A DNA stretch of 64,000 nt from Nitrosopumilus sp. (GTDB lineage Archaea; Thermoproteota; Nitrososphaeria; Nitrososphaerales; Nitrosopumilaceae), in assembly GCA_965197525.1 (NCBI GenBank), contig OZ240211.1, forward strand, positions 1,440,001-1,504,000, in the 5' to 3' direction. A program made the position numbers and the translations under genes. Positions 1 through 64,000 of this stretch are shown here, piece by piece (the stretch's first letter is position 1; every line of letters begins with the position of its first letter). The notes beneath the pieces are model-generated. The model was not told where the DNA came from. It saw nothing but the letters and a program-made list of their open reading frames with translations, and did not search any database.

Positions 1-20
1 GATGAGTTAAAGAGGATTAA

Positions 21-779
21 ATGATGGCCATTCAACTTAGCATCTTAAAAATTGCAGAGTATGGTCCATGGACATTAACATTGGGAAATGATCGTGAACA
101 TGAGCTTCAAATGCTTCAGGCATCACTATACCAGCAAGTACAAAAATTATTTTCTGACAAAAACTGTCTGGTCTTTCTTAATAGATGTGATGAGTTTTTT
201 GCAATATCAAACGGTCTTACATTAGATGATCATATTCAAATCCAAAAGACTCTTGCTGAGTTATTTGATGTTAAATTACACGTATCTATTGGCTATGCCA
301 ACTCTCCATTTGAAGCTAATCTCAAGGCATATGAAGGAAAGAAAAATCAAATAGTACTTGATGCAAAATACAACATCTTTGGTTTTATTAATGGTAAATT
401 TGATTCCAAAATCTCTATCATGCATTTAGATGTTGATAATCTTACCTCACGCCGAAAAACTGAATCTCCATACGAGATCTCATCAGTAATTTTTGAACTA
501 TATTCAAAAATGTCCCAGTATTTTCTAGAAAAAAACTCACTTACCTTTTTCATGGGAGGTGATAATTTTATGGTAATCTCTGATGATGCTGCAAAAGCGT
601 CTGCACAAGATTTTATTAACATGATAAAAAACAATGATGGCATTTCTTTGAACTGTGGGATAGGAAATGCAGATACTGCAAGGGATGCTGTCAAATTGGC
701 AACAAAATCCCTTGATACCATACGAGAAATTCGAGATTCAGGCAAAGAAAAACCTGAAGTTTATGAATTGTCATGTTAA
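21..779 (+). CDS. gch3: GTP cyclohydrolase IIa (GTP cyclohydrolase III)
   Basis: 252 aa; N-terminal YGPWTLTLGNDREHELQMLQ and MGGDNF motifs typical of archaeal GCH III; upstream of a pyrimidine reductase gene. Confidence 0.9.
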   Translation: MMAIQLSILKIAEYGPWTLTLGNDREHELQMLQASLYQQVQKLFSDKNCLVFLNRCDEFFAISNGLTLDDHIQIQKTLAELFDVKLHVSIGYANSPFEANLKAYEGKKNQIVLDAKYNIFGFINGKFDSKISIMHLDVDNLTSRRKTESPYEISSVIFELYSKMSQYFLEKNSLTFFMGGDNFMVISDDAAKASAQDFINMIKNNDGISLNCGIGNADTARDAVKLATKSLDTIREIRDSGKEKPEVYELSC

Positions 780-1963
780 TAAAAAATATCAGCATTTTAT
801 ATGGTCAAGAATTAGATTTTATATCAAACACTGATGCCAGAATCCAAAATAGTCGATTCAAAAAAATTCAAAAGAAGATAAAACCAAATCTCAAAGAGGA
901 ATCCATAGATTGTGAAGGTCTGTTGATGATACCAGGATTCATTAATGCACACACGCATATCGGAGATTCCATTGGGAAGGATATCTCTCTGAATAACTCT
1001 GTTAATGAAAAAATCCATCCTGTATTTGGTATCAAATCCAAGATCTTGAATGAAACACCTCAAGAGAATTTAAGCGATTTTATGAGAAATACCTGTCATT
1101 CCATGCTTAGAAAAGGCATTACCACCTTTGTTGATTTTAGAGAAGGTGGTATGGACGGTGTTATTTTACTTCAAAAAGTACTAGCAGATATCCCTTTACG
1201 CTCAGTCATCTTGGGCCGTATCGATTTTTATCAAAAAAGTACGGAAATTAAAAAAAATCTACCGTTTCCTAGTCAAAGATCCGCTGAATTTTCAAAACTT
1301 GTCAAAGCATGTGATGGAATCGGTATTAGTGGTGCAAATGAGAACAGCACCTCTACATTACAATATTATTCTAAAATATCAAAACTAAAAGCCATACATT
1401 CCTCAGAGACAAAGCAAAGCGTTGATGTATCAAAAAGACTCACTGGTCAATCAGAGACGATTCGCGCTCTATCCCTCAAACCTGATTTTTTAGTCCATAT
1501 GACTTTTGCATCAAAATCAGATCTTTTGTATGTATCAAAACAGACTGGAGGAGTTGTGATATGTCCTCGAGCCAACTCTTCCCTTGCTGAAGGAATTCCT
1601 GACATATCCTTGATGCAGAGATGTGGTTGTACACTTGCGTTAGGCACAGATAATGTAATGATAAACTCTCCTGATATGTTCAGGGAGATGGATTTTATTT
1701 GGAAAGCGACTATGGGGCTTTACAAAAAAAGAATTGCTCCTAAAGAAATTCTTAAAATGGCTACTGTCAATGGTGGAAAAATTCTAAAAAAAGATATTGG
1801 AGTAATTGAATCCGGAAAGATTGCCGATTGTATATTTTTAAACAAACATGCATTGGATTTAGAACCAATGCACAATCCCCATGCATCAATTGTTCACAGA
1901 GCATCAGAATCAGCAATAAAAGCAGTAATGATAGATGGAGAGATTGTACATGGGAATCTCTAG
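773..1963 (+). CDS. Metal-dependent amidohydrolase family protein
   Basis: PGFINAHTHIGD (HxH), LALGTDN and GKIADCIFL motifs of the amidohydrolase TIM barrel; overlaps both neighbours. Confidence 0.85.
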   Translation: MLIKNISILYGQELDFISNTDARIQNSRFKKIQKKIKPNLKEESIDCEGLLMIPGFINAHTHIGDSIGKDISLNNSVNEKIHPVFGIKSKILNETPQENLSDFMRNTCHSMLRKGITTFVDFREGGMDGVILLQKVLADIPLRSVILGRIDFYQKSTEIKKNLPFPSQRSAEFSKLVKACDGIGISGANENSTSTLQYYSKISKLKAIHSSETKQSVDVSKRLTGQSETIRALSLKPDFLVHMTFASKSDLLYVSKQTGGVVICPRANSSLAEGIPDISLMQRCGCTLALGTDNVMINSPDMFREMDFIWKATMGLYKKRIAPKEILKMATVNGGKILKKDIGVIESGKIADCIFLNKHALDLEPMHNPHASIVHRASESAIKAVMIDGEIVHGNL

Positions 1964-2609
1964 ACCACACATAATTTTGAGTGCAGCTCTATCCATAGAT
2001 GGAAAGATTGCTACTCGAAAAGGTGATTCAAAATTTTCATCAAGGCAAGACAGTATCAGACATCATAAATTAAGATCTAGAGTGGACGCCATACTTGTTG
2101 GAAAAAACACTGTAGTGCAAGATGATCCTATGCTAACTGTACGCCATGTTAAAGGAAAAAATCCCATTAGAGTAATTTTAGATTCCAAAGGTGAAATATC
2201 TTGTAATTCAAGAATATTGCAAACATCTACACAAATTCCAACTATAATAGCCGTATCCAAACAAATTCCTGAATCTAATCTTCGAAAACTATCCAAATTT
2301 TCTGTAGATGTTATTGCTACAGGTAACGATTCTGTAAACCTCAAATTATTGTTAAGACAGCTCTCAAAGAGGCAAATCACAACAATGCTAGTTGAAGGTG
2401 GGGGAACAACACATTGGGAGTTTATCAGACAAAACCTTTTTGATGAATTGATAGTTACTATCTCGCCTTTTCTGATAGGAGGCAGATCAGATGCAGTATC
2501 GTTTGTTGCAGGCTATGGATTTGATAAAATCTCAAAATCGCCAAATTTACGACTTGAATCCGTAAAGAGACTCGAAAATCATCTTGTTTTGAATTATCTA
2601 AAGGTGTAA
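1935..2609 (+). CDS. 2,5-diamino-6-ribosylamino-4(3H)-pyrimidinone 5'-phosphate reductase (RibD C-terminal domain, ArfC-like)
   Basis: AALSIDGKIAT, LRSRVDAILVGKNTVVQDDP and LVEGGG motifs; true start probably ATG 1950. Confidence 0.9.
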   Translation: MERLYMGISRPHIILSAALSIDGKIATRKGDSKFSSRQDSIRHHKLRSRVDAILVGKNTVVQDDPMLTVRHVKGKNPIRVILDSKGEISCNSRILQTSTQIPTIIAVSKQIPESNLRKLSKFSVDVIATGNDSVNLKLLLRQLSKRQITTMLVEGGGTTHWEFIRQNLFDELIVTISPFLIGGRSDAVSFVAGYGFDKISKSPNLRLESVKRLENHLVLNYLKV

Positions 2610-2630
2610 GTTATTATACTTTCATACAAG

Positions 2631-2861
2631 TTGAATTACAGTAAATTGGCAACAAAAAATAAGACACCGGCAAAAAAAACTGCTTCCAAAAAAAGTACTA
2701 GTTCAAAAACTAAAAAACCGGCATTTGGAGGATACGCAATCAATTTTGCAGGCAGAAAAGAAACCGTGGAGGAAGTATTTGGCAGTAAACCAATCGCCCC
2801 AAGTGAAATGACCAAAAAGATCTGGGCGTTTGTTAAAGCAGAAAACCTCTCTAATCGTTAA
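2631..2861 (+). CDS. Small basic protein with Lys-rich N-tail and SWIB/MDM2-like segment
   Basis: KKTASKKSTSSKTKK tail followed by PIAPSEMTKKIWAFVKAENL, resembling the SWIB motif; likely TTG start at 2646. Confidence 0.6.
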   Translation: MNYSKLATKNKTPAKKTASKKSTSSKTKKPAFGGYAINFAGRKETVEEVFGSKPIAPSEMTKKIWAFVKAENLSNR

Positions 2862-2952
2862 ATCTATTTGTTAACAGATAACCGTTAACTATCTTTTACA
2901 TATTTTTAAAAAATAAAAAAGATATAGATGTACCATTTTATGTACAATTATC

Positions 2953-3343
2953 ATATCAACTGCTTCATTAAAACAAGATCATGAGTTAATAGAAAAAATA
3001 ATTAATGGAATCCACTATTCAACTATTATCTGACGGAAAATAAATTACTGAATCAATTTTATTACCTGTAATTGATTTTTCAAAAAACTTTACAGATGTA
3101 TGTCATCATAGTAAAGAAAAAAATTCATTATTTCCTGCTTTAGATCAACTGGTATGCATCATAATATGGGACCAACTGTAATGATGCTACTCGATCACAG
3201 GCGTTCAAGAGAAATTGCAACTCGCATGGAAGAATCTACAAAAAAATATCTTCTTACGCATAATTCTACAAACTTAGTTAATGATATGAAACAATACGTT
3301 CAGCATGTTACTGAACACTTACGGAAAGAGAATACTAGATTAC
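2953..3343 (+). pseudogene. Hemerythrin/HHE-domain protein pseudogene
   Basis: Frame-hopping reading gives STASLKQDHELIEK / MESTIQLLSDGK*ITESILLPVIDFSKNFTDVCHHSKEKNSLFPAL / GMHHNMGP..LDH..EHLRKENTRL. Start is ATA, with an internal stop and frameshifts; cut off at an IS66-like end at 3344. Confidence 0.8.
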
Positions 3344-3730
3344 GAAACTATGTGATTTTTTGACGTAAAACCAGACCCTTACGCAGAGCCGTGACAAGAT
3401 CATCGTCCTTTGTCTTGCATGCATGTTTGATGTTCTCATTAACATGGCAATCGCATCTGCACCCTTCCCTGACCTGCTTCCGTTGCTGTTCTTGTACAGG
3501 ATGACGCATGGCCTGATAACACCCTCTACACAGTTGTTGTGGTATTCAACGCCGCCCGTCTCCAAAAACACAACTAGGTGATCTCCCTCTCATATCAACC
3601 TCTTGTGCACTCTTACAATACTTGCAGTTGCGGTTCTTCTCAAGCCTGCCGTTCAGTGATGCGATGCAACCATCCGACCTCTTCTTTGCTGCAAGCGCGC
3701 TGCAACCTTATCAACCTGCCCATAAGCACA
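3344..3730 (-). mobile_element. IS66-family transposase C-terminal remnant with right terminal repeat
   Basis: Minus strand reads HKRLI*EGDHLVVFLETGGVEYHNNCVEGVIRPCVILYKNSNGSRSGKGADAIAMLM (IS66 TnpC 'NNxxERxIRxxVxxRKxSxGSRS' type). End GAAACTATGTGATTTTTTGACG (3344-3365) matches ends at 45999 and 56560. The higher-coordinate boundary (3730) is approximate. Confidence 0.75.
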
Positions 3731-4069
3731 AATCAAATGGGCGTGAACACTTACGAGTGTATTATACTGTCGAAATCAGATTATCTAGCCAAGATATTAC
3801 ACTAATTTTTCATCCTTGGTATGGTACGTACTGTACAAAGTTCTGTTCATTTTTACGCACAAATTATAAAAATCAATGAACAATCTACTAGTTAGATACT
3901 ACGTACTTTACTAATTAGCCATGAATTCAAGAATACAAAAGATGTTTTTGTGCTTGGTCTAAACGGATAGGTGACCTCGTACAAACATTACGTCTGGCAC
4001 TAGGCATACTGAAGACCATCATAAATATTACATCTCATATTATTGAAAACACAATATTTTTAATAAATA

Positions 4070-4957
4070 ATGATATGTAATATAATTATGGTAAGCATAG
4101 TAAAAGAACGAGGATTCTACTATATGAAACACCACATACAAGGTAAAGAGAAGAGAAAATATCTAGGCAAGATAATTCCAAAGGACATTACCATAAGAAA
4201 AAAGATGTTTCTCAAAGAGTTTTACTGTGAAGATTGGGATAGAGATGTACAAAAGATAATCAAAAATTTTAAAAAAACAGCAACTAGTATAGAGAGATCA
4301 ATACAGTTAAAAAATTTTACAAGTTTTGGAATTGCATTTACATATAATACACAAAGAATTGAAGGATCAAGTCTAACAAAAAAAGATACGCAAAATTTAC
4401 TAGTACACGGATTAACTCCATTAAGAAAATCTTCAAGTGATGCAATCGAGACCCAGAAACATTATGAACTATTCATGAAACTAGTAACATTGAAAAAAAT
4501 TACAAAGATTACACAATCAACTTTACTTGAATGGCATAAAGAAATTTTTAATCAAACAAAGATTGGAGAAGCAGGAGTGTTCAGAGCACATACTGTAGGA
4601 GTAATAACAAATCCTGACATAGAATTTGCAACAGTTCCTGAAATTCCCAACAGAATGAAAGAGTTTGTTAATTGGTTAAACAAATGTCAAATAAATAATC
4701 CTATAGAATTCGCAGCTATGGCACATTACAAATTTGTCTCGATTCATCCTTTTGCTGACGGGAATGGTAGAATAGCCAGATTGATAATGAGTTACATTTT
4801 GTTTAAGGAATGTTGTCCACTTATGTTAATTAAAAGCCAAGATAAAAATAGATATTTTGAATCATTAGAAAAATCGCAGTTAAATAATGATGACGAGATT
4901 TATTTTTTAAAATGGTTTATGAAATATTATATCACAGATAACAAAAAATATCTCTAA
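4070..4957 (+). CDS. Fic family protein
   Basis: Canonical Fic motif HPFADGNGRIAR; TYNTQRIEGSSLT upstream motif. Confidence 0.9.
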   Translation: MICNIIMVSIVKERGFYYMKHHIQGKEKRKYLGKIIPKDITIRKKMFLKEFYCEDWDRDVQKIIKNFKKTATSIERSIQLKNFTSFGIAFTYNTQRIEGSSLTKKDTQNLLVHGLTPLRKSSSDAIETQKHYELFMKLVTLKKITKITQSTLLEWHKEIFNQTKIGEAGVFRAHTVGVITNPDIEFATVPEIPNRMKEFVNWLNKCQINNPIEFAAMAHYKFVSIHPFADGNGRIARLIMSYILFKECCPLMLIKSQDKNRYFESLEKSQLNNDDEIYFLKWFMKYYITDNKKYL

Positions 4958-5043
4958 GATTATATAATTATGAATTCTAAAATCGTGTGGATGATGCATA
5001 GTGCTGTAGATAATGTTTCATTCATTGATTTTTAGTGGGCGTT

Positions 5044-5119
5044 CACATCCCCTCTTGATTCGTGCTTGTGAGCAGGTCGATATGGATTACAGTTAGGCAC
5101 GGATTAATGGATGACGTGA
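5044..5119 (-). repeat. Orphan copy of the structured 75-nt segment found downstream of the IS110 transposase
   Basis: Reverse complement aligns to 18220-18294 with 8 substitutions and 1 indel (manual alignment). Confidence 0.85.
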
Positions 5120-5135
5120 GCAGTTACCAAAAAAT

Positions 5136-6527
5136 TTATTCTACATAGTGATGGTGCGTTAGATTATCATAAAATCTAACCGATTTTATGTTTACAAATT
5201 CTAGCATTCCATATCTTGATAATTCTCTTCCAAACCCACTATTTTTTATTCCGCCAAATGGAATTCTTGGATCTGATATCACTACGTTGTTCACACTAAC
5301 GATTCCTGATTCTATTCTTCTTGACATTTTATCTGCTTTTTCTAGATCCCGTGTCCAGATACTTGCACCTAGACCAAATTCTATGTTATTTGCTAACTTT
5401 ATTGCCTCACTTTCGTTATCTACTATAGTTATTGGCGCAACAGGCCCGAACGTCTCCTCATCTACAATTCTCATATTTGGTTTAACATTGGTAAGAATCG
5501 TTGGTTGGTAAAAGTATCCTTCGCCTTCTATTTTTGAACCTCCCACAAGCACCTCGGCTCCCTTTGCCTTTGCATCATCTACAATTCCGGAGATTGTATC
5601 CAAACTATCTTTACTTGAAAGTGGACCAATATCTGTTTCAGTTGACATCGGATTACCTACCTTAAGTTGCGATGCTTTTTTAATAAACAACTCGATGAAA
5701 TCCTTTGCTATGTTTTTACCAACAAAAAATCTCTTAGAGGCTACACAGCTTTGACCACAGTTGATGAATCTACCTTTAACTGCTCCTTCTGCTGCTTTTT
5801 CAATAATTGCATCATCTAACACTATGAACGGATCACTTCCGCCTAATTCTAATACGCATTTTTTCAAATGTGTTGCAGCCCTTTGTCCAACCTTTGTTCC
5901 TGCATTCGTACTTCCAGTAAACGTTACGGCGTTAACTTCAGAATCTATCAGATGGTTTGCAGATTCTACTGTTCCTACCACTGTTTGAAATACGCCATCT
6001 GGTATGCCTGATTCAGTAAACGCTTTCTCAATTCCAATGCCTGATCGCATTGTTACTTTAGATGGCTTCATCACAATCACATTTCCTGCCATTAAACATG
6101 GAGCTGCAAATCTTAGGGCTTGCCAATATGGAAAATTCCATGGCATAATAGAACCAATAACACCTAGCGGTTCAAAGGTTAGAAAACTCTTTCTAGCATC
6201 TGTATTTAACACTTCGTCAGATAGAAAACTATCTCCATTATCTGCGTAAAATTCTAACGCCCATGCACATTTATCAATCTCCCCAATTGATTCTTTAAGC
6301 GGTTTGCCCATCTCAGTAGTTGCAACTTTTGCAAGTGCTGTTTTGTTCTTTCTTAGATACTCAACCAAATTGTAAATGTAACTTCTACGTACTTCATAAT
6401 CTCTCTTCCATCCAGGATAAGCCCTCTTTGCTTTCCCTACCAGTTCAAATATATGGTTTTTATCCATACATTGAAATGTTTCAATATCTTTACCTGTAGC
6501 TGGGTTTACAGTAGTAATTTGGTTCAT
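5136..6527 (-). CDS. NAD(P)-dependent aldehyde dehydrogenase, succinate-semialdehyde dehydrogenase (GabD)-like
   Basis: PWNFP, FTGST, LELGGSDPF, GQSCVA (catalytic Cys), EETFGP and PFGGIKNSGFGRE motifs. Confidence 0.9.
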   Translation of the reverse strand: MNQITTVNPATGKDIETFQCMDKNHIFELVGKAKRAYPGWKRDYEVRRSYIYNLVEYLRKNKTALAKVATTEMGKPLKESIGEIDKCAWALEFYADNGDSFLSDEVLNTDARKSFLTFEPLGVIGSIMPWNFPYWQALRFAAPCLMAGNVIVMKPSKVTMRSGIGIEKAFTESGIPDGVFQTVVGTVESANHLIDSEVNAVTFTGSTNAGTKVGQRAATHLKKCVLELGGSDPFIVLDDAIIEKAAEGAVKGRFINCGQSCVASKRFFVGKNIAKDFIELFIKKASQLKVGNPMSTETDIGPLSSKDSLDTISGIVDDAKAKGAEVLVGGSKIEGEGYFYQPTILTNVKPNMRIVDEETFGPVAPITIVDNESEAIKLANNIEFGLGASIWTRDLEKADKMSRRIESGIVSVNNVVISDPRIPFGGIKNSGFGRELSRYGMLEFVNIKSVRFYDNLTHHHYVE

Positions 6528-6568
6528 AATATTTGTCTGATTTATGTTGTTTATTATACTAATCTCTA

Positions 6569-6970
6569 CTATAGTTTAGCTGAGAAATTTTTTAGTGCCT
6601 TAGAGTATACATCAATCATTATAATTGAATATTCTTCATACGTCTTCATACCTCCGATTCGTACTCGAGAATACCATTTTAGATAGTTGTTATAATTCTC
6701 AATCTGATTCAAAAAGATTGCTGTAATCGAATTCGATATTGTTGTACCGTTCTTCATTATACTCTCATCAATGTCTAATTTATCAATTAATTCTTTTTCA
6801 GCCATTATGCATACCTTGAAGATCTTCTCTAGATGACGAAGATGTTCTGTATAAATATTTGAGAGTAATTGATATTGTGTAGGTCCTATCATCTCTAATT
6901 TTTTAACTATTTTTGTACTATCGTCTTGTATAACATTATAAATTGAATTTGTTTTATCTTCTTCTGTCAT
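6569..6970 (-). CDS. Hypothetical protein
   Basis: 133-aa ORF co-oriented with neighbours; no recognised motif. Confidence 0.6.
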   Translation of the reverse strand: MTEEDKTNSIYNVIQDDSTKIVKKLEMIGPTQYQLLSNIYTEHLRHLEKIFKVCIMAEKELIDKLDIDESIMKNGTTISNSITAIFLNQIENYNNYLKWYSRVRIGGMKTYEEYSIIMIDVYSKALKNFSAKL

Positions 6971-7102
6971 TCTGTTATTTATTGTGTCTGTCTTTATAAA
7001 ATTGCTTTTTTGTACTTTTGATGTTTTATATAAAAACTATATCGATCAAATTTTATTTCTATTTCTTTATTCTCAACTGACAAAAACCATAACGTCGTCT
7101 TT

Positions 7103-7618
7103 TTAGAATGTTTGTTGCATATCTCTTTTTATTCTGTCAATCTTCTTTGAATATGCTTTTTTCGATCTATCATTCTTTTTTAGATTCAATACGTTCTGAC
7201 ATGATGGGCATTTAAACATCCCATCAAGCGCATTCTCAAACGTAACTCTTGGACAATCTTTATTACCACAATGATAAAAATCAGACGCATTTTCGTAGTC
7301 TAATCTCTGCTGTAATCTCTCTTCAATCTTCTTCTTTTGGTTTTCGATAAAGTGCTCTACCTCTTCTCTCCTCGTTCTCCATCTGTAAACAAACCAGCCT
7401 TTTCTCTCATCTTTGACTCTGATGCCAGTAATTAGAGATTTTCCAAACAAGTCGTACAATACTTTTCTTACCATATTGATTCTCAAACCTGTAGAACTTG
7501 CTATCTCTTCATCAGTTGCGTCTTCAGCTTTTAAAAGAGATCTTGCTACCTTTAGATATTCTTCTCCCCCGATCATCGCAGCGATTCTGATAAATGGGTC
7601 TTCGTATTTGTCTATCAA
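7103..7618 (-). CDS. tfe: Transcription factor E (TFE, TFIIE alpha homolog)
   Basis: Winged helix ATDEEIASSTGLRINMVRKVLYDL, GWFVYRW motif and zinc ribbon CGNKDC..CPSC. Confidence 0.95.
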   Translation of the reverse strand: MIDKYEDPFIRIAAMIGGEEYLKVARSLLKAEDATDEEIASSTGLRINMVRKVLYDLFGKSLITGIRVKDERKGWFVYRWRTRREEVEHFIENQKKKIEERLQQRLDYENASDFYHCGNKDCPRVTFENALDGMFKCPSCQNVLNLKKNDRSKKAYSKKIDRIKRDMQQTF

Positions 7619-7621
7619 CTC

Positions 7622-8176
7622 TTAACATCTCTCATTTTCTTCTATTAATCCCTTGTCTCTCGTTTCTACGGTTTTTCCACGTTTTGTTGGTATGATTTTT
7701 CTTTCTGCGTCAATAAACACTCTATCAAACTGCTTTCCTTCTTGTATACGGTCTAAAAGAATTGCTAATGCACTAATCTCTGAATGCGGCTGACTTCCAA
7801 CCCCTACATTATAGTCTGCTAGTTCATAAATCTCTCTTGGAACTTTTTCAGCACCTACAACTACCAAGACGTCTTGCTCTTTTGCTATGCTGTCTTGTAC
7901 ATCATTAATACTCTGACCGTACATTGAGAGATGCACGATCTTGAATCCTTCCTGACTCCTCTTTTTTATTACGTCCTTCCATTTGTCGATAAACTCTACT
8001 TTAAAACTCCCTCCCCATGTCTTATTGATCTTCTCTAATGTATCCTTAATTTCAGGGTTAATTTCAGACATGTAAATTCTCTCAGCCCCAAAAGCTCTTG
8101 AAACAAGAGCTACATGTGTTGTGACTCTATCATCCCGTACAACCCGTTGTCCAATTCGTACTACTCTAATTACCAA
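7622..8176 (-). CDS. trm56: tRNA (cytidine(56)-2'-O)-methyltransferase
   Basis: [31 protein letters not shown] and [15 protein letters not shown] motifs; start placed at TTG 8176 overlapping the hflX stop. Confidence 0.92.
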
Positions 8177-9290
8177 ATATCTCTCCAAATCCTTTTTTTG
8201 TATTATTTTGCAGTTTCTGAAAACTTTGATTTTCAATAATCTCTTTGACTAGATTTTTTAACTCTTCAATATTTTTACCAGTTTTGGCAGAGATTGCCAT
8301 TATTTTTTTAGTTTCATTTAAATTCAAAATTTCAATCTTTTGTTGAATTTCTTCTGTTTCCAACAGATCAGATTTATTTAATGCGTACACTATTTTCTCC
8401 TGCCGCACTCCTAATTCACTTAATGTTCTCATACAACTAGAGAATTTTTTCTTCAATTCAAATACTGTATCATTAATATCAATAACTAAAATAATGATAT
8501 CCGAATGTAATAGTTCTTCTAATGTTGATTTGAATGCATCAATCATATACGCTGGTAATTTACTAATGAACCCTACTGTATCTCCAATTAAAAATGGTTC
8601 GTGATTAATTGTTATTCTTCGTACAGTTGTAGTCAATGTTGTAAATAATTCCCCACTTTGAATCTTTGTTTCCCCTGTTGTTTTATTAAACAATGTTGTT
8701 TTTCCTGCTGATGTATATCCTGCCAACGATATTATCTTAAATCCTGCTCTCTTTCTCCCTTGTCTATGTATCTCTCTTTGCTTGCCCGCTTTTTGTAATT
8801 TAGATTTTATTGTCTGCATTCGATGCTTAATATCATTATAATATACATCTACTTCAAATTTTCCTATTCCCATAAACCCTGGTTGCTCACCCATGTTTGC
8901 AAGACGAACCTTTTCTTTTGCTCTTGACATCTCATATCGAAGCTGCGCCAATTTTACCTGCAATTTAGATTCTGCACTTGATGTTCTGCTCTCAAAAATT
9001 TCCAGAATCAACGCTTCTCTATCCAATATCTCTTTATGTAGTATTGTTGCAAGATTATAATTCTGACTAGGTTTTAATATTTCATCAAATATTATCACAT
9101 CTGGTCTGAGCTTCTCTGTTATCTCCTCTAGCCTCTCAGCTACTCCTCCCGTTATTCCGTATTTTGGACTTTGAAGATATCTTTGTGTTATGATGTGTAC
9201 CAGCTGGTACCCTGCTGCAGCGCACAATCCTTTTGCCTCATTTATTGAATCCTCTTGATCGTACGTTATCAAAATTGCAGTATTTGTCAC
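8166..9290 (-). CDS. hflX: GTPase HflX
   Basis: [12 protein letters not shown] (G1), LFTTL (G2), DTVGFI (G3), NKSD (G4); [10 protein letters not shown] motif. Confidence 0.95.
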
Positions 9291-9377
9291 AATATTGACT
9301 CCTTGATTTTACCCAACTCAAAACCTCTCAAATTATTTATTTTAATTTGTATTGATCTCCAACCCCTATATGATAAC

Positions 9378-10415
9378 TTAGTCTATTTTTTTTAGCATTT
9401 TTTCTACATTCATATTCAAGACAATCTCTGCTATATCACTTGCATATTCTGAAACTCTCCTAATATTCTCAGTCATTCTTCTAATCCTGTATATCTCTTC
9501 ATCATCTTTTAATGATCTTGCAGCATTTATGATGTCTTCTTCAAACTTGGCAATTTTATTTATTTTTATTATTGTTTTTTCTGCTTGACTGTTGTCTTCT
9601 TTGAACAGTGCTAAACATGATTCGTCTAAAACAGATAGACAAAAGTTATTCATGTTTTGCAGTTTTTCTACAATGTTTTTTTTAACTGGTTTTTTAAACT
9701 CTAAAAGATCTTTTGCGATAAATGCTGCATGGTCTCCGGTTCTCTCTATATTCTTTACAATTAGTCTATATCCTAAACAATTCCTTGCATTTCGTAAGCC
9801 CATTTCCTTTAACATATGTTCATTTTGTATTGCAATCTTTAACTGACGAATAATATAAAATCCGAATCTATCTACTTCGTCATCCGTATTGATTACTTCT
9901 TGGGCTAACTCTAAATCATTTCCTTTTACTGCAAGTATTGCATCATTTGACATTGATTTTGCCAAGTGAATCATACGCTTGAACGCTCCATCGACTGATA
10001 ATTCTAATAGATTCACAAGAACTTGAATTGTAATTCCTTGGGTCGAATCTGCAATGATCTCTGAACCCATAAGCATTCTCTTCACTGATTCCTTCACCGC
10101 ATTTCTTTGCTGTACACTCAATCTACCCACTTTTGACTTGACATTAATTGTCTTGAATCCTAAGAAATACACAGAGATTAGCTTTCTAACAATTGATGAT
10201 GACTCTTCTATGTCGTCTATCTCAATTACTGCATTATCTTTCTTTAGAGTACGTGACCCTGCTGTTGGTGGATAGATTTCTAATGATGACGATCCTTTTC
10301 TGACCATTCTTAACTGATCACCTCGTTTCAGACCCAATTCTGTTATCCACTGCTTTGGTAGTGAGATTATGTATGACGATTTGCCTGTAAATTGAATTTT
10401 TCTTGACTCTTCCAT
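9378..10415 (-). CDS. phoU: Phosphate uptake regulator (AbrB-like N-terminus plus two PhoU domains)
   Basis: RKIQFTGKSSYIISLPKQW (AbrB), DDEVDRF and IERTGDHA motifs. Confidence 0.9.
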   Translation of the reverse strand: MEESRKIQFTGKSSYIISLPKQWITELGLKRGDQLRMVRKGSSSLEIYPPTAGSRTLKKDNAVIEIDDIEESSSIVRKLISVYFLGFKTINVKSKVGRLSVQQRNAVKESVKRMLMGSEIIADSTQGITIQVLVNLLELSVDGAFKRMIHLAKSMSNDAILAVKGNDLELAQEVINTDDEVDRFGFYIIRQLKIAIQNEHMLKEMGLRNARNCLGYRLIVKNIERTGDHAAFIAKDLLEFKKPVKKNIVEKLQNMNNFCLSVLDESCLALFKEDNSQAEKTIIKINKIAKFEEDIINAARSLKDDEEIYRIRRMTENIRRVSEYASDIAEIVLNMNVEKMLKKID

Positions 10416-10489
10416 GATCTAAATAATACGACACATTCTATATAGTTTTTCATTTGTTATATAGTAAATCATTGAACTAATATTTAGAA

Positions 10490-10981
10490 ATGTTAAACCA
10501 CTATATGATGGATCATAATCTTAAACTCGAGCATTCACTTGATGCATTATTTGGTAATGGTGCATCAAAACGATTGCCAAACGATATTGAGATAGCTTTT
10601 TCACCTAAAACCGGAAGAATAAGGACCGTTTCACATAAAGGAGAACTGCTTTGTACGCTGAGAATTGACGGCAGTTTGGCAATTAGTGTTTATTTTGCAC
10701 AAGTGCTATTAAAAGATAAAACATTCAAACAAAATTGTGTAGAGGTTAACCAAGATGCCGCTCCGTTTGTTCAGCAAGGCAGATCAGTATTTTGTAAGCA
10801 TGTAATATGGTGTGGCAGGAGAGTATCTGTCTCTGCTGACACGCCTATATTATTTAAAAATCAGGTTATTGCAGTTGGTAAAGCACTTTTATCGTATCAA
10901 ATGATTACCGATTTGAATCGCGGTGTTGCAGTCAAGGTTAGAGATAGTTTAAAAAGTCGTAATGAGGAGATATTGTTATGA
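10490..10981 (+). CDS. PUA-domain protein (archaeosine TGT C-terminal-like)
   Basis: SPKTGRIR, FVQQGRSVFCKHV, AVGKALLS and GVAVKVR motifs of the PUA domain. Confidence 0.8.
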   Translation: MLNHYMMDHNLKLEHSLDALFGNGASKRLPNDIEIAFSPKTGRIRTVSHKGELLCTLRIDGSLAISVYFAQVLLKDKTFKQNCVEVNQDAAPFVQQGRSVFCKHVIWCGRRVSVSADTPILFKNQVIAVGKALLSYQMITDLNRGVAVKVRDSLKSRNEEILL

Positions 10982-11334
10982 TGCGAGGAGGTGCAGGCGG
11001 CGGAAATCGTGGAATGCGAAGAATGATGGATAAGATGGGCTTGGATATGAACGACATTTCAAACGTTCAAGAGGTTATAATAAAGACCGATAAAAAAGAG
11101 ATAATCGTGTCCAAACCTACTGTTAATGAGATGTCAGCTAAAGATTCTGTTACTTTTATTATATCTGCCCCAGATTTTGAGGAAAGAGAGCTAGAGGTTC
11201 CATTCTTCTCTGAGGAGGACATCAAAGTGGTATGTGATCAGACAGGAGTTGATCAAGAGAGAGCGAAAAATGCTCTAGAGGAGTCTGATGGTAATATCGC
11301 AAGGGCCATATTACTTTTAACTACTCCATCATAA
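10978..11334 (+). CDS. nac: Nascent polypeptide-associated complex (NAC) protein
   Basis: RRMMDKMGLDM, VQEVIIK and C-terminal UBA-like EEDIKVVCDQTGVDQERAKNALEESDGNIARAILLL. Confidence 0.92.
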   Translation: MMRGGAGGGNRGMRRMMDKMGLDMNDISNVQEVIIKTDKKEIIVSKPTVNEMSAKDSVTFIISAPDFEERELEVPFFSEEDIKVVCDQTGVDQERAKNALEESDGNIARAILLLTTPS

Positions 11335-11455
11335 GTGCAATAACCTGAATGTTGTGGTAATATCGCAAGGACCACCACATGATTAACAAATAATCACTGC
11401 ATTTGGGATTCAAAATGAATGATTTAAGTAATGGAATTATTAGATTTGAGATATA

Positions 11456-11791
11456 ATGTCTAGTATGCCAGAGTCCAAAGTTACTGGGATTATCACGTCT
11501 TTAAATCACTTGGAGGATTCACTTGATTCTCTAAACAGCAAAGTATCTGATATGAAGCAACAGCTTTCTGTGACGGCGCAAGCAGAGATTGATGCGCTGT
11601 TAAAGAAGACTCAAGAGATGGCCACAAAGGAGGCTGAGACTATTATTAACGCGTCAAAAGAGAAAGCGACTGCTGAATCAGAGGATATTGTCAAACAAGG
11701 TGATGCGAAACTATCTGAACTCCAATCAAACATTGATGCCAATTTTGATCAAGCAGTAAAACACGTAGTGTCAACTATTTTGAAGGCATAA
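11456..11791 (+). CDS. Coiled-coil protein, possible A/V-type ATPase peripheral stalk subunit H/G-like
   Basis: 111-aa Ala/Glu/Lys-rich helical sequence (EAETIINASKEKATAESEDI); assignment by resemblance only. Confidence 0.45.
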   Translation: MSSMPESKVTGIITSLNHLEDSLDSLNSKVSDMKQQLSVTAQAEIDALLKKTQEMATKEAETIINASKEKATAESEDIVKQGDAKLSELQSNIDANFDQAVKHVVSTILKA

Positions 11792-11896
11792 ATCTAAATC
11801 ATGTGTTGCACTTTATAAAATATCGATCCTCTTCAAAGCATTCGCATTGGTGTTGCAACTGTTTATGGTAAACCGTACTATAGATTTTCAACCTGC

Positions 11897-12478
11897 TTGA
11901 AGACACTTGACTTGTCATTTGATTCCATTCTTCCAGAAGAAATTACTAACTATTGCGGTGATATTATATTTACCACTAGAATGGAATATTCTCAAAAATC
12001 TAAGAAAGTCATATTTTATGAAGATATTTCTAAGCAGTATCCTCCTAGCGTAATTAGAGGTATATTGATACAAAAACTTGATCTACATTTTCAAGAAGAC
12101 GATTTAATCATTGGAGTTGATCCAGGGCAAAGAATTGGTTTGTCTATATTATATTATGGAACAGAGATTGAGAATTCATTTTATTCGTCAGTTGACGGAT
12201 TGGTATCTCACATCATTAGAGTTTTAGGAGTACTTCGAGCTAGAAGAAAAATTTTAAAGATTGGTAATGGTCATATGGAGATTGCAACACAGATTGTAAA
12301 AACACTCAATCTAAAATTTTGTTCATCTTTTGAATTAGAGTTCGTCGACGAGTACAAGACAACTATGAAGATCAAAAATTTCAATCAACGAGGAAGACGT
12401 GATATGCTCTCTGCAAAGTTTATCTCTTCACGTCAGGGGTCTAGACGTTCTATCTTACCACTATCTATTATTGGCTGA
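11897..12478 (+). CDS. Hypothetical protein with RNase H-like (YqgF/RuvC-type) segment
   Basis: IIGVDPGQRIGLSI, KIGNG, FVDEYKTT and RDMLSA motifs; the frame stays open upstream to 11819. Confidence 0.6.
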   Translation: MKTLDLSFDSILPEEITNYCGDIIFTTRMEYSQKSKKVIFYEDISKQYPPSVIRGILIQKLDLHFQEDDLIIGVDPGQRIGLSILYYGTEIENSFYSSVDGLVSHIIRVLGVLRARRKILKIGNGHMEIATQIVKTLNLKFCSSFELEFVDEYKTTMKIKNFNQRGRRDMLSAKFISSRQGSRRSILPLSIIG

Positions 12479-12803
12479 GTTATCTCTTTTGAGATGTCCA
12501 TTATAATCAACTTAACCATTAATTTTATCATACATCAACCAATATCTTGTTTTATTATGAATTTTACTCGTTTTTTAAACAAATATTGAAATTTTTTGTT
12601 AAACATCTATATTGATATTGTCTTATTTTGGATAAAAAATGCTTTCAAAAAAGCTATACATATTTATTGAAGTTTTTAATGTTTTTCTTGTAAAAATAAT
12701 TTTTAAGGCTATCTAATTTATAATATTTACAGTTTTTTATCAATTTTTCTATGGATTTTCTCGATCTATGCTTATATAGTTATGAATTCTATATGATCCT
12801 AGG

Positions 12804-13241
12804 ATGACATGTAAAGGAATTTGTGTTAGATACAAGGCTCAAAAGCCTGTTGGAACCGGAAGATATGCTTCAGGACAACGTCGATGCCAGATTTGCGAAA
12901 TATTCATCAAATGGGAAGGACTTTGGTGTCCATGCTGTGGATATAGATTAAGAACCAAACCACGTAATTTAAAATACAAAGCAAAATTACGCGCAAGAGT
13001 GGAAGCTGATTCTATTGAAGCAAAAACAACTAATGAAATCAGGACACAAGTTCAGGTAGTTGCAGCTAAATCAAAGACCAAGTCAAAAGTAAAGACTGCC
13101 AAGCCAAAGAGTAAAGAAAAAACTCCATGCAAGTACTGTGAAAAACTGTTTATCTATCCAGATAAGCATGAAAAGAACTGCAAGGTAAAGGCAGCAATTA
13201 CGACTTCTCAACTTGGTGAAACAATAGCAATAAAAGCGTAA
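12804..13241 (+). CDS. Zinc-finger protein
   Basis: CKGIC, CQIC, CPCC and a C-terminal CKYC..H..C motif; Lys-rich linker. Confidence 0.8.
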   Translation: MTCKGICVRYKAQKPVGTGRYASGQRRCQICEIFIKWEGLWCPCCGYRLRTKPRNLKYKAKLRARVEADSIEAKTTNEIRTQVQVVAAKSKTKSKVKTAKPKSKEKTPCKYCEKLFIYPDKHEKNCKVKAAITTSQLGETIAIKA

Positions 13242-13258
13242 GACGTGTTCATAGTTTA

Positions 13259-13600
13259 TTGACCTCTCCAAATGGATTTTTCCAGAAAACGGTACATTTG
13301 GAGAGCCGTTCTTTTTCTTTAAGAATTCAAAAATTTGAAAATGGTTATTTTATCTCCGTTACTGAAGGTCCTGATAAATTGGGTTCAATGGTTATCTCTT
13401 TGATGTCAGGCCCTGTTCCTGTCACAACTAGTATTACTCCATCTAGAACAGATTCATTATTTTTAAAACTTGTTGCACAAAGAGTTAGTACAAAGATGGG
13501 CGGTATTGCATTAGTGTCTACCTTTGTTCAAAAACAATTAGAGCCTGCTATTGCAAAAGGCTTAATGCTTGAGATTATGAATGTAATTGAGAATGAATGA
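13259..13600 (+). CDS. Conserved hypothetical protein (possible proteasome assembly chaperone-like)
   Basis: 113-aa ORF overlapping the ubiD-like start; function inferred only weakly. Confidence 0.6.
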   Translation: MTSPNGFFQKTVHLESRSFSLRIQKFENGYFISVTEGPDKLGSMVISLMSGPVPVTTSITPSRTDSLFLKLVAQRVSTKMGGIALVSTFVQKQLEPAIAKGLMLEIMNVIENE

Positions 13601-14928
13601 ATGATTTAAGAGACTATATATCACAAATTAAGAAAATCAAAGAACTAAAGGTCACAAAAACAAACGTTTCAACCAAATTTGAGATTGCGGGAATAACTGC
13701 CAAAGCCGACGGTCTGCATGCTGTATTGTTTGAAAATATCAAAGAGAGTAATTTTCGTCTAGTTGCTAATCTAGTTGGAACTAGAAGACGGTTTGGCATG
13801 GCAGTAGGCGGTACAGAATTTAATATTCACGAAAAAATTATTTCTGCAATAAAGCACGTAAAAAAACCTAAAATTGTTACAACTGGAAAGTTCATGGAGA
13901 ATTCATCAAAGAATCTTCTCTCTTTGCCTATTGTGACCCACTTTGAAAAAGAATCTGGTCCTTTTATTACATCCTCAATCGTGTATGTAAAAAATCCGGA
14001 AACCGGAAAACAAAATTCTTCTTTTCATAGATTAATGCCGATTGACAAAAATCATTTTTCGATAAGAATGGTAGAAGGCCGTCATTTGCATCGATGTTTT
14101 ATTGATGCCAAAGAACATAAAGAAGATCTCAACGTTGCTGTAACTGTTGGTGTCCATCCAGCTATATCAATTGCAGGTGCATATCAGGCAGATTGGGGGA
14201 AAGACGAGCTTGATATCGCTAATTCACTTTTACAAGGAAGACTAACTTTGGCTAAACTTCCCTTTACAGGATTGAATGTACCATCCGGTTCTGAAATTGT
14301 TATGGAAGGAAAGATACTGTCTGATAAAGCCCATCCTGAATGGATGGTTGAAATGCTTCAAACATATGATCACAAGAGATCTCAGCCTGTTTTTCAGCTT
14401 GAGAGTTTACACTTTAGAAATAATCCCATATTTCATGATATCTTATCTGGTTATTCTGAACACCGGTTACTAATGGGGATGCCAATTGAATCCAAACTAA
14501 ACGGAGAATTGAAGAAATCTTTTCCCCAAACATGCCAAGTTTCGATGACTAATGGTGGATGTAATTGGTTACATGCTGTTGTACAAATTAAAAAGAAAAA
14601 CAACTCTGATCCGATGAAGGTAATCAAAAAAACATTCCAATCACATCGCTCATTAAAGCAAGTCACGGTAGTTGATGATGATATTGATCCTAATAGTGCA
14701 GAATCTATTGAATACGCAATGGCTACACGATTCCAAGCAGATAAAGATCTCTATATTCTCAAAAATGTACGAGGGTCTAGTCTTGATCCTTCAAGTGATC
14801 AACGTAAATTACAAACTGCAAAGATGGGTATTGATGCAACAATACCTCAAAACAAGCGACCCGAGGGTTTTGAGCTGGCCAAAATTCCCAAGATTGGGAA
14901 GATCACGCTAGAGAAATATTTTAAATAA
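13597..14928 (+). CDS. UbiD family decarboxylase
   Basis: NSSFHRL, EIVMEG, VVDDDIDP, WAxATR-like YAMATRFQADKD and GSSLDPS motifs. Confidence 0.92.
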   Translation: MNDLRDYISQIKKIKELKVTKTNVSTKFEIAGITAKADGLHAVLFENIKESNFRLVANLVGTRRRFGMAVGGTEFNIHEKIISAIKHVKKPKIVTTGKFMENSSKNLLSLPIVTHFEKESGPFITSSIVYVKNPETGKQNSSFHRLMPIDKNHFSIRMVEGRHLHRCFIDAKEHKEDLNVAVTVGVHPAISIAGAYQADWGKDELDIANSLLQGRLTLAKLPFTGLNVPSGSEIVMEGKILSDKAHPEWMVEMLQTYDHKRSQPVFQLESLHFRNNPIFHDILSGYSEHRLLMGMPIESKLNGELKKSFPQTCQVSMTNGGCNWLHAVVQIKKKNNSDPMKVIKKTFQSHRSLKQVTVVDDDIDPNSAESIEYAMATRFQADKDLYILKNVRGSSLDPSSDQRKLQTAKMGIDATIPQNKRPEGFELAKIPKIGKITLEKYFK

Positions 14929-14976
14929 ACAATCTTAGCTACATTAAATTGGCTGTCTGTTGTTGATACAAACAGA

Positions 14977-15462
14977 TTGACCAAACAATCAAAAAATTCC
15001 CAAAAAAGCTCTTCTAAATCGCACGCTCAAGTAATTGTTAGAATGTTTCCATCTGATGCTAATCCTGCAGGAAATGTGTTTGGTGGTGAAATTTTAAAAC
15101 ACATTGATATGGTTGCAGGCATCGTTGCACAACGCCATTCACAATTACCTGCAGTTACCGTATCTATGGATAGTGTGACTTTTCTAAAACCAGTCTTTGT
15201 TGGCGATGTTCTCATATTGAATGCTCGGATAAACTATGTTCATAATTCGTCTATGGAGATTGAAGTAACAGTCAAAGCAGAAGACATGGTAACTGGCGTT
15301 ACAATTGTTACTGGAACTGCCTTTGTTACATTTGTAGCCATTGATAAGGATGGAAGACCCACACCTGTTCCAAAACTATCTCTTAAAACCGATTATGATA
15401 AGATAAAATTTGAAGAAGGCAGAATGAGAATGAATAGGAGATTAAAAGATCGGAAAAAATAA
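14977..15462 (+). CDS. Acyl-CoA thioesterase (hot-dog fold)
   Basis: DANPAGNVFGGEILKHID, VTVSMDSVTFLKPV and FVTFVAID motifs. Confidence 0.9.
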   Translation: MTKQSKNSQKSSSKSHAQVIVRMFPSDANPAGNVFGGEILKHIDMVAGIVAQRHSQLPAVTVSMDSVTFLKPVFVGDVLILNARINYVHNSSMEIEVTVKAEDMVTGVTIVTGTAFVTFVAIDKDGRPTPVPKLSLKTDYDKIKFEEGRMRMNRRLKDRKK

Positions 15463-15514
15463 TATTTTCTGGTAATTAGATTCATTTAAGAATAGTAAAA
15501 ACAATCATTAGTTA

Positions 15515-15928
15515 ATGTCTAAAACACAGAACAATAATGAGTGGGATTCTTTATGGCAAGAGTATGCCAAAGCACTTGAAAATTGGAAATCACTCTTTGA
15601 GCAGATCCAAAAAGCAAGTAATGATATGCAGACAAAGTTCAACGAAGTATGGGATAAGGCAACTGTTGAATCTAGTAGTGACACTATCAAATTATTTGGG
15701 GAAAATTGGCAGAAAGCTCTCAACGAAACGGGACTAAGTTCCTATAAAGAATTTACTGAAAATTGGCAGAAAGCTCTCAACGACACCAACGCATCTACTT
15801 TTAAGCAATTTACCGAGAGTTGGCAAAAGTCTTTTAGCTCATCCGGATTAGAACAGATGAATGCTTATGGTGAAATGATGAAGAAGTTTGCCGATACCTG
15901 GACTTCGATGTGGCCAAAATCCAGTTAG
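15515..15928 (+). CDS. Trp-rich amphipathic helical repeat protein
   Basis: Repeated ENWQKALN; exact 26-nt direct repeat at 15701-15726 and 15758-15783. Confidence 0.75.
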   Translation: MSKTQNNNEWDSLWQEYAKALENWKSLFEQIQKASNDMQTKFNEVWDKATVESSSDTIKLFGENWQKALNETGLSSYKEFTENWQKALNDTNASTFKQFTESWQKSFSSSGLEQMNAYGEMMKKFADTWTSMWPKSS

Positions 15929-16174
15929 ATTTTTGAATTGAGAGAAAAACTTCTCTTTTTTTGTACTTGCACTGGTTTAGAGATAATGACTGCTGTTGGC
16001 GTTGTTTCTTATTTGTTTTATCTCAATGCATTTATTCTCTCATTAATTTCTGGTTGTTTTTGGAAAATTGACTGTCTTTCATTTCATAATGCAATACTTT
16101 GATAACCAAAATCTAAAGAAACAGTATAATCAAAATATGAAAAGCATAAAACTGTGACTAGTCCATAATTTTTA

Positions 16175-16837
16175 ATGTCAGTTACTCAAAACGAATATTT
16201 TATAGAACTAGCTAGTTTTTCTGATTTAGCAAGGTATGCATGTGCTTTGCAAGAATACCCTAAACGAGTCTATTCACATCAGTTCAATAATTCCCGCATT
16301 ATTTCAAGCACTTTAACTTTAGCAAACACTTTACTAGTCTTTTATACCACTCTACCAAAATTTGGCAGATATGTTTCTTACAGGATTACTGCTAAAAAAG
16401 AGATCTGTGATATAGTGGATTCTACAAAAAGTATTGCAAATTATGCTCCAATTATTCATATGGAGTCTGGCATCTCTCCACTATTACCTGCAAAATCAGA
16501 TAAGATTGCTGATAAATTCTATCCGCTTAAAGTCAAAGATTTGGGAAGTTTGGCACGATTAACATACGATCATGAATTTCCAGAAGAGCATAATCTTACA
16601 CTTTATGCGTTCCCATATGATGATTCTTGGATACTAGGTTATATCACATCTCTTGATATGGATGAGGTGTATTATAATTTCAACTATATTGAACTGTCTT
16701 CTGAACCTGCAAAAAATTTTCTCAAATATCAAGGAAATCAAGGCAAAGATCCAGAATTTTTAGATGATTTTGCTAATGGATATTCGTATCTGCCGATTAT
16801 CAAAATAAAAGACGAGCATAGCATCTTTGGATTCTAA
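16175..16837 (+). CDS. Conserved hypothetical protein
   Basis: 220-aa ORF with internal duplication (SDLARY / GSLARL halves). Confidence 0.75.
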   Translation: MSVTQNEYFIELASFSDLARYACALQEYPKRVYSHQFNNSRIISSTLTLANTLLVFYTTLPKFGRYVSYRITAKKEICDIVDSTKSIANYAPIIHMESGISPLLPAKSDKIADKFYPLKVKDLGSLARLTYDHEFPEEHNLTLYAFPYDDSWILGYITSLDMDEVYYNFNYIELSSEPAKNFLKYQGNQGKDPEFLDDFANGYSYLPIIKIKDEHSIFGF

Positions 16838-16865
16838 GATTGAACGTATGTGAACACATGTAACC

Positions 16866-17013
16866 ACCCTCCTCCTAGTATCTATGTGATAGGCTGACCC
16901 CTAAATCGACATGGGCTTCGCGCCCTTGTGCATGAATGGGGGGGGGGGGGAGAGGAGGAGGATCCGAGCTGCTGTGTTCCTAGGCTTCGCGCCCTGATAG
17001 GTAATTGCAGCTT
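16866..17013 (+). ncRNA. Candidate IS110 bridge RNA / structured non-coding left end
   Basis: 13-nt hairpin cap GGCTTCGCGCCCT occurs twice (16914-16926, 16983-16995), each inside a stem plus internal loop. Also CCTCCTCCT 16868-16876 pairs with AGGAGGAGG 16953-16961, and GAGCTGC 16966-16972 pairs with GCAGCTT 17007-17013. Confidence 0.5.
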
Positions 17014-17055
17014 CCGGTCTGTCAGATGAATCCCAAAGGAGGTGAAAATAAAGGA

Positions 17056-18129
17056 TTGACAATAATAGGAACGAAAAAGATAGGAACGAAAAGTGTAGGA
17101 ATAGACATCGGTAAGAGGAGATGTATAGTGTGTATTATGAATGAAGATGGCGCCGTAATGGAGAGAACAGAATATGATAACACGTTTGAAGATGCTACAA
17201 AATTTGCTAAAAAGATAAAACAAGAATATGGAGAGTGCAAAGCTGCATGTGAAACAACCGGTAACATGTGGATAAAAACATTTGAGGCGTTTGAGAGTCA
17301 GAACATACCAATCAAACTAACAAACACATTCAAGATGAAGATAATATCAGAGACTAGTGTAAAGACTGATATTATTGATGCACGCAAGATTGCCGATTTG
17401 GTAAGAGTTGACATGATACCAAGATGCTATGTTGCGCCTGCTGACATACGAGATAACAGACAGCTATTAAGGCACAGGATTAGTCTGGTCCAAGACAGAA
17501 CAAAGGTGATTAATCATGTTCGGAATCTGCTTGACAAGTATGATATCAAAATAGGTGGATCAGAAATACACTCAAAAAAGTCATTGAAACAACTTGCAGA
17601 CACCAATCTTCGTGGAGATAACGATCAGTTCATGCTAAGACAATGCGTCAGACAGATACAGTATCTGAATGATGAGATAGAACATACAGAAGAAAAGATA
17701 GCACAACAAGCTTCAAAAAATGACTATGCACAGATTCTACCTAGCATGACAGGAATAGAGATATTTTCAGCCATGCTTATCGCATCAGAGATTGGAGATA
17801 TCTCAAGATTCAACACTGCAAAACAGCTAGTGTCATGGGCAGGCATGTGTCCACGAGTGTACCAATCAGGTAATACGACACATCATGGAAGAATAAAAAA
17901 AGATTCAAACAGACGAGTCAACTGGATAATGATTCAGGATGCCAACACTGCAGTACGTCATGATGGTATAATGAAGAGATTTTACGAGCAGGTCAAACAA
18001 AGACATGGCGGCAATCATCCAATTGCAATAACACATGTTGCAAACAAGATGATTACGATAATCTGGAATATGTTGACTGCCATAACCACGTACTCTACCA
18101 AAAGTAACGATGTATCAAAGAGAGCTTAA
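17056..18129 (+). mobile_element. IS110-family transposase (DEDD recombinase)
   Basis: VGIDIGK, ACETTG, KTDIIDA (DEDD) and C-terminal VSWAGMCPRVYQSG (catalytic Ser region). SD-like GGAGGTGA precedes TTG 17056. The last codons look frameshifted (KVTMYQRELKKISDAQ* in another frame). Confidence 0.95.
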
Positions 18130-18219
18130 AAAGATCAGTGACGCACAATGATGTAAGACTGGAATGCAATTGAGACAGACATAATGCTGTGAGCAATGGA
18201 TAGTTATCCACACAGGTGT

Positions 18220-18294
18220 TCACGTCATCCCTTAATCCGTGCCTAACTACAATCCACATCGACCTATCCATAAGCACGAATCAAGAGGGATGTG
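18220..18294 (+). repeat. Structured 75-nt segment downstream of IS110 transposase
   Basis: CATCCCT..AGGGATG and TTAATCCGTGC..GCACGAATCAA form a long stem; second copy at 5044-5119. Confidence 0.8.
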
Positions 18295-18357
18295 GTATGC
18301 ACTCAGGTCTCATTCGTTTATAGGTGTGATTTTACAGGATGCTACGTTTTTTTGTGC

Positions 18358-18692
18358 CTACGCAGACACCTGACCTGAGTGCATACGGGATGTGAACAGC
18401 ATGGCGCTCTGTCTTTCAGTACCGTCAGAGATCATCGCCCTGACGATTATCCATTCATTGTATAATATCAGAGAATAGTAAAAGCGCAGCATTCTGGATT
18501 CTATATTCGTGATTCGCGTCTTGGTCCCACACTCTTCTATTTTGCCGTATCCTGTCTCTATTCCCCATCTTTTGGCATACACCTAGGTCTTGATTGCAGG
18601 ATGGTTTGTTGCAAATCCGATGTATCTCTCTTCCGGGGCATCAGAGTCCTTGGCATTTTTTCTGTCAGTTATCATGATATAGAGTGGCGTCA
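18358..18692 (-). mobile_element. ISH3/IS4-superfamily transposase C-terminal remnant
   Basis: PEERYIGFATN..YAKRWGIETGY..YYSLILYNEW, homologous to 31397-31700; cut by the IS630 end. Confidence 0.8.
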
Positions 18693-18694
18693 TT

Positions 18695-19754
18695 AAGTCT
18701 TTGCAATTGCTTTTCTGAACATATACTGTTCAATATTATGATTGAATGTAGCGGTTCTTAGATATATCATTGCGGCTCGTGCACGGTCACTAACATGTTC
18801 ATGGTGTTCATACATGAAAGGTTGAATCTTTAACTGGTGCCAACATTCTTCAATTGCATTAAATTCAGGACATCCTGTAGGCAAATACATTATTCGCAGT
18901 CTAGAACTGTTTGCTTTTACAAATTTTTTAAACTTTTTTGTTTTATGTTGGGGTGCTGCATCCATTACAATGGCTACCTTGTCAGATAGTTCCAATAGTT
19001 TTTTAACAAATTTGAGAAACGTCGGATCGTTGAATTTTTTTTTCTGTAAAAAATATTGATGTGAGTCTGATATTGCACCATAAATTACACGTCTCTGATG
19101 ATCTCCAAAATAAACTCGGAGTATTTTTTGACCCACCGGCGACCATGGATCGCGCTTTGTGACATAGTCATGCATCAATATTGATTCATCCTGTACATAC
19201 AGCTCAAAACCGTCCCGTTTTACGCATGAAATCCACCATTTCAGGGATTTTTGCCACTCTTCTATCTGTTCACTAGATGCCTTGTGTTTGTGTGTGGAAT
19301 CCGGGTACCTTTGGAGTAAAGTTATGACGACGCAATATGTCACGTATTCCAGATTCGGTGTATTTTACTCCTGTATCTTTTTTTATTTTATATACAAGCT
19401 GCTTTGGAAAAATACCGTTTTTGACATTTGTTAAAAATTCTGTAATCTTATGATTGGCTATTTTTGGCGGGCGTCCAGATCTTGGTTTCTCATACAATCC
19501 TACAACTCCAAATTCTTTAAATCGCATAACCCAATTTTTAATTGTGTTGTAAGATTTGTAAAACAGCTGTGCGATTGTTGAAATCGTTTCATCTTCCTCT
19601 ACGACATTTAACACTGCAAGCATTCGTTCTTTTGCCTTTGTGTTTAATTCCCTCTTATATACACATATTAATTCCACATTCTGGTTTTCCACGATGGGCG
19701 ATAAATGTTTCAAGCTATAAATGTTTCTAGTGTTTTTGAAAATTGCAAAGACTT
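18695..19754 (-). mobile_element. IS630-family element, transposase split by a +1 frameshift
   Basis: Perfect 14-bp terminal IR AAGTCTTTGCAATT (18695-18708 / 19741-19754). HTH part 19273-19713 (YEKPRSGRPPK); DDE part 18693-19343 (QDES, VMDAAPQH, PEFNAIEECW). The stop codon uses the terminal TA. Confidence 0.92.
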
Positions 19755-20333
19755 TTTGACGTCACTCTAGTATGCGACAGAATGCCAATTGTTTTCAATC
19801 ACATTCTCCAAGATCTTCCCTCTCCTCCCTTGTTCAAACTCTTGCAGAGCAACATCCAAGCCGGCAGACAAGAACACAAAACGCATGACGCAGACACATC
19901 TGCGAATCGAGATAATAACCGTGCTTGCCCGGCACGAACCGCGCTATAAGACGCCGCCTGACATCGGATCACTGTGTTCGTACTAGACATCTACGACGTA
20001 CATCAAACATCAAATTTCAGACGTTCTGTTAGATGTACAAATAGATAGGATAAAAAACTGTTCATATTTTTAAAATGTTTGATACATCTATTATCAGAAA
20101 AGCCAGTACCTTTTCTGAAGATTAGGCTGTCATGTTCGGTTTTGCCTGCAGACGGATCTTTAAACTATACGCAATAGCCATCAAGCCTGTCTTTTTCTCA
20201 AAGATGACGATATTTGAAAGCACCGCATTGATTTTTAGACGTTAGATTAGGCTCACTTTTGGGTTAACTGTGGAATACCCAATCTTTTAAATAGCCACTG
20301 TGGATTATTGTATGATCATGGTGGAAATGTGAT

Positions 20334-23300
20334 ATGAATACATTAAGAATTCATCATACTATGACAGTCATGGCCATTGTGGTAGTGACTGTATCTTTGT
20401 TACTTTTCCAGTACTATGATGTCAGTTTTGCGTCTGCCTATATGACTGACCCTGTGATCACGATAACTTACAGCCCCCCCCTCCACCATACACCTGTAAC
20501 GGTAACTACCTCAGAGATACAGCAGTCGGCAGCCAGTTTTCTGAACCGTGAGTACGGGCGAATCGACGTACTCAACCCGCAGTCCTATCCTGTAGTGGGC
20601 GGGGAGTGGACGATAAACTTTAGGACATACGGTACCCATAACCTAACAATCTCTGTAATAAACGGCACCACGTTTGGGGACTCTTCTCCTGACGACGTGG
20701 GGTTTGTGGGGGTATTGTGCGGCAACGACTCCATACTGGATGCTACAGCACATGATGGGATCATTACGTTTGAGGACTATCAGTGCGACGGCATCGCAAG
20801 CCTCGTGCTATCGGTTCACACCCCTGGCATACACGACATACATCTAAGCTTTGGTGCAGATACTGCGTACGCATCAAACAACGCGTATCCAAACTCCGTA
20901 GTGGAGATAAACAGCTCCACTGCAAACGGTCCCACGCTATCAGACTTTGACCGTTTCGGCTTCTCCGTTACTCCCATAGGCGACCTTGACGGCGACGGGG
21001 TGACAGACCTTGCAGTTGGTGCTGCTCAAGATGACGGCGGCGGATCAGACCGCGGCGCAGTACACATAATGTTTATGAATACAAACGGCACGGTAAACAG
21101 CACAGTAGAGATAAACGACTCCACTACAAACGGTCCCACGCTATCAGACGATGACTTTTTCGGCAGATCCGTTGCTGCCATAGGCGACCTTGACGGCGAC
21201 GGGGTGACAGACCTTGCAGTTGGTGCTGATCGAGATGACAACAGCGGATCAAACCGCGGCGCAGTACACATAATGTTTATGAATGCTGACGGCACGGTAA
21301 ACAGCACAGTAGAGATAAACGACTCCACTGCAAACGGTCCCACGCTATCAGACAATGACCGTTTCGGCGTCTCCGTTACTCCCATAGGCGACCTTGACGG
21401 CGACGGGGTGACAGACCTTGCAGTTGGTGCTAATCGAGATGACGACGGCGGGCTAGACCGCGGCGCAGTACACATAATGTTTATGAATACAAACGGTACG
21501 GTAGACAGCACAGTAGAGATAAACAGCTCCACTGCAAACGGTCCCACGCTATCAAACAGTGACTATTTCGGCTTCTCCGTTGCTGCCATAGGCGACCTTG
21601 ACGGCGACGGGGTGACAGACCTTGCAGTTGGTGCTCATCTAGATAACGGCGGCGGATCAAACCGCGGCGCAGTACACATAATGTTTATGAATACCGACGG
21701 CACGGTAGACAGCACAGTAGAGATAAACGACTCCACTGCAAACGGTCCCACGCTATCAGACGATGACTATTTCGGCGTCTCCGTTACTCCCATAGGCGAC
21801 CTTGACGGCGACGGGGTGACAGACCTTGCAGTTGGTGCTTATCAAGATGACGGCGACGGCGGATCAGACCGCGGCGCAGTACACATAATGTTTATGAATA
21901 CTGACGGCACGGTAGACAGCACAGTAGAGATAAACGACTCCACTGCAAACGGTCCCACGCTATCAAACATTGACTATTTCGGCTTCTCCGTTGCTTCCAT
22001 AGGCGACCTTGACGGCGACGGGGTGACAGACCTTGCAGTTGGTGCTTTTCTAGATGACAACGGCGGATCAGGACGCGGCGCCGTACATATAATCTTCATT
22101 AATGACATGAGAACTGCCGGAAACGGCTCTGTTGACAGCACAGTAGAGATAAACGACTCCACTGCAAACGGTCCCACGCTATCAAACAATGACCGTTTCG
22201 GCGTCTCCGTTACTCCCATAGGCGACCTTGACGGCGACGGGGTGACAGACCTTGCAGTTGGTGCTAGTCGAGATAACGAGCGGCGGACGAGACCACGGCA
22301 CCGTACACATAATGTTTATGAATGCTGACGGTACGGTAAACAGCACAGTAGAGATAAACGACTCCACTGCAAACGGTCCCACGCTATCAAACGATGACTA
22401 TTTCGGCATCTCCGTTGCTTCCATAGGCGACCTTGACGGCGACGGGGTGACAGACCTTGCAGTTGGTGCTTATGGAGATGACGACCGCGGATCAAGCCGC
22501 GGCGCAGTACACATAATGTTTATGAATACAAACGGCACGGTAAACAGCACAGTAGAGATAAACGACTCCACTGCAAACGGTCCCAGGCTATCGAGCAGTG
22601 ACTATTTCGGCTTCTCCGTTGCTTCCATAGGCGACCTTGACGGCGACGGGGTGACAGACCTCGCAGTTGGCGCTTATCAAGACGACGGCGGCGGATCAAA
22701 CCGCGGCGCAGTACACATAATGTTTATGAATATGGACGGCACGGTAGACAGCACAGTAGAGATAAACGACTCCACTGCAAACGGTCCCACGCTATCAAGC
22801 TTTGACAATTTCGGCATCTCCGTTGCTTCCATAGGCGACCTTGACGGCGACGGGGTGACAGACCTCGCAGTTGGCGCTTATCGAGATGACGACGGCGGCG
22901 GATCAGACCGCGGCGCAGTACACATAATGTTTATGAATGCTGACGGCACGGTAGACAGCACAGTAGAGATAAACGACTCCACTGCAAACGGTCCCACGCT
23001 ATCAAGCAATGACCGTTTCGGCGTCTCCGTTACTCCCATAGGCGACCTTGACGGCGACGGGGTGACAGACCTCGCAGTTGGTGCTCATCAAGACGACGAC
23101 GGCGGATCAAACCGCGGCGCAGTACACATAATGTTTATGAATGCTGACGGCACGGTAGACAGCACAGTAGAGATAAACGACTCCACTGCAAACGGTCCCA
23201 CGCTATCAAACAGTGACTATTTCGGCGTCTCCGTTGCTTCCATAGGCGACCTTGACGGCGACGGGGTGACAGACCTTGCAGTTGGTGCTAGTCGAGATAA

Positions 23301-26300
23301 CGACGGCGGACCAGACCGCGGCGCCATCAATGTCATATATCTTGACAAAGAGGTACTGGTCCGTGCCGTATCCTCTACAACCGCAGACGGTACCTACGGA
23401 TCAGGAGATACAGTAGACATTACCATCAAATTCTCAGAACCAGTCACCGTAACTGGGACACCTCAACTCGCACTTGATACCAATCCTTCAAGGCAGGGCA
23501 ACTATTCATCAGGCTCAGGCACTGACACCCTTACCTTCAAGTACGAGGTACAGACTGGAGATACATCTGCAGATCTCCAATATGTTTCAGAGAACCCATT
23601 GATGCTGGTGGAGGGAGTGTCGACTGTTACTGCCCTAAAAAGCCCGAGTGAGGATGCTGTCCCTACACTCCCGGATCCTGTAGTAATGTTTGACTTTAAC
23701 CCTCCAGGCGCATTCGGATCCCTTGGGCAAAACAAAGATATTGTAATTGGTACCACCGCCACCAACCAGCCCCCAACTATCAGCAGCATAACCGGCGACA
23801 CTACAATCAACGAGGGCGCATCAGGCACGCTCACGGGTACTGCCTCCGATTCTGACGGCACCATATCCTCGTACCTGTGGAGCGTGGATGATACGTCTAC
23901 TATCACGATCACGACTGGCGATGCGGCTATCCTGCAATACACTGCATCACAGGTATCCTCGAATACCCAAGTTACATTTACCCTCACTGTTACCGACGAC
24001 GACGGGGCCACGGCATCTGCCACCTACGATGTCACGGTAAACAATGTGCCAGTCCCCAACCAGTCCCCAACTATCAGCAGCATAACCGGCGACACTACAA
24101 TCAACGAGGGCGCATCAGGCACGCTCACGGGTACTGCCTCTGACTCTGATGGTACAATATCCACATACGCGTGGAGCGTGGATGACACATCTGTTATTAC
24201 GATAACGTCCGGTAACGCAGCAACCCTGCAGTACACTGCGTCACAGGTATCCTCAAACACCCAAGTTACATTTACCCTCACTGTTACTGACGACGACGGG
24301 GCCACGGCTTTTGACACCTACGATGTCACGGTAAACAATGTGCCAGTCCCCAACCAGTCCCCAACTATCAGCAGCATAACTGGCGACACTACAATCAACG
24401 AGGGCGCATCAGGCACGCTCACGGGTACTGCCTCTGATTCTGACGGTACAATATCCACATACGCGTGGAGCGTGGATGACACATCTGTTATTACGATAAC
24501 GTCCGGTAACGCAGCAACCCTGCAGTACACTGCGTCACAGGTATCCTCGGACACCCAAGTTACATTTACCCTCACTGTTACCGACGACGACGGGGCCACG
24601 GCTTTTGACACCTACGATGTCACGGTAAACAATGTGCCAGTCCCCAACCAGTCCCCAACTATCAGCAGCATAACTGGCGACACTACAATCAACGAGGGCG
24701 CATCAGGCACGCTCACGGGTACTGCCTCTGATTCTGACGGCACCATATCCTCGTACCTGTGGAGCGTGGATGACACATCTGTTATTACGATAACGTCCGG
24801 TAACGCAGCAACCCTGCAGTACACTGCGTCACAGGTATCATCTGACACCCAAGTTACATTTACCCTCACTGTTACTGACGACGACGGGGCCACGGCTTTT
24901 GACACCTATGACGTCACGGTAACCGATGTGCCAGTTCCCACGGTAACAGACACCACTCCGCCCCGCGTTGCCTTTATTGTTGACAGGACAGTAGAGATAA
25001 ACGACTCCACTGCAAACGGTCCCACGCTATCAAACAGTGACCGTTTCGGCGTCTCCGTTACTCCCATAGGCGACCTTGACGGCGACGGGGTGACAGACCT
25101 TGCAGTTGGTGCTGCTCGAGACGACGACGGCGGACTAGACCGCGGCGCAGTACACATAATGTTTATGAATACAAACGGCACGATAAACAGCACAGTAGAG
25201 ATAAACGACTCCACTGCAAACGGTCCCACGCTATCAAGCAATGACCGTTTCGGCGCCTCCGTTACTCCCATAGGCGACCTTGACGGCGACGGGGTGACAG
25301 ACCTTGCAGTTGGTGCTTATCAAGATAACGGCGACGGCGGATCAGACCGCGGCGCAGTACACATAATGTTTATGAATACTGACGGCACGATAAACAGCAC
25401 AGTAGAGATAAACAACTCCACTGCAAACGGTCCCAGGCTATCAGACGATGACAATTTCGGCAGATCCGTTGCTTCCATAGGCGACCTTGACGGCGACGGG
25501 GTGACAGACCTCGCAGTTGGTGCTTATCAAGATGACGGCGACGGCGGATCAGACCGCGGCGCAGTACACATAATGTTTATGAATACTGACGGTACGGTAG
25601 ACAGCACAGTAGAGATAAACGACTCCACTGCAAACGGTCCCACGCTATCAAGCAATGACCGTTTCGGCGCCTCCGTTACTCCCATAGGCGACCTTGACGG
25701 CGACGGGGTGACAGACCTCGCAGTTGGTGCTCAGGGAGATGACGACGGCGGATCAGACCGCGGCGCAGTACACATAATGTTTATGAATACTGACGGTACG
25801 GTAGACAGCACAGTAGAGATAAACAGCTCCACTGCAAACGGTCCCACGCTATCAAACAATGACAATTTCGGCAGATCCGTTGCTTCCATAGGCGACTTTG
25901 ACGGCGACGGGGTGACAGACCTCGCAGTTGGTGCTTATCAAGATGATAACGGCGGATCAGACCGCGGCGCAGTACACATAATGTTTATGAATACTGACGG
26001 CACGGTAGACAGCACAGTAGAGATAAACGACTCCACTGCAAACGGTCCCACGCTATCAGACAGTGACAAGTTCGGCGCCTCCGTTGCTTCCATAGGCGAC
26101 CTTGACGGCGACGGGGTGACAGACCTTGCAGTTGGTGCTTATCGAGATGACGACGGCGGGCGAGACCGCGGCGCCATCAATGTCATATATCTTGACAAGG
26201 AAGTAGAGCAAAACAAAGATATTGATCCCACCGCCCCCACGGTAACAGACACCACTCCGCCCCGCGTTGCCTCCATACTGCGTGGTACCCCTCTAGCTCA

Positions 26301-29300
26301 ATCCACAACTGATACCACCTTGGTGTTTGCTGTCACGTTTGATGAACCGGTAACCAACGTGGATGCTGCCGATTTTACAGTAACGGGCACCGGCACCGGC
26401 ACAATATCTGGCGTATCAGGTTCCGGTGCATCATACCGGGTAACAGTCGCAGTAGATAATGTTGGAACCATCGGCTTGGATATCGCACAAAACCACGACA
26501 TACAGGATACCGCAACCAACCGTTTGGCCAACCTGGCACCTACCGGCTCTGATCAGACCTACACAGTCACGGTAACAGACACCACTCCGCCCCGCGTTGC
26601 CTTCATTGTTGACAGGACAGTAGAGATAAACGACTCCACTGCAAACGGTCCCACGCTATCAGACTTTGACCGTTTCGGCGTCTCCGTTACTCCCATAGGC
26701 GACCTTGACGGCGACGGGGTGACAGACCTCGCAGTTGGTGCTAGTCGAGATGACGACGGCGGATCAGACCGCGGCGCAGTACACATAATGTTTATGAATG
26801 CTGACGGTACGGTAGACAGCACAGTAGAGATAAACAACTCCACTGCAAACGGTCCCACGCTATCAGACGATGACTATTTCGGCGCCTCCGTTGCTTCCAT
26901 AGGCGACCTTGACGGCGACGGGGTGACAGACCTTGCAGTTGGTGCTCATCGAGATGACGACGGCGGATCAGACCGCGGCGCAGTACACATAATGTTTATG
27001 AATGCTGACGGCACGATAAACAGCACAGTAGAGATAAACGACTCCACTGCAAACGGTCCCACGCTATCAAACAATGACCGTTTCGGCGTCTCCGTTGCTT
27101 CCATAGGCGACCTTGACGGCGACGGGGTGACAGACCTCGCAGTTGGTGCTTATCAAGATGACAACGGCGGAGAAGACCGCGGCGCAGTACACATAATGTT
27201 TATGAATGCTGACGGCACGATAAACAGCACAGTAGAGATAAACGACTCCACTGCAAACGGTCCCACGCTATCAGACGATGACTTTTTCGGCGCCTCCGTT
27301 ACTCCCATAGGCGACCTTGACGGCGACGGGGTGACAGACCTTGCAGTTGGTGCTCATCGAGATGACGACGGCGGATCAGACCGCGGCGCAGTACACATAA
27401 TGTTTATGAATACTGACGGCACGGTAGACAGCACAGTAGAGATAAACGACTCCACTGCAAACGGTCCCACGCTATCAAACAATGACAATTTCGGCAGATC
27501 CGTTGCTTCCATAGGCGACTTTGACGGCGACGGGGTGACAGACCTTGCAGTTGGCGCTCATGGAGACGACGACGGCGGATCAGACCGCGGCGCCGTACAC
27601 ATAATGTTTATGAATGCTGACGGCACGGTAGACAGCACAGTAGAGATAAACGACTCCACTACAAACGGTCCCACGCTATCAGACGATGACTTTTTCGGCG
27701 CCTCCGTTGCTTCCATAGGCGACCTTGACGGCGACGGGGTGACAGACCTCGCAGTTGGCGCTTATGGAGACGACGAGGGCGGATCAAGCCGCGGCGCCAT
27801 CAATGTCATATATCTTGACAAGGAAGTAGAGCAAAACAAAGATATTGATCCCACCGCCCCCACGGTAACAGACACCACTCCGCCCCGCGTTGCCTCCATA
27901 CTGCGTGGTACCCCTCTAGCTCAATCCACAACTGATACCACCTTGGTGTTTGCTGTCACGTTTGATGAGCCGGTAACCAACGTGGATGATGCTGACTTTA
28001 CAGTAACAGGCACCGGCACAATATCTGGCGTATCAGGTTCCGGTGCATCATACCGGGTAACAGTCACAGTAACCGCTAGTGGAACCATCGGCTTGGATAT
28101 CGCACAAAACCACGACATACAGGATGCTGCAACCAACGGTCTGACTGACCTGACAGTGATCGGCTCTAATGAGACCTACACAGTCAACCGGTTACCCGTA
28201 CTGAATAATATCTCACCGCAGACTGGAGATGAGCTTACACTCCTCACATTCACTGCTGAAGCAACTGATCCTGATGATAACGATGCCCGGACATACTCCC
28301 TTATCGAGCCGATACCTGACGGTGCCGCGATGGATACCAACACCGGAGTGTTCTCATGGACGCCAACTGAGGAACAGGATGGCCGTCACACCATAACCGT
28401 ACAGGTCTCTGATGGTAACGGAGGCACAGACTCGCAAAACGTCACAATAACTGTAACTGAGGTAAATCAGAATCCACGACTTGATCCCATAGGTGCACAG
28501 ACCATAGATGAGACAGACACGCTTAGGTTTACTGCAACAGCCCATGACGTCGACATATATCAAGGCTCTCCTAACTCTTTGAGATTCTCACTTGACGGGG
28601 ACATGCCACGTGGTGCATCAATCACCCGGGAAGGCTCGTTCTCTTGGAGGCCTGACCAGTCCCAGGACGGCGTACACTCCATTAATGTGACCGTCTCGGA
28701 TGGTAACGGTGGCACAGCATCTGAACTGGTATCAGTTACAGTAAATGACATAGCTCCACGTCTTGTATCTGTACGGGGCTCTGGCTCTTCTATAACGCTG
28801 ACATTCTCTGAGCCAGTCAAAATCAATGGAGCAGGCCTCAACGGATTTACAGTATCCTCTTCTTCTGGTAGTACAGTCACAGTGGAATCCATCACCGGAA
28901 ATGGCACAAACACCCTTACGTTACTACTTGACGGTTCACTGTCTCGTGGGGACACGCTCTCATACGACAGCGGTACAGGCGATGTTGTAGACGAGTCAGG
29001 CAAACCTTTGGAATCATTTGTTGATGCGGCCATACTGCTCAAGTCCAAAAAGTCAGGTACCGCACCACCGCCATCTGTGGATACACTTGAGATAAACGGC
29101 CAGAGTTACAATGTTCAAAACAGGGTAAACCATCATGCCACGCCGCTGGAGGTTGCAGTAGACCAACAACCCATATCCATGAGTTTTACGGCACACGACA
29201 GACTTGACATACTCTACTTTGCAGTATACCTGAACCTGCAAGATGATGACATATCATACACGAACAGTGATACATACGTGGAATACAACAGAGGCCAAAC

Positions 29301-29859
29301 CAACATAGTTGATCCTCATAACCTGTTCTCAGATGCCTCCATCACTATATCAACTGACCCTGATGATCGCAATAAAAAGACAGTCGCACTTGATATCACG
29401 TTTGCAGATGCGATAGGGAATACCAACATGGTAATCAGAACTTGGAACGCAGACCGTCAGTCTTCAATAGTCATAATAGTTGATGCGCTAAACATCATAC
29501 CCTCAAAAGTAGATCCAGAGCCCCAGGCAACAACGGAGGCAGACCCAGAGCCCCAAGTAGCAGAGGCGAACCCAGAACCCCGGTCACCTGCTGCAGTACC
29601 TGATAATCCAGAACCTGTGATTGAAACTTTTGATGATGACTCAGACTATGACCGTGCATTGCTTGTACTGCGCATGTGGTCTGGATTTGAGTCTGAGGTG
29701 GCAGACGACGGCCAACTGTTAGATGTCATGGGCCTGACTCACATGGGAGCAGACATACCTGCCTGGGTCATGACTGATCTTGCACCACTAGTGGTAAAAG
29801 GACTGATAACCCTAGATGAGTTCAGGGTTGCGTTACAGTACGTGATGGGGAATACCTGA
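20334..29859 (+). CDS. Giant multidomain surface protein/adhesin (about 3174 aa if repaired), interrupted by one extra base at 22280
   Basis: Signal-like N-terminus; 24 FG-GAP repeats (FGxSV..IGDLDGDGVTDLAVGA); 4 PKD/Ig-like repeats; 2 Ig-like TTPPRVAS domains; 2 cadherin-like domains; SwmB-like segment; C-terminal IPAWVM..GLITLDEFRVALQYV thaumarchaeal anchor-like motif. ORF pieces 20334-22328 and 22252-29859 join at GATAACGAGCGGC versus the normal GATAACGACGGC. Confidence 0.9.
20892..23355 (+). repeat. FG-GAP tandem array 1: 12 units of 204-207 nt
   Basis: 68-aa unit; unit 2 starts 21096 and unit 3 starts 21300 (period 204); unit 6 has a divergent end (HIIFINDMRTAGNGSV). Confidence 0.95.
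23764..24939 (+). repeat. Four tandem 294-nt (98-aa) PKD/Ig-like repeats
   Basis: Units start 23764, 24058, 24352 and 24646; NQxPTISSITGDTTINEG..TLTVTDDDGA. Confidence 0.95.
24985..26205 (+). repeat. FG-GAP tandem array 2: 6 units
   Basis: Same 204-207 nt unit; ends GAINVIYLDKEV. Confidence 0.95.
26614..27828 (+). repeat. FG-GAP tandem array 3: 6 units
   Basis: Same unit; part of a roughly 1.63-kb higher-order duplication with array 2. Confidence 0.95.
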
Positions 29860-29929
29860 AGAAGCATCTAGTTTTTCAGATACTATTTTAAAAAATCTCA
29901 TTGATGATTCTTTTTTTACATTTACAAGC

Positions 29930-30985
29930 GGCGTTGTCCAAATTTTTGATTCAAAATCAGCGAAAAGCTCAAAGATCAGATCGCACGCCGCTTGATGAAC
30001 AAAAAACGTGATACAAACACGAAACACAGCAAAAACAAGAAACGATGCAAAAGCAAGTCCCAACGACAAGAAATGGGAACGCCCCGCCGGATACTACAAG
30101 GAATACGAGACATGGAGGAGTGGGGGGAGGGAGGGAGGGAGAGAGAGGGCCACGTAACTAGATTGCAAATCAAGGCCCTCACTGCCCTGTTGTATGAAAT
30201 CTACCCATCTGCCACCCCCCTGGCAAGGTGCGTATGATCCCATACATGGTATGCCTTACAGACCGGGAGTTCTGCTGCTGCCATTCATACCGTCAACATG
30301 TCTCATACCTGCAGACACATCAGGGAACACTGCACATGTATGGATTAAAAACCGCTCCATCAAAATCCTGCCTGCGCCACGCAGCCACCGTAATCGCAGA
30401 TTATGGGTGGCTGCACAAAGTAATGGAATGGCAGGCAGAATCCCACGCGCGCGGTTCCCTCTGGGCGACTCCACGGGGGTTGCCATAAACCAATACGCAG
30501 ACTGGGAAGAAGACGCCAAGAGGAGGACTTGTCTTCAGGCGCGAATTCGTCAAATTATACGTGATCGTCGATTCCAAGGGAAGAAAGATCGTCTCCTGTG
30601 CAGTCACCAAAGGATACGCGCACGACTCTCCCATATTCTGAGAGAGATTCGAGAATGTTCCAGACGGCACCGGATGCGCGATGCTTGATGCAGGATATGA
30701 CGCACACAAGAACTACAAGATGATCCGTGACTCGGACAGAAGACCCGTCATCTGCACCTGCAAGAACCACGTCGCAAGGGGATTCAGTCCTAGGGCAGAG
30801 ATGATCAGATGGCAGGAGAATAACCCCGAAGAGTTTGAAGACGTGCCACCAGTGCAGCATAATAGTCCGTGTTCTCGTCGTTCAAGTCATGTTCACTGCA
30901 ATGATTTGCGCAAAGACACTGCGGGTCCAAAGGCCGCTGCTCAGGCGCGTCTGCTACAACGTGCTGTCGTGATGGAATGACGCAA
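29930..30985 (+). mobile_element. IS5-family (DDE_Tnp_1-like) transposase pseudogene
   Basis: Fragments across frames: GDSTGVAINQY, VKLYVIVD, GYAHDSP, MLDAGYDAHKNY and a degenerate YHQ.S..V.SSFK; many frameshifts; boundaries approximate. Confidence 0.75.
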
Positions 30986-31111
30986 AAATGGTAAGCGTTC
31001 ACGTCATTTAGGCGTTTAAATCATGAAAATTAGTTTGTTGCATCTCTATGTCAAATTTGATGTAGGTTATTTTGTGTATTACCAAATTTTTGTAACTAAT
31101 CTTACTAAATA

Positions 31112-31396
31112 GTAGTTTTTTGGAAGGCAAATATGATAAAGTCAACGATCAAGGCGACAGTCAGAAATGGCCAAAAACTCAGATCTGAGAAGAGAAAATG
31201 CAGAATTGAAAAGCGCGCTTGCGAATGTCAGACGAGAAATGGTAGAATTTAAGATAAAGTTTATAGATCAGTTAACCCAAATGTCTCCATATTCTAAGGC
31301 CAGATCGCGTCAGGTGGAGGCTCTGGCGGAATTATCATCTCGTTACCGTTCTATCCAATGCTATTTTGATCATCCCCTGCGTGATTATCGGTTTTT
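31112..31396 (+). mobile_element. Probable IS66-like left-end remnant with coiled-coil ORF fragment
   Basis: GTAGTTTTTTGG at 31112 resembles the inner part of the IS66-like IR; ORF 31167-31400 (DLRRENAELKSAL) is coiled-coil-like and is cut by the ISH3 pseudogene. Confidence 0.45.
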
Positions 31397-32507
31397 TTAG
31401 GCGTAGCCAACCATGCATGATCGCCATAAGAGCGTGTTGATCATCACCCACGCATTATAAAACAACAGAGAATACACAAAACAGAACATTCTGGCAGCAG
31501 AATTCTTGCTTTTGGTTTTGGCTCTAATATTTTCTAACATTCTGTAGCCGGTCTCTATGCCCCATCTGCTGGCATAGATCTCAACGTCTACACTGGGTTG
31601 ATTAGTAGCAAAATCCGATGTATCTCTCCTCCGGCCGGAGCTCGCGATTCTTGATCTTTTTTCTCTTCTTTCTTGTCACTATGATCATATGGTATACAGC
31701 TACTGTACCATCATATCCTGCGATCTCAACTTTGGATTCTGCAGGACCGTTCTCTTTATCGAATTTTCTTATACATCGTACCACAGTATCCGTATTCTTG
31801 CATGGTGTGATGTATAATACAACCCCATCTTGTCAATCATGTCTAGAATTTTGGCGTTGAAGAATTCGCGATCAAGTAAGACATATCTGATCTTGACTCC
31901 AATATTTTGGCATGAAACGAGGATTTTACGCACGAAATTGTCTATGGATTCAAGTGCAGGCATGTGATACGCACATAGATTCAGTCTGATTCCCGAAGTG
32001 ACTGATTGTGCAGTTACGTATCTCTCATAGTATCCTGCGTGCCCCTTGTCTTTTGTATGTATTAGATCGCCAGTTGATTTCTTGTCGTGCCTGAGTATCT
32101 TGTGCATATCTATCGCTATATCTATGCCTTTGTCAGGAATCCACCTGTTTTTGTCCAATACTGCAATCCGAGTTCTAACCGTATCTTCAAGGCATTTCTC
32201 AATCTCATTTTTACTCATCTTGGCAAGTATCAGTCTGTTCCATTCGCCCGTGGGATAATGCCTTGTTCCCTTTGGCCTGCAGTGGTCATCACCTACAAAA
32301 CGTGTATCGCCTGCCTTTCCACTTAACAGATGCATCATTCAGAGTACCATTCATCACACAGGTAATAAAATGCGTGATATCATATGTGGCGTTGGCAGCC
32401 TTGGATATGTGGACACAGGGTTCCACTTGTGTTTGGATCTCAGAAATGGTATCTTGAAATAGGCGTATGTTATTTTTAATATTGCGCTTCAGGTGGTTTG
32501 TGTTCAC
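31397..32507 (-). mobile_element. ISH3-family (IS4 superfamily) transposase pseudogene
   Basis: IAIDMHK, VLLDREFF, PEERYIGFATN and YASRWGIETGY motifs spread over several frames. Confidence 0.85.
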
Positions 32508-32805
32508 TATGCAATATCATTTGAAGCGTCTTATAGCTTTTACGATTTATAGTGTTTAAAACGGGCAAATTTGAGACATTTGGGTTAACTGAAATATGAT
32601 GACCATGCTTACATTTAAGATACAGGTGGAATCACATCTGATGCGCGAGCCCAAACCGCCTACCTGATGTCAGATTTGGAGTACATTTCGCTTAGCTGAT
32701 TTTTCTTACAAACTCATCTGGCATGAGATATTCTAACGTCAAATGGACTCTGTCATGCAGTTTTTAACTTTGTCTAATAATTTCTCTATTCAAAGTTTTA
32801 GTAAT

Positions 32806-33195
32806 CTATTCTTCTTTATCTTCATCTGATTTACTATCAACAAATTTTGACTGCGCCTTTAAACTAATTGCTAGCTCTCTGAAAATTTCGTTTACGCTGA
32901 CATCAACTAAATTTATTGTAGCATTTTCTTTTACAATCTGTTTTTCAAACTTTTCTTTAATTGCAAAAGATACTGAAGACCAATGCAAAACTCCTCTTAA
33001 TTGTTCATCAACAGTTGAATTGGTTACTGGAAAATTCGCTGGCGAAAAAACAACCCCATTTGTCCATTGCATAGTGGGAATTCCTCCACCTGATGATCTT
33101 GTACTAAATGCTATCTGTTTTACCCAATCTTCAAATTTGTATTCAATTACTTCATGAATAATTAATTTTTTCCACGGCTCTATAGAAATTTCCAT
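32806..33195 (-). CDS. Conserved hypothetical protein
   Basis: 129-aa ORF (PWKKLIIHEV, LHWSSVSFA). Confidence 0.75.
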   Translation of the reverse strand: MEISIEPWKKLIIHEVIEYKFEDWVKQIAFSTRSSGGGIPTMQWTNGVVFSPANFPVTNSTVDEQLRGVLHWSSVSFAIKEKFEKQIVKENATINLVDVSVNEIFRELAISLKAQSKFVDSKSDEDKEE

Positions 33196-33272
33196 CTGTT
33201 TTTATTGATGTTATGCCCATTTAACCTTATTTTTTATCCTGATTCCTAAAATTGATTTTTGTATGGTATCAG

Positions 33273-33734
33273 TTACATTGATGATGACTGCCATGCTTGA
33301 TTGAATTTTTTAATAGCCTCTTGGTATGCCTTAATTGAGTCATCACCTGACGTTGCAAGAAATCTCTCCCATTGTTTATTAAATTTCTTTATTGTTTCAA
33401 TGTTGGTCTCTCTGAAAATATTTTCAATCATTACTGTTTGTTGTTTGATATATTGAGGACCAATCTCTTCCCATGTATCTTCCCAGCTTGTACTGACTTT
33501 TTTTAACAACTCTGCATCCGTTTCTAATGCTCTTTGACATGCATCATGATAAGCCATCAAAGTCTCATTGGTGGCTTTTTGCAACTGTGCTAGGGATGTC
33601 TTCCACTCATTTAGTGACGAATTGTATTTTTTCCATATTTTTTCAAACTCTGCGTTTTTTGATGGCGTAGAACTAGTCCGTTTTTTTGGTTTAGATGATT
33701 TCTTTTTATTTGCAGCTTTTTTCTTTTCTACCAT
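33273..33734 (-). CDS. Trp-rich amphipathic helical protein with Lys-rich N-tail; probable paralog of 15515-15928
   Basis: W..Y...L..WK....Q.Q.A pattern shared with the 15515 ORF. Confidence 0.7.
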   Translation of the reverse strand: MVEKKKAANKKKSSKPKKRTSSTPSKNAEFEKIWKKYNSSLNEWKTSLAQLQKATNETLMAYHDACQRALETDAELLKKVSTSWEDTWEEIGPQYIKQQTVMIENIFRETNIETIKKFNKQWERFLATSGDDSIKAYQEAIKKFNQAWQSSSM

Positions 33735-34022
33735 AGATTTCCTTAGCAGTTCTATGTGTTAAATCTTTCAATTTTTTCTTAGTACTGTGAATGGGATTTA
33801 TTCTTTATTTGGTGTATTATTTTCCTTGACCATTTATCAAAAACATTTTTTTTGATATTGGAAACTTTCTTTTTTAATCTGAGTATTTAACCGTAAATGT
33901 TTATCATAATGGCAGCTCTTGATAACCAATACACGGGTTTTCTTATTATTGTTAGAATCAAAAGCAAGTTGTACTATGAGTGATATTCTTCTAAATTATC
34001 AAAAAATCTACCTTTATCATCA

Positions 34023-34169
34023 CATATAGCAATGCGCATAAGTTTCTGCACAGCCAATTTCTGGACATCGTTGTCCCTTGTTCATCACATCTTTGTGTAA
34101 ATCATCAGGTATTATGCCTATGATGGTCCTAAAATATCATGTACAGAAACTTATGCACGTTGCTATATG
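34023..34169. mobile_element. 147-bp MITE-like element with 30-bp inverted repeats
   Basis: CATATAGCAATGCGCATAAGTTTCTGCACA (34023-34052) versus 34140-34169, 27/30 complementary; TATAGC..GCTATA ends. Confidence 0.7.
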
Positions 34170-34187
34170 ACAAATTACAGTTGGTAT

Positions 34188-34366
34188 TTACAAAAATTCT
34201 GACGCTTTTGAAAAACTGGCGTGATGCTTTACGTCTTTATTTTTAAATATCTTGTAATGTTCTTTACACAAATTCCTCGTTTCCCTAAAACTGATCGTTA
34301 CAGTCTCTACGGCTTTTTGTTTACATTCTGAAATACTGCACTGCAATACTTTTTAATCCTGTACAT
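34188..34366 (-). pseudogene. Small Cys/His (zinc-binding-like) protein frameshifted by a 5-bp tandem duplication
   Basis: Removing one GCAGT of TATTGCAGTGCAGTATT restores a 57-aa ORF, MYRIKKYCSISECKQKAVETVTISFRETRNLCKEHYKIF..EFL*. Confidence 0.65.
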
Positions 34367-34757
34367 CTATTAATTAAACTTTAAAATTTCAGTTATACGG
34401 CGTTGTGACTGAATCTATAAACATTGTATCAAAATAATGGGGATATTTCCAAAATCTTAACTGTTATACAACGCCTATGATCATTGATGCCACATTCCCA
34501 TACCATCCTCGACTCTACGATCCCAACATAACTTGTAACGAACCAGTCTCTGAGGACTGGTACATGAGCATACATCAGAGATCATAATCATGTTGTATGA
34601 ATCTAAAATTTAGTAATCCTGAGACGATACACTTTGTTTGCAGTACTGTATTGTATGATTCTATTCATCTCAGATTGTTTTTGGTTTTTATCAATTTCAA
34701 TCACAAAATAATTGCCTTCTGCTAGCTTTTTATGATTGTTGATTATCCTCAAAAATT

Positions 34758-34961
34758 ATGAATGATGATGATGATGATGAGAAAGGTAAACGATTTCTCA
34801 AACTAATAGACGAGCAAAGTACCATTCAATGGAGTATAGTGATCAAACTGTCTTCTTTGATCAACTCTGACTGGAAGTCTGAACCATTACAAGATGAGCT
34901 CAAAGCACTTGTAGATGAACATACAACAATTACTAGAGAGATCAACAGTATTGATGATTAA
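34758..34961 (+). CDS. Small hypothetical protein
   Basis: 67-aa acidic helical ORF; (GAT)5 at the N-terminus. Confidence 0.65.
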   Translation: MNDDDDDEKGKRFLKLIDEQSTIQWSIVIKLSSLINSDWKSEPLQDELKALVDEHTTITREINSIDD

Positions 34962-34991
34962 CTATAATGACAATTAACTATAATTATTATC

Positions 34992-35921
34992 TTACAGCGC
35001 AGAGTCTACCATCAATGCAATAAATAGTACTGCCAAATACGGACTAGAAAATTTAAACAAAGTCCATGCGGCTCTCTCCATCGGCTTTACTATTACCCAT
35101 ACTGATAACCCAACCATTAACGCTCCTGAAGCAATTGCAGTCCACAGATACACTGTACCAATTATTGCTTCACCGCTCTGAGTTGTTATAAAGAAAGGCG
35201 CGATTGAAAATAATACCATTACAACCGTAGATACTGCAATAGCTCTAGCTGATGTCTTTTCTGACTGTACTGCAGTTAGCATTGGAACGTTCACTTTGTT
35301 GTAATCTTCTTTGAAATGCAACGTTAACGCCCAAATATGCATTGGGATCCAAATGAACACCAGTCCTGCCATGGCAAGACCCATAGTCCATAAATCTGAC
35401 ATACTAACTGCTACCCATCCTATCATCGGAGGCGAACCGCCGCATAATCCTCCCAAGATTATATTGGTTCTTGAATTTCTTTTTAGCATATACGAATAAA
35501 TGATAATATTATTGACAAGTCCAAATGCAATAAATGTAGTAGCCCACATACCTTGTTCTAGTGTTGTAGTAAATGATATACCAAATGCTAAAACTAGCGA
35601 TAACCCAGCTAACACTAATCCAAAATTTCTTGCCTTAGCTGCAGGATAAATTCTCTTTGATGGTAGAGGCCTACCTTTCGTTCTCTCCATTATGGCATCA
35701 ATATCTCTATCGTGATAATTAGTCAGAGTGTTTGCAGCTGCTGACCCGGCTGCAACTGAGAATAGCATCAAGGCCCATGTCCCAATGGAGATATCAATCC
35801 CGTAAATATTTGATGCAGTTAAAGCAGCACCAAATGCGGTAAAAACTAACAGGTACCAAATTTTTGGTTTTGTTAACTCGTAATATACTGCAACTCTAGA
35901 TTCCGATTTTTGTTTCTGCAA
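34992..35921 (-). CDS. cyoE: Protoheme IX farnesyltransferase (heme o synthase)
   Basis: LTKPKI, DRDIDAIMERTKGRPLPS, PPMIGWVA and HIWALTL..KEDY motifs. Confidence 0.95.
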   Translation of the reverse strand: MQKQKSESRVAVYYELTKPKIWYLLVFTAFGAALTASNIYGIDISIGTWALMLFSVAAGSAAANTLTNYHDRDIDAIMERTKGRPLPSKRIYPAAKARNFGLVLAGLSLVLAFGISFTTTLEQGMWATTFIAFGLVNNIIIYSYMLKRNSRTNIILGGLCGGSPPMIGWVAVSMSDLWTMGLAMAGLVFIWIPMHIWALTLHFKEDYNKVNVPMLTAVQSEKTSARAIAVSTVVMVLFSIAPFFITTQSGEAIIGTVYLWTAIASGALMVGLSVWVIVKPMERAAWTLFKFSSPYLAVLFIALMVDSAL

Positions 35922-35923
35922 TG

Positions 35924-36394
35924 TTATTCCTCATCATCCTTTGTTTGCATATATGGTATTGCTTTCATTCTTGTCTTCATCTCTATAAATGACTCTGAAG
36001 ATTGAATTCCTTCAATCCTGCCAATTCGTTCTGACACTATTTGATGCATCTGGTCTAAAGATCTTGAATACATAGTTACTAGTATGTCAAATCTGCCTGT
36101 AACTTCTGCAATCTCTCTAACACCATCAATCTTGAACAATTCGTCTATGATATGATCACGTTTTTTACTATCCATATTAATTCCCGTAAGTGCCTTGACA
36201 TTATATCCTAATGCCTGGTCATTTACTACTATTGTAAACCGCTCGATTAATTTTCTTTTAACCAGTCTCTTAATTCTTGAGTATACTACTGACGAGTTGA
36301 CATCGATTTTTTCTGATAGACGTGGAACTGAGATAGATGCATCATTTGAAAGCTCTGATAAAATTTGTAAATCTAGTTCATCTACCTTTGTCGT
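35924..36394 (-). CDS. Lrp/AsnC family transcriptional regulator (apparent ACG start)
   Basis: Frame is open to ACG at 36394 (TAA directly before): TTKVDELDLQILSELSNDASISVPRLSEKI..RIKRL HTH plus AsnC domain VTGRFDILV. The ORF track caught only the C-terminal 83 aa. Confidence 0.85.
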   Translation of the reverse strand, partial: TTKVDELDLQILSELSNDASISVPRLSEKIDVNSSVVYSRIKRLVKRKLIERFTIVVNDQALGYNVKALTGINMDSKKRDHIIDELFKIDGVREIAEVTGRFDILVTMYSRSLDQMHQIVSERIGRIEGIQSSESFIEMKTRMKAIPYMQTKDDEE

Positions 36395-36466
36395 TTAAAA
36401 CACCCAAGTCGATCTACATTTTTGGTTCTTATAAAGTTTTTATTGTAAAAATTTCACAAAAATAAT

Positions 36467-37543
36467 CTAAATCTTACCTTTTTTGTATAGCATCTCTGCT
36501 AGTAAGACTGCTCCTTTTGCAGAACCCATTTTTTTATTATGTGAAAATAGCATATATTTGAGACCGTTATCAAATAGCTCTTCTTTCTCTACTCTTCCAA
36601 TAGTCGTAGTCATACCGCCGCCAACTGTTCGTTCCATTCTTGGCTGAGGTCTTGTAGGATCTTCATGAAATGCATAGTATTTTTCAGGTGCTGATGGCAG
36701 TCCTGCTACGGAGATGTCATCATTGTACTGTTCATAGGTATCTTTTGCTTTCTGAGGGTCTATCTCTTTTGCTGTCTCAACGAAGACAGCTTCTGTATGC
36801 CCGTCTAATATTGGAACCCTAGTACATGTACAACTAACTACAACGTCTGCGTCACGTATCTTTCCATCTTGAAGCTTGCCCAAAATCTTCCTTGTCTCAA
36901 GTTTTACCTTGTCCTCTTCTTTTGGAATCCATGGAATGATATTATCTGTAATTCCCATCGCAGACACGCCTGATTTACCACCGCCGGATATTGCTTGCAT
37001 CGATGTCATCAGAACCTTTTTTGCTCCATATTTCTCCACTAGTGGCTTTAATGTAATTACTAACCCTGTTGTAGTACAGTTTGGTAAAGGTGCTACCCAT
37101 CCATTCCAGTTCCTGTTCTTCTTTTGAGTCTCAAGTAGCTCTATCTGTTCATCATTAATTCCAGGAATCAGTATTGGAACATCCTCTTCATATCTATAAG
37201 CTGAACTAGTTGATATTACCGGTAATTTTGCTGCCATCTTTGTCTCTATGTCTCTTGCAGCTACTGATTCTACTGCTGAAAATATCAAGTCTAGTTGAGA
37301 CGTATCTAACTCGTCAATTGATCGTACAGTCATCTCTTTGATATATTCTGGAATCTCACCCTCTACGTCCCATGCTATTATTCCATTTGGATTTTTTATT
37401 GCATCCATGTATCTCTTACCTGCTGAACGCTCGGATGCTGCAATTTGAGTTACTTCAAACCATGGATGGTTATCCAGTGATTGTACAAATTCTTGGCCTA
37501 CAGACCCTGTGACGCCAATTATTGCAACTCTTTTCTTACTCAT
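36467..37543 (-). CDS. asd: Aspartate-semialdehyde dehydrogenase (archaeal type)
   Basis: GVTGSVGQ, PNCTT, SMQAISGGG, RVPILDGH and SHNKKMGSAKG motifs. Confidence 0.95.
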   Translation of the reverse strand: MSKKRVAIIGVTGSVGQEFVQSLDNHPWFEVTQIAASERSAGKRYMDAIKNPNGIIAWDVEGEIPEYIKEMTVRSIDELDTSQLDLIFSAVESVAARDIETKMAAKLPVISTSSAYRYEEDVPILIPGINDEQIELLETQKKNRNWNGWVAPLPNCTTTGLVITLKPLVEKYGAKKVLMTSMQAISGGGKSGVSAMGITDNIIPWIPKEEDKVKLETRKILGKLQDGKIRDADVVVSCTCTRVPILDGHTEAVFVETAKEIDPQKAKDTYEQYNDDISVAGLPSAPEKYYAFHEDPTRPQPRMERTVGGGMTTTIGRVEKEELFDNGLKYMLFSHNKKMGSAKGAVLLAEMLYKKGKI

Positions 37544-37634
37544 ACATGCCGTTAATTATATGCAATTAATAATCGTTTTCTGTGATTCGTGTTTCATCAA
37601 AACATACTAAATTAGCTTTACACTGTTTGGAGCT

Positions 37635-38723
37635 ATGAGAATACAAACAAAATCCTCTATTTCTAGACATGAGCCGGTAGTACATGGTGCGCATATCCCA
37701 TTCAGAACTTCTACTAGTCAGATTCTTGATTTTAGCTCAAACATCAATCCTGCAGGTACGCCATTATCGGTAAAGAGAGCTCTGAAGAAAAATATTGATA
37801 CCATCGAAGACTATCCTGATACTAGTTCATCTACTGTACTCTCAAGCCTTCAAAAATATACTCGATTAAAACATTCAAATTTACTAGTTGGAAACGGCGC
37901 CATTGAAATTATTTACAATTTCTGCTTTGCATTTTTATCCTCACGAACCAAAGTTTTGATTCCTGCTCCTACATTTCAAGAGTATGAGACTGCTGCAAAA
38001 CTAAACGATTGCAAAATTTCATATTTTAAAACCATGAACCTGTCTGAAGATCTTGACTCTCTTATCTTACAAATTCCAAGAAACGGATGCGTGTTTCTTT
38101 GCAATCCTAACAATCCTACGGGAGGACTCTTGTCAAGAGATGATGTACTCTCAATAGTAAATGCTGCAAAAGAATTATCTACACTTGTATTTGTAGATGA
38201 GTGTTTTATTGAACTAGTCCCCAAATCTAACGAATCCGTAATATCTAATGTAACAAAATATGACAACCTTCTAGTTCTACGTTCATTAACAAAAGCATTT
38301 GCATTGCCCGGAATAAGAATCGGATATGCCGCTGCCTCAAAAACTATTATTGAAATTTTACAAAAGATAAAAATTCCATGGAGTGTAAACGTTCTGGCTC
38401 AATACGCTGCAAACACTGCACTTGCAACTGATTCATATCTTGTTAAATCAAACTCTATAATTAAAAGAGAGTCAAACTATCTAAAGGCACAACTATGTAA
38501 GCTAGATGGACTTTACTGTTATGATTCATCTACAAATTTTATTCTAGTAAAAACAAAATACAACTCTACAAAATTACAAAAGAGGCTGCTGCTTGATAGC
38601 AATATCTTGGTTCGAGACTGTAAAAATTTTAGAGGATTAAGCGATCACTATATTCGCATTGCAGTTAAATCTCGCAAAGATAACCTAAAGCTTGTGCATG
38701 CATTGGAGAGTATTATTACATGA
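37635..38723 (+). CDS. cobD: L-threonine-O-3-phosphate decarboxylase (CobD-type, class I/II PLP enzyme)
   Basis: HGA..LDFSSNINP, CNPNNPTG, VDECFIE and RSLTKAFALPGIRIGY; first gene of the cobalamin operon. Confidence 0.85.
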   Translation: MRIQTKSSISRHEPVVHGAHIPFRTSTSQILDFSSNINPAGTPLSVKRALKKNIDTIEDYPDTSSSTVLSSLQKYTRLKHSNLLVGNGAIEIIYNFCFAFLSSRTKVLIPAPTFQEYETAAKLNDCKISYFKTMNLSEDLDSLILQIPRNGCVFLCNPNNPTGGLLSRDDVLSIVNAAKELSTLVFVDECFIELVPKSNESVISNVTKYDNLLVLRSLTKAFALPGIRIGYAAASKTIIEILQKIKIPWSVNVLAQYAANTALATDSYLVKSNSIIKRESNYLKAQLCKLDGLYCYDSSTNFILVKTKYNSTKLQKRLLLDSNILVRDCKNFRGLSDHYIRIAVKSRKDNLKLVHALESIIT

Positions 38724-39559
38724 AATCCCTTATGGTTCAAGGAACATCCTCAGGAGCCGGAAAAACTACCATAGTAGCAGCGCTGTGTCGAATTTTCTCT
38801 GATATGGGATATCGTGTCGCACCATTCAAATCTCAAAATATGTCAAATTTCGCATACGCCACATCAGAGTTTGAAATATCCCGTGCGCAAGCTATCCAAG
38901 CAATTGGTGCGCGATGTACCATCACTCCAGATCTGAACCCCATCCTGCTAAAGCCAATAGGTGACTACAATAGTATTGTGTATCTTAACGGACGGCGTTA
39001 CAAAATCATGCATGCCAAACACTATTACGAAAAATTTGTAAATTCACAAGGGCTACAAATTGCAACAAACTCTTTAAAAAATTTACAAAGTAATTTTGAT
39101 CTTGTAATCTTAGAGGGCGCAGGTTCTCCTGCAGAAATTAATCTACAGCGATTTGATATTGCAAACATGCGGATTGCTAAGAAAGCAGATGCACAAGTAT
39201 TACTGGTATCTGATATTGACAGAGGAGGTTCTTTTGCAAGTCTTGTTGGAACCATGGCATTAATTCAAAACAGACATCAAAAACTTGTAAAAGGTTTTCT
39301 AATTAACAAATTTAGAGGTGATATTGACGTGCTAAAACCGGGATTTCGGAGACTCAGAAATATTACAAAGATTCCTGTTATGGGCACTATTCCTTTTATG
39401 AGGGTAAATCTGCCTGAAGAAGACTCGCTTAATGCTACACCTAGAGACATAGTTTGGAACAGATCAAATATCTTAAAAATCGATAAAGAGTTGGACAGAT
39501 TGGCCCAAACTGTCAAATTAAATATCGATATAAAATCAATAGAGCGACTATTACTATGA
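38720..39559 (+). CDS. cobQ: Cobyric acid synthase, short form lacking the glutamine amidotransferase domain
   Basis: VQGTSSGAGKT, PFKSQNMS, EGAGSPAEINL, DIDRGG and INKFRGD motifs; only 279 aa. Confidence 0.9.
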   Translation: MKSLMVQGTSSGAGKTTIVAALCRIFSDMGYRVAPFKSQNMSNFAYATSEFEISRAQAIQAIGARCTITPDLNPILLKPIGDYNSIVYLNGRRYKIMHAKHYYEKFVNSQGLQIATNSLKNLQSNFDLVILEGAGSPAEINLQRFDIANMRIAKKADAQVLLVSDIDRGGSFASLVGTMALIQNRHQKLVKGFLINKFRGDIDVLKPGFRRLRNITKIPVMGTIPFMRVNLPEEDSLNATPRDIVWNRSNILKIDKELDRLAQTVKLNIDIKSIERLLL

Positions 39560-40545
39560 TTCTAGAATCTTTACTCCTTGTTGCAGGTCTTGCAGTTGTT
39601 TTGGATATTGTATTTGGAGATCCAAAAAACAGGTATCATCTGACTGCTTGGATTGGAACCTTGATTGCAAAATTAACGCCCATTGCAAAGAATCAACAGC
39701 GTCCTACGATGGAAAAACTTGGAGGAGTCTTTATTGTTCTAATTCCTGTGTGTGTGGTAGTTTTATCGCTTTTAGCTCTTGATGTTGCTTTATCCATGCT
39801 TGCCATTAATCATACCTTGTTGCTAATTGTCTCTGTCGTAGTTGGCGGATTATTACTGAAAACGACTATCGCCATCTCTGGCATGGAACGACATGCTAAA
39901 ATGATACTAGAATCGCTTGATGGCGAATCACTTGATGTGGCAAGAACAAAACTATCAATGATAGTAAAGCGGGATACAAAAAATTTAGACCGAAACCACA
40001 TCATCTCAGGCACGTTAGAGAGTATTAGTGAGAATACGGTTGATGGTATTACCGGACCACTATTCTATTATGCTTTATTTGGATTACCAGGTGCGTTTGT
40101 CTATCGGATAGTTAACACTGCTGACTCCATGATTGGATACAAGACTAGTATCTTTAAAAACATCGGATGGTTTGCGGCAACCGCTGACAGTATTTTAAAT
40201 TATATTCCATCCAGACTTACCGGATTAACAATGGTAGTTGCTGCTGTAATTTTGCGAAATAATTGGCGTCAATCATTCAAAGTAATGCAAAGAGATGCTA
40301 AAAAAACATCTAGTCTGAATGCAGGTTATCCAATGGCCGCACTAGCAGGCGCTCTTGAGACAAAATTTGAAAAGATAGATCACTATCAGCTAGGTGACTG
40401 CGATGATGATAATACCGAACTGACTAAACAACATGTGTATTCTGCCATTATGATGATGAAACTTACCACACTACTATTCTTTGGAATGGTAGTTGTTCCG
40501 ATAATCTCTATTATGTCGTTTGCTGGGTGGTGGATTTTTGCTTAG
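39556..40545 (+). CDS. cbiB: Adenosylcobinamide-phosphate synthase
   Basis: ESISENTVDG, YRIVNTADSMIGYK and SLNAGYPMAALAGAL motifs. Confidence 0.92.
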   Translation: MILESLLLVAGLAVVLDIVFGDPKNRYHLTAWIGTLIAKLTPIAKNQQRPTMEKLGGVFIVLIPVCVVVLSLLALDVALSMLAINHTLLLIVSVVVGGLLLKTTIAISGMERHAKMILESLDGESLDVARTKLSMIVKRDTKNLDRNHIISGTLESISENTVDGITGPLFYYALFGLPGAFVYRIVNTADSMIGYKTSIFKNIGWFAATADSILNYIPSRLTGLTMVVAAVILRNNWRQSFKVMQRDAKKTSSLNAGYPMAALAGALETKFEKIDHYQLGDCDDDNTELTKQHVYSAIMMMKLTTLLFFGMVVVPIISIMSFAGWWIFA

Positions 40546-41272
40546 AGAGATCGGTGGCATATTCTCTTTTTTGACGATATTCCCATCACCATCATCGTCT
40601 AATGTCACATTGGAAAATACTGCCAAGTACATGTTTATCTTTCCGGTAGTCGGAATTGTAATAGGGTTACTTGTAGGCTCTCTTGGTTTTGGCTTGTCTT
40701 TGTTTTTAGATCCACTGTTGGTTGCTTTGTTGGTTGCATCAACGATTGCAATCGTTACTGGCATACACCATGCAGATGGATTAGCTGATTTTGCAGACGG
40801 CCTGATGGTCAAAGGTAGTAAAAACAGAAAGATAACTGCCATGAAAGATGTTGCAACCGGCTCTGCCGGTGTCGTTGCAACTGTATTATATCTTGTAGGT
40901 CTGGTAATTACCCTGTCACTTACCACCGGATTTGATCTACTGCAAGCCATTCTGATCAGCGAGATTCTGGCAAAATTCTCAATGGTATTGATGGCGAGTT
41001 TAGGCAGATCAGCCTCACCAGGCTCGAACTCTGCTTTTGTTATGTTTATGAAAGACAGGAGAAAACTTGCAGCGGCATTTATCATTATGATAATTCCTGT
41101 AGCTATTATCGGTGAGACTACCGGATTGCTGATGCTTGGTGTGGCTATAACCATTACCCTGTTCCTCTTGGTTCTATCTACTCGTAGTTTTGGTGGGATA
41201 ACAGGCGATGTACTAGGTGCTACAAACGAACTTGTACGACTGGCGTCTTTGATGGTGTTTGTTTCGATATGA
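40538..41272 (+). CDS. cobS: Adenosylcobinamide-GDP ribazoletransferase (cobalamin synthase)
   Basis: TGIHHADGLADFADG, MKD..G and FGGITGDVLGA motifs; TTG 40538 is the likely start. Confidence 0.92.
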   Translation: MLREIGGIFSFLTIFPSPSSSNVTLENTAKYMFIFPVVGIVIGLLVGSLGFGLSLFLDPLLVALLVASTIAIVTGIHHADGLADFADGLMVKGSKNRKITAMKDVATGSAGVVATVLYLVGLVITLSLTTGFDLLQAILISEILAKFSMVLMASLGRSASPGSNSAFVMFMKDRRKLAAAFIIMIIPVAIIGETTGLLMLGVAITITLFLLVLSTRSFGGITGDVLGATNELVRLASLMVFVSI

Positions 41273-41856
41273 TCGGTCTTGTTATGGCAGGTGGTAAGGG
41301 TACTAGAATGCATCTACCTTGCGAAAAATTACTGCTCCGATACAAAAAACCAGTGATTCTCCACGTGGTTGACTCTTTACATGATTCTGACTGTTTTTCA
41401 AACATACTTGCAGTCACCAGCCACAACTCTCCTCAAACAAAAAAATTACTAGAAGAGAATAATATTGAGACCCTCAATACTCCTGGAACTAGTTATACAC
41501 TAGATTTGAATTTCGTTCTTAGAAATTTATCTGACAGTATCTTTGTTGTCTCAGGTGATCTACCATTACTTGACGAAGAGATAATTCAAACGATAGTAAA
41601 ACAATACAACCCCCAAAAGATTTGGACGAGCATTCTTGTTACTAGTAAATTTTTAGCTTCATTGGGATTACAATCTGATTACTCTGTGGATTTTACACAA
41701 CATAGATGCCACTATACTGGAATTTCTTTAATAAATTCACACAAAATTACAGATTTGCAAGATGTACATGAAGATTATGTTATTATTAATGATAAACGAG
41801 TTGCATTTAATCTAAATTCAAAACAGGATTATGATAATTTACTCAACTGTCCCTAA
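41269..41856 (+). CDS. cobY: Adenosylcobinamide-phosphate guanylyltransferase (CobY-like NTP transferase)
   Basis: MAGGKGTRM..EKLL, GDLPLL and NLNSKQD motifs; last gene of the cob operon. Confidence 0.85.
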   Translation: MIGLVMAGGKGTRMHLPCEKLLLRYKKPVILHVVDSLHDSDCFSNILAVTSHNSPQTKKLLEENNIETLNTPGTSYTLDLNFVLRNLSDSIFVVSGDLPLLDEEIIQTIVKQYNPQKIWTSILVTSKFLASLGLQSDYSVDFTQHRCHYTGISLINSHKITDLQDVHEDYVIINDKRVAFNLNSKQDYDNLLNCP

Positions 41857-42036
41857 CACAGCACCATTCAGTACAGATTTTGAACCTGTTGGTGATGCAA
41901 TCACATTTCCACAAGAGTTGCATGCAACACTAGTAGATGCATGAGAATAAACTACCTGCTGCTCGCCACACTCATTACAGTTAACTTTTTGAAATCTACT
42001 TGATGGTTTTGGAATTTCGATGTGATCCTTTTTCAT
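41839..42036 (-). CDS. rps27e: 30S ribosomal protein S27e
   Basis: PSSRFQKVNCNECGEQQVVYSH..CNSCG..PTG. Confidence 0.95.
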   Translation of the reverse strand: MKKDHIEIPKPSSRFQKVNCNECGEQQVVYSHASTSVACNSCGNVIASPTGSKSVLNGAVLGTVE

Positions 42037-42314
42037 ACTGCCACCAACTCAAATTTCTTAATTCTTATACCTGGTTTGTTGTATTTCTTTTTACATACAG
42101 TACATGTCATAATAGGAGTAACTTTCTTTGTAACTTTGGCCGGTTTTGCTAGTTTTGGGAATTTCTGTCCGCCGTACCCTCGTTTGCGCTCTGCATGCCT
42201 ACGTTCACCTCTTGCAGATCCGCGTCTTTTTCCAGCCTTGTAAATGGAGACCTTTTGTTCTGTGTGCGTCTTACATTTTGCACAGTATTTTCTGATCACC
42301 TTTGGAATGTTCAT
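42033..42314 (-). CDS. rpl44e: 50S ribosomal protein L44e
   Basis: YCAKCKTHT, GYGGQKFP, KVTKK and CTVC motifs. Confidence 0.95.
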   Translation of the reverse strand: MNIPKVIRKYCAKCKTHTEQKVSIYKAGKRRGSARGERRHAERKRGYGGQKFPKLAKPAKVTKKVTPIMTCTVCKKKYNKPGIRIKKFELVAV

Positions 42315-42383
42315 ATCAACAAACCTGTCAAACCCGTAATTTAAGCATTGAATCTATAATAAGTCCAAACTCTAACCAAATTC

Positions 42384-44195
<1,812 letters not shown>

Positions 44196-44250
44196 TCACT
44201 CGACTAAGTAATCTTAAAAAGGGGGGTTTGGCGGATTGAATCTGATCTAA

Positions 44251-45903
44251 ATGGCATCGATTCAACAAGGACCAAATGGGCCTGTACTTGTCCTCAAAGA
44301 GAGCGCGTTACAACAAAAAGGTAAAGATGCTCAACAAAATAACATTGCAGCAGCAAAACTAGTTGCACAACTCGTTAGAAGCAGTCTTGGTCCTAGAGGT
44401 TTAGACAAGATGCTCGTTGATTCCTTGGGCGATGTAACTATTACAAATGATGGCGCTACAATTCTCAAAGAGATTGATGTTCAACATCCTGCAGCCAAGA
44501 TGATGGTTGAAATTTCTAAAACCGTAGACAACGAGGTTGGCGATGGTACTACCTCTTCTGTTATATTTGGCGGTGCTTTGCTAGCTAGAGCAGAAGATCT
44601 TCTCAACAAGGATGTTCACTCTTCAACTATAATTGACGGTTATCAGGCTGCAGCAGACAAAACTCTTGAAATCTATTCTGAATTAGCAAAAAAGATCCAA
44701 CATGACGACCGCGAATCACTATTACAAATCGCTACAACAAGTATGCAATCAAAATTAGTATCTGAGGATAGTGATGCCCTCTCAAAAATTGTTGTTGATG
44801 CTGTTTTAAGCATTGTAGTTAAGAATGGTGATAATTACGTAGTTGATCTAGATAATATCAAAGTAGAGAAAAAATCAGGCGGCTCAATATCTGATACTCA
44901 AATTATTAAAGGAATTGTTCTTGATAAAGAGATTGTTCACAGTGGCATGCCTACAAAGACGGAGAATGCCAAAATTGCATTAATCAACTCTGCATTAGAG
45001 ATTGAAAAGACCGAATTGAGTGCAGAGATTAGAATATCTGACCCAACACAGATGCAGATGTTCCTAGAAGAAGAGAATAGAATGTTAAAGACGATGGTTG
45101 ACAAATTACATGATGTGGGTGCCAATGTCCTGATATGTCAAAAAGGAATTGACGATATCTCTCAGCACTACCTTGCAAAGTATGGTATTATGGCAGTACG
45201 TCGTGTCAAAGAGAGCGATATGACAAAACTTGCAAAGGCTACAGGTGGACGAGTAATAAACAACCTTGATGATCTTACTGAAAATGATCTTGGTCATGCT
45301 GATTTGGCACATCAAAAGAAGGTTGAATCTGACAAGTGGGTTTTCATTGAAGGGTGCAAACATCCGCTATCAGTCACTTTGCTGATTCGTGGTGGTACAC
45401 AGCGACTAATTGATGAAGTTGACCGCTCTATTCATGATTCTTTAATGGTAGTAAAAGACGTTATTGAAACACCTGCAATTGTTGCAGGCGGCGGTGCCCC
45501 AGAAGCATATGTGGCATCTTTGCTCAAAAATTGGGCTGATAGCTTTGATGGAAGAGAGCAGTTGGCAATTAAAAAATATGCTGAAGCATTAGAGACTATA
45601 CCACTTACCATTGCTGAAAATGCCGGAATGGATCCCATTGATACAATGGCTAATCTGCGAGCAAAACAGAACCAAAACCAAAAGTGGACTGGAATTGATG
45701 CTAGAAATATGAAGATTGCAGATATGATGCCACTAGGCGTTATAGAACCAATTACAGTAAAAGAGCAGATAATCAAATCTGCTACAGAGGCTGCATGCAT
45801 GATACTGCGAATTGATGATGTAATTGCAGTATCGGGCGGTCCTGGAGGTGGCGGCGGTCCTGGTGCCGGTGGTATGCCGCCTGGCATGCCTGGAATGGGC
45901 TAG
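44251..45903 (+). CDS. ths: Thermosome (group II chaperonin) subunit
   Basis: [23 protein letters not shown] and GGG motifs; Gly/Met/Pro-rich tail. Confidence 0.97.
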
Positions 45904-45953
45904 TAGTAGTAGTAGTAGTAGTAATAGTAGTAGTAGTAGTAGTAGTAGTATAG
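45901..45953 (+). repeat. (TAG)n microsatellite starting at the thermosome stop codon
   Basis: (TAG)7 TAA (TAG)8 TA TAG. Confidence 0.95.
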
Positions 45954-45998
45954 TCTGATACTGTACTGGCAGTCTAACTAAACTAATTATCTATCTAG

Positions 45999-46286
45999 GT
46001 AATTGTGTAATTTTTTGACGTGATTTTTAACCTTTAAAAATAATATTTTGATCTTAGGTTATCTGAAACCACGATTACAGTGTTTAATTATGTCCAACGA
46101 CACAGTCGAAGATCACTGGAAGCATAGATATGAAAAATTAGAGCGTCAGATGAAGGAAGAGATGGCCAAGAAGACAAAAAGATAGATAAATTGGAGGAAA
46201 TGGTAAACAGGTTGGAAGGACTGCTTGCCAATGCAGTTAACCAGATAAAGACAATTACACTTGAGATGAGTCGTGCAAAAGAGGCT
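45999..46286 (+). repeat. IS66-like left end (copy 1 of a roughly 287-bp direct repeat)
   Basis: Near-identical to 55943-56227; encodes the frameshifted coiled-coil MSNDTVEDHWKHRYEKLERQ..IDKLEEMVNRLE. Confidence 0.9.
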
Positions 46287-46320
46287 GCCGCTGCTGCGGT
46301 AAATGCAAGAAATATAGTTT

Positions 46321-48009
46321 CTAATAATACTGATGCATCTGCCTCTGCTCTAACCCCTCTTGCTCAAAGTGGTTATGCGACTTGCCTCCGTCATGATGTG
46401 CATGAACTGTTCCGTCAATATGGCAATGTGTGTTATCAATCAAATCCTTGATAAACACATCATCCACGTTTAGCAGCATGTTGACAGTCTCAACTGCAGT
46501 TATCAGGACTTGCTGTTTTACAACTGCGGTCTCCATAATTTGATGGAGCGACATGTCAGACACTTTTCTTGTAGCAGCGTCTATCCCGCACCACTTGACG
46601 TTGCTATTAGACAGCGTTTGGAGTTGTGTAAATGTGTCAATTACATCCATTCCTATATTTTGGGCCAGTGTCAACGGTATCTGCTCAAGGGCGCTTGCAA
46701 ATCTTTGCATTCCGATCTGCTCCTTGCCGGGAACAGACAATGAGTGATCTTTAATCTCTTGCGCAATCAGCCATTCGACAGAGCCTGCACCGCGTACAAC
46801 AAATGGACTTTGAATAAAATTGCGTAGCACATAAAATGCGTTCAAGACATTCCTGTGGAATTCGTCAAGATAGCGCTTAGAGTTTGCCCTTAACAACAAA
46901 GTTACGGATTTTGGATTACTGTCATTGCTGCTCTCAATGAAGACCATGCTGTCACCCCCGACAGTTCTCTGATAGACATTCTTTGCAAGACCTAACTCAG
47001 CATCCGATATTTCATGTATACTCTTGCATGTTTTCGCGGCAGTTGCTTTTTCCAGCCACCACAGATCATTGTACTTTACACGACGCATCGAGATGATGCC
47101 ATGTTTTGCAAGTTTGGTTTGAACATACTCACTTACGCCCTTTCTTGACACCACTACGTTGGCTCCAGAGTCTACGATGCACCCTACTAGCGCAAGCAGG
47201 TCTGTATCCTCTTGGTCAATGAATGAGCCCATCTGGCTGGGGGAGGTAATCTCTATCTGAGATTCGGTCCTTGTCCTCATGGTCTCCAGTGGATCATTTA
47301 GCAGTAAAATTTTGGCATCAATAATGCTTTTGGGCATCGCAGAGCTGTCTATTGTCTTGTCAATGACTATGCCCCTGACTAGTTCGGTGTCAAGAATGCT
47401 ACCAAGCTTTTCCTCAATCTTTATGTCATCCACACTGATCTTTCCGTTCTGCAGATCAGCTACGCTACACACCGCATCAACGATGGTCTCAACGATTTGT
47501 TCAGGATTATCATGCAAGTCAAATATTGCTTTTCCTCCAAGACACGTAACTAGCAGACGCCTCATCATTTCCCTGTCTGTCCGGTTTGCCACCGTCTTAA
47601 TTTTTTCCAATACATTCAGGGCATATTCAAGGCTTTGCTCGTATGACTTTACAATTGCGGCTACAGGAAATTGCATTTTTAACAGCGTCTCGGCTTGGCC
47701 GATCAGACTACCTATCAGGACAGATGCGGATGTCGTGCCATCTCCAACATGGGTGTCAACGATATTTACAGCGTCCACAACAGACTTGCCTGCGGGATGA
47801 AGAACATCTGTCTTTCTTAAAAATGCACCGCCGTGGCCTGTTATCGTCTCTTCCCCAAGTATGTCAATATACATTTTTTCCATGCCGCGCGGCCCCAGAG
47901 ACGTCTTTATGATATCAGTGACAAGTCTTCCTGACATCAGGTTGTATTTTTGTGAGTCCTGCAGTCCAACACGTGAAATATCACCATCGAGAAGATCAGG
48001 ATATTTCAT
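46321..48009 (-). CDS. Divergent thermosome-like chaperonin with His-rich C-terminal tail
   Basis: TSLGPRGMEKM, GDGTTS and IDKTI motifs; ends HCHIDGTVHAHHDGGKSHNHF..MHQYY. Confidence 0.9.
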   Translation of the reverse strand: MKYPDLLDGDISRVGLQDSQKYNLMSGRLVTDIIKTSLGPRGMEKMYIDILGEETITGHGGAFLRKTDVLHPAGKSVVDAVNIVDTHVGDGTTSASVLIGSLIGQAETLLKMQFPVAAIVKSYEQSLEYALNVLEKIKTVANRTDREMMRRLLVTCLGGKAIFDLHDNPEQIVETIVDAVCSVADLQNGKISVDDIKIEEKLGSILDTELVRGIVIDKTIDSSAMPKSIIDAKILLLNDPLETMRTRTESQIEITSPSQMGSFIDQEDTDLLALVGCIVDSGANVVVSRKGVSEYVQTKLAKHGIISMRRVKYNDLWWLEKATAAKTCKSIHEISDAELGLAKNVYQRTVGGDSMVFIESSNDSNPKSVTLLLRANSKRYLDEFHRNVLNAFYVLRNFIQSPFVVRGAGSVEWLIAQEIKDHSLSVPGKEQIGMQRFASALEQIPLTLAQNIGMDVIDTFTQLQTLSNSNVKWCGIDAATRKVSDMSLHQIMETAVVKQQVLITAVETVNMLLNVDDVFIKDLIDNTHCHIDGTVHAHHDGGKSHNHFEQEGLEQRQMHQYY

Positions 48010-48192
48010 TTAACTTTCCAGAGCATATGTAGTATTAAAACATAGCAGCTGTTGGCGTCATCTAAAAAATTATAATTCATGCATAACTAAAAACTTTATA
48101 AAAATTATCTTCATTTTTTCAGGTTGCATACAGGTACAAAATGTATTTGACAAAAAAGACACACAAACAATTTTGTTGGCAGGCAGATGATC

Positions 48193-49782
48193 TCAAAGTT
48201 TGCTGTCACTCGTTATGACATCGTCAGGTCCCGGAGTGTCGGGCGTGCTAGATGCTGTAAGTCCGGAACCGTCATTCTCCTTGAAATGCTTCAGATCCTC
48301 TCCTGTGATTACGTCCTCTTCTGGAGGCACATAATCCCGTATATCGTGTCTTGCCTTTCCTGGGTACTTGTCTTGTGTCACAAGTGCTACAATCACAAAT
48401 AGCGCAATCCCGATGGCAGGTGCTATCATGGCCTCTATTCCCGCCAGCTCCTCAGGCGTGATAAAGAACATAATCAGCCTGACGGCCGAGCCTGTGATAA
48501 GGCACGCCATGGCAGCAGGCATGTTTGCCTTTTTCCAGAACAGGCCAAACGTTAGCGGTCCAAACGCTCCTGCAAGCACAATGTCAAATGCCAGTACAAG
48601 ATAAATTCCAGGGGCCGGTGCAAGATATCCGATGGTTGTCCCAGCTATCATCATCGGCACAAGTACGATACGGGTAACATTGAGCAGTTTGCGATCGCTC
48701 CAGTTTGCCTGCCCCATCCATCGTCGCCGAATTATTCTTTGCGTCAAGTTTCTTGATATGACACTTGATATTGCCAGCAGCCCTCCACTGGCAGTAGACA
48801 TGGACGCGCCGATAACTCCCATCAGTATGGCCGCCCCTATTGCAAACGGTAAGAACTGTGTGGATAGTATAGGAAGCGCCAGCGCCGGATCGGTGTCACC
48901 TGGCAGGAAATAGAATGCCACTATTCCTAACATACTTGTTGGAATTATCGTAAACATTGTCAGCATGCCTCCCATGAATGCTCCTCTTTGGGCAGTCTTG
49001 GGATTTTTGGCAGAGAATACACGTTCCATAAAGTCAAGTGCAATGATATCCCCTAGCCCCAATGCAAGAAGGGCACCCCAGTTGATTAACGCACCGTTTG
49101 CAATATCATACAGTCCTGAAAGATCTAGGAACTCTGGCGGAGCTGCACTGTATATGATGTCCCATGGAACTTCTGAAAAACCGCCAAAGAAGAATAGGAA
49201 TGCGGCCCAAAACGATCCTATGGCAAGATATACCTGAAATAGATTGGTATAAGCTGATGCAAACAGTCCGCCTGCAATTGTGTAGGCAACTATTACACTA
49301 GCTGCAATCGTTATTCCCCAAAAGTAATCTATGCCAAAAACAACCTGTAGGATAAATCCACTGGCAGCCAGATTACCTGCAACAAGAATGAGAAAGCCGA
49401 TGATCAGGAGAATGCTGGAGATTCCTTCAGCGCCGTTGCCGAATCTTCTGAAATAAAAATCAGGTAGCGTAATCATCGACATCTTGTTCAGGGGCTTGGC
49501 ATAAAATATGGCCACTATAAACAGACACACTCCAAGACCTAGTGGAACAACTGCCCCTGCCCAAAATCCAAACTCAAAGACCAGTGCGATATTTCCAAGC
49601 GACGAGTTCCCGTCTACTGCCTGAGCTGCAAGCATTGTTCCCACCATAAATAAAGGCAGACTTTTTCCTGCAACTATCAGTCTCTTGCCGCTATGTCTGA
49701 CTAGCCTGCCTGCAAATACTCCAACTACAAGTGTAATAATTATAAAAGCTGCAACTGCGATACCAAAACCGTCCAGTTCCAT
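48193..49782 (-). CDS. Sodium:solute symporter (SSS) family transporter
   Basis: About 13 hydrophobic segments; AGKSLP, TLPDF..RFG, YTIAGGLFA..YT, ERVFSAK and SMSTASG motifs. Confidence 0.9.
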   Translation of the reverse strand: MELDGFGIAVAAFIIITLVVGVFAGRLVRHSGKRLIVAGKSLPLFMVGTMLAAQAVDGNSSLGNIALVFEFGFWAGAVVPLGLGVCLFIVAIFYAKPLNKMSMITLPDFYFRRFGNGAEGISSILLIIGFLILVAGNLAASGFILQVVFGIDYFWGITIAASVIVAYTIAGGLFASAYTNLFQVYLAIGSFWAAFLFFFGGFSEVPWDIIYSAAPPEFLDLSGLYDIANGALINWGALLALGLGDIIALDFMERVFSAKNPKTAQRGAFMGGMLTMFTIIPTSMLGIVAFYFLPGDTDPALALPILSTQFLPFAIGAAILMGVIGASMSTASGGLLAISSVISRNLTQRIIRRRWMGQANWSDRKLLNVTRIVLVPMMIAGTTIGYLAPAPGIYLVLAFDIVLAGAFGPLTFGLFWKKANMPAAMACLITGSAVRLIMFFITPEELAGIEAMIAPAIGIALFVIVALVTQDKYPGKARHDIRDYVPPEEDVITGEDLKHFKENDGSGLTASSTPDTPGPDDVITSDSKL

Positions 49783-50142
49783 AATTATACATGTTGAAAA
49801 AATTATATAAATATGCGATTTTGACTGTAAAATACGTTTTATACTCTAAAAAACAATACGTATAATACATTTTTTGTTAAAATTCATGTAAATTTTACAA
49901 TATAAAGAAATTTGGATAATGGTTACGACAAGTTCAAACGCGGTTTAATGGCAAAAAAAAATAGATGTGTTTTTGAGAAATGTGTAGTATAATGATGATG
50001 CAATAAGAATGCAGTTTACATATAAGAAAACAATTCGGAGAGATAGCGGCAAAAGAAATTACCAAGCTTGTTTAAAAGATAAGACAGCTATGCTCTGCAA
50101 TCCAATTCAAAATTTTATTAGTTTGGCACTGTTAAAAACGGC

Positions 50143-50316
50143 ATGGACAAGCAATACGCTTTTGCAGTCATACTAATCATCATTGGAGTTGGGTTAAGCC
50201 AGTCCGGAACAGGCGATTCTTTTTTTATAGGTCTTGGTGTTGGAACTGTAATAATGGGTTCGTTTTGGGTATTGATCAGAATAATAAAAGAGATCAAAAA
50301 GAAAGAGCAAAAATAA
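50143..50316 (+). CDS. Small two-helix membrane protein (57 aa), not in the ORF track
   Basis: MDKQYAFAVILIIIGVGLSQSGTGDSFFIGLGVGTVIMGSFWVLIRIIKEIKKKEQK*. Confidence 0.65.
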   Translation: MDKQYAFAVILIIIGVGLSQSGTGDSFFIGLGVGTVIMGSFWVLIRIIKEIKKKEQK

Positions 50317-50358
50317 AAACAGATCGTGAAAAAAATATAAACTATAATCTGTGAATTA

Positions 50359-50886
50359 ATGCAAATGCCTGCAAAAGGATATGCCACAATTGGTTTGAAA
50401 CCTGCAATTCTAAAAAAGCTGCACGAAGTGACAGACAAAAGCTATCCTGGAATGTTCCTGCCCAGCACACTAATTATCATGATGAATGAGATCAAGAACG
50501 GGTCATACTCTGTAGAGTTGCACAACATTAGACTGGATTTGTCAGGTCACTACAACACTATAACCATCAGATTGGATGTGCAACAATGGCTAGAAGAAAA
50601 TCACAAGAAGTTGAGTGCAGAGTATGAGGAGAGATACAGGATAAAATCTTTTACAAAATTCGTGAGCTACTTTATTATCAACGCACTTGAGTCAAAGCTT
50701 AACAGTCAAAACCACACCATCAACCTAAAAGAGTCAGACTACGAATGGCTGCAAAAAGAGTACAATAAACACAAGGAAGGCATTACCGACTTTCAAGAGG
50801 TTCCAAGCTTTGACAAGTTTGCGGACATTTACATTAATAATTTGTTTGAGAAGATCAAGGCTGCAAAAAAGATCTTGACGATATAA
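50359..50886 (+). CDS. Hypothetical protein, possibly DNA-binding
   Basis: 175 aa with three similar short segments (YATIGLK, YNTITIR, NHTINLK), each followed by a helix. Confidence 0.65.
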   Translation: MQMPAKGYATIGLKPAILKKLHEVTDKSYPGMFLPSTLIIMMNEIKNGSYSVELHNIRLDLSGHYNTITIRLDVQQWLEENHKKLSAEYEERYRIKSFTKFVSYFIINALESKLNSQNHTINLKESDYEWLQKEYNKHKEGITDFQEVPSFDKFADIYINNLFEKIKAAKKILTI

Positions 50887-51258
50887 GATGTCTGATTCAG
50901 CTGGTGGTTGCAAAGACGCCAAACACAACAAAGACTGATCCGCCAAAACGCCGCCATTATTTTTTTTTTAAGAAAACCAGGGGATAAGGTACAAAAAGAC
51001 AGATGATAGATGTACAGATAGGCACAAATATCTGAAAATTTGCTAAAAAGACTGCTTGTACGCAGTAGCCAGATATATGAAAACTGTTTTCAGGACATAG
51101 TGATACCCAAACAACAAGTTTTTCAAGCAATGTCAAGTTTCAGGGTCACGTTTGATTAGATCTAAGAAGACATATGACGATTCATAGATACCAAAAATCT
51201 ACATGTGATGTTTGCGGTAACACATAGTTATGACGAGTCAAACTCCAAATAAGAAAAA

Positions 51259-51531
51259 TTAGAGTGGAACCATTGTATCAATCAATCGTGCGTTAGTGAC
51301 TTGTCCATCTTTTTCCTGCATCTCAAGGTCTACCGTATATTTTAGAGAGTTCAGCATGAAATTAACCTGAATGTCCCATGCCTCTCTAGTTCCTTTTTCA
51401 GGTACTGCAAACGTCTCGTTGACTCTAAAGTCACTTACGTCTCCATACAATGCATTGATCACTCTTTTGGATTCTCGATATATGTCGTCATTCGTACTTA
51501 CTTTTTGCATGGTTATACTACATATACTCAA
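51259..51531 (-). CDS. Small hypothetical protein
   Basis: About 83-90 aa; likely start ATG 51510 (MQKVSTNDDIYRES). Confidence 0.65.
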   Translation of the reverse strand: MSICSITMQKVSTNDDIYRESKRVINALYGDVSDFRVNETFAVPEKGTREAWDIQVNFMLNSLKYTVDLEMQEKDGQVTNARLIDTMVPL

Positions 51532-51879
51532 ATATAAAAATATTATAAGATGGAAGATGACTGAAATTTTTCAGTGTCTCCACATGCAAGAGATCAGATA
51601 TATTAATAACGCCTTTGAGGCTGCGATCAGCCAACACACGGCAGACGGTTTTGAGAGTCTTTTTTTTTGCAGTGCGCAGATATAACCTCACTGAGAACTT
51701 TAATGCCTATGCAAGATAATCTTTAACAGTATGACAAGTTTTATCAAAGATTTTTTTTTTTTGAGATTTGGGACAAGGCAAGATCTGCTTTGCATTGTTG
51801 CCGTCATTTATCTGAGAATGTCCACGGTATGCAGGTGTGTGGACAAAATAAATTGTTTGTATATCTCTTGCAGTAAGAT

Positions 51880-53133
51880 CTATAGGCCGCCAAATTTTTT
51901 TGAAAGCGGCACGCGGTTTATTTTTGCCAATTCTGCCTCAGCCTTATATTTATGATAAAGCGCAGTTTGGTTTTCAGGATCAATTGCAAGGGCCTTGTCA
52001 TACCATTTCAGAGACAGATCGTATTTTTCGAGTCGCAAGAACAGTTTTCCTTTGTAGCTTAGTGCGTATACATAATTTGGGTTAATTGCAAGGGCCTTGT
52101 CGCAGTACTCTAGTGCCTCAGTGTATTTTTTAGAATGCTCCAACAGCCATACCATGCTACACAACGCAGTAATATTTTGAGGCTCGATATCAAGTGCACG
52201 CTGACAATAAAATCTTGCAGCAGCAAAGTGCTTCATCGAAAACAGCGATACACCCTTGCTGTAAAGTGCCCGTGTGTTAGTTGAGTCATACTCTAGAACT
52301 TTATCAAAACATTTCGCGGCTTTTTTGTAAAGTCCCGTCCTGTCCAGAACCAGACCCTTGTTTATCCATGCATCAGTGCATCGAGGGTCAATCTCCAAAG
52401 CCCTGTCATAAAATACAAAGATCTCCTTGTTTGAGAATCCAGCAAAATCAAGTATCCATCCTTTGGCCACAAGCGCCTTTGTATTTTTGTTGTTTATCTC
52501 AAGAGCTTTGGTATAGAATTTTATTGCATCCTTGTGTTTTTTCTGTTTTGTGAGTTTTTGTCCTTGTTCATAGAGTTTATCAGATTGCGCGGAATCCTCT
52601 GCGATGGCACGGTTTAAAAACAATATTGATTCAGAACTCCTATCTAGCTTTCCCAATATCATGCTCTTGTTGTAAAGTGCAGAAGCGTTGTTTGGATTAG
52701 ATGACAAAATCCGTTCGGTTATTTCAAGTGCCTTGTCGTATTGGCCCAACTTGTAAAAGCACAGTCCCATCAATATCAACGAATCAGTGTATGTACAGTC
52801 AATATCAAGCGATCTCTGAAAGCAGCGTATGGCCTTGTCGTACTGTTTCGTCTTTTCAAGCGCAACCCCTTTGGCGTACAAGGTATCTATGCTTTTTGGA
52901 TCAGATGACAAAATGTGATCAAAGCATACTATGGCCTTTTGAAACTTTTCCATTTTATTGAGCGTTATGCCTTTGTGGAGATATGCCGTATGGTTGTCAG
53001 GATCAACGGAGATGGATTTGTCAAACTTTGAGACAGCCTTTTTGTAGTCATTGTAATAGATGGCAGTCAATCCCTGATTCAAGAAATACCACGAGTTCTT
53101 TGAATTTTTTAACAGCATGATTACTTGACGCAA
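51880..53133 (-). CDS. Tetratricopeptide repeat protein
   Basis: About 11 34-aa repeats of the A..NKG..L...Y..A..CFD.AL.IDP type. Confidence 0.92.
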   Translation of the reverse strand: MRQVIMLLKNSKNSWYFLNQGLTAIYYNDYKKAVSKFDKSISVDPDNHTAYLHKGITLNKMEKFQKAIVCFDHILSSDPKSIDTLYAKGVALEKTKQYDKAIRCFQRSLDIDCTYTDSLILMGLCFYKLGQYDKALEITERILSSNPNNASALYNKSMILGKLDRSSESILFLNRAIAEDSAQSDKLYEQGQKLTKQKKHKDAIKFYTKALEINNKNTKALVAKGWILDFAGFSNKEIFVFYDRALEIDPRCTDAWINKGLVLDRTGLYKKAAKCFDKVLEYDSTNTRALYSKGVSLFSMKHFAAARFYCQRALDIEPQNITALCSMVWLLEHSKKYTEALEYCDKALAINPNYVYALSYKGKLFLRLEKYDLSLKWYDKALAIDPENQTALYHKYKAEAELAKINRVPLSKKFGGL

Positions 53134-53535
53134 GTGATATTTTTATCTTTGAATCGTATATTACGGATATGGTCTCGTTCTTGACGGTTTTTACTTGATG
53201 CGGGAAAGATATGCACATGACATAATCTAATTTGAGGACAGGAGGTTGAGAGTATGCACGGTATAGATTTTTCAGACAACAAGAGCTGTCATCTAGGGCG
53301 TTGCAGGTGTTTTTGATCAGATGAAAAATGGTACGCGTTCAGGTTGTCTGAGAAAACTTTGCAGTTTAGGCGGTGTGGCATGCTTTGAGAACATTTCTAG
53401 TCTTCCCAGGCACAGTGCAAACACGTGCAAAAAACGCAATATAGGAAGTATTTTGAAAATTTTGCAGTTTAAATGCAAAACCAAAGCCTACTTGGAAGAA
53501 CGGTCTGTTTTCCAGGCAAAGGTAAAGATACAGCC

Positions 53536-54294
53536 CTAGTTCAATAAAAACAGGTCGGATTTCAGCCCAACTGTAAATATGATGTTTATTCCGACAACCA
53601 GCGTTACACCAGCTATGGCGTATCTGACATACTTGGCGGCAAGATGAATTTTTGGCAGCAATAACATAAATGAGATTCCCAAAACACCACTGGCAAGGGA
53701 CATGCCAACTATGCTGCCAATACCAAACAGGACTAGGAAGTAAACCACAATGTCAAAACTACCCATTGTGGATGCAGCAAGCGCTACAATACTGCCGCTT
53801 CCTGCAAGGCCGTGAATGCAACCTATTATGTATGACTTGTGGCCGTGCTTGTGATCCGTATTGTGCGTGTGGGGATGGGTGTGAGAGATTCCGTTTGGAT
53901 GCTTGTGTGAATGTGTATGTTTTTGCCTTAGAATGCTTTTGTTAGCGGCTGTCATAACCCCCAAAAATATCAGCATAGAACCCACTATAACTTCCGCACT
54001 CAAAAAGAAAGTGTCAGATATACTCAATGAGAGACCTGCAATCAGCAGGCCGATCAATACGATGCTGGATGTATGCCCCATTCCCCACAGCATGCCTTTG
54101 AAGGAAGAGAAGACTGTCAGGATTTTTAGATTCGTTTTTTTCGAGGTACGGTTGTTGTTATCGTTTAGAACCTGTGTAGAGACCGCACTGATATGATCAG
54201 GCTCAAAAGCATGTACCAGTCCGATCACAAGACCTGCAACGAGTATCAAGAAAGGATTGTTTGCTTGTAATATTTCAATCAACACATCAATCAT
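53536..54294 (-). CDS. Ni/Co permease, UreH/RcnA/HupN-like
   Basis: GLVHAFEPDH, WGMGH and IHGLAGSG motifs; His-rich loop HTHSHKHPNGISHTHPHTHNTDHKHGH. Confidence 0.85.
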   Translation of the reverse strand: MIDVLIEILQANNPFLILVAGLVIGLVHAFEPDHISAVSTQVLNDNNNRTSKKTNLKILTVFSSFKGMLWGMGHTSSIVLIGLLIAGLSLSISDTFFLSAEVIVGSMLIFLGVMTAANKSILRQKHTHSHKHPNGISHTHPHTHNTDHKHGHKSYIIGCIHGLAGSGSIVALAASTMGSFDIVVYFLVLFGIGSIVGMSLASGVLGISFMLLLPKIHLAAKYVRYAIAGVTLVVGINIIFTVGLKSDLFLLN

Positions 54295-54767
54295 TACAAG
54301 GTACCCCCGGACGGCGGTTCTGATTGAATGAAGGGATATTCGTTGATATGGATGGGTGCTGTGACCAAAATTGTCTTGACATGATCGTTGTAATGAGCAT
54401 CAATATTGTTGCCATCACCATCACCATCACCATCATCAGATACAGCACCTGCATCATTTGCAATAATCGTAAAGGTCAGCTCCCTTAGGCTCTCAGGAAC
54501 GCCAATCATGACTTGATGCGGCAACAGAATCTTTGGAATATGGTTTTGGATTTCATCGACTGCCTTGCCTTCATTCAGTGAGAGTATAACATATGCAACA
54601 AACAGTTCCAAGACTTGGTCTACGTTTAGCCTCATATTATTTAGAAGACTGTCTTTGATCTGCTGAACAGATGCTAGAAATATCGATTCATCAGACGCGT
54701 CATAATGAAATACCCTGATAAACGACTCGGTGTCCGGATCTCCTTGTACGGAGACTTTGATCTCCAT
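54294..54767 (-). CDS. Urease gamma-subunit-like protein (divergent)
   Basis: MRLNVDQVLEL..SLNEGKAVDEI..ILLPHQVMIGVPESLRELTF resembles UreA 'LN.PE..DGKSV.ELM..VMEGVPEM'; start and stop overlap both neighbours. Confidence 0.6.
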   Translation of the reverse strand: MEIKVSVQGDPDTESFIRVFHYDASDESIFLASVQQIKDSLLNNMRLNVDQVLELFVAYVILSLNEGKAVDEIQNHIPKILLPHQVMIGVPESLRELTFTIIANDAGAVSDDGDGDGDGNNIDAHYNDHVKTILVTAPIHINEYPFIQSEPPSGGTL

Positions 54768-55882
54768 TAACTTCTCTCAGGTATTTTAGAGGTCGAATTA
54801 CCAAAACTGTATGTGTTTCCAGTTCCCCGATAATCGTTAGGCCTTACCGGATCTCCTCCATCAAGCCCTCGCTTTGTTAGTGATAATCCAGCTAAAAGCT
54901 CTATAACCAGTCTTTGTCCCAGTCCAGATGTAATGCCTCCATTGTAAGAACTGTTATCGCTTACGTCGTATGCAGGTGAGATCTCTACTAGATCCATTGC
55001 AAATCTGTCAGGATCAAATGACTTTGATAGCAGTCGTATCATTCTAATCCCTTCCCTTGATGTAAGGCCGTTTGGCTCAGGCTCGCCGGTACCTGGTGCA
55101 TAAGCAGGATCAAAAGAGTCGATATCCCAACTAAGGTACACTGCATCAGTCCCGTCATTTGCCCTGTCTGCTATCTCTTTGGCAATGTAATCAATTCCCA
55201 GTTCTTCAACATCAAGCATTGTAAACCATTGAAAGTCTTGATCCGCCATCCATTTGTACAGATCACGGCCAGGCCAGTATCCTCTTGGACCCACTAGAGA
55301 GTAGTTTCTTCCCTTCAGACAGCCCATTTCCATTATTCTTCTGATATGTGCACCATGGTCGTATTTGAAACCTGTCAGGCCTTGGGGGGCACAATCTGCG
55401 TGGGTATCAAAGTGAATCATACCAATGTTCTTGTATTTTTTTGCAAAAGCCCGAACATTTGCATAAGTAATAGAATGATCCCCTCCAAGCATTACAGGAA
55501 TGCCATCTGCCTCTAACACCTCTTTGACCTTCAGGGTCATTCTTTTGTGCGACTCTATAACATCGCCTGGCGAGACTATGACATCACCATAGTCAACTGT
55601 TCTGAAAGTGCCAAACGGATCTGCACCCGTCTCGATATTGAACCTCTCAAATGGTGGGGAGGGCACAGTTGATGCCGCCCTTATTGCCCTTGGACCGTAT
55701 CGCGCACCAGGACGAATGGTTGTGCCAAAATCAAATGGTTCTCCGATAATTGCAACATCAGGTTTTGCCTGTAGTAACTCTTTGTGGTTTTTTATCAATG
55801 GAAGATGCAAAAATGTATTAATTCCTACAAATGGTGCAACATCTGCACCCTGAAAATCCTCACCGTAAAATTCTGCACCCAT
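54767..55882 (-). CDS. Ureohydrolase (agmatinase/guanidino-hydrolase family)
   Basis: GTTIRPGARYGP, GGDHS, FDTHAD and WDIDSFDPAYAPGTG with a full binuclear-metal ligand set; GPRGYWP subfamily motif. Confidence 0.92.
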   Translation of the reverse strand: MGAEFYGEDFQGADVAPFVGINTFLHLPLIKNHKELLQAKPDVAIIGEPFDFGTTIRPGARYGPRAIRAASTVPSPPFERFNIETGADPFGTFRTVDYGDVIVSPGDVIESHKRMTLKVKEVLEADGIPVMLGGDHSITYANVRAFAKKYKNIGMIHFDTHADCAPQGLTGFKYDHGAHIRRIMEMGCLKGRNYSLVGPRGYWPGRDLYKWMADQDFQWFTMLDVEELGIDYIAKEIADRANDGTDAVYLSWDIDSFDPAYAPGTGEPEPNGLTSREGIRMIRLLSKSFDPDRFAMDLVEISPAYDVSDNSSYNGGITSGLGQRLVIELLAGLSLTKRGLDGGDPVRPNDYRGTGNTYSFGNSTSKIPERS

Positions 55883-55942
55883 TTTAACAGAGATTGTAAG
55901 CTCTTTTGATTATTAAGTATTGCATGTAAAATACGCATTTTT

Positions 55943-56560
55943 GTAATTGCATAGTTTTTTGAAGTGATTTTTAACCTTAAATAATATTTTGATCTTAGGT
56001 TATCTGAAACCACGATTACAGTGTTTAATTATGTCCAACGACTCAACCGAAGATCATTGGAAGCATAGATATGAAAAATTAGAGCGTCAGATAAAGGAAG
56101 AGATGGCCAAGAAGACAAAAAGATAGATAAATTGTAGGAAATGGTAAACAAGTTGGAAGGACTGCTTACCAATGCAGTTAACCAGATAAAGACAATTACA
56201 CTTTAGATGAATAGTGCAAAAGAGGCTTCATTCTTGCCCTCATCAACAGGCTCAAAGGAGAGAAATACAAGCATTGCAACAGGATGCTCAAGAGGATCAG
56301 AAGAGAGAAAGGCCACCTGTTTACGTTACTTGAGGTTGAAAGAATGAGTGACATGACAACTCTGTAGAGAGGGAGAGGGGGCATCAGACAGTGCGTCATA
56401 CTGCGCAATAACAGCTATGGGAGCAGGTCCGAAGAATGGGCATCGGCCATAGTAGTGTTGATGAGTGTAAAACAAACCTGCAAGGCAAAGAACAATAATT
56501 TGTTCGATGATGTAATGCGCATGAATTTGTTCAAAACGTGTCAAAAAACTACCTAGTTGC
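55943..56560 (+). mobile_element. Mini-IS66 (618 bp): left end fused to transposase C-terminal remnant and right end
   Basis: 55943-56227 repeats the left end. 56230-56540 reads NRMLKRIRREKGHLFTLLEV..GIRQCVILRNNSYGSRSEEWASAIVVLMSVKQTCK, homologous to the 3344-3730 remnant. Confidence 0.85.
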
Positions 56561-56628
56561 CTATCTAGTTATTTCCCTACACTAATATCACTTTCCTGAA
56601 AGCTTAACTATTCTGATCTCATAATTTA

Positions 56629-57516
56629 TTGTTGTTGCACAAAATTGGCATCGATTTAGGTGGTACAAAGACTGAGGCAATCTTGCTTGATGAAGATTTC
56701 CGCGTCATAAAGAGAAAACGCGTTCCCACACCTCAAAACGACTATCAAAAGATTCTTGACTCTATCTCATCGTTAATCTCTGATGTATCAAATGACATTG
56801 ATGAATTCTCATTAGGCATCTGCACCCCTGGTGCAATATCTAAACGCACTGGACTAGTTAAAAATAGTAACACAAGATGTCTTATTGGTAGACCGCTCAA
56901 AGAGGATCTAGAAGAAACACTTGAACGCAAAATATCCATGGAGAATGATGCTAATTGCTTTACGATGGCAGAATCTATACTAGGTGCAGGAACCGGCTTT
57001 GATCTCGTCTTTGGAATCATTCTTGGAACCGGTGTCGGGGGCGGTATCGTAATTGACAAAAAACTTTATTCTGGCAGAACTAACATTGCAGGTGAATGGG
57101 GTCATCATACATTGCACCGTAACGGTAATCCTTGCTACTGTGGAAATACCGGATGTGTGGAAACATATCTTAGTGGTCCCTCTCTTGCACGCAGGTGGAC
57201 TGAATTAACTGGAAGGACTCAAACCATGCCTGAAATCATCTCTTACGTCAATAATAACACTGATAATGCGATTAACAAACAATGGAGAGATGAATTTCTT
57301 ACAAACTTTGGGTATGGTGTTGCAAACGTAATTGATATACTAGATCCTGACATAGTTATTCTGGGTGGCGGTCTCTCAAACATTGATTTTTTATACACAG
57401 ACGGTGTGAAATCAGTTTACAACAAGGTATTCTCAGATTCAATTAATACACCTATACTTCCAAATAAACTAGGTGATTCTGCAGGAGTTTTTGGTGCTTG
57501 CATGCTTGAAGGTTGA
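56629..57516 (+). CDS. ROK family sugar kinase
   Basis: GIDLGGTK, ENDANC, ILGTGVGGG, AGEWGH..CYCG..GCVE and LGGGLSN motifs. Confidence 0.92.
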   Translation: MLLHKIGIDLGGTKTEAILLDEDFRVIKRKRVPTPQNDYQKILDSISSLISDVSNDIDEFSLGICTPGAISKRTGLVKNSNTRCLIGRPLKEDLEETLERKISMENDANCFTMAESILGAGTGFDLVFGIILGTGVGGGIVIDKKLYSGRTNIAGEWGHHTLHRNGNPCYCGNTGCVETYLSGPSLARRWTELTGRTQTMPEIISYVNNNTDNAINKQWRDEFLTNFGYGVANVIDILDPDIVILGGGLSNIDFLYTDGVKSVYNKVFSDSINTPILPNKLGDSAGVFGACMLEG

Positions 57517-57560
57517 AGAAGATAACTATTGATAATCCTACAATTATGCATAGTCGTTAG

Positions 57561-58016
57561 ATGGATTCAGTTTTTTCTTATGTTCTTTGCAACCTGCCGC
57601 CCAAGTCTTTATTAATACCTAAACTTTTGTCTAGTCAAACATTGAAATACTCTGTAACCGTTCTAATCTTTCTTGGATTTTTCGGCTTTGTTCTCATGAT
57701 TCCACAAGCTGTTGCATCTGAACCCTCACTAACTCTCGAGAACTCAGGTGACGCTTCTCCTGATTCTTGCACGCGTTGGCAGCAGTGGGATTATGGTTAC
57801 TGTGTTGATAAGACAGGTTATTCTTCACATCTTGGTGCTGCACACTTTTTACAAATTATCACAGTTCCATTCATTGGATTTGCTGCAATCTTTGTTGTAT
57901 CTGCCACAACTCCTAGAATGTCAAAAAAGAAGAGAGTTGCAGTCATTGTTCCATGCGTGATTTTTATTCTGTTTAGTCTGTTTGTGATCTTCATTGGAGG
58001 TTTCTGGTTTTTCTAG
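57561..58016 (+). CDS. Hypothetical membrane protein
   Basis: Three hydrophobic segments and a Cys pair in the soluble loop; start uncertain. Confidence 0.6.
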   Translation: MDSVFSYVLCNLPPKSLLIPKLLSSQTLKYSVTVLIFLGFFGFVLMIPQAVASEPSLTLENSGDASPDSCTRWQQWDYGYCVDKTGYSSHLGAAHFLQIITVPFIGFAAIFVVSATTPRMSKKKRVAVIVPCVIFILFSLFVIFIGGFWFF

Positions 58017-58023
58017 GTGGTAA

Positions 58024-58809
58024 ATGGTGAAGTTTACTAAATCTATTGCAATTGTTGCAATACTATATGTTGGAATATATGTTGGCGTGTGGGGGTTTTT
58101 AGAGTTTGATAATGTCAATAATTCTATTGTATCGCTGACCATGTATTCAAACTATGAATTCAATCAGATCATAAATGAAATAGGATCTGAGGAGAATTTG
58201 CATATAATCGAGCTAGACGAGGATATAATTCATGAATATCCGGTTTTACTTGAACTGATAGAACGAAACCTATCTCGGGAAATCCCTGTCAATTCAGATG
58301 GAATGGTAACAGCTACGTATGAGCAGGCAAAACATGAGGTAAAATACATCGTCTCAAAGTTCGTTGATCAGTATGACGGTTCGCTCCCAAGTGATTTCTA
58401 TAGGGAACTAAAAAAAGATAACGGATGGCATTCTATCAAATTAAAGGAACCGTTCTTTTATCATGATGATATTCTATACATGTTTGAGCCTGATATTCTT
58501 GATATCGATAGAGGAGAATCTCAAATAGGTATTCAAAAGATGGGAGACGGTTATGACAATCTTCAAGACAGCCTTGCTGTAGATTTGACTGATAGAGATT
58601 TTGATAATATGCCTCGATTCAAAGAAGCATTTGAGCAAATAGGCCAACATGAGCGAAATGTCCAATCGCAAAAGAAAATGAATGAATCAGAGTTTATAGG
58701 GTACGAACGATGGGCAATTGACGTAGGTCTTGCTGATGAAAGGATTGTTTTTGACTATGGCTTTATTAAATATCAGGACAGGTACTATCACTTGTATTTG
58801 AGGGTATAA
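58024..58809 (+). CDS. Hypothetical membrane-anchored/secreted protein
   Basis: N-terminal hydrophobic helix, acidic soluble domain. Confidence 0.7.
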   Translation: MVKFTKSIAIVAILYVGIYVGVWGFLEFDNVNNSIVSLTMYSNYEFNQIINEIGSEENLHIIELDEDIIHEYPVLLELIERNLSREIPVNSDGMVTATYEQAKHEVKYIVSKFVDQYDGSLPSDFYRELKKDNGWHSIKLKEPFFYHDDILYMFEPDILDIDRGESQIGIQKMGDGYDNLQDSLAVDLTDRDFDNMPRFKEAFEQIGQHERNVQSQKKMNESEFIGYERWAIDVGLADERIVFDYGFIKYQDRYYHLYLRV

Positions 58810-59531
58810 TGGAACGCACTCTGGTTTTTATCTTGATTGTCTTGAGCATTACAGCAGCATCATCATCATCTTTTGTTCCAAACGAAGCGTTTGGTTGCTC
58901 TTTGGCCTTTGACGCATCTCCGTTTCTTCCATATACCACATATCTACATGGTGATTGTACTGAAGATATTGGGCATTTGAACTGGACAGGATTAATTATG
59001 ATAATGCTTGCAGTCTCCGCTACAGTCATTGTAATTAAAAAACTGCTAAATCTTTCAAAGAGATTCTATCTGATGATTATTCCTGCGGTGTTTATCTGCA
59101 TATTGTTATATTCTGTTATGATCTATGGAACTGCAGATCTAACAGAGTTCTTTTTGCCACGCGATTATCTTGGAAATTTGAATCACGATTACATCGCACG
59201 TCAGTTAGCACAAAATGATTTCAAAGAGATGTTGACACAACGCAATGTACAGTATCATCCTGATAACATGTTTGTGACGTTTAACCATGACAAATATTCA
59301 AGAGAACAATACCTTAATGGCGAGTTTGAATTCCCATATGACTATTGTGGTATTGTGATACCAAACGATCGCAACGAATACTGGTACTCGGCAGTATACG
59401 ATAACAAGAAAATATTAGAATCTCAAATTTATGAGGAAAATCCCAAGACATGTGACGAACACGATGAGACGTGTTTTTGTCAAGTAACTAATATCGTACA
59501 AGATCGTTTCAAGTTCAGGCCATTAGAATGA
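58809..59531 (+). CDS. Hypothetical membrane protein with Cys-containing extracellular domain
   Basis: Signal-like start, two TM segments, C-terminal YCG..CDEHDETCFC. Confidence 0.7.
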   Translation: MERTLVFILIVLSITAASSSSFVPNEAFGCSLAFDASPFLPYTTYLHGDCTEDIGHLNWTGLIMIMLAVSATVIVIKKLLNLSKRFYLMIIPAVFICILLYSVMIYGTADLTEFFLPRDYLGNLNHDYIARQLAQNDFKEMLTQRNVQYHPDNMFVTFNHDKYSREQYLNGEFEFPYDYCGIVIPNDRNEYWYSAVYDNKKILESQIYEENPKTCDEHDETCFCQVTNIVQDRFKFRPLE

Positions 59532-59992
59532 AGAATAGATCAAAAATAATCATAATTGTACTTTCTTTTATTGGTACAATAGTCCTGTTTGGGATTTCAA
59601 ATAGTTTTACTAGCAGTATGATTCATGATGTTGATAGGTCCAATTCTATCCAAAATTATGATGCGATAGAAGCCACCTGTAATTATTATGCTGATGATGC
59701 TGACCAACAACCAGACGGAGAATGCTTCATTAATGCATTTGATGAATGTAAATCCGCAAGTATCAAACAAATGAGTTTTACTTTTGAAGGTGATCCGATA
59801 TTTTACCATGCTCAAGTCGTAATGTCTGAACCTTGTACCATTAGTTTTACTGTTGATACTTCACAAGACCAATGGGGTGGGTCAAACAAAGGGATTGATC
59901 AAAAAATATGCACTGACATCATCCTCACTAATCATGACATCATTTTGTTGTGTAATGATGATGGTATGGAAAATATCTTTCCACTAGGTTAG
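59528..59992 (+). CDS. Hypothetical secreted protein
   Basis: Signal/anchor helix; C..AFDECK..T.EGDPI..Y pattern with six Cys. Confidence 0.7.
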   Translation: MKNRSKIIIIVLSFIGTIVLFGISNSFTSSMIHDVDRSNSIQNYDAIEATCNYYADDADQQPDGECFINAFDECKSASIKQMSFTFEGDPIFYHAQVVMSEPCTISFTVDTSQDQWGGSNKGIDQKICTDIILTNHDIILLCNDDGMENIFPLG

Positions 59993-60154
59993 AAATTTCC
60001 TAAACCTGCTATCAGTAGCTATTGGCAGTGTATGATATCATGTGTGTGAACACACACAAAAAAAAACATACATCAACACCGTCTTCTCACACGCCATCAA
60101 TCTAATTCCTCAGATCTTCTCTCACATCAGTCTCATTAGATGCAAAAACTTTCT

Positions 60155-61678
60155 CTACTGCGGTTCAATTGTAGCAGGCGGCTTACTTGAGATGGCGTAT
60201 GTAACCCATGTAACATCCTCAATCTCGTTTGTTATCCTATTGCTAATTTTTTCTAATAAATCGTGTGGCAGCCTAGTCCAGTCTGCCGTCATTGCATCAA
60301 TAGAGTCAACGACTCTTACCATTACTATATTTCCATATCTGCGCTCATCGCCTACTACTCCCACTGCTCTATCATCACCCACTGCAGCATACGCCTGCCA
60401 TACTCTTTTGTATAATCCTGCTTGCATCAGCTCATCTTCGACAATCCTGCTTGCCACCTTTGAGATCTCTAACTTTTTTGGAGTGATGTCTCCTATCACT
60501 CTTACAGCTAGACCGGGACCCGGAAACGGATGCCTCATAACAAGTTTATCTGGAACCTTGAGAATTTTTGCGATCTCTCTTACCTCATCTTTGTATAGCT
60601 CCTTTAGAGGTTCCAAAACCTTCAAGTCAAGCCAGTCAGGCAGCCCTCCAACATTATGATGCGACTTTATCACAGCAGCAGGTCCCTTCGATACACCGCT
60701 TTCGATAATATCAGGATATAACGTACCTTGAGCCAACCATTTGAAAGAACCGTTATCCTTGGCAAATTTAGTAAACACGTGAACAAACTCCTCCCCCACT
60801 ATTCTTCTCTTCTCTTCAGGATCTGCCACTCCTTTGAGTTTTTCAAGAAACACGTCTGCTGCATCAATTGCTGAGAAATTCATCTTAAAGTTGTCTTTGA
60901 ACATCTCTTGAATTTCTACTTCTTCATTTAATCGTAATAGACCGTTATTTACAAACACACACTTTAACCTATTCCCAATTGCTTTGTGAACAAGCAATGC
61001 AGCTACAGTCGAATCAATTCCTCCGCTCACTCCGCATAAGACGTCTCCTTTTATCTCTGAGATCTTTGCCACGGCGGCATCTATAAAACTCTCCATTGTC
61101 CAATCTTGTTTTGCTTTACACACTTTTAAAACGAAATTCTTGAGAATCTCTGTCCCATGTTCTGTGTGTACCACTTCGGGATGAAATTGAATACCGTAAA
61201 TTGATCTATCTTTTAATGTAATGGCTGCTGCTTTTGCGCTGTTTGTATGCCCTATAATCTCAAATCCTGAAGGGATCTGTTCTGCCTCATCTCCATGACT
61301 CATCCACGTTCTAGTTGATTTCCCAATTCCGTTTAACAGATCACAGTCGTCGTCAATGACTAGTACTGACGAACCGTACTCTTTATTTGCCTTTTTTATT
61401 CTGCCTCCATATCTGTCTACAATTAGTTGATGGCCATAACAAATTCCCAGTAATGGTAAACTCGTCTCAAAAATTCTGCTATCAGGCATTGGCGCATCTG
61501 AACTGTACACACTTGATGGACCGCCAGAGAAGATTATCCCTTTTGGTTTGAGTTTTTCTAATTCCTCTAAACTAATATCAAATGGCACTAGTTCTGCATA
61601 AACAGAAAATTCTCTAATCCTTCTACATATTAGGTGACTGTACTGTGATCCAAAATCTAAAACTATAATCTTATCCAT
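60155..61678 (-). CDS. guaA: GMP synthase (glutamine-hydrolysing)
   Basis: LDFGSQY, GICYG, QFHPEV, SGGIDS, QGTLYPD, KSHHNVGG and KPPATIE motifs. Confidence 0.97.
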   Translation of the reverse strand: MDKIIVLDFGSQYSHLICRRIREFSVYAELVPFDISLEELEKLKPKGIIFSGGPSSVYSSDAPMPDSRIFETSLPLLGICYGHQLIVDRYGGRIKKANKEYGSSVLVIDDDCDLLNGIGKSTRTWMSHGDEAEQIPSGFEIIGHTNSAKAAAITLKDRSIYGIQFHPEVVHTEHGTEILKNFVLKVCKAKQDWTMESFIDAAVAKISEIKGDVLCGVSGGIDSTVAALLVHKAIGNRLKCVFVNNGLLRLNEEVEIQEMFKDNFKMNFSAIDAADVFLEKLKGVADPEEKRRIVGEEFVHVFTKFAKDNGSFKWLAQGTLYPDIIESGVSKGPAAVIKSHHNVGGLPDWLDLKVLEPLKELYKDEVREIAKILKVPDKLVMRHPFPGPGLAVRVIGDITPKKLEISKVASRIVEDELMQAGLYKRVWQAYAAVGDDRAVGVVGDERRYGNIVMVRVVDSIDAMTADWTRLPHDLLEKISNRITNEIEDVTWVTYAISSKPPATIEPQ

Positions 61679-61698
61679 GATATACTCTCTCTCACTTG

Positions 61699-62277
61699 CT
61701 ATCTGCTGACATTATCAAGCATCCTTGTCAGGGACCATTCTATCGTTTTTGTTATTTCAGATACCCTGTCTTTTAGTCTATAATTCTTAATTATAATCTC
61801 CTTGATATTTGCCTTGTCATCTTTTTTTATTATACAGTCAATCATCGACTCTTTTTGGATCTTTTGATTCTCTACATCTATGCTATCTTTTTTCCTCATA
61901 TCCCCAATTATTCTATCTAAAAAGAATGTTTTAAGAGGAGGCGTGTTTGCGTTAATGAGAATCTCATCGTCTAAAACTATGACTACTTGTTCTGCTGTAA
62001 CATACTCTCTGGCGATTATCTTTCCATCACTTGCTCTCTTTATTATGGTTGCATTATCTGCTGCAGGTTGTTCCCTGACGGCCTCTGGTTCTTTTGGTAT
62101 CTCTCTTCTTGTTCCTAGTTCTGACGCTTTTGTAAAACTTGAACCTTTTAAGAACAGATCCAAAACTGTGATATTCTGTTCTAACATCTTGATTCCTTCC
62201 TGATGCTTTTCTATCTGTTCAAACAAACTCTCCTTTAAAACCAAGACGTCTTTAATCTGTCCCTCTGATAATCTCAT
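61699..62277 (-). CDS. Conserved hypothetical protein
   Basis: 192-aa ORF with N-terminal coiled coil, co-oriented with guaA. Confidence 0.7.
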   Translation of the reverse strand: MRLSEGQIKDVLVLKESLFEQIEKHQEGIKMLEQNITVLDLFLKGSSFTKASELGTRREIPKEPEAVREQPAADNATIIKRASDGKIIAREYVTAEQVVIVLDDEILINANTPPLKTFFLDRIIGDMRKKDSIDVENQKIQKESMIDCIIKKDDKANIKEIIIKNYRLKDRVSEITKTIEWSLTRMLDNVSR

Positions 62278-62312
62278 GATATTATCAATCCTAGATGGGT
62301 ATTAAATGCATT

Positions 62313-63050
62313 CTAGGTGATCATGGTATCTGTATCTCTGTATGATATTTTTCTGAATCCGTCAATCGGCTTTGACGTGGTGTATAGTTCGGATTTTGTA
62401 TTTAGCGCTAACCATTCTAGCAGCTGCTTGCCTTTTTTCAATTTCATCAGCTTTGTCCTTCTATCTGCTCTATTTGTGTCTGAGAGCCTACCAATACGTT
62501 CCCCAAAGTCCATTCCAAACAGGATAATCCTCTCTGCCTGATAATGACTTGCAAGAAATACTCCTCTATCACCGTCTGTAAACCCTCCAAAGTTCTGAAT
62601 CTTACCAAATGGCGTTGATTGGGTTGTTCCGATACAATTTTTGAAATTTCTGGCAAGTTCCAACTTTTCCATATTGTCTCCGTGTGCATGCACGACAAAT
62701 ACTGTTTTGGTCTTTGATATCTTTTTAAATGTGCCCTCATCCCCATCCAAATCTGTTATGACAATATCTGGAATTACTCCATTAGTAACAAGTGTTTTTA
62801 CTGAACTATCTGCTGCAATCTTTACTGTTCTTTGATATTTTTTTAATTCTGTAATGGCAGTTGACAAGGACGGTCCTGAGCCAATCACTAGAACCGCCTT
62901 TCCTCGAATTAAATTATTTAATTGTGTATCGGCATTAGATTCTTTTATGATTGAATCCAACAGAACAGCTGATTCTCTGTCTTTTTTTTCACTATACTTG
63001 AACTCTTTTAAAATATCTGTATATCTACTCTTCCAACCTCTTACCGTCAT
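62313..63050 (-). CDS. mptE: 6-hydroxymethyl-7,8-dihydropterin pyrophosphokinase (MptE/DUF115)
   Basis: GSGPSL, AADS, TDLDG, VHAHGDN, GGFTDGDR and GMDFG motifs; divergent from folP. Confidence 0.85.
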   Translation of the reverse strand: MTVRGWKSRYTDILKEFKYSEKKDRESAVLLDSIIKESNADTQLNNLIRGKAVLVIGSGPSLSTAITELKKYQRTVKIAADSSVKTLVTNGVIPDIVITDLDGDEGTFKKISKTKTVFVVHAHGDNMEKLELARNFKNCIGTTQSTPFGKIQNFGGFTDGDRGVFLASHYQAERIILFGMDFGERIGRLSDTNRADRRTKLMKLKKGKQLLEWLALNTKSELYTTSKPIDGFRKISYRDTDTMIT

Positions 63051-63071
63051 ACATTCAAATTATATCAGCCT

Positions 63072-63950
63072 TTGATAAACAGTGTGGTAAAGAAGTTAGG
63101 CAATGTAAGTGTAGGAGGTACGAATCCTGTACGGATTATGGGAATTCTGAATACCAGTCCCGAATCATTTTACAAAAAATCAATAGGCACTACCAAAACC
63201 CGTATGAAAAATATTGCTAAACAGATTGAGGATCAAGGGGCCGATTTTATTGATATTGGAGGAATGTCTACTGCACCTTATCTGTCAACTATGGTATCAG
63301 AAGGCATTGAATCTAAACGAATTCTTGATGCAGTCAAAATAGTTCAAAATTTTACCAATCTTCCAATATCTGTTGATACATGTAGATCCAAAGTCGCACA
63401 CGACGTTTTGGAACAGGGTGTTGAGATTATCAATGATATCTCTGGTCTAAAATACGACAGCAGTATGCCCAAAGTTGTTTCAGGGTTTAATCCGTCTCTG
63501 ATCTTATGTGCGTATAGCTCAAAACTTGTAGTCGGCAGTCCCGTAGCATCTGTAAAAAGACTATTCAAAGAGAGCCTGCAGATCGCAAAAAAATCCGATA
63601 TCTCTTTGGACAGTATTGTATTGGATCCTGCCATTGGGTTCTTTAGAAAGACCGGCCGCGGTCCATTTTTTACAAAGATTGCCTCTGACTGGGTAAGGCG
63701 TGATCTCTCTATAATCAAAAACTTGGATTCTATCAAGGGATCTAACCCCATACTGGTATCTGCTTCAAACAAATCATTCTTGGGCAAAATCCTCAAACGA
63801 GAAGACAATCCTATTGAGCGTGTATTTGGTTCTGTTGCAGCAGAGGCAATCTCTGTTATTTACGGTGCTGATATTATACGCACCCACAACGTGCAAGCTA
63901 CAAAAGACGCTGCAACTGTGGCATCGTCTCTTTTTGGTAAGATCAAGTAA
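63072..63950 (+). CDS. folP: Dihydropteroate synthase
   Basis: MGILNTSPESFY, DIGGMSTAP, SVDT, INDISG, DPAIGF, SNKSF and IRTHNV motifs. Confidence 0.93.
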   Translation: MINSVVKKLGNVSVGGTNPVRIMGILNTSPESFYKKSIGTTKTRMKNIAKQIEDQGADFIDIGGMSTAPYLSTMVSEGIESKRILDAVKIVQNFTNLPISVDTCRSKVAHDVLEQGVEIINDISGLKYDSSMPKVVSGFNPSLILCAYSSKLVVGSPVASVKRLFKESLQIAKKSDISLDSIVLDPAIGFFRKTGRGPFFTKIASDWVRRDLSIIKNLDSIKGSNPILVSASNKSFLGKILKREDNPIERVFGSVAAEAISVIYGADIIRTHNVQATKDAATVASSLFGKIK

Positions 63951-64000
63951 GAGGATTATTATACATACATCATCATGTAATTACCGTGATGATATCTTGG

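Follow-up and report, generated by a model that had tools for sequence, protein, structure and literature searches.

Constant scaffolds and variable loops in a five-gene family of FG-GAP propeller blades from a Nitrosopumilus genome

Ammonia-oxidising archaea are among the ocean's most abundant cells, and to our knowledge the recognition of particles, partners or viruses at their surface is little understood. The 64,000-nucleotide stretch of Nitrosopumilus sp. DNA analysed here (the window) carries one gene with 24 FG-GAP units of 204 nt, near-identical throughout except at a handful of codons, and raises the question of how a repeated scaffold stays constant while its loops diversify.

Architecture and fold of the giant protein

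Tandem Repeats Finder places the 204-nt arrays at 20900-23324 and 24982-27797, and the 24 unit starts, anchored on the VEIN motif, run from 20901 to 27640 in groups of 12, 6 and 6 (Table 1). The units make up four six-bladed FG-GAP propellers in one protein of ~3,180 residues that is predicted to be secreted, and a 15-nt insertion in blade 6 (IIFINDMRTAGNGS) connects the modules of blades 1-6 and 7-12. Pfam matches of the giant protein (FG-GAP E = 9e-116; PF01839 at 168 bits over 7 stretches in P0001 and 377 bits over 17 stretches in P0002, cut-off 22.1) comprise FG-GAP, PKD, He_PIG, Big and cadherin-like domains only, and neither WD40 nor NACHT/STAND NTPase domains are among them. The conserved C-terminal tail recurs at 10 or more loci in a tblastn search of the genome. 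A genuine mutation that makes the gene a pseudogene would account for the extra base in blade 7, and so would a mistake in the assembly; the orthologue P0004 is continuous across this point, reading ...GASRDNEGGRDHGAVHIMFMN...

Table 1. Features of the giant gene and its upstream flank (window coordinates)
Feature	Position	Strand	Remarks
IS110-family transposase	17005..18129	+	upstream of the giant gene; Pfam DEDD_Tnp_IS110 and Transposase_20
IS630-like transposase	18693..19713	-	two overlapping ORFs (HTH, DDE_3); directly upstream of the giant gene
ORF part 1	20334..22328	+	664 aa; signal-peptide-like N-terminus, ~190-aa N-terminal domain, blades 1-7 until the frameshift
Blades 1-12	20901..23370	+	two tandem six-blade FG-GAP modules
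ORF part 2	22252..29859	+	2535 aa; remainder of the same giant protein
Extra base in blade 7 (GAG-C-GGC)	22280..22281	+	from unit-tail alignment; frame broken, +1
Four PKD/K319L-like Ig domains	23762..24940	+	encoded by 294-nt repeats, 94% alike
Blades 13-18	24991..26220	+	six-bladed propeller; module used for AlphaFold2
Linker domain (EQNKDIDPTAPTVTDTTPPRVASILRG...)	26221..26619	+	from translation; second copy after the propeller of blades 19-24
Blades 19-24	26620..27843	+	six-bladed propeller
He_PIG / Big_9 / cadherin-like Ig domain	28183..28458	+	best stretch; another copy downstream
C-terminal 120 aa	29497..29856	+	Pro/Glu-rich spacer, then ~70-aa conserved tail

The AlphaFold2 model of blades 13-18 (mean pLDDT 93.9, pTM 0.92) contains 24 strands in six groups of four, and integrin alpha propellers come out first in both the structural and the sequence comparison, with a Foldseek probability of 1.00 to those of alpha-V, alpha-4 and alpha-5. 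The two share the FG-GAP family and a DxDxDGxxD Ca2+ loop between strands 1 and 2, which in the archaeal blades aligns to DLNADGFSD of integrin alpha-4 and reads D-L-D-G-D-G-V-T-D in 24/24 window units, with L29F in two as the sole variant; it is a predicted cation site. They differ in that integrins have seven diverged blades and a beta-subunit partner, whereas the archaeal chain carries four propellers of six near-identical blades (six throughout the 12 modules of the genome) with the Ca2+ motif on every blade.

Counted from the V of VEIN, hot codons 15, 16 and 18 stand immediately before strand 1, and codons 42 and 43 immediately after strand 2. In the modelled fold, the majority of hot positions would thereby belong to loops 4-1 and 2-3, on the other side of the propeller from the Ca2+ loops, a face assignment that derives from strand order and knowledge of integrins rather than from measured geometry. 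The sequence-only reading of this locus had expected the hot loops on one propeller face, and by topology this holds for most positions; variable codons 24-25 and 60-61 point towards the Ca2+-loop face. Integrins are said, in work attributed to Springer in 1997 and to Xiong et al. in 2001-2002, to bind ligand via the 4-1 and 2-3 loops, and by analogy the hot face of the archaeal propellers may bind a carbohydrate or surface protein.

A family of 72 blades in five genes

The same 68-residue blade, near-identical across five genes, occurs 72 times in the host genome, a single 2.21-Mb contig of 98.99% completeness: it builds 12 modules of six, and 48 copies, which the sequence-only reading had missed, lie outside the window. 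All 72 sit within long reading frames; an N-terminal signal and domain are common to four of the five genes, and the N-terminal domain of the window gene is 93-96% alike in three paralogues. Across the whole genome, an nhmmer profile of the unit gives 96 matches, every one within coding arrays, and reveals neither silent cassettes nor a non-coding template copy, both of which the sequence-only reading had proposed to look for, together with a reverse transcriptase (likewise not found in the genome). Three frameshifts interrupt the 72 blades, one in the window gene and two in a single paralogue, the latter both the loss of one A from an AAA run; they would reflect the decay of some copies or else indel errors in the assembly.

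Beyond this subfamily, the genome contains another blade subfamily, built on a different scaffold, that repeats the pattern (hot pN 0.31, rest pS 0.136). Relatives carry six or twelve blades. Among 24 same-genus genomes searched, a match is found in only one, where a fragment of 77% identity lies at the end of a contig, and no metagenomic protein in the set of 157-501 aa exceeds 73% identity to the window blade subfamily. A literature search joining FG-GAP with Nitrosopumilus returned no paper.

Hot codons, blade exchange and alternative sources of variation

The codon counts quoted in the sequence-only reading for its 24 near-identical 204-nt units are exact throughout. In the window, codon 15 (A1) is GAC in 10 units, AAC in 9 and AGC in 5, ending in C in 24/24; codon 16 (A2) is AAT, GAT, AGT, TTT or ATT, ending in T in 24/24; codons 18 (A4) and 42 (B1) each end in T in 23/24; and codon 43 (B2) is CGA, CAA, GGA or CTA, with final A in 24/24. 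Other variable codons of the window blades, not listed in the sequence-only reading, are 5, 8, 21, 24-25 and 45-50. Over all 72 blades, codon 18 has few common alleles (CGT 28, TAT 13, AAT 12), and 67 distinct combinations of the eight hot codons are present.

The substitution contrast between hot codons and scaffold is steep. The eight hot codons of the window show pN 0.42 and pS 0.035 against 0.004 and 0.048 in the remaining codons, and the corresponding values for all 72 blades are 0.38 and 0.05 against 0.007 and 0.066. These eight codons, with pN/pS of about 9-12, were picked post hoc from the same data; at 16 columns defined a priori as variable among 51 distant homologues, pN is 0.225 and pS 0.035 (conserved columns, 0.014 and 0.083), and pN/pS is still about 3-6, below the post-hoc set. 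Counted pN/pS at the hot columns, most of which would be one-faced by topology, spans 3-12; gene conversion makes tree-based selection tests invalid. Both column sets fit the diversifying selection that had been proposed for the locus. Nothing special has to be invoked for the fixed third base, because third positions of the window's hot codons vary as little as its other silent sites.

Evidence for exchange comes from the silent sites and from the distribution of distances. Diversity is flat: blades of the same module, at the same position in another module or at another locus all differ by pS 0.055-0.067 and hot pN 0.35-0.38. Furthermore, in a four-gamete test of silent scaffold polymorphisms, 29 of the 55 site pairs carry every allele combination, including pairs at distances of just 9-21 nt, and silent alleles are in part common to several loci and in part locus-specific. 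Flat distances and silent mosaics both indicate gene conversion, inside each locus as well as from one to another, and fit the shuffling previously proposed from the window. One argument then offered for it falls away: the 24 loop A/loop B pairs are all distinct, and the quoted pairings exist (DDDF with DR, HR and YG; SNDR with HQ, YQ and QG), but random pairing of 15 A-haplotypes with 14 B-haplotypes already expects 23.2 distinct pairs of 24, so that we dropped pair diversity as evidence of reassortment. Hot codons are linked only to close neighbours, and loops A and B are independent.

Comparison with a close strain, made at the protein level only (N-terminal domain 189/190 identical), reveals differences at 40/336 hot positions (12%), 11/126 minor variable positions and 4/1428 scaffold positions (0.3%). 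The differences tend to fall together in a small number of blades, and of the 11 changed segments 3 have a verbatim copy in another blade of the present genome. In these protein sequences, hot positions thus show present-day turnover. At the same time, the close strain keeps the blade identities position by position, with 88% of hot residues the same, for which reason the label "antibody-like combinatorial hypervariation" attached to the locus is too strong; no sign of rapid programmed or within-cell variation was found in the present genome and the close-strain proteins.

We consider it probable that the giant gene encodes a secreted, calcium-binding adhesin or receptor whose loops stem from repeat shuffling combined with selection for diversity. 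The five genes would draw on one pool of blades, which would be kept alike by concerted evolution, through frequent gene conversion over short tracts and through unequal exchange, both inside each of the five loci and from one to another. In each blade, some eight to twelve residues of the loops would escape homogenisation, in that new non-synonymous loop changes would be favoured and then spread and recombined by the same exchange, leaving a constant scaffold and a different binding surface on each propeller.

The most serious competing account holds that the loop diversity is old, inherited from an ancestral propeller whose scaffold was homogenised later while purifying selection guards the loops, with no ongoing positive selection. 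Conversion is clearly active, and in other Nitrosopumilaceae, whose blades are old (pS 0.3-0.5), the same columns vary in every relative and at a similar level (hot pN 0.44-0.56), so that as far as the sequences tell, the homogenised scaffold alone would be peculiar here; opening blades of different genes also keep similar loop types (xxDRFG[VF]SVTP). Ancient codons should, however, carry the silent diversity seen in those relatives, whereas third positions of the hot codons are uniform (pS 0.035-0.05), and between the two very close strains hot positions differ 40-fold more than scaffold. On this balance we regard an exclusively ancient origin as unlikely.

It is far less probable that the mosaics are false, that is, that assembly or polishing misjoined or cross-polished near-identical repeats into chimeric blades. 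Two of the three frameshifts are of a kind typical of long-read error, contigs from public short-read runs (Logan) cover the region only in fragments 150-680 nt long, compatible with several blades, and short-read polishing, if used, could have produced some mosaicism. Against this, the genome is one contig in which arrays of 1.2-2.4 kb lie between unique domains and can be spanned by long reads, and an independent metagenome assembly yields proteins in which the blade order agrees, as do most of the hot residues. Three public runs contain about half of the sampled 31-mers, with more than half of the pieces at least 99% alike, and an artefact could not restrict variation to codon positions 1-2 at just those columns that vary in the family itself.

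Local hypermutation of the loop codons independent of reverse transcription, for instance by error-prone mismatch repair of heteroduplexes with selection as a mere filter, would account for the large pN/pS excess and for strain differences clustered inside single blades, and mismatch-rich heteroduplexes would arise exactly at hot codons. We nevertheless give it very little credence: the few alleles common to many blades fit a small number of mutations that conversion has distributed, the third positions of the same codons are not elevated although a local mutator should hit them too, and we know of no such mechanism in archaea. Selection rather than local hypermutation probably drives the hot spots, although sequence alone cannot part the two.

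The earlier dismissal of a diversity-generating retroelement (DGR) holds, and NNY codons written by this or another retro-mutagenic system are extremely improbable: the hot codons do resemble AAY randomised to NNY, but RVT_1 (PF00078) is absent from the genome in a search that matches 3 of 14 control genomes, template-like non-coding copies are lacking, variable sites have no adenine specificity (A 7/32, C 10/37, G 7/36, T 6/30; 22%, 27%, 19%, 20%), third-position adenines vary at only 1/9, the AAC of codon 9 (72/72) and the GAC of codon 17 (71/72) are invariant, hot residues are stably inherited between strains, and no DGR known to us has 72 targets on propeller blades. The likeness to DGRs extends to a constant scaffold with an NNY-like codon spectrum at ligand-binding residues (predicted here), whereas DGRs have one or two targets on a C-type lectin or Ig fold and the archaeal system many, on a propeller. 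For genome scans, the case would caution that an NNY-like codon pattern is possible in the absence of a DGR.

Related systems

The giant genes, which probably owe their loops to repeat shuffling and diversity selection, are an archaeal variant of an already known evolutionary mode. Their closest analogue, of which they are not members, is the fungal HNWD WD40 repertoire. In Podospora anserina, HNWD (het-d, het-e) is a 10-gene WD40 family with near-identical repeats under concerted evolution (PMC1805685, PMC2873952), in which a few interaction-face positions per repeat are positively selected and reshuffling yields new combinations (Paoletti, Saupe & Clave 2007; Chevanne et al. 2010). Both systems are multigene sets (10 there, 5 here) of near-identical propeller repeats with exchange within and between loci. 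They differ in that HNWD proteins are WD40-bearing, intracellular NLR-type receptors with NACHT, in a eukaryote where RIP feeds the mutation supply and allorecognition is demonstrated, whereas the archaeal FG-GAP proteins are predicted to be secreted giant adhesins. The parallel invites the bolder and rather improbable idea that the five genes together serve as a recognition repertoire, germline-encoded and fast-evolving, whose shared 72-blade library continually builds new six-blade binding sites. If true, this archaeon would possess an extracellular equivalent, in a prokaryote, of the NLR repeat repertoires seen in fungi and plants, with viruses, neighbouring cells and particle glycans as changing targets and with error-prone repair at conversion perhaps helping locally.

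Recently amplified, highly repetitive beta-propellers, with blades more than 60% and up to 100% identical, have been surveyed (Pereira & Lupas 2022, PMC9218822; Afanasieva et al. 2019, PMC6805158); FG-GAP/alpha-integrin members in archaea and bacteria are listed there, and for VCBS-like propellers the median is six blades. The words 'hypervariable' and 'gene conversion' are absent from the searched passages of the survey, and relative to those passages the present analysis adds the 72-blade five-gene pool, the inter-locus exchange and the strain-level turnover.

Two further systems invite comparison. Antigenic variation by cassettes (pilE/pilS, vlsE, tprK) relies on an expression site and promoterless silent donors, whereas the unit-profile search found no isolated cassettes in the archaeal genome. 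TAL effectors consist of near-identical tandem repeats, alike even in DNA, with two adjacent hypervariable residues recombined for new specificities; their 34-aa helical units, however, form an open solenoid in which one DNA base is read per repeat, whereas here 68-aa beta blades close into rings of six, and the archaeal blades give no evidence of a comparable code of one blade per ligand unit. The locus would represent eukaryotic-style recognition diversity, with a concerted repeat pool and binding-face selection, in an archaeon and on an integrin-type propeller. The blade pool could also serve as a natural library of constant scaffold and variable loops, expressible module by module to seek ligands.

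The giant gene and its genome-wide blade family

The ORF listing and translation reveal a single, very large plus-strand gene split into two ORFs (table), whose 204-nt arrays, delimited with Tandem Repeats Finder and divided into individual blades by anchoring on the VEIN motif, are assigned by Pfam to the FG-GAP family, followed in the later part of the protein by He_PIG/Big_9/cadherin-like domains. The translated N-terminus includes a hydrophobic segment that resembles a signal peptide and terminates in FASA. At the opposite end, the C-terminal ~70-120 residues (…LRMWSGFESEVADDGQLLDVMGL…LDEFRVALQYV) have no match in Pfam, and the same tail occurs in 10 or more places in the genome with 42-96% identity, which suggests that large and giant surface proteins may share it for sorting or anchoring. 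A linker domain stands behind each of the final two propellers; P0004, an orthologous protein from a close strain, has three tandem copies of it.

Searching the organism's own genome (C1; 2.21 Mb in one contig, 98.99% complete) yielded 95 matches with a single-unit query and 96 units with a unit profile, 72 of which are near-identical (88-96% nucleotide identity) and make up twelve six-blade modules in five genes. The window thus holds only one third of the blade system. The second subfamily, whose 18 blades are fused downstream of six main-subfamily blades in a single 2041-aa ORF, arose through the recent triplication of one six-blade module into 1224-nt higher-order copies that are 97-99% identical.

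Coordinates of gene parts, repeat loci and elements of the blade unit (C1, the organism's own genome; unit layout from model strand boundaries, codons numbered from the V of VEIN)
Feature	Location	Description
Transposases	window 17005-19713	IS110-family and IS630-like, directly upstream of the giant gene
ORF part 1	window 20334-22328	664 aa
ORF part 2	window 22252-29859	2535 aa
204-nt arrays	window 20900-23324; 24982-27797	FG-GAP (PF01839), 168 bits in ORF part 1 and 377 bits in ORF part 2
Blades	first start 20901; last start 27640	24 blades, grouped 12 + 6 + 6
294-nt array	window 23762-24940	four PKD/K319L-like repeats (Tandem Repeats Finder, Pfam), mutually 94% identical
Linker domain	window 26221-26619; 27844-28240	~130 aa (EQNKDIDPTAPTVTDTTPPRVASILRGTPLAQSTTDTTLVFAVTFDEPVTNVD…)
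C-terminal tail	window 29497-29856	
Near-identical blade loci	C1:39204-40425; 46764-48004; 924578-930294; 983683-986841; window	
Second blade subfamily	C1:43101-46762	18 units, ~75% identity
Distant blade units	C1:175352-176566	6 units
Paired A losses	C1:983683-984292	paralogous blade gene
Strand 4	codons 65-68 and 1-3 of next unit	
Loop 4-1	codons 4-18	
Strand 1	codons 19-27	
Ca2+ loop	codons 28-35	
Strand 2	codons 36-41	
Loop 2-3	codons 42-51	
Strand 3	codons 52-59	
Loop 3-4	codons 60-64	

Hot codons on a uniform scaffold

The sequence-only reading had described loop codons that vary at their first two positions and keep a nearly fixed third base, and nucleotide alignment with per-codon tables reproduced each of its counts for the 24 window units. 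At eight hot codons (15, 16, 18, 21, 24, 25, 42 and 43, a set partly picked post hoc), Nei-Gojobori proportions amount to pN 0.42 and pS 0.035, compared with 0.004 and 0.048 at the remaining codons, a contrast that, judged on sequence alone, either selection or local hypermutation could produce; the third base of hot codons is therefore as invariable as other silent sites. The same holds across all 72 near-identical blades (hot codons, pN 0.38 and pS 0.05; rest, 0.007 and 0.066), where codon 16 has eleven alleles and ends in T in 70 cases. With a column class defined a priori as the columns variable in the distant family, the 72 blades give pN 0.225 and pS 0.035 at family-variable columns versus 0.014 and 0.083 at family-conserved ones. 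The six distinct blades of the second subfamily show their own contrast (hot pN 0.31, scaffold pN 0.035, scaffold pS 0.136), and every allele of their codon 21 is NNA rather than the NNC of the main subfamily. This pattern has thus arisen a second time, on a separate scaffold and around another fixed third base, as would be expected if codons that were copied recently gather changes at positions 1-2.

A consensus built from 51 six-blade modules of distant proteins varies at the hot columns too (LxxxDxFGxSVAxx and GAxxDDxGGxxRG), indicating that the location of the variable residues is a property of the family. At other Nitrosopumilaceae loci, blades within a propeller are only 64-79% identical in DNA, with pS of 0.3-0.5, hot pN of 0.44-0.56 and scaffold pN of 0.07-0.25; what is peculiar to the present genome is that all but the variable residues have been made uniform. 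Of 24 further Nitrosopumilus genomes, several of which are complete and lack any match to this blade query, only one gave a match, a fragment with 77% identity at the end of a contig. At 45-73% identity, the blade type is common in metagenomes and in phyla that include Planctomycetota and Actinomycetota, and contigs binned as Planctomycetota and Saccharibacteria carry blades 69-70% identical to the archaeal family, through either horizontal transfer or mis-binning.

Exchange among blades and turnover between strains

Diversification by a diversity-generating retroelement, already dismissed from the sequence, is ruled out: RVT_1 has no match in the genome (control genomes do give matches), the unit-profile search detected no template-like copy outside the coding arrays, and variable sites show no adenine specificity, being about equally frequent at consensus A (7/32), C (10/37), G (7/36) and T (6/30), with only one of nine third-position adenines variable and with AAC codon 9 and GAC codon 17, both beside hot codons, invariant or almost so. 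Nor would a simple duplication hierarchy produce the observed blade distances, which are independent of location (pS 0.055-0.067, hot pN 0.35-0.38) whether blades share a propeller, a position in different propellers or a gene, or lie in another gene 1.4 Mb away. Some silent scaffold polymorphisms are common to several loci (columns 111, 120, 132, 163 and 208) and others confined to single loci (columns 84, 90, 93 and 145); all four gametes occur in 29 of 55 silent-site pairs, including pairs 9-21 nt apart. Linkage among hot codons is limited to near neighbours (15-16-18, 18-21-24-25 and 42-43), and loops A and B are statistically independent. Taken together, the flat distances, silent-site mosaics and short-range linkage indicate that the five genes undergo short-tract gene conversion and unequal exchange, both internally and with one another. 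That all 24 loop A/B pairs differ, earlier read as a sign of reassortment, is itself unremarkable, since 15 and 14 haplotypes paired at random would yield 23.2 distinct combinations.

A single metagenome assembly supplied three orthologous proteins (P0003, P0004 and P0007) of a very close strain, with 189 of 190 positions identical in the unique N-terminal domain and with flanking genes that match those of the window. Blade by blade, protein differences amount to 40/336 at hot, 11/126 at minor variable and 4/1428 at scaffold positions; 22 of 42 blades are unchanged, some others differ at 3-6 positions, and the variance-to-mean ratio per blade is ~2.3 by hand calculation. Change is therefore current, patchy and focused on hot positions. 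Three of eleven changed loop-A segments are found verbatim in another blade of the present genome, and P0004 combines the window's first twelve blades with six that belong here to the gene at C1:39204-40425. As 88% of hot residues have been passed on unchanged at their own positions, the data point to germline evolution rather than programmed variation. The four PKD repeats, 94% identical to one another, share no more than 95% protein identity with their counterparts in the close strain, so they also seem to exchange.

Propeller face, known systems and genomic setting

AlphaFold2 modelling of residues 900-1335 of P0002, the second ORF product, with a 51-sequence alignment returned six four-stranded sets, 24 strands in all (mean pLDDT 93.9, pTM 0.92). 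Foldseek places integrin alpha propellers at the top, with TM scores of 0.56-0.60 against seven-bladed targets, and phmmer aligns the blades with the Ca2+-binding repeats of integrin alpha-4. One face of a propeller carries loops 4-1 and 2-3, and the opposite one carries loops 1-2 and 3-4; integrins reportedly bind ligand through the 4-1/2-3 face. Since they fall in loops 4-1 and 2-3, hot codons 5, 8, 15, 16, 18, 42, 43 and 46-50 are predicted, by topology rather than measured geometry, to lie opposite the Ca2+ loops. By the same topology, codon 21 would sit near the top of the innermost strand and codons 24-25 and 60-61 towards the Ca2+-loop face.

The nearest described system is the Podospora nwd/HNWD family, ten genes whose WD40 repeats undergo concerted evolution within and between loci and each have four interaction-surface positions under positive selection (PMC1805685). 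The evolutionary mode is thus already known; new here are the propeller superfamily, the domain of life and the cellular location. A survey of recently amplified propellers counts archaeal and bacterial FG-GAP proteins among its highly repetitive members and gives six blades as typical of VCBS-like propellers; the passages searched mention neither hypervariable positions nor gene conversion (PMC9218822).

The two window ORFs are separated by one surplus base in blade 7 (~22280-22281), a point at which the close-strain orthologue is uninterrupted; it may reflect either true pseudogenisation or a mistake in the assembly. In a paralogous gene, an AAA run at the same unit position is one A short in two blades (GTAAAC to GTAAC), giving two -1 frameshifts, either by homopolymer sequencing error or by a deletion spread through gene conversion. 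Three frameshifts among the blade genes suggest decay or indel errors. Finally, the giant gene has a G+C content of 49-54%, compared with ~35% in its surroundings and in the genome, and a GC3 of 0.52-0.55, whereas the median for ORFs of the genome is 0.35. Together with the adjoining transposases, this would fit an island derived from foreign or mobile DNA; the IS630-like element has its HTH and DDE_3 domains in two overlapping ORFs.

Follow-up and report, generated by a model that had tools for sequence, protein, structure and literature searches.

Single-ORF members of the IS66 family (the ISBst12-like group, with features as in ISfinder) are the reference for the ends of the unit described here. 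Bacillus cereus MIC231 exemplifies the mobile insertion cassettes, in which passenger genes are enclosed by IS-derived inverted repeats (IRs) with no transposase and are moved in trans; compound or pseudo-compound transposons are represented by Tn5, Tn10, Tn9, and IS26-bounded units. Marine AOA have urea-utilization islands that include both an SSS transporter and an additional thermosome (PMC7265257). We analyzed a 64,000-nucleotide stretch of a Nitrosopumilus sp. genome (GCA_965197525.1 OZ240211.1:1440001-1504000; the window), in which a 10,562-bp unit is bracketed on both sides by the octamer CTATCTAG and consists of a 5′ IS remnant, 9.6 kb of cargo, and a 618-bp internally deleted mini-IS (Table 1). 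As a type of mobile element this is not new; it corresponds to known nonautonomous composite transposons or mobile insertion cassettes. In the literature we searched, there was no paper on an IS-bounded cargo element in AOA, nor on this cargo cluster as a unit.

Anatomy of the unit and its IS66-family ends

Table 1. Features of the unit and its flanks, in window coordinates
Feature	Position	Strand	Remarks
Housekeeping thermosome gene (left flank)	44251–45903	+	
Left TSD copy, CTATCTAG	45991–45998	.	same octamer present in contig L079
Outer IRL	45999–46019		
LE1, 5′ remnant of ~1.5-kb single-ORF IS66-family element	45999–46314	+	break between 46312 and 46319
Third thermosome (group II chaperonin) paralog, divergent	46321–48009	-	Pfam Cpn60_TCP1 E = 1e-125
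Sodium:solute symporter (SSS), 529 aa	48193–49782	-	
Conserved 175-aa protein, unknown family	50359–50886	+	
Conserved 90-aa protein, unknown family	51259–51531	-	
TPR-repeat protein	51880–53133	-	co-located with ureohydrolase in other genomes
NicO-type nickel/cobalt permease	53536–54294	-	Pfam NicO 28.7 bits vs cut-off 27.7
UreA-like 157-aa protein	54294–54767	-	weak urease-gamma (UreA) similarity
Arginase-family ureohydrolase, 371 aa	54767–55882	-	Pfam Arginase E = 4e-80
Mini-IS, 618 bp	55943–56560	+	LE2 55943–56228 fused to RE 56229–56560
Outer IRR	56540–56560		
Right TSD copy, CTATCTAG	56561–56568	.	
ROK-family sugar kinase/regulator gene (right flank)	56629–57516	+	

An earlier note on this DNA had described a perfect 8-bp target-site duplication (TSD) outside imperfect 21-bp IRs, and both were confirmed: the two octamers are identical, and the outer IRs match at 15/21 positions. 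The IRL (GTAATTGTGTAATTTTTTGAC) directly adjoins the left TSD copy, and the IRR, GCAACTAGGTAGTTTTTTGAC on the other strand, ends directly inside the right one. In an independent Logan contig, L079, the right TSD is CTACCTAG, one later change. The description of the IRs as starting with GTAA stands for the IRL (GTAATTG) and for the IRR of L079, which keeps GTAAC, but not for the outer IRR here, which begins GC instead of GT (GCAACTAG); in L079 and in the intact relatives L088 and L089 the IRR is GTAACTAG. The mini-IS is preceded by GCATTTTT and followed by CTATCTAG; because these flanks differ, it lacks a TSD of its own, as the note had also observed. When repeats of the immediate flanks were sought elsewhere in the genome, only a TAG microsatellite recurred, and the mobile unit is therefore no larger than IR to IR.

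By alignment and protein match, both ends belong to the IS66 family, as proposed earlier, and to its single-ORF type. LE1 is 82.5% identical to the intact IS in L089 over positions 1–314, and at the protein level it matches residues 11–76 of the transposase of genome G393, reaching past the deletion junction of the mini-IS; the IS-derived length is thus ~314–321 bp and not the 288 bp originally given. Its transposase N terminus has a 1-bp frameshifting deletion which, relative to intact elements, is common to all left-end copies, that is, to LE1 and LE2 in both this genome and L079. Over ~290 bp, LE1 and LE2 form a direct repeat; identity between them is 94% here (45999–46286 versus 55943–56227) and was ~98.5% when L079 split off. 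The mini-IS aligns to L089 at 2410–2694 plus 3598–3918, with ~900 bp of the transposase gene deleted. The translation of its RE corresponds to residues 377–466 of the 481-aa G393 IS66 transposase (PF03050; 53% identity, E = 9e-20), and its DNA is 79% identical to the 3′ end of a truncated IS66 copy at genome position 2.1747 Mb, itself a PF03050 match (E = 4e-37). Decay of the ends shows in the change of the IRR from GT to GC here, in one changed TSD base in L079, and in a 68-bp insertion gained by the LE2 of L079; the element is no active cassette but an old fossil in decay.

The intact IS66 element with the same IRs that the earlier note had proposed seeking exists in other Nitrosopumilus genomes and metagenomes, as relatives of 1.5–1.64 kb with near-identical IRs and a DDE_Tnp_IS66 transposase. 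Genome G393 contains two 1641-bp copies, both with 44-bp IRs that open with GTATCTGTGTAGTTTTTTGA; they encode a 481-aa DDE_Tnp_IS66 protein, and their 8-bp TSDs (CTTTAATC and AAAAAACA) are perfect. Closer relatives (L088–L091) are ~1.5 kb long, encode 464–471-aa transposases, and end in IRL GTAATTGTGTAGTTTTTTGAA and IRR GTAACTAGGTAGTTTTTTGAC; no matching TSDs were found at the sites of L088–L090. Intact relatives carry one ORF, with no tnpA and tnpB upstream of tnpC, and given this and their length they can be assigned only to the single-ORF IS66 subgroup and not to the canonical three-ORF type.

No intact IS66 transposase was found in the whole genome, where traces of the family comprise one 5′-truncated copy, a fragment, a solo end, and the two unit ends. 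Within the unit there are only frameshifted N- and C-terminal transposase fragments, and the cargo ORFs are of other families, which bears out the claim that the unit carries no transposase. Weak PF03050 matches at genome positions 2.003 Mb and 1.960 Mb were IS6/IS240-type transposases, not IS66. Scans with left-end patterns gave no match in GTDB genome contigs (40 nt) and none in viral contigs. With a 24-nt pattern we recovered a 59-bp end remnant in a Nitrosopumilus MAG contig (L084); the metagenome contigs L081–L083 were chance matches to this pattern, with only 28 nt in common and no IS features.

The insertion site and the cargo module

The unit is an insertion into the thermosome–ROK spacer. 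These two genes are directly adjacent, 50–80 bp apart, in 21/21 other Nitrosopumilus species examined, none of which has an IS in the spacer. The earlier note had staked its reading on relatives without the IS ends also lacking the cargo at this position, as all 21 do. Its expectation of an empty site was borne out by this adjacency but not at the level of the exact allele, for which the pattern CTAATTATCTAYCTAGTTATTTCCC had no match in JGI metagenome contigs. The spacer in this lineage includes ~120 bp absent from other species, so that the pre-insertion site is not reconstructable from congeners.

In L079 this same site is occupied by the complete element (95–97% identity), and the contig is colinear through both junctions and the flanks. 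The two genomes diverge by 8.4% at four-fold (neutral) sites and, because the element is at the same site in both, we conclude that the insertion is old and fixed. This is the only known insertion site of the unit, and left-end pattern scans found no copies at other sites; its mobility thus rests on a single event. Of the sampled words of the left junction, 79–93% were present in three sequencing runs of one organism label, 45% in one run labelled viral metagenome, and 32% in another; we base no conclusion on these shares.

The cargo is metabolic, as first described, by family assignments from Pfam, NCBIfam, and solved-structure relatives. The cargo thermosome has a His-rich C-terminal tail, is 38–40% identical to the two housekeeping thermosomes, and has its stop codon 1 bp from the LE1/cargo junction. 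The genome has one copy of this SSS gene, whose product is not the 676-aa SSS encoded beside ureC. No Pfam or NCBIfam match was found for the 175-aa protein, whose homologues (51–73% identity) adjoin the ureohydrolase in 10/12 loci and accompany the cluster in other genera; homologues of the 90-aa protein (71–79% identity) are likewise present in 10/12 cluster loci. NicO has a decayed paralog at genome position 2061501–2062278. The UreA-like protein, with an acidic DGDGDGDG loop, matches NCBIfam urease gamma below the cut-off (E = 3e-4) and PDB 4fur (E = 0.0015). The ureohydrolase gene, which neighbors the NicO and UreA-like genes, encodes a protein that scores below the NCBIfam agmatinase cut-offs and whose best solved relatives (E = 1e-47 to 1e-50) are the guanidinobutyrase 3nio and the guanidine hydrolases 7esr/7oi1 and 9fek, which are the Synechocystis and related “agmatinase 2” enzymes. 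Its predicted placement is closest to the guanidino-acid/guanidine hydrolase branch of the arginase family. The cargo probably constitutes a ureohydrolase module for guanidino compounds that is linked to nickel and equipped with a transporter and chaperonin of its own, a predicted biochemical role. For AOA, PMC11410670 reports no genes of guanidine degradation. The genome already has urease, with ureC and its own SSS at 425–427 kb and ureEFGD at 257–260 kb.

In other genomes, the ureohydrolase, UreA-like, NicO, TPR, SSS, and extra thermosome genes make up a conserved yet patchy Nitrosopumilaceae accessory module. The ureohydrolase is present in 73/201 Nitrosopumilaceae genomes at 79–94% identity, or about a third of genomes, and is 79–99% identical across 18 genera. 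The cluster lies at a different location in these genomes, without IS ends and often adjoining urease genes (it is contiguous with them in G053 and G081), and its context differs in each Nitrosopumilus genome examined. The closest other copy (L080; 79–86% DNA identity) is colinear over exactly 46320–55946, has no IS ends, and is located elsewhere, adjoining a tRNA-Ser gene; despite this neighbor, neither an att-like direct repeat nor an integrase was found around it. The corresponding site is empty in this genome.

Origin of the unit

The best and most economical reading, and the one we lean toward, is that the whole unit moved as one with transposase supplied in trans. It has outer IS-type IRs, one TSD around the whole, and no functional transposase inside, and it is absent in relatives, which are the attributes of a nonautonomous cassette. 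The unit would then plausibly be a nonautonomous composite transposon, or large mobile insertion cassette, with two defective copies of one single-ORF IS66-family element as its building blocks, and that element is rather likely to be native to Nitrosopumilus. An AOA accessory gene cluster would first have lain, in the donor, between two IS copies that were frameshifted already. The left copy would have lost everything beyond ~315 bp, which placed its IRL beside the extra thermosome gene's stop codon, and the right copy ~900 bp internally, leaving the mini-IS. The transposase may have come from an intact sister element present in that cell and would have used the outermost IRL and IRR, and the unit would have inserted into the thermosome–ROK spacer with duplication of its 8-bp target. 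This would have preceded the split of this genome and the L079 organism, with vertical inheritance since. We infer the order of these events, that one event used the outer ends, and that transposase was supplied in trans.

The earlier note had taken the TSD as evidence of movement as one. The TSD does bracket the whole unit, but recombination into a resident IS gives the same product, and the structure therefore does not discriminate between them. An IS (mini or full-length) could already have been present at CTATCTAG with its own 8-bp TSD when incoming IS-flanked cargo recombined into it, by a single crossover of an LE + cargo circle or by two crossovers, one in LE and one in RE; in both cases, LE-cargo-LE-RE would lie inside the old TSD, exactly as observed. 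The LE direct repeats, at their identity when L079 split off, would have been ample for homologous recombination, no active transposase would have been needed at acquisition, and the varying context of the cargo among Nitrosopumilus genomes implies acquisition by more than one route. We nevertheless consider this origin unlikely, since the site would have had to undergo two events, the cargo in the donor would have to be IS-flanked all the same, an IS occupies this spacer in 0/21 congeners, and pattern scans of metagenome and genome contigs found no contig with the mini-IS alone at the site.

It is scarcely credible that the cargo is ancestral at this position and that two IS copies inserted independently on each side, their octamers matching by coincidence. 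CTATCTAG is not rare, with 28 occurrences in the genome, and it resembles the internal IRR sequence CTACCTAG; however, an 8/8 match at two fixed positions, here the exact IR boundaries, has P = 2.1e-5 given the base composition of this genome. LE1 also has no right end, the mini-IS by itself is not flanked by a TSD, relatives have the cargo elsewhere, and the cargo-free thermosome–ROK adjacency in congeners already contradicts such an origin. Misjoins are often caused by IS repeats, but the chance of a chimeric join at repeated IS sequences is negligible, as L079 is an independent assembly from another sample with the same junctions and flanks and this genome was assembled as a single 2.21-Mb contig.

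In a broader proposal, IS66-type nonautonomous cassettes are a recurrent vehicle shuttling the module among Nitrosopumilaceae, and the left end, retained and evolving at under half the neutral rate, was co-opted as a 3′/regulatory element. We find this quite improbable; if true, the shuttling would account for the similar ureohydrolases, their presence in about a third of genomes, and their varying context.

Relation to known systems

Accessory nitrogen-source genes of marine AOA (for urea and related compounds) are patchy, and their vehicles are rarely identified. This locus is most likely a concrete case with its footprint preserved, in which an IS-bounded cassette brought a complete module of eight genes into a housekeeping spacer, where it has become fixed. 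Such a route has rarely been documented for nitrogen-scavenging genes in AOA. Together, the ureohydrolase, nickel permease, UreA-like protein, and His-tailed thermosome constitute a candidate organic-nitrogen pathway in AOA. The Nitrosopumilus IS66-family element is also defined here in intact, truncated, miniature, and solo-end forms, which can be used for finding IS-mediated rearrangements.

Like the ISBst12-like group, this element has a DDE_Tnp_IS66 transposase, an 8-bp target duplication, IRs of ~20–44 bp beginning GTA(A), and compact intact relatives; unlike them, both copies in the unit are remnants without a usable transposase gene. Canonical IS66 has the accessory genes tnpA and tnpB, which the Nitrosopumilus element lacks. 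With MIC231 the unit shares IS-type IRs at both ends, passenger genes, the absence of a transposase, an IS-typical TSD, and a putative dependence on a sister IS. MIC231 is an IS4 cassette with 1–3 kb of cargo, derived from one IS, whereas the unit here is of IS66 type, in an archaeal host, with ~9.6 kb of cargo and eight or more genes, and its extra internal left end shows an origin from two IS copies; mobility in trans, a property of MIC231-type cassettes, is putative here. As in compound transposons, two directly oriented IS segments bracket the cargo, and the unit is delimited by its outer ends and one TSD; IS26 translocatable units are mirrored by recombination into a resident IS. The difference is that both flanking IS copies are defective, which makes the unit nonautonomous, and that the cargo is nitrogen-metabolic rather than resistance. 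Finally, the urea-utilization islands (PMC7265257) resemble the cargo cluster where it is contiguous with urease genes, as in G053 and G081, and differ from the module here, which is without urease and is bracketed by IS ends.

Anatomy of the unit and its insertion site

The genome containing the window is a single contig of 2.21 Mb, assigned to the genus Nitrosopumilus by the names of its homologues. Identical copies of one octamer lie immediately outside the 10,562-bp unit (Table), and just inside them are the inverted repeats, GTAATTGTGTAATTTTTTGAC on the left and, on the other strand, GCAACTAGGTAGTTTTTTGAC on the right, which are equal at 15 of 21 positions. Given the base composition of the genome (39.6% GC), an 8/8 octamer match at two fixed positions has P = 2.1e-5. 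The left end recurs at 55943-56227 as a second copy of 45999-46286 (94% identity), where it forms part of a mini-IS. The octamers bordering the mini-IS differ (GCATTTTT on the left, CTATCTAG on the right), so it carries no target-site duplication of its own. When aligned to the metagenome contig L089, which holds an intact relative, the mini-IS falls into two blocks (L089 2410-2694 and 3598-3918), and it is therefore an internal deletion of ~900 bp. The outer left end can be aligned to L089 up to position 314 and its protein alignment runs beyond the mini-IS junction, which makes it what is left (314-321 bp) of a longer copy. The earlier note had described the octamers, the inverted repeats, the duplicated left end and the mini-IS lacking its own duplication, and all of these were found, with two details changed: it had put the left end at 288 bp, and the right repeat of the window genome starts with GC, not GT.

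The octamer is nearly identical to a sequence internal to the right inverted repeat, which reads CTACCTAG in the window (within 56540-56572) and CTATCTAG itself in a truncated IS66 copy at 2.17 Mb and in the metagenome contig L088; the result is a 12-bp near-tandem (CTACCTAGTTGC / CTATCTAGTTAT). This likeness could be coincidental, or IR-like targets could be preferred.

Features of the unit and a related fragment (window coordinates)
Feature	Position	Strand	Remarks
Octamer CTATCTAG, left copy	45991-45998		read in window
Divergent third thermosome, His-rich tail	46321-48009	-	
SSS transporter			529 aa
Two conserved proteins, family unknown			175 and 90 aa
TPR protein			
NicO permease			
Protein with weak urease-gamma similarity			157 aa
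Arginase-family ureohydrolase	54767-55882	-	371 aa
Mini-IS: second left end fused to right end	55943-56560		618 bp
Octamer CTATCTAG, right copy	56561-56568		read in window
IS66 transposase fragment	about 3357-3712	-	two in-frame TGA codons; matches residues 363-479 of the transposase of G393, another Nitrosopumilus genome

Only 50-80 bp separate the housekeeping thermosome gene from the neighboring ROK gene in every other Nitrosopumilus species whose ROK locus was recovered (21/21), and cargo lies between them in none of the 21. Read against these congeners, the unit is an insertion; ancestral cargo with coincidental flanking insertions is contradicted by the same species. Of the empty site that the earlier note had proposed to look for, these species show adjacency of the two genes without cargo; the empty-site pattern itself had no match in JGI metagenomes. 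To the right of the unit, the ROK-proximal piece of the ancestral spacer is still recognizable. The window lineage has ~120 extra spacer bases, a TAG microsatellite among them, and the exact pre-insertion sequence is therefore not readable from congeners. Starting at the thermosome stop codon, the (TAG)n microsatellite (45901-45950) is also present in L079, a metagenome contig with the same element at the same site (the contig ends within the repeat), and is absent in other species. The immediate flanks of the unit are unique within the genome. Left-end pattern scans of GTDB genome, metagenome, and viral contigs found no second insertion site, and the mobility of the unit rests on a single event.

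The IS66 family and its intact relatives

When translated, the right end of the unit matches residues 377-466 of the G393 transposase (53% identity, E=9e-20). Elsewhere in the window genome, an IS66 transposase gene truncated at its 5' end (2,174,7xx-2,175,8xx; PF03050, E=4e-37) has a 3' end and right inverted repeat 79% identical to the window's right end, and a solo left end of 146 bp lies at 86,390. G393 carries two copies (99.4% identical) of a 1641-bp full-length relative, each of which has 44-bp inverted repeats, encodes a single PF03050 protein of 481 aa, and is flanked by a perfect duplication of 8 bp (CTTTAATC or AAAAAACA). Closer intact relatives of ~1.5 kb are found on four contigs of ENA metagenome assemblies (L088-L091). 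Their transposases (464-471 aa), one of whose protein clusters comprises 112 member sequences, share 89-92% identity with the truncated copy of the window genome, and their inverted repeats, GTAATTGTGTAGTTTTTTGAA and GTAACTAGGTAGTTTTTTGAC, are almost identical to those of the window. An intact IS66 with almost the same repeats, which the earlier note had proposed looking for, thus exists, and by these similarities the ends of the unit are those of a genuine member of the IS66 family. Each element has one ORF and lacks tnpA and tnpB, in keeping with the ISBst12-like subgroup of IS66 in ISfinder. In agreement with the claim that the unit lacks a transposase, no intact IS66 transposase was found in the whole genome. 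On the strand opposite the truncated IS66 copy (genome 2174700-2176300, L005), and abutting it, the ORF translations read as a HicA/HicB-like toxin-antitoxin pair.

Cargo genes and their distribution

The extra thermosome shares no more than 38-40% identity with the two housekeeping thermosomes and ends in a His-rich tail (HCHIDGTVHAHHDGGKSHNH...), not the usual Gly/Met-rich tail, which suggests a metal-linked role with the neighboring Ni permease and hydrolase. Among solved structures, those nearest to the ureohydrolase are guanidinobutyrase and guanidine hydrolases; a 2024 survey found none of the recognized guanidine-degradation genes in ammonia-oxidizing archaea (AOA) (PMC11410670). Between the window genome and L080, a contig with the cargo elsewhere, the ureohydrolase protein is 99.2% identical, its cargo neighbors 71-95%, and the two organisms' flanking housekeeping genes 67-96%, a pattern that indicates unusually strong purifying selection on the ureohydrolase. 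A second NicO-like sequence (genome 2061501-2062278; L087:2502-3279) has 69% DNA identity to the cargo NicO and no ORF of at least 110 aa across its span, and it is probably a pseudogene.

The ureohydrolase occurs at 79-94% identity in 73/201 Nitrosopumilaceae genomes and 18/27 genera, and in only three of the 16 sampled congeners; the remaining cargo genes travel with it in shuffled order. Two genomes have urease genes directly joined to the cluster, which agrees with a published remark that a hadal AOA MAG has an extra thermosome close to urease and an SSS gene (PMC7265257). The window genome's own urease is elsewhere, with ureC and a different, 676-aa SSS at 425-427 kb and ureEFGD at 257-260 kb. 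Adjoining its urease structural genes is a gene for a 412-aa TnpB-like protein with a Cas12f1-like TNB domain (L086:7572-8810, genome about 428.1-429.3 kb), and a ParB-like gene comes next. In another genus (G054), a distant IS66-like transposase (L064:10021-11106; 25% identity over residues 106-471) lies inside that genome's copy of the cluster.

The nearest non-identical cargo copy, on the 299-kb contig L080, lacks IS ends, and its colinearity with the window spans exactly 46320-55946, so the IS ends of the unit bracket precisely one complete module. There, the module and three small ORFs (L080:1667-13019) lie directly beside tRNA-Ser(GCT); neither att repeats nor an integrase was found around this copy. 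The corresponding site of the window genome (1009929-1010331) has the tRNA only.

Age, origin, and comparison with known elements

L079 (10,815 bp) was assembled independently from another sample and is colinear with 45942-56625 across both junctions, which contradicts an assembly artefact. Its octamers are CTATCTAG on the left and CTACCTAG on the right, the GTAAC start of its right inverted repeat is intact, and its second left end has a 68-bp insertion. Divergence from the window genome is 8.4% at four-fold degenerate sites of four cargo genes, 10.5% in the second left end, and 13.2% in the right end of the mini-IS. The colinearity and these figures place the insertion before the split of the two lineages, with the ends decaying since. 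As judged from this comparison, the unit is real, old, and fixed, and it is now a fossil. The outer left end (45999-46319) has diverged by 3.7%, less than the four-fold sites and the mini-IS; this remnant borders the stop codon of the extra thermosome and may be constrained, for instance by serving as a 3' or regulatory element.

Only ~4-5 differences between the two left ends predate the L079 split. All left-end copies in both genomes have in common one 1-bp deletion, which puts the transposase out of frame compared with intact elements, and both ends therefore derive from an already defective copy. In the most economical account, which we favor with moderate confidence, the module would have been flanked in a donor context by two copies of this defective IS, deletions would then have shrunk them to the left remnant and the mini-IS, and the transposase of a sister element would have taken the outermost inverted repeats, inserted the 10,562-bp unit, and duplicated 8 bp. 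Alternatively, an IS with its own duplication was already at the site and an incoming IS-flanked module recombined with it homologously by a single or double crossover; the product would be identical and sequence alone fits both, and we consider this route, the main rival, less likely.

Elements of the same type, non-autonomous composite transposons and mobile insertion cassettes, are known from bacteria. In the literature searched, we found no description of an IS-bounded cargo element in AOA; the earlier note knew of none either. New here are the IS family subgroup, an archaeal ammonia oxidizer as host, the cargo in its size and nature, and the preserved footprint.

Follow-up and report, generated by a model that had tools for sequence, protein, structure and literature searches.

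A conserved unit of a ureohydrolase, a urease-gamma paralogue and a NicO-type permease in the urea/urease gene island of ammonia-oxidising archaea

On its minus strand the window, i.e. the whole stretch of 64,000 nucleotides of Nitrosopumilus DNA analysed here, carries a ureohydrolase gene followed by a urease-gamma-like gene and by the gene of a nickel/cobalt permease. Neither ureB nor ureC is found in the window, as the original prediction had noted. What does a ureohydrolase do with a relative of a urease subunit and with a metal transporter? The original prediction answered with a coupled operon for a nickel enzyme acting on guanidino compounds, assisted by an orphan UreA-like protein.

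The unit, its neighbours and the urease island

The first gene (54767..55882) encodes an arginase-fold ureohydrolase of 371 aa (PF00491 Arginase, E 4e-80), the second (54294..54767) a paralogue of urease gamma (UreA) of 157 aa, hereafter UreA-prime, which matches PF00547 Urease_gamma below the cut-off, and the third (53536..54294) a Ni/Co permease of the NicO superfamily of 252 aa (PF03824 NicO). The three ORFs are intact and overlap exactly where this had been announced: both junctions read TAATG, with one base common to the stop and to the next start (54767 and 54294 respectively). Among 80 related loci, 66 place the start of the UreA-like ORF no more than 10 nt from the stop of the enzyme gene, and in 91 loci a permease gene is linked to the unit, 3' of the UreA-like gene. 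Thus the gene order is not due to chance. It is common to two families and dozens of genera of ammonia-oxidising archaea (AOA). Purifying selection acts on all three genes; it is extreme for the ureohydrolase (dN/dS 0.004-0.025) and also detected for UreA-prime (about 0.24) and for the permease (0.13-0.18). Because of this selection and of its recurrence across AOA the unit is not a remnant; it is conserved, selected and coupled, as predicted.

The unit lies in a 9.9-kb block which is bounded by a 288-nt direct repeat (left copy 45999..46286, plus strand) and by a right element (55943..56568, plus strand) made of the second repeat copy (55943-56227) and of roughly 330 further nt. The 8-bp sequence CTATCTAG stands at 45991-45998, just before the left copy, and again at 56561-56568, where the right element ends with an imperfect inverted terminus. 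Partial repeat copies occur elsewhere in the genome (86387-86534 and 2174709-2175015), and the block looks transposed. This apparent transposition, together with the lack of ureB and ureC in the window, could be taken in favour of the scenario by which the original prediction would have fallen, i.e. that a urease cluster was deleted next to an independent agmatinase, the UreA-like gene and the permease gene being its decaying remains. Intact ORFs, the dN/dS values of both genes, a gene order held across families and genera, and a UreA-prime family with its own conserved N-terminal hairpin all speak against it. The selection and conservation data rule this scenario out, and we give it practically no credence.

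The relation to urease was followed in a family sample of 120 genomes (Nitrosopumilaceae), 52 of which have the enzyme. ureC is present in 50 of these 52, the two exceptions being 76% and 85% complete; among the 54 family genomes without detected ureC, only these two incomplete ones have the enzyme. Some three quarters of the urease-positive Nitrosopumilaceae sampled (50/66) carry the module, as do soil AOA, and 16 urease-positive family genomes are without the whole unit. The unit directly adjoins the urease operon in many genomes; a urease operon is at most 8 kb away in 29 of 80 related loci, and in one lineage (f5) the enzyme, UreA-prime, the permease and ureABCEFGD form a single string on the same strand. 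At least nine complete or near-complete genomes nevertheless keep the unit together at a distance of more than 90 kb, and up to 1.3 Mb, from urease. The genome of the window is one of them: a complete urease (ureABC and ureEFGD) is encoded away from the window, the only ureC lying at C1:426843, about 1.07 Mb from the unit. In the haloarchaeon Natronorubrum the enzyme orthologue is found beside ureBCAGDEF. The unit therefore belongs to an archaeal urea/urease gene island, of which it is part in most AOA, and the search for ureABC that the original prediction had called for withdraws the term orphan from the UreA-like protein: it applies only to the arrangement in the rearranged genome of the window.

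Four further genes of the block accompany the unit. SSF529 (48193..49782, minus strand; PF00474) is a sodium:solute symporter and a candidate importer of the substrate of the enzyme. Its identity is 23% to the 676-aa SSF of the genome's own urea locus versus 37% to the SSF adjacent to the haloarchaeal enzyme orthologue; judged by these values it is distinct from the DUR3-like urea symporter of the genome. Of the 52 enzyme-positive family genomes 50 have it, as does a single genome besides; it adjoins the enzyme gene in soil AOA, and the pairing of enzyme and symporter is retained in Haloarcula and Halalkalicoccus. A thermosome (group II chaperonin) paralogue (46321..48009, minus strand; PF00118) ends in a nearly invariant His-rich C-terminal tail, conserved in 51 loci, instead of the usual Gly/Met tail. 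Its orthologues are found in 47 of the 52 enzyme-positive genomes and in one other, and in soil AOA it is encoded between enzyme-UreA-prime and ureABC. A Haloarcula TCP-1 paralogue near the enzyme orthologue was considered as the same component and rejected, being only 25% identical to the His-tailed paralogue of AOA. The last two genes encode conserved proteins of 175 aa (50359..50886, plus strand) and 90 aa (51259..51531, minus strand), to which Pfam and NCBIfam assign no family, with no match even at E 10. Of 80 related loci 65 encode the 175-aa protein, and soil AOA have it next to SSF529 with 52-56% identity. The counterpart of the 90-aa protein is a family of ORFs of 84-85 aa in most related loci, and tblastn matches with 42-50% identity lie directly 3' of ureC in soil AOA (L146-L148).

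The ureohydrolase

The enzyme passes the model of the ureohydrolase superfamily with ease (PF00491, 269.6 bits for a cut-off of 22). Its binuclear metal site is complete, all six His/Asp ligands being present in the motifs GGDHS, DTHAD and SWDID, which are invariant in 25 orthologues. Mean column identity across genera reaches 93%, and a conserved extension adds about 40 residues at the C-terminus. Glu267, in the motif GTGE, is invariant in the orthologues; Glu is rare at this position, where 79 of the 133 nearest relatives have Thr. The nearest relatives outside are haloarchaeal (47% identity). Mn enzymes hold their metal with an identical His/Asp set, and the sequence of the enzyme therefore does not allow us to read Ni versus Mn.

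With 154.5 bits the enzyme misses the agmatinase equivalog TIGR01230 (NCBIfam cut-off 174.3), which two other paralogues of the genome pass (214.8 and 177.4 bits). By these scores it is not a classical agmatinase, in line with the original prediction, and the genome has two genuine agmatinases besides. Could it nonetheless serve polyamine or arginine metabolism, as a third agmatinase or as an arginase-type enzyme, with urease recycling the urea set free on the side and no external substrate involved? Its best matches, although sub-threshold, are indeed the NCBIfam agmatinase models, and the arginase-family genes of AOA, in two to three copies, are all annotated SpeB (PMC10753782, PMC6790972, PMC11131427). 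But the genome already has its two agmatinases; the enzyme was found in only 2 of the 54 family genomes without detected ureC, though these would need polyamines as well; its close association with a dedicated symporter extends over two archaeal phyla; and it has Glu267 where most relatives have Thr. We therefore regard such a housekeeping role as improbable. In the literature on this gene pairing in AOA we found mentions of SpeB/agmatinase only: surveys of AOA file the enzyme under "agmatinase", and the three-gene unit is previously undescribed.

Compared with solved structures the enzyme comes closest to GbuA, the guanidinobutyrase of P. aeruginosa (3nio, E 2.7e-50), then to the guanidinases, GpuA (guanidinopropionase, 3nip) and PAH, a ranking that reflects phmmer scores against the PDB rather than a labelled tree with characterised enzymes. 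Metformin hydrolases are less similar (E 3e-34). GbuA and GpuA have after DxHxD an HG..RR loop similar to that of the enzyme (YDHGAHIRR), which is unlike the loop of GdmH. Pairwise similarity to both is moderate; the Thr of their GTGT is replaced by Glu, and the enzyme has in addition its C-terminal extension, a nickel permease and a UreA-like partner. GbuA is usually described as a Mn enzyme.

The second and third best solved relatives are GdmH (Synechocystis Sll1077, PDB 7esr/7oi1; E 8e-49) and the guanidinase of Nitrospira inopinata (9fek; E 3e-47), which have the arginase fold and six metal ligands identical to those of the enzyme. These Ni2+-dependent guanidine hydrolases are marked by four residues (Thr105, His222, Trp313 and Glu344, N. 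inopinata numbering), of which the enzyme has Thr, His and Glu. The Trp is replaced by Glu267, which leaves the marker set incomplete, and the enzyme is thus, on its residues, not a canonical guanidinase. The original prediction had drawn this conclusion, but from the wrong site, a YDW motif: GdmH itself reads PPYDISD there, and the marker is the W of GTGW, Trp313 of N. inopinata (PMC11410670), where the enzyme has its invariant GTGE. The systems also differ in their surroundings. Guanidine hydrolases have HypA/HypB-type chaperones (GhaA/GhaB) or a guanidine riboswitch in their neighbourhood, and an APC permease as transporter, whereas this module has an SSF and none of these chaperones, and no Rfam family at gathering score, guanidine riboswitch included, was found in the window. 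The authors of PMC11410670 report no guanidine-degradation genes in AOA. The likeness to the case of N. inopinata lies in a urea product (predicted here) passing to urease in a nitrifier, and in a genomic tie to nickel handling.

UreA-prime and the permease

UreA-prime reaches neither the cut-off of PF00547 in Pfam (19.2 bits versus 23.9) nor those of the NCBIfam urease-gamma models (20.8-20.9 bits versus 82-123). When its AF2 model (pLDDT 87) is compared with the PDB by Foldseek, every one of the top 17 matches is urease gamma or, in fused ureases, the corresponding domain (TM 0.74-0.79). The modelled protein has the UreA fold, and the alignment shows that it retains LN..E, VMIGVPE and PI, the three motifs most conserved in genuine UreA. 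It differs from UreA by its sub-Pfam score, by an extra N-terminal beta-hairpin conserved across the UreA-prime family and by its fast evolution (mean column identity 33%); in the window copy an acidic/His insert, specific to the lineage and roughly 25 residues long, lies at about residues 105-130. UreA-prime evidently goes back to a duplicated ureA: L150 has an intermediate form with 32% identity to a true UreA (own-genome UreA as query).

Genuine ureA is always present alongside UreA-prime; in the genome of the window (144.6 bits) it sits with ureB and ureC at C1:425-428 kb. A structural subunit of urease is encoded with ureB and ureC; the gene of UreA-prime follows the ureohydrolase instead. 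All 46 UreA-prime copies of the family sample are in enzyme-positive genomes, directly behind the enzyme gene in every copy whose surroundings were examined. UreA-prime thus tracks the enzyme, not urease.

The permease passes PF03824 marginally (28.7 bits for a cut-off of 27.7). It has about six TM segments with the HX4DH motif at TM1 (HAFEPDH), and its central loop is rich in His, with 11 among 35 aa; HAFEPDH or close variants are found in all 109 family members examined, and 9-13 His in the loop of every one. The HX4DH motif, the polytopic architecture, PF03824 and the association with Ni-enzyme islands are common to NiCoT/NicO permeases (HoxN, NixA, UreH-like, RcnA-like), from which it differs by its short length and its central His-rich loop. 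RcnA-type efflux proteins also show this short, His-rich-loop architecture, and the nearest named protein clusters bear both uptake and efflux names. Import of Ni by this predicted transporter is what we infer from its context. The standalone or unlinked copies form a clade with 100/100 support (16 rows, one of them linked), the operon-linked copies being mostly outside; that a standalone paralogue also occurs in urease-negative, enzyme-negative genomes counts against the function proposed below.

At the same position of the operon some AOA (G109 and soil AOA) have a classical HoxN-type gene (RHGVDIDH, 71.9 bits) in place of the His-loop permease. Two non-orthologous NicO-type permeases in one slot, in different lineages, support a requirement for Ni or Co and bear out the nickel/cobalt link originally proposed. 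The His-tailed chaperonin of the module also supports the metal link. A search of the genome for HupE/UreJ (PF04955) gave no match, and a six-frame search with PF03824 left even the operon's own permease unmatched. No HypA above cut-off is found in the genome, so UreEFGD is its only recognisable Ni-insertion machinery.

Proposed function

We propose, with somewhat better than even confidence, that the unit is the core of an accessory module of the urea/urease island, in which a Ni- or Co-loaded ureohydrolase converts an imported guanidino compound to urea with UreA-prime as helper. SSF529 would import the guanidino compound. The "GTGE" ureohydrolase, as predicted from its arginase-fold family and its intact binuclear metal site, would cleave it to urea and an amine, and urease would convert the urea to ammonia for energy and nitrogen. 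The operon permease would supply nickel (or cobalt), with which the enzyme is probably metallated, given its context and the analogy with GdmH and metformin hydrolase. In the least certain step, duplicated urease gamma would have been recruited as a non-catalytic helper of the enzyme, with a putative role in assembly, in metal loading via the Ure accessory proteins or in tethering to urease.

A precedent exists in the operons of Ni-dependent ureohydrolases, where genes for Ni import and for substrate transport stand together with urea genes (PMC11399263, PMC10927577). Those of metformin/dimethylguanidine hydrolases (MfmAB/MefH/DmgH; hypAB, hupE/ureJ) follow the same logic as the unit: a hydrolase, a non-catalytic partner, a Ni importer and a substrate transporter near urea genes (PMC11399263, PMC10927577). 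The metformin systems have a degenerate second ureohydrolase where the unit has a urease-gamma paralogue, and HupE/UreJ where it has a NicO-type importer; they evolved recently, whereas the module of AOA is ancient and conserved by vertical descent.

A different reading of the same genes makes the enzyme an ordinary Mn hydrolase of guanidino acids or agmatine-like compounds that is co-regulated with urease simply because urea is its product; the permease would then deliver Ni for urease, and UreA-prime would serve urease itself, as a second kind of gamma subunit or in assembly or regulation. In favour of this reading, the unit is strictly nested in urease-positive genomes, lineage f5 has an operon in which the permease and UreA-prime separate the enzyme gene from ureA, UreA-prime keeps the motifs of genuine UreA, and GbuA, usually described as a Mn enzyme, is the best solved relative. 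The haloarchaeal enzyme orthologues, moreover, have neither permease nor UreA-like gene adjacent, i.e. they dispense with both partners, which also goes against our proposal. Within the family sample, UreA-prime is absent from six enzyme-positive genomes and the His-loop permease family from eight; either partner, in the form it has now, can therefore be dispensed with. On the other hand, the partners stay behind the enzyme in the genomes with a distant urease; urease does not need the unit, since 16 urease-positive family genomes are without it; genuine ureA is always there too; and UreA-prime is restricted to enzyme-positive genomes, directly behind the enzyme wherever the locus was examined. 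This Mn reading keeps some weight but appears rather unlikely.

A bolder form of our proposal of a Ni- or Co-loaded enzyme, which we consider doubtful, is that UreA-prime acts as an adaptor presenting the enzyme as a urease to UreD/F/G (and to the His-tailed thermosome) for Ni insertion, or docks it onto urease for urea channelling. AOA worldwide would thereby oxidise guanidine-type nitrogen, possibly guanidine itself, with Glu267 for Trp.

AOA are among the most abundant nitrifiers of oceans and soils, and their accepted substrates are ammonia, urea and cyanate in one organism. If the enzyme is Ni-dependent, the newly recognised Ni-ureohydrolases would gain an archaeal branch, and with it a new route for equipping them: a recruited urease subunit and a metal-tailed chaperonin instead of HypA/HypB. 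The enzyme, its transporter and a panel of substrates make a testable set of targets. A module as conserved as urease itself points to a further source of organic nitrogen for AOA.

Organisation and conservation of the three-gene unit

The ureohydrolase (hereafter the enzyme), the UreA-like protein and the His-loop permease are encoded on the minus strand by ORFs of 371 aa (54767-55882), 157 aa (54294-54767) and 252 aa (53536-54294). TAATG is seen at both junctions, one base being common to each stop and the next start, and the three coupled ORFs are thus as originally predicted. Pfam recognises the first as Arginase (E 4e-80) and the third, marginally, as NicO (28.7 bits for a cut-off of 27.7), while the match of the second to Urease_gamma is sub-threshold (19.2 bits for a cut-off of 23.9).

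Among the species-representative genomes scanned, 262 encode a relative of the enzyme, and the best 80 matches (84-99% identical) were kept. In 66 of these best 80 loci the UreA-like ORF starts at most 10 nt from the enzyme stop, and in most the permease comes directly next; nine, Nitrosopelagicus among them, have enzyme and permease without the middle gene. The enzyme has a mean column identity of 93% and a dN/dS of 0.004-0.025. The corresponding values are 33% and ~0.24 for the UreA-like protein and its gene, and the permease has a dN/dS of 0.13-0.18. All three genes are under selection, which excludes the scenario set against the original prediction, i.e. that the UreA-like gene and the permease are leftovers of a deleted urease cluster; the gene order is moreover kept in relatives. 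The unit is a real, conserved and undescribed module, no description of it having been found in the literature searched on ammonia-oxidising archaea (AOA).

Identity of the enzyme and candidate substrates

The six metal ligands are all kept in the enzyme (GGDHS, DTHAD, SWDID). Its closest solved structures are the guanidinobutyrase GbuA, the Ni-dependent guanidine hydrolases (7esr/7oi1 and 9fek), guanidinopropionase and proclavaminate amidinohydrolase, with SpeB agmatinases scoring far lower. It fails the NCBIfam agmatinase equivalog (154.5 bits for a cut-off of 174.3), which the other two arginase-family genes of the genome clear (214.8 and 177.4 bits), confirming that it is not a classical agmatinase. 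AOA papers name all such genes SpeB/agmatinase, with 2-3 copies (PMC10753782, PMC6790972, PMC8573960).

Four residues, Thr, His, Trp and Glu, have been singled out in guanidinases (PMC11410670). The Thr, His and Glu markers are also present in the enzyme, but where guanidinases have the Trp of GTGW it has Glu267, invariant among 25 orthologues and rare elsewhere: of the 133 nearest representatives of 50%-identity clusters, 2 have Glu at this position and 79 have Thr. The loop after DxHxD resembles that of guanidino-acid hydrolases. Judged from its sequence, the enzyme is neither a canonical agmatinase nor a canonical guanidinase. Because an acidic residue at the Trp/Thr position could pair with a cationic guanidinium, we infer that free guanidine or small alkylguanidines are candidate substrates. 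Rfam at gathering score detected no guanidine riboswitch in the window, and a study of guanidine reported no guanidine-degradation genes in AOA (PMC11410670).

Link to urease and to nickel

A check of the genome, a single contig (C1) of 2.21 Mb, for ureABC revealed a complete but scattered urease: ureABC and a 676-aa DUR3-like symporter lie at 425-428 kb, ureEFGD at 257-260 kb, and the three-gene unit at 1.494 Mb. ureEFGD is ~167 kb from ureABC (locus L143), where a TnpB-like gene with a Cas12f1-like TNB domain lies beside ureA; the genome seems to have undergone extensive rearrangement.

In a family sample of 120 Nitrosopumilaceae genomes the enzyme is present in 52, and ureC in 50 of these. 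The remaining two are 76% and 85% complete; in all, ureC was not found in 54 genomes, and no others among these carry the enzyme. Sixteen genomes are urease-positive but enzyme-negative. In at least 10 genera of mixed urease status the enzyme occurs only in ureC-bearing members, apart from the two incomplete MAGs just mentioned. One unpublished genome (G092, locus L030), positive for all components, is counted in these tallies; without it every count drops by one, and no claim depends on it by itself; absences are among the genomes sampled, with the queries used. At least 21 of the sampled genomes have the unit and ureC no more than ~15 kb apart, and a urease operon is at most 8 kb away in 29 of the best 80 loci. 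A second AOA family (probably that of soil AOA) has the order sodium:solute symporter (SSF529), enzyme-UreA-prime (the UreA-like gene), thermosome paralogue, ureA-ureB-ureC-orf90; in a third, the enzyme, a UreA-like gene, the permease and ureABCEFGD follow one another on the same strand as a single string of overlapping genes. The "orphan" status first given to the UreA-like gene thus does not hold, ureABC and ureEFGD being present in the genome; this linkage in relatives indicates that its isolation is a peculiarity of this rearranged genome.

The UreA-like protein is predicted (pLDDT 87) to adopt the UreA fold, extended by an N-terminal beta-hairpin; every one of its top 17 PDB matches is a urease gamma, and the few positions that do not vary correspond to the classic UreA motifs. 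In the family sample all 46 copies are in enzyme-positive genomes, and the gene stays with the enzyme where urease is distant; it is fast-evolving and missing in 6 of the 52 enzyme-positive genomes. An intermediate form without the hairpin, 32% identical to the genome's true UreA (tblastn query), shares an operon with a genuine ureA, which points to an origin by ureA duplication. As UreD contacts the gamma domain in the urease activation complex (PMC10121161), a role as putative adaptor for the Ure machinery is conceivable.

The permease, with about six TM segments, carries the HX4DH motif as HAFEPDH and has a central loop rich in His; in 109/109 family members examined the motif is kept and the loop contains 9-13 His. 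The slot behind the UreA-like gene holds two different NicO-superfamily proteins across lineages, either this His-loop type or a classical HoxN type (RHGVDIDH, 71.9 bits), the latter seen in soil AOA and in a single genus of Nitrosopumilaceae. Operon-linked permeases fall mostly outside a 100/100-supported clade of standalone and unlinked copies, which contains one linked copy and also occurs in urease-negative genomes. No HypA was found above cut-off in the genome and UreG is its sole strong CobW-family match, leaving UreEFGD as the only recognisable Ni-insertion system. The operons of known Ni-dependent ureohydrolases also contain genes for Ni import, for substrate transport and for urea metabolism (PMC11399263, PMC10927577), and Ni has been argued to be necessary for resonance-stabilised guanidines (PMC10927577). 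The metal of the enzyme is probably Ni. Against this, haloarchaeal orthologues have no adjacent permease and the metal ligands are the same for Ni and Mn; where the unit heads a urease operon, the permease could serve urease instead.

A second His-loop permease copy (L138, C1:2061502-2062291, outside the window), 60-77% identical to the operon copy, is broken across three frames with an internal stop and looks like a pseudogene. In two Nitrosopumilaceae genomes (L032 1919-2089, L033 1131-1283) neither permease type follows the UreA-like gene, its place being taken by a 50-56 aa ORF with a CxxC...C...H pattern; an ORF at C1:1178677-1178826 is 42% identical to it.

The wider module and the proposed supply of urea

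SSF529 (48193-49782) and the thermosome paralogue (46321-48009) accompany the enzyme in 50/52 and 47/52 enzyme-positive genomes; outside this set they were found in one other genome, 60% complete, and 67 of the 120 family genomes have none of the three. SSF529 is 23% identical to the genome's own urea-locus symporter. The thermosome paralogue ends in a His-rich tail, H.HIDGTVHAH.DGGK.HNHFEQEGLEQRQMH.YY, almost invariant in 51 related loci; the canonical thermosome beside it (44251-45903) has a Gly/Met-rich tail instead. In both AOA families the module is accompanied by two proteins, of 175 aa (50359-50886) and 90 aa (51259-51531), that belong to no known family; by eye, the N-terminus of the former resembles a ribbon-helix-helix DNA-binding motif, and in soil AOA the latter directly follows ureC.

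The module lies in a 9.9-kb block (45991-56568) with a 288-nt direct repeat at both ends (45999-46286 and 55943-56227, 94-96% identical), imperfect inverted termini and, on either outer side, an identical copy of the 8-bp CTATCTAG, features which suggest that the block moved as a unit. Partial repeat copies occur at genome positions 86387-86534 and 2174709-2175015, and the three-gene unit is inverted relative to its neighbours by comparison with other Nitrosopumilaceae. Elsewhere in the window, 20334-29859 has 48-54% G+C, against 33-43% in the rest. It carries two plus-strand ORFs, one of 664 aa and a giant of 2535 aa, and may be a foreign island or one encoding surface proteins.

Outside AOA, the enzyme is closest to haloarchaeal "agmatinase family proteins" (47% identity), which have the GTGE motif and the C-terminal extension in common with it. 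A symporter adjoins the enzyme gene in Haloarcula (37% identical to SSF529) and Halalkalicoccus, and in Natronorubrum the enzyme gene adjoins the urease operon; in soil AOA an SSS transporter clustered with "agmatinase" near urease has been reported (PMC11131427). The case for an imported substrate rests most strongly on this pairing of transporter and enzyme, which is kept in two archaeal phyla. The orthologues of Haloarcula marismortui pNG700 (L141) and of a Natronorubrum bangense plasmid (L142) are on megaplasmids and adjoin a PhoU/AbrB-type regulator, and the Haloarcula locus is also near a formamidase, a TCP-1 paralogue, an APC permease and a universal stress protein, a neighbourhood that looks like small-nitrogen-compound scavenging.

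We consider it likely that the enzyme makes urea for urease. The whole chain, in which a hydrolase loaded with metal, probably Ni, would release urea that feeds urease, is our best reading of the system, held with a modest degree of preference.
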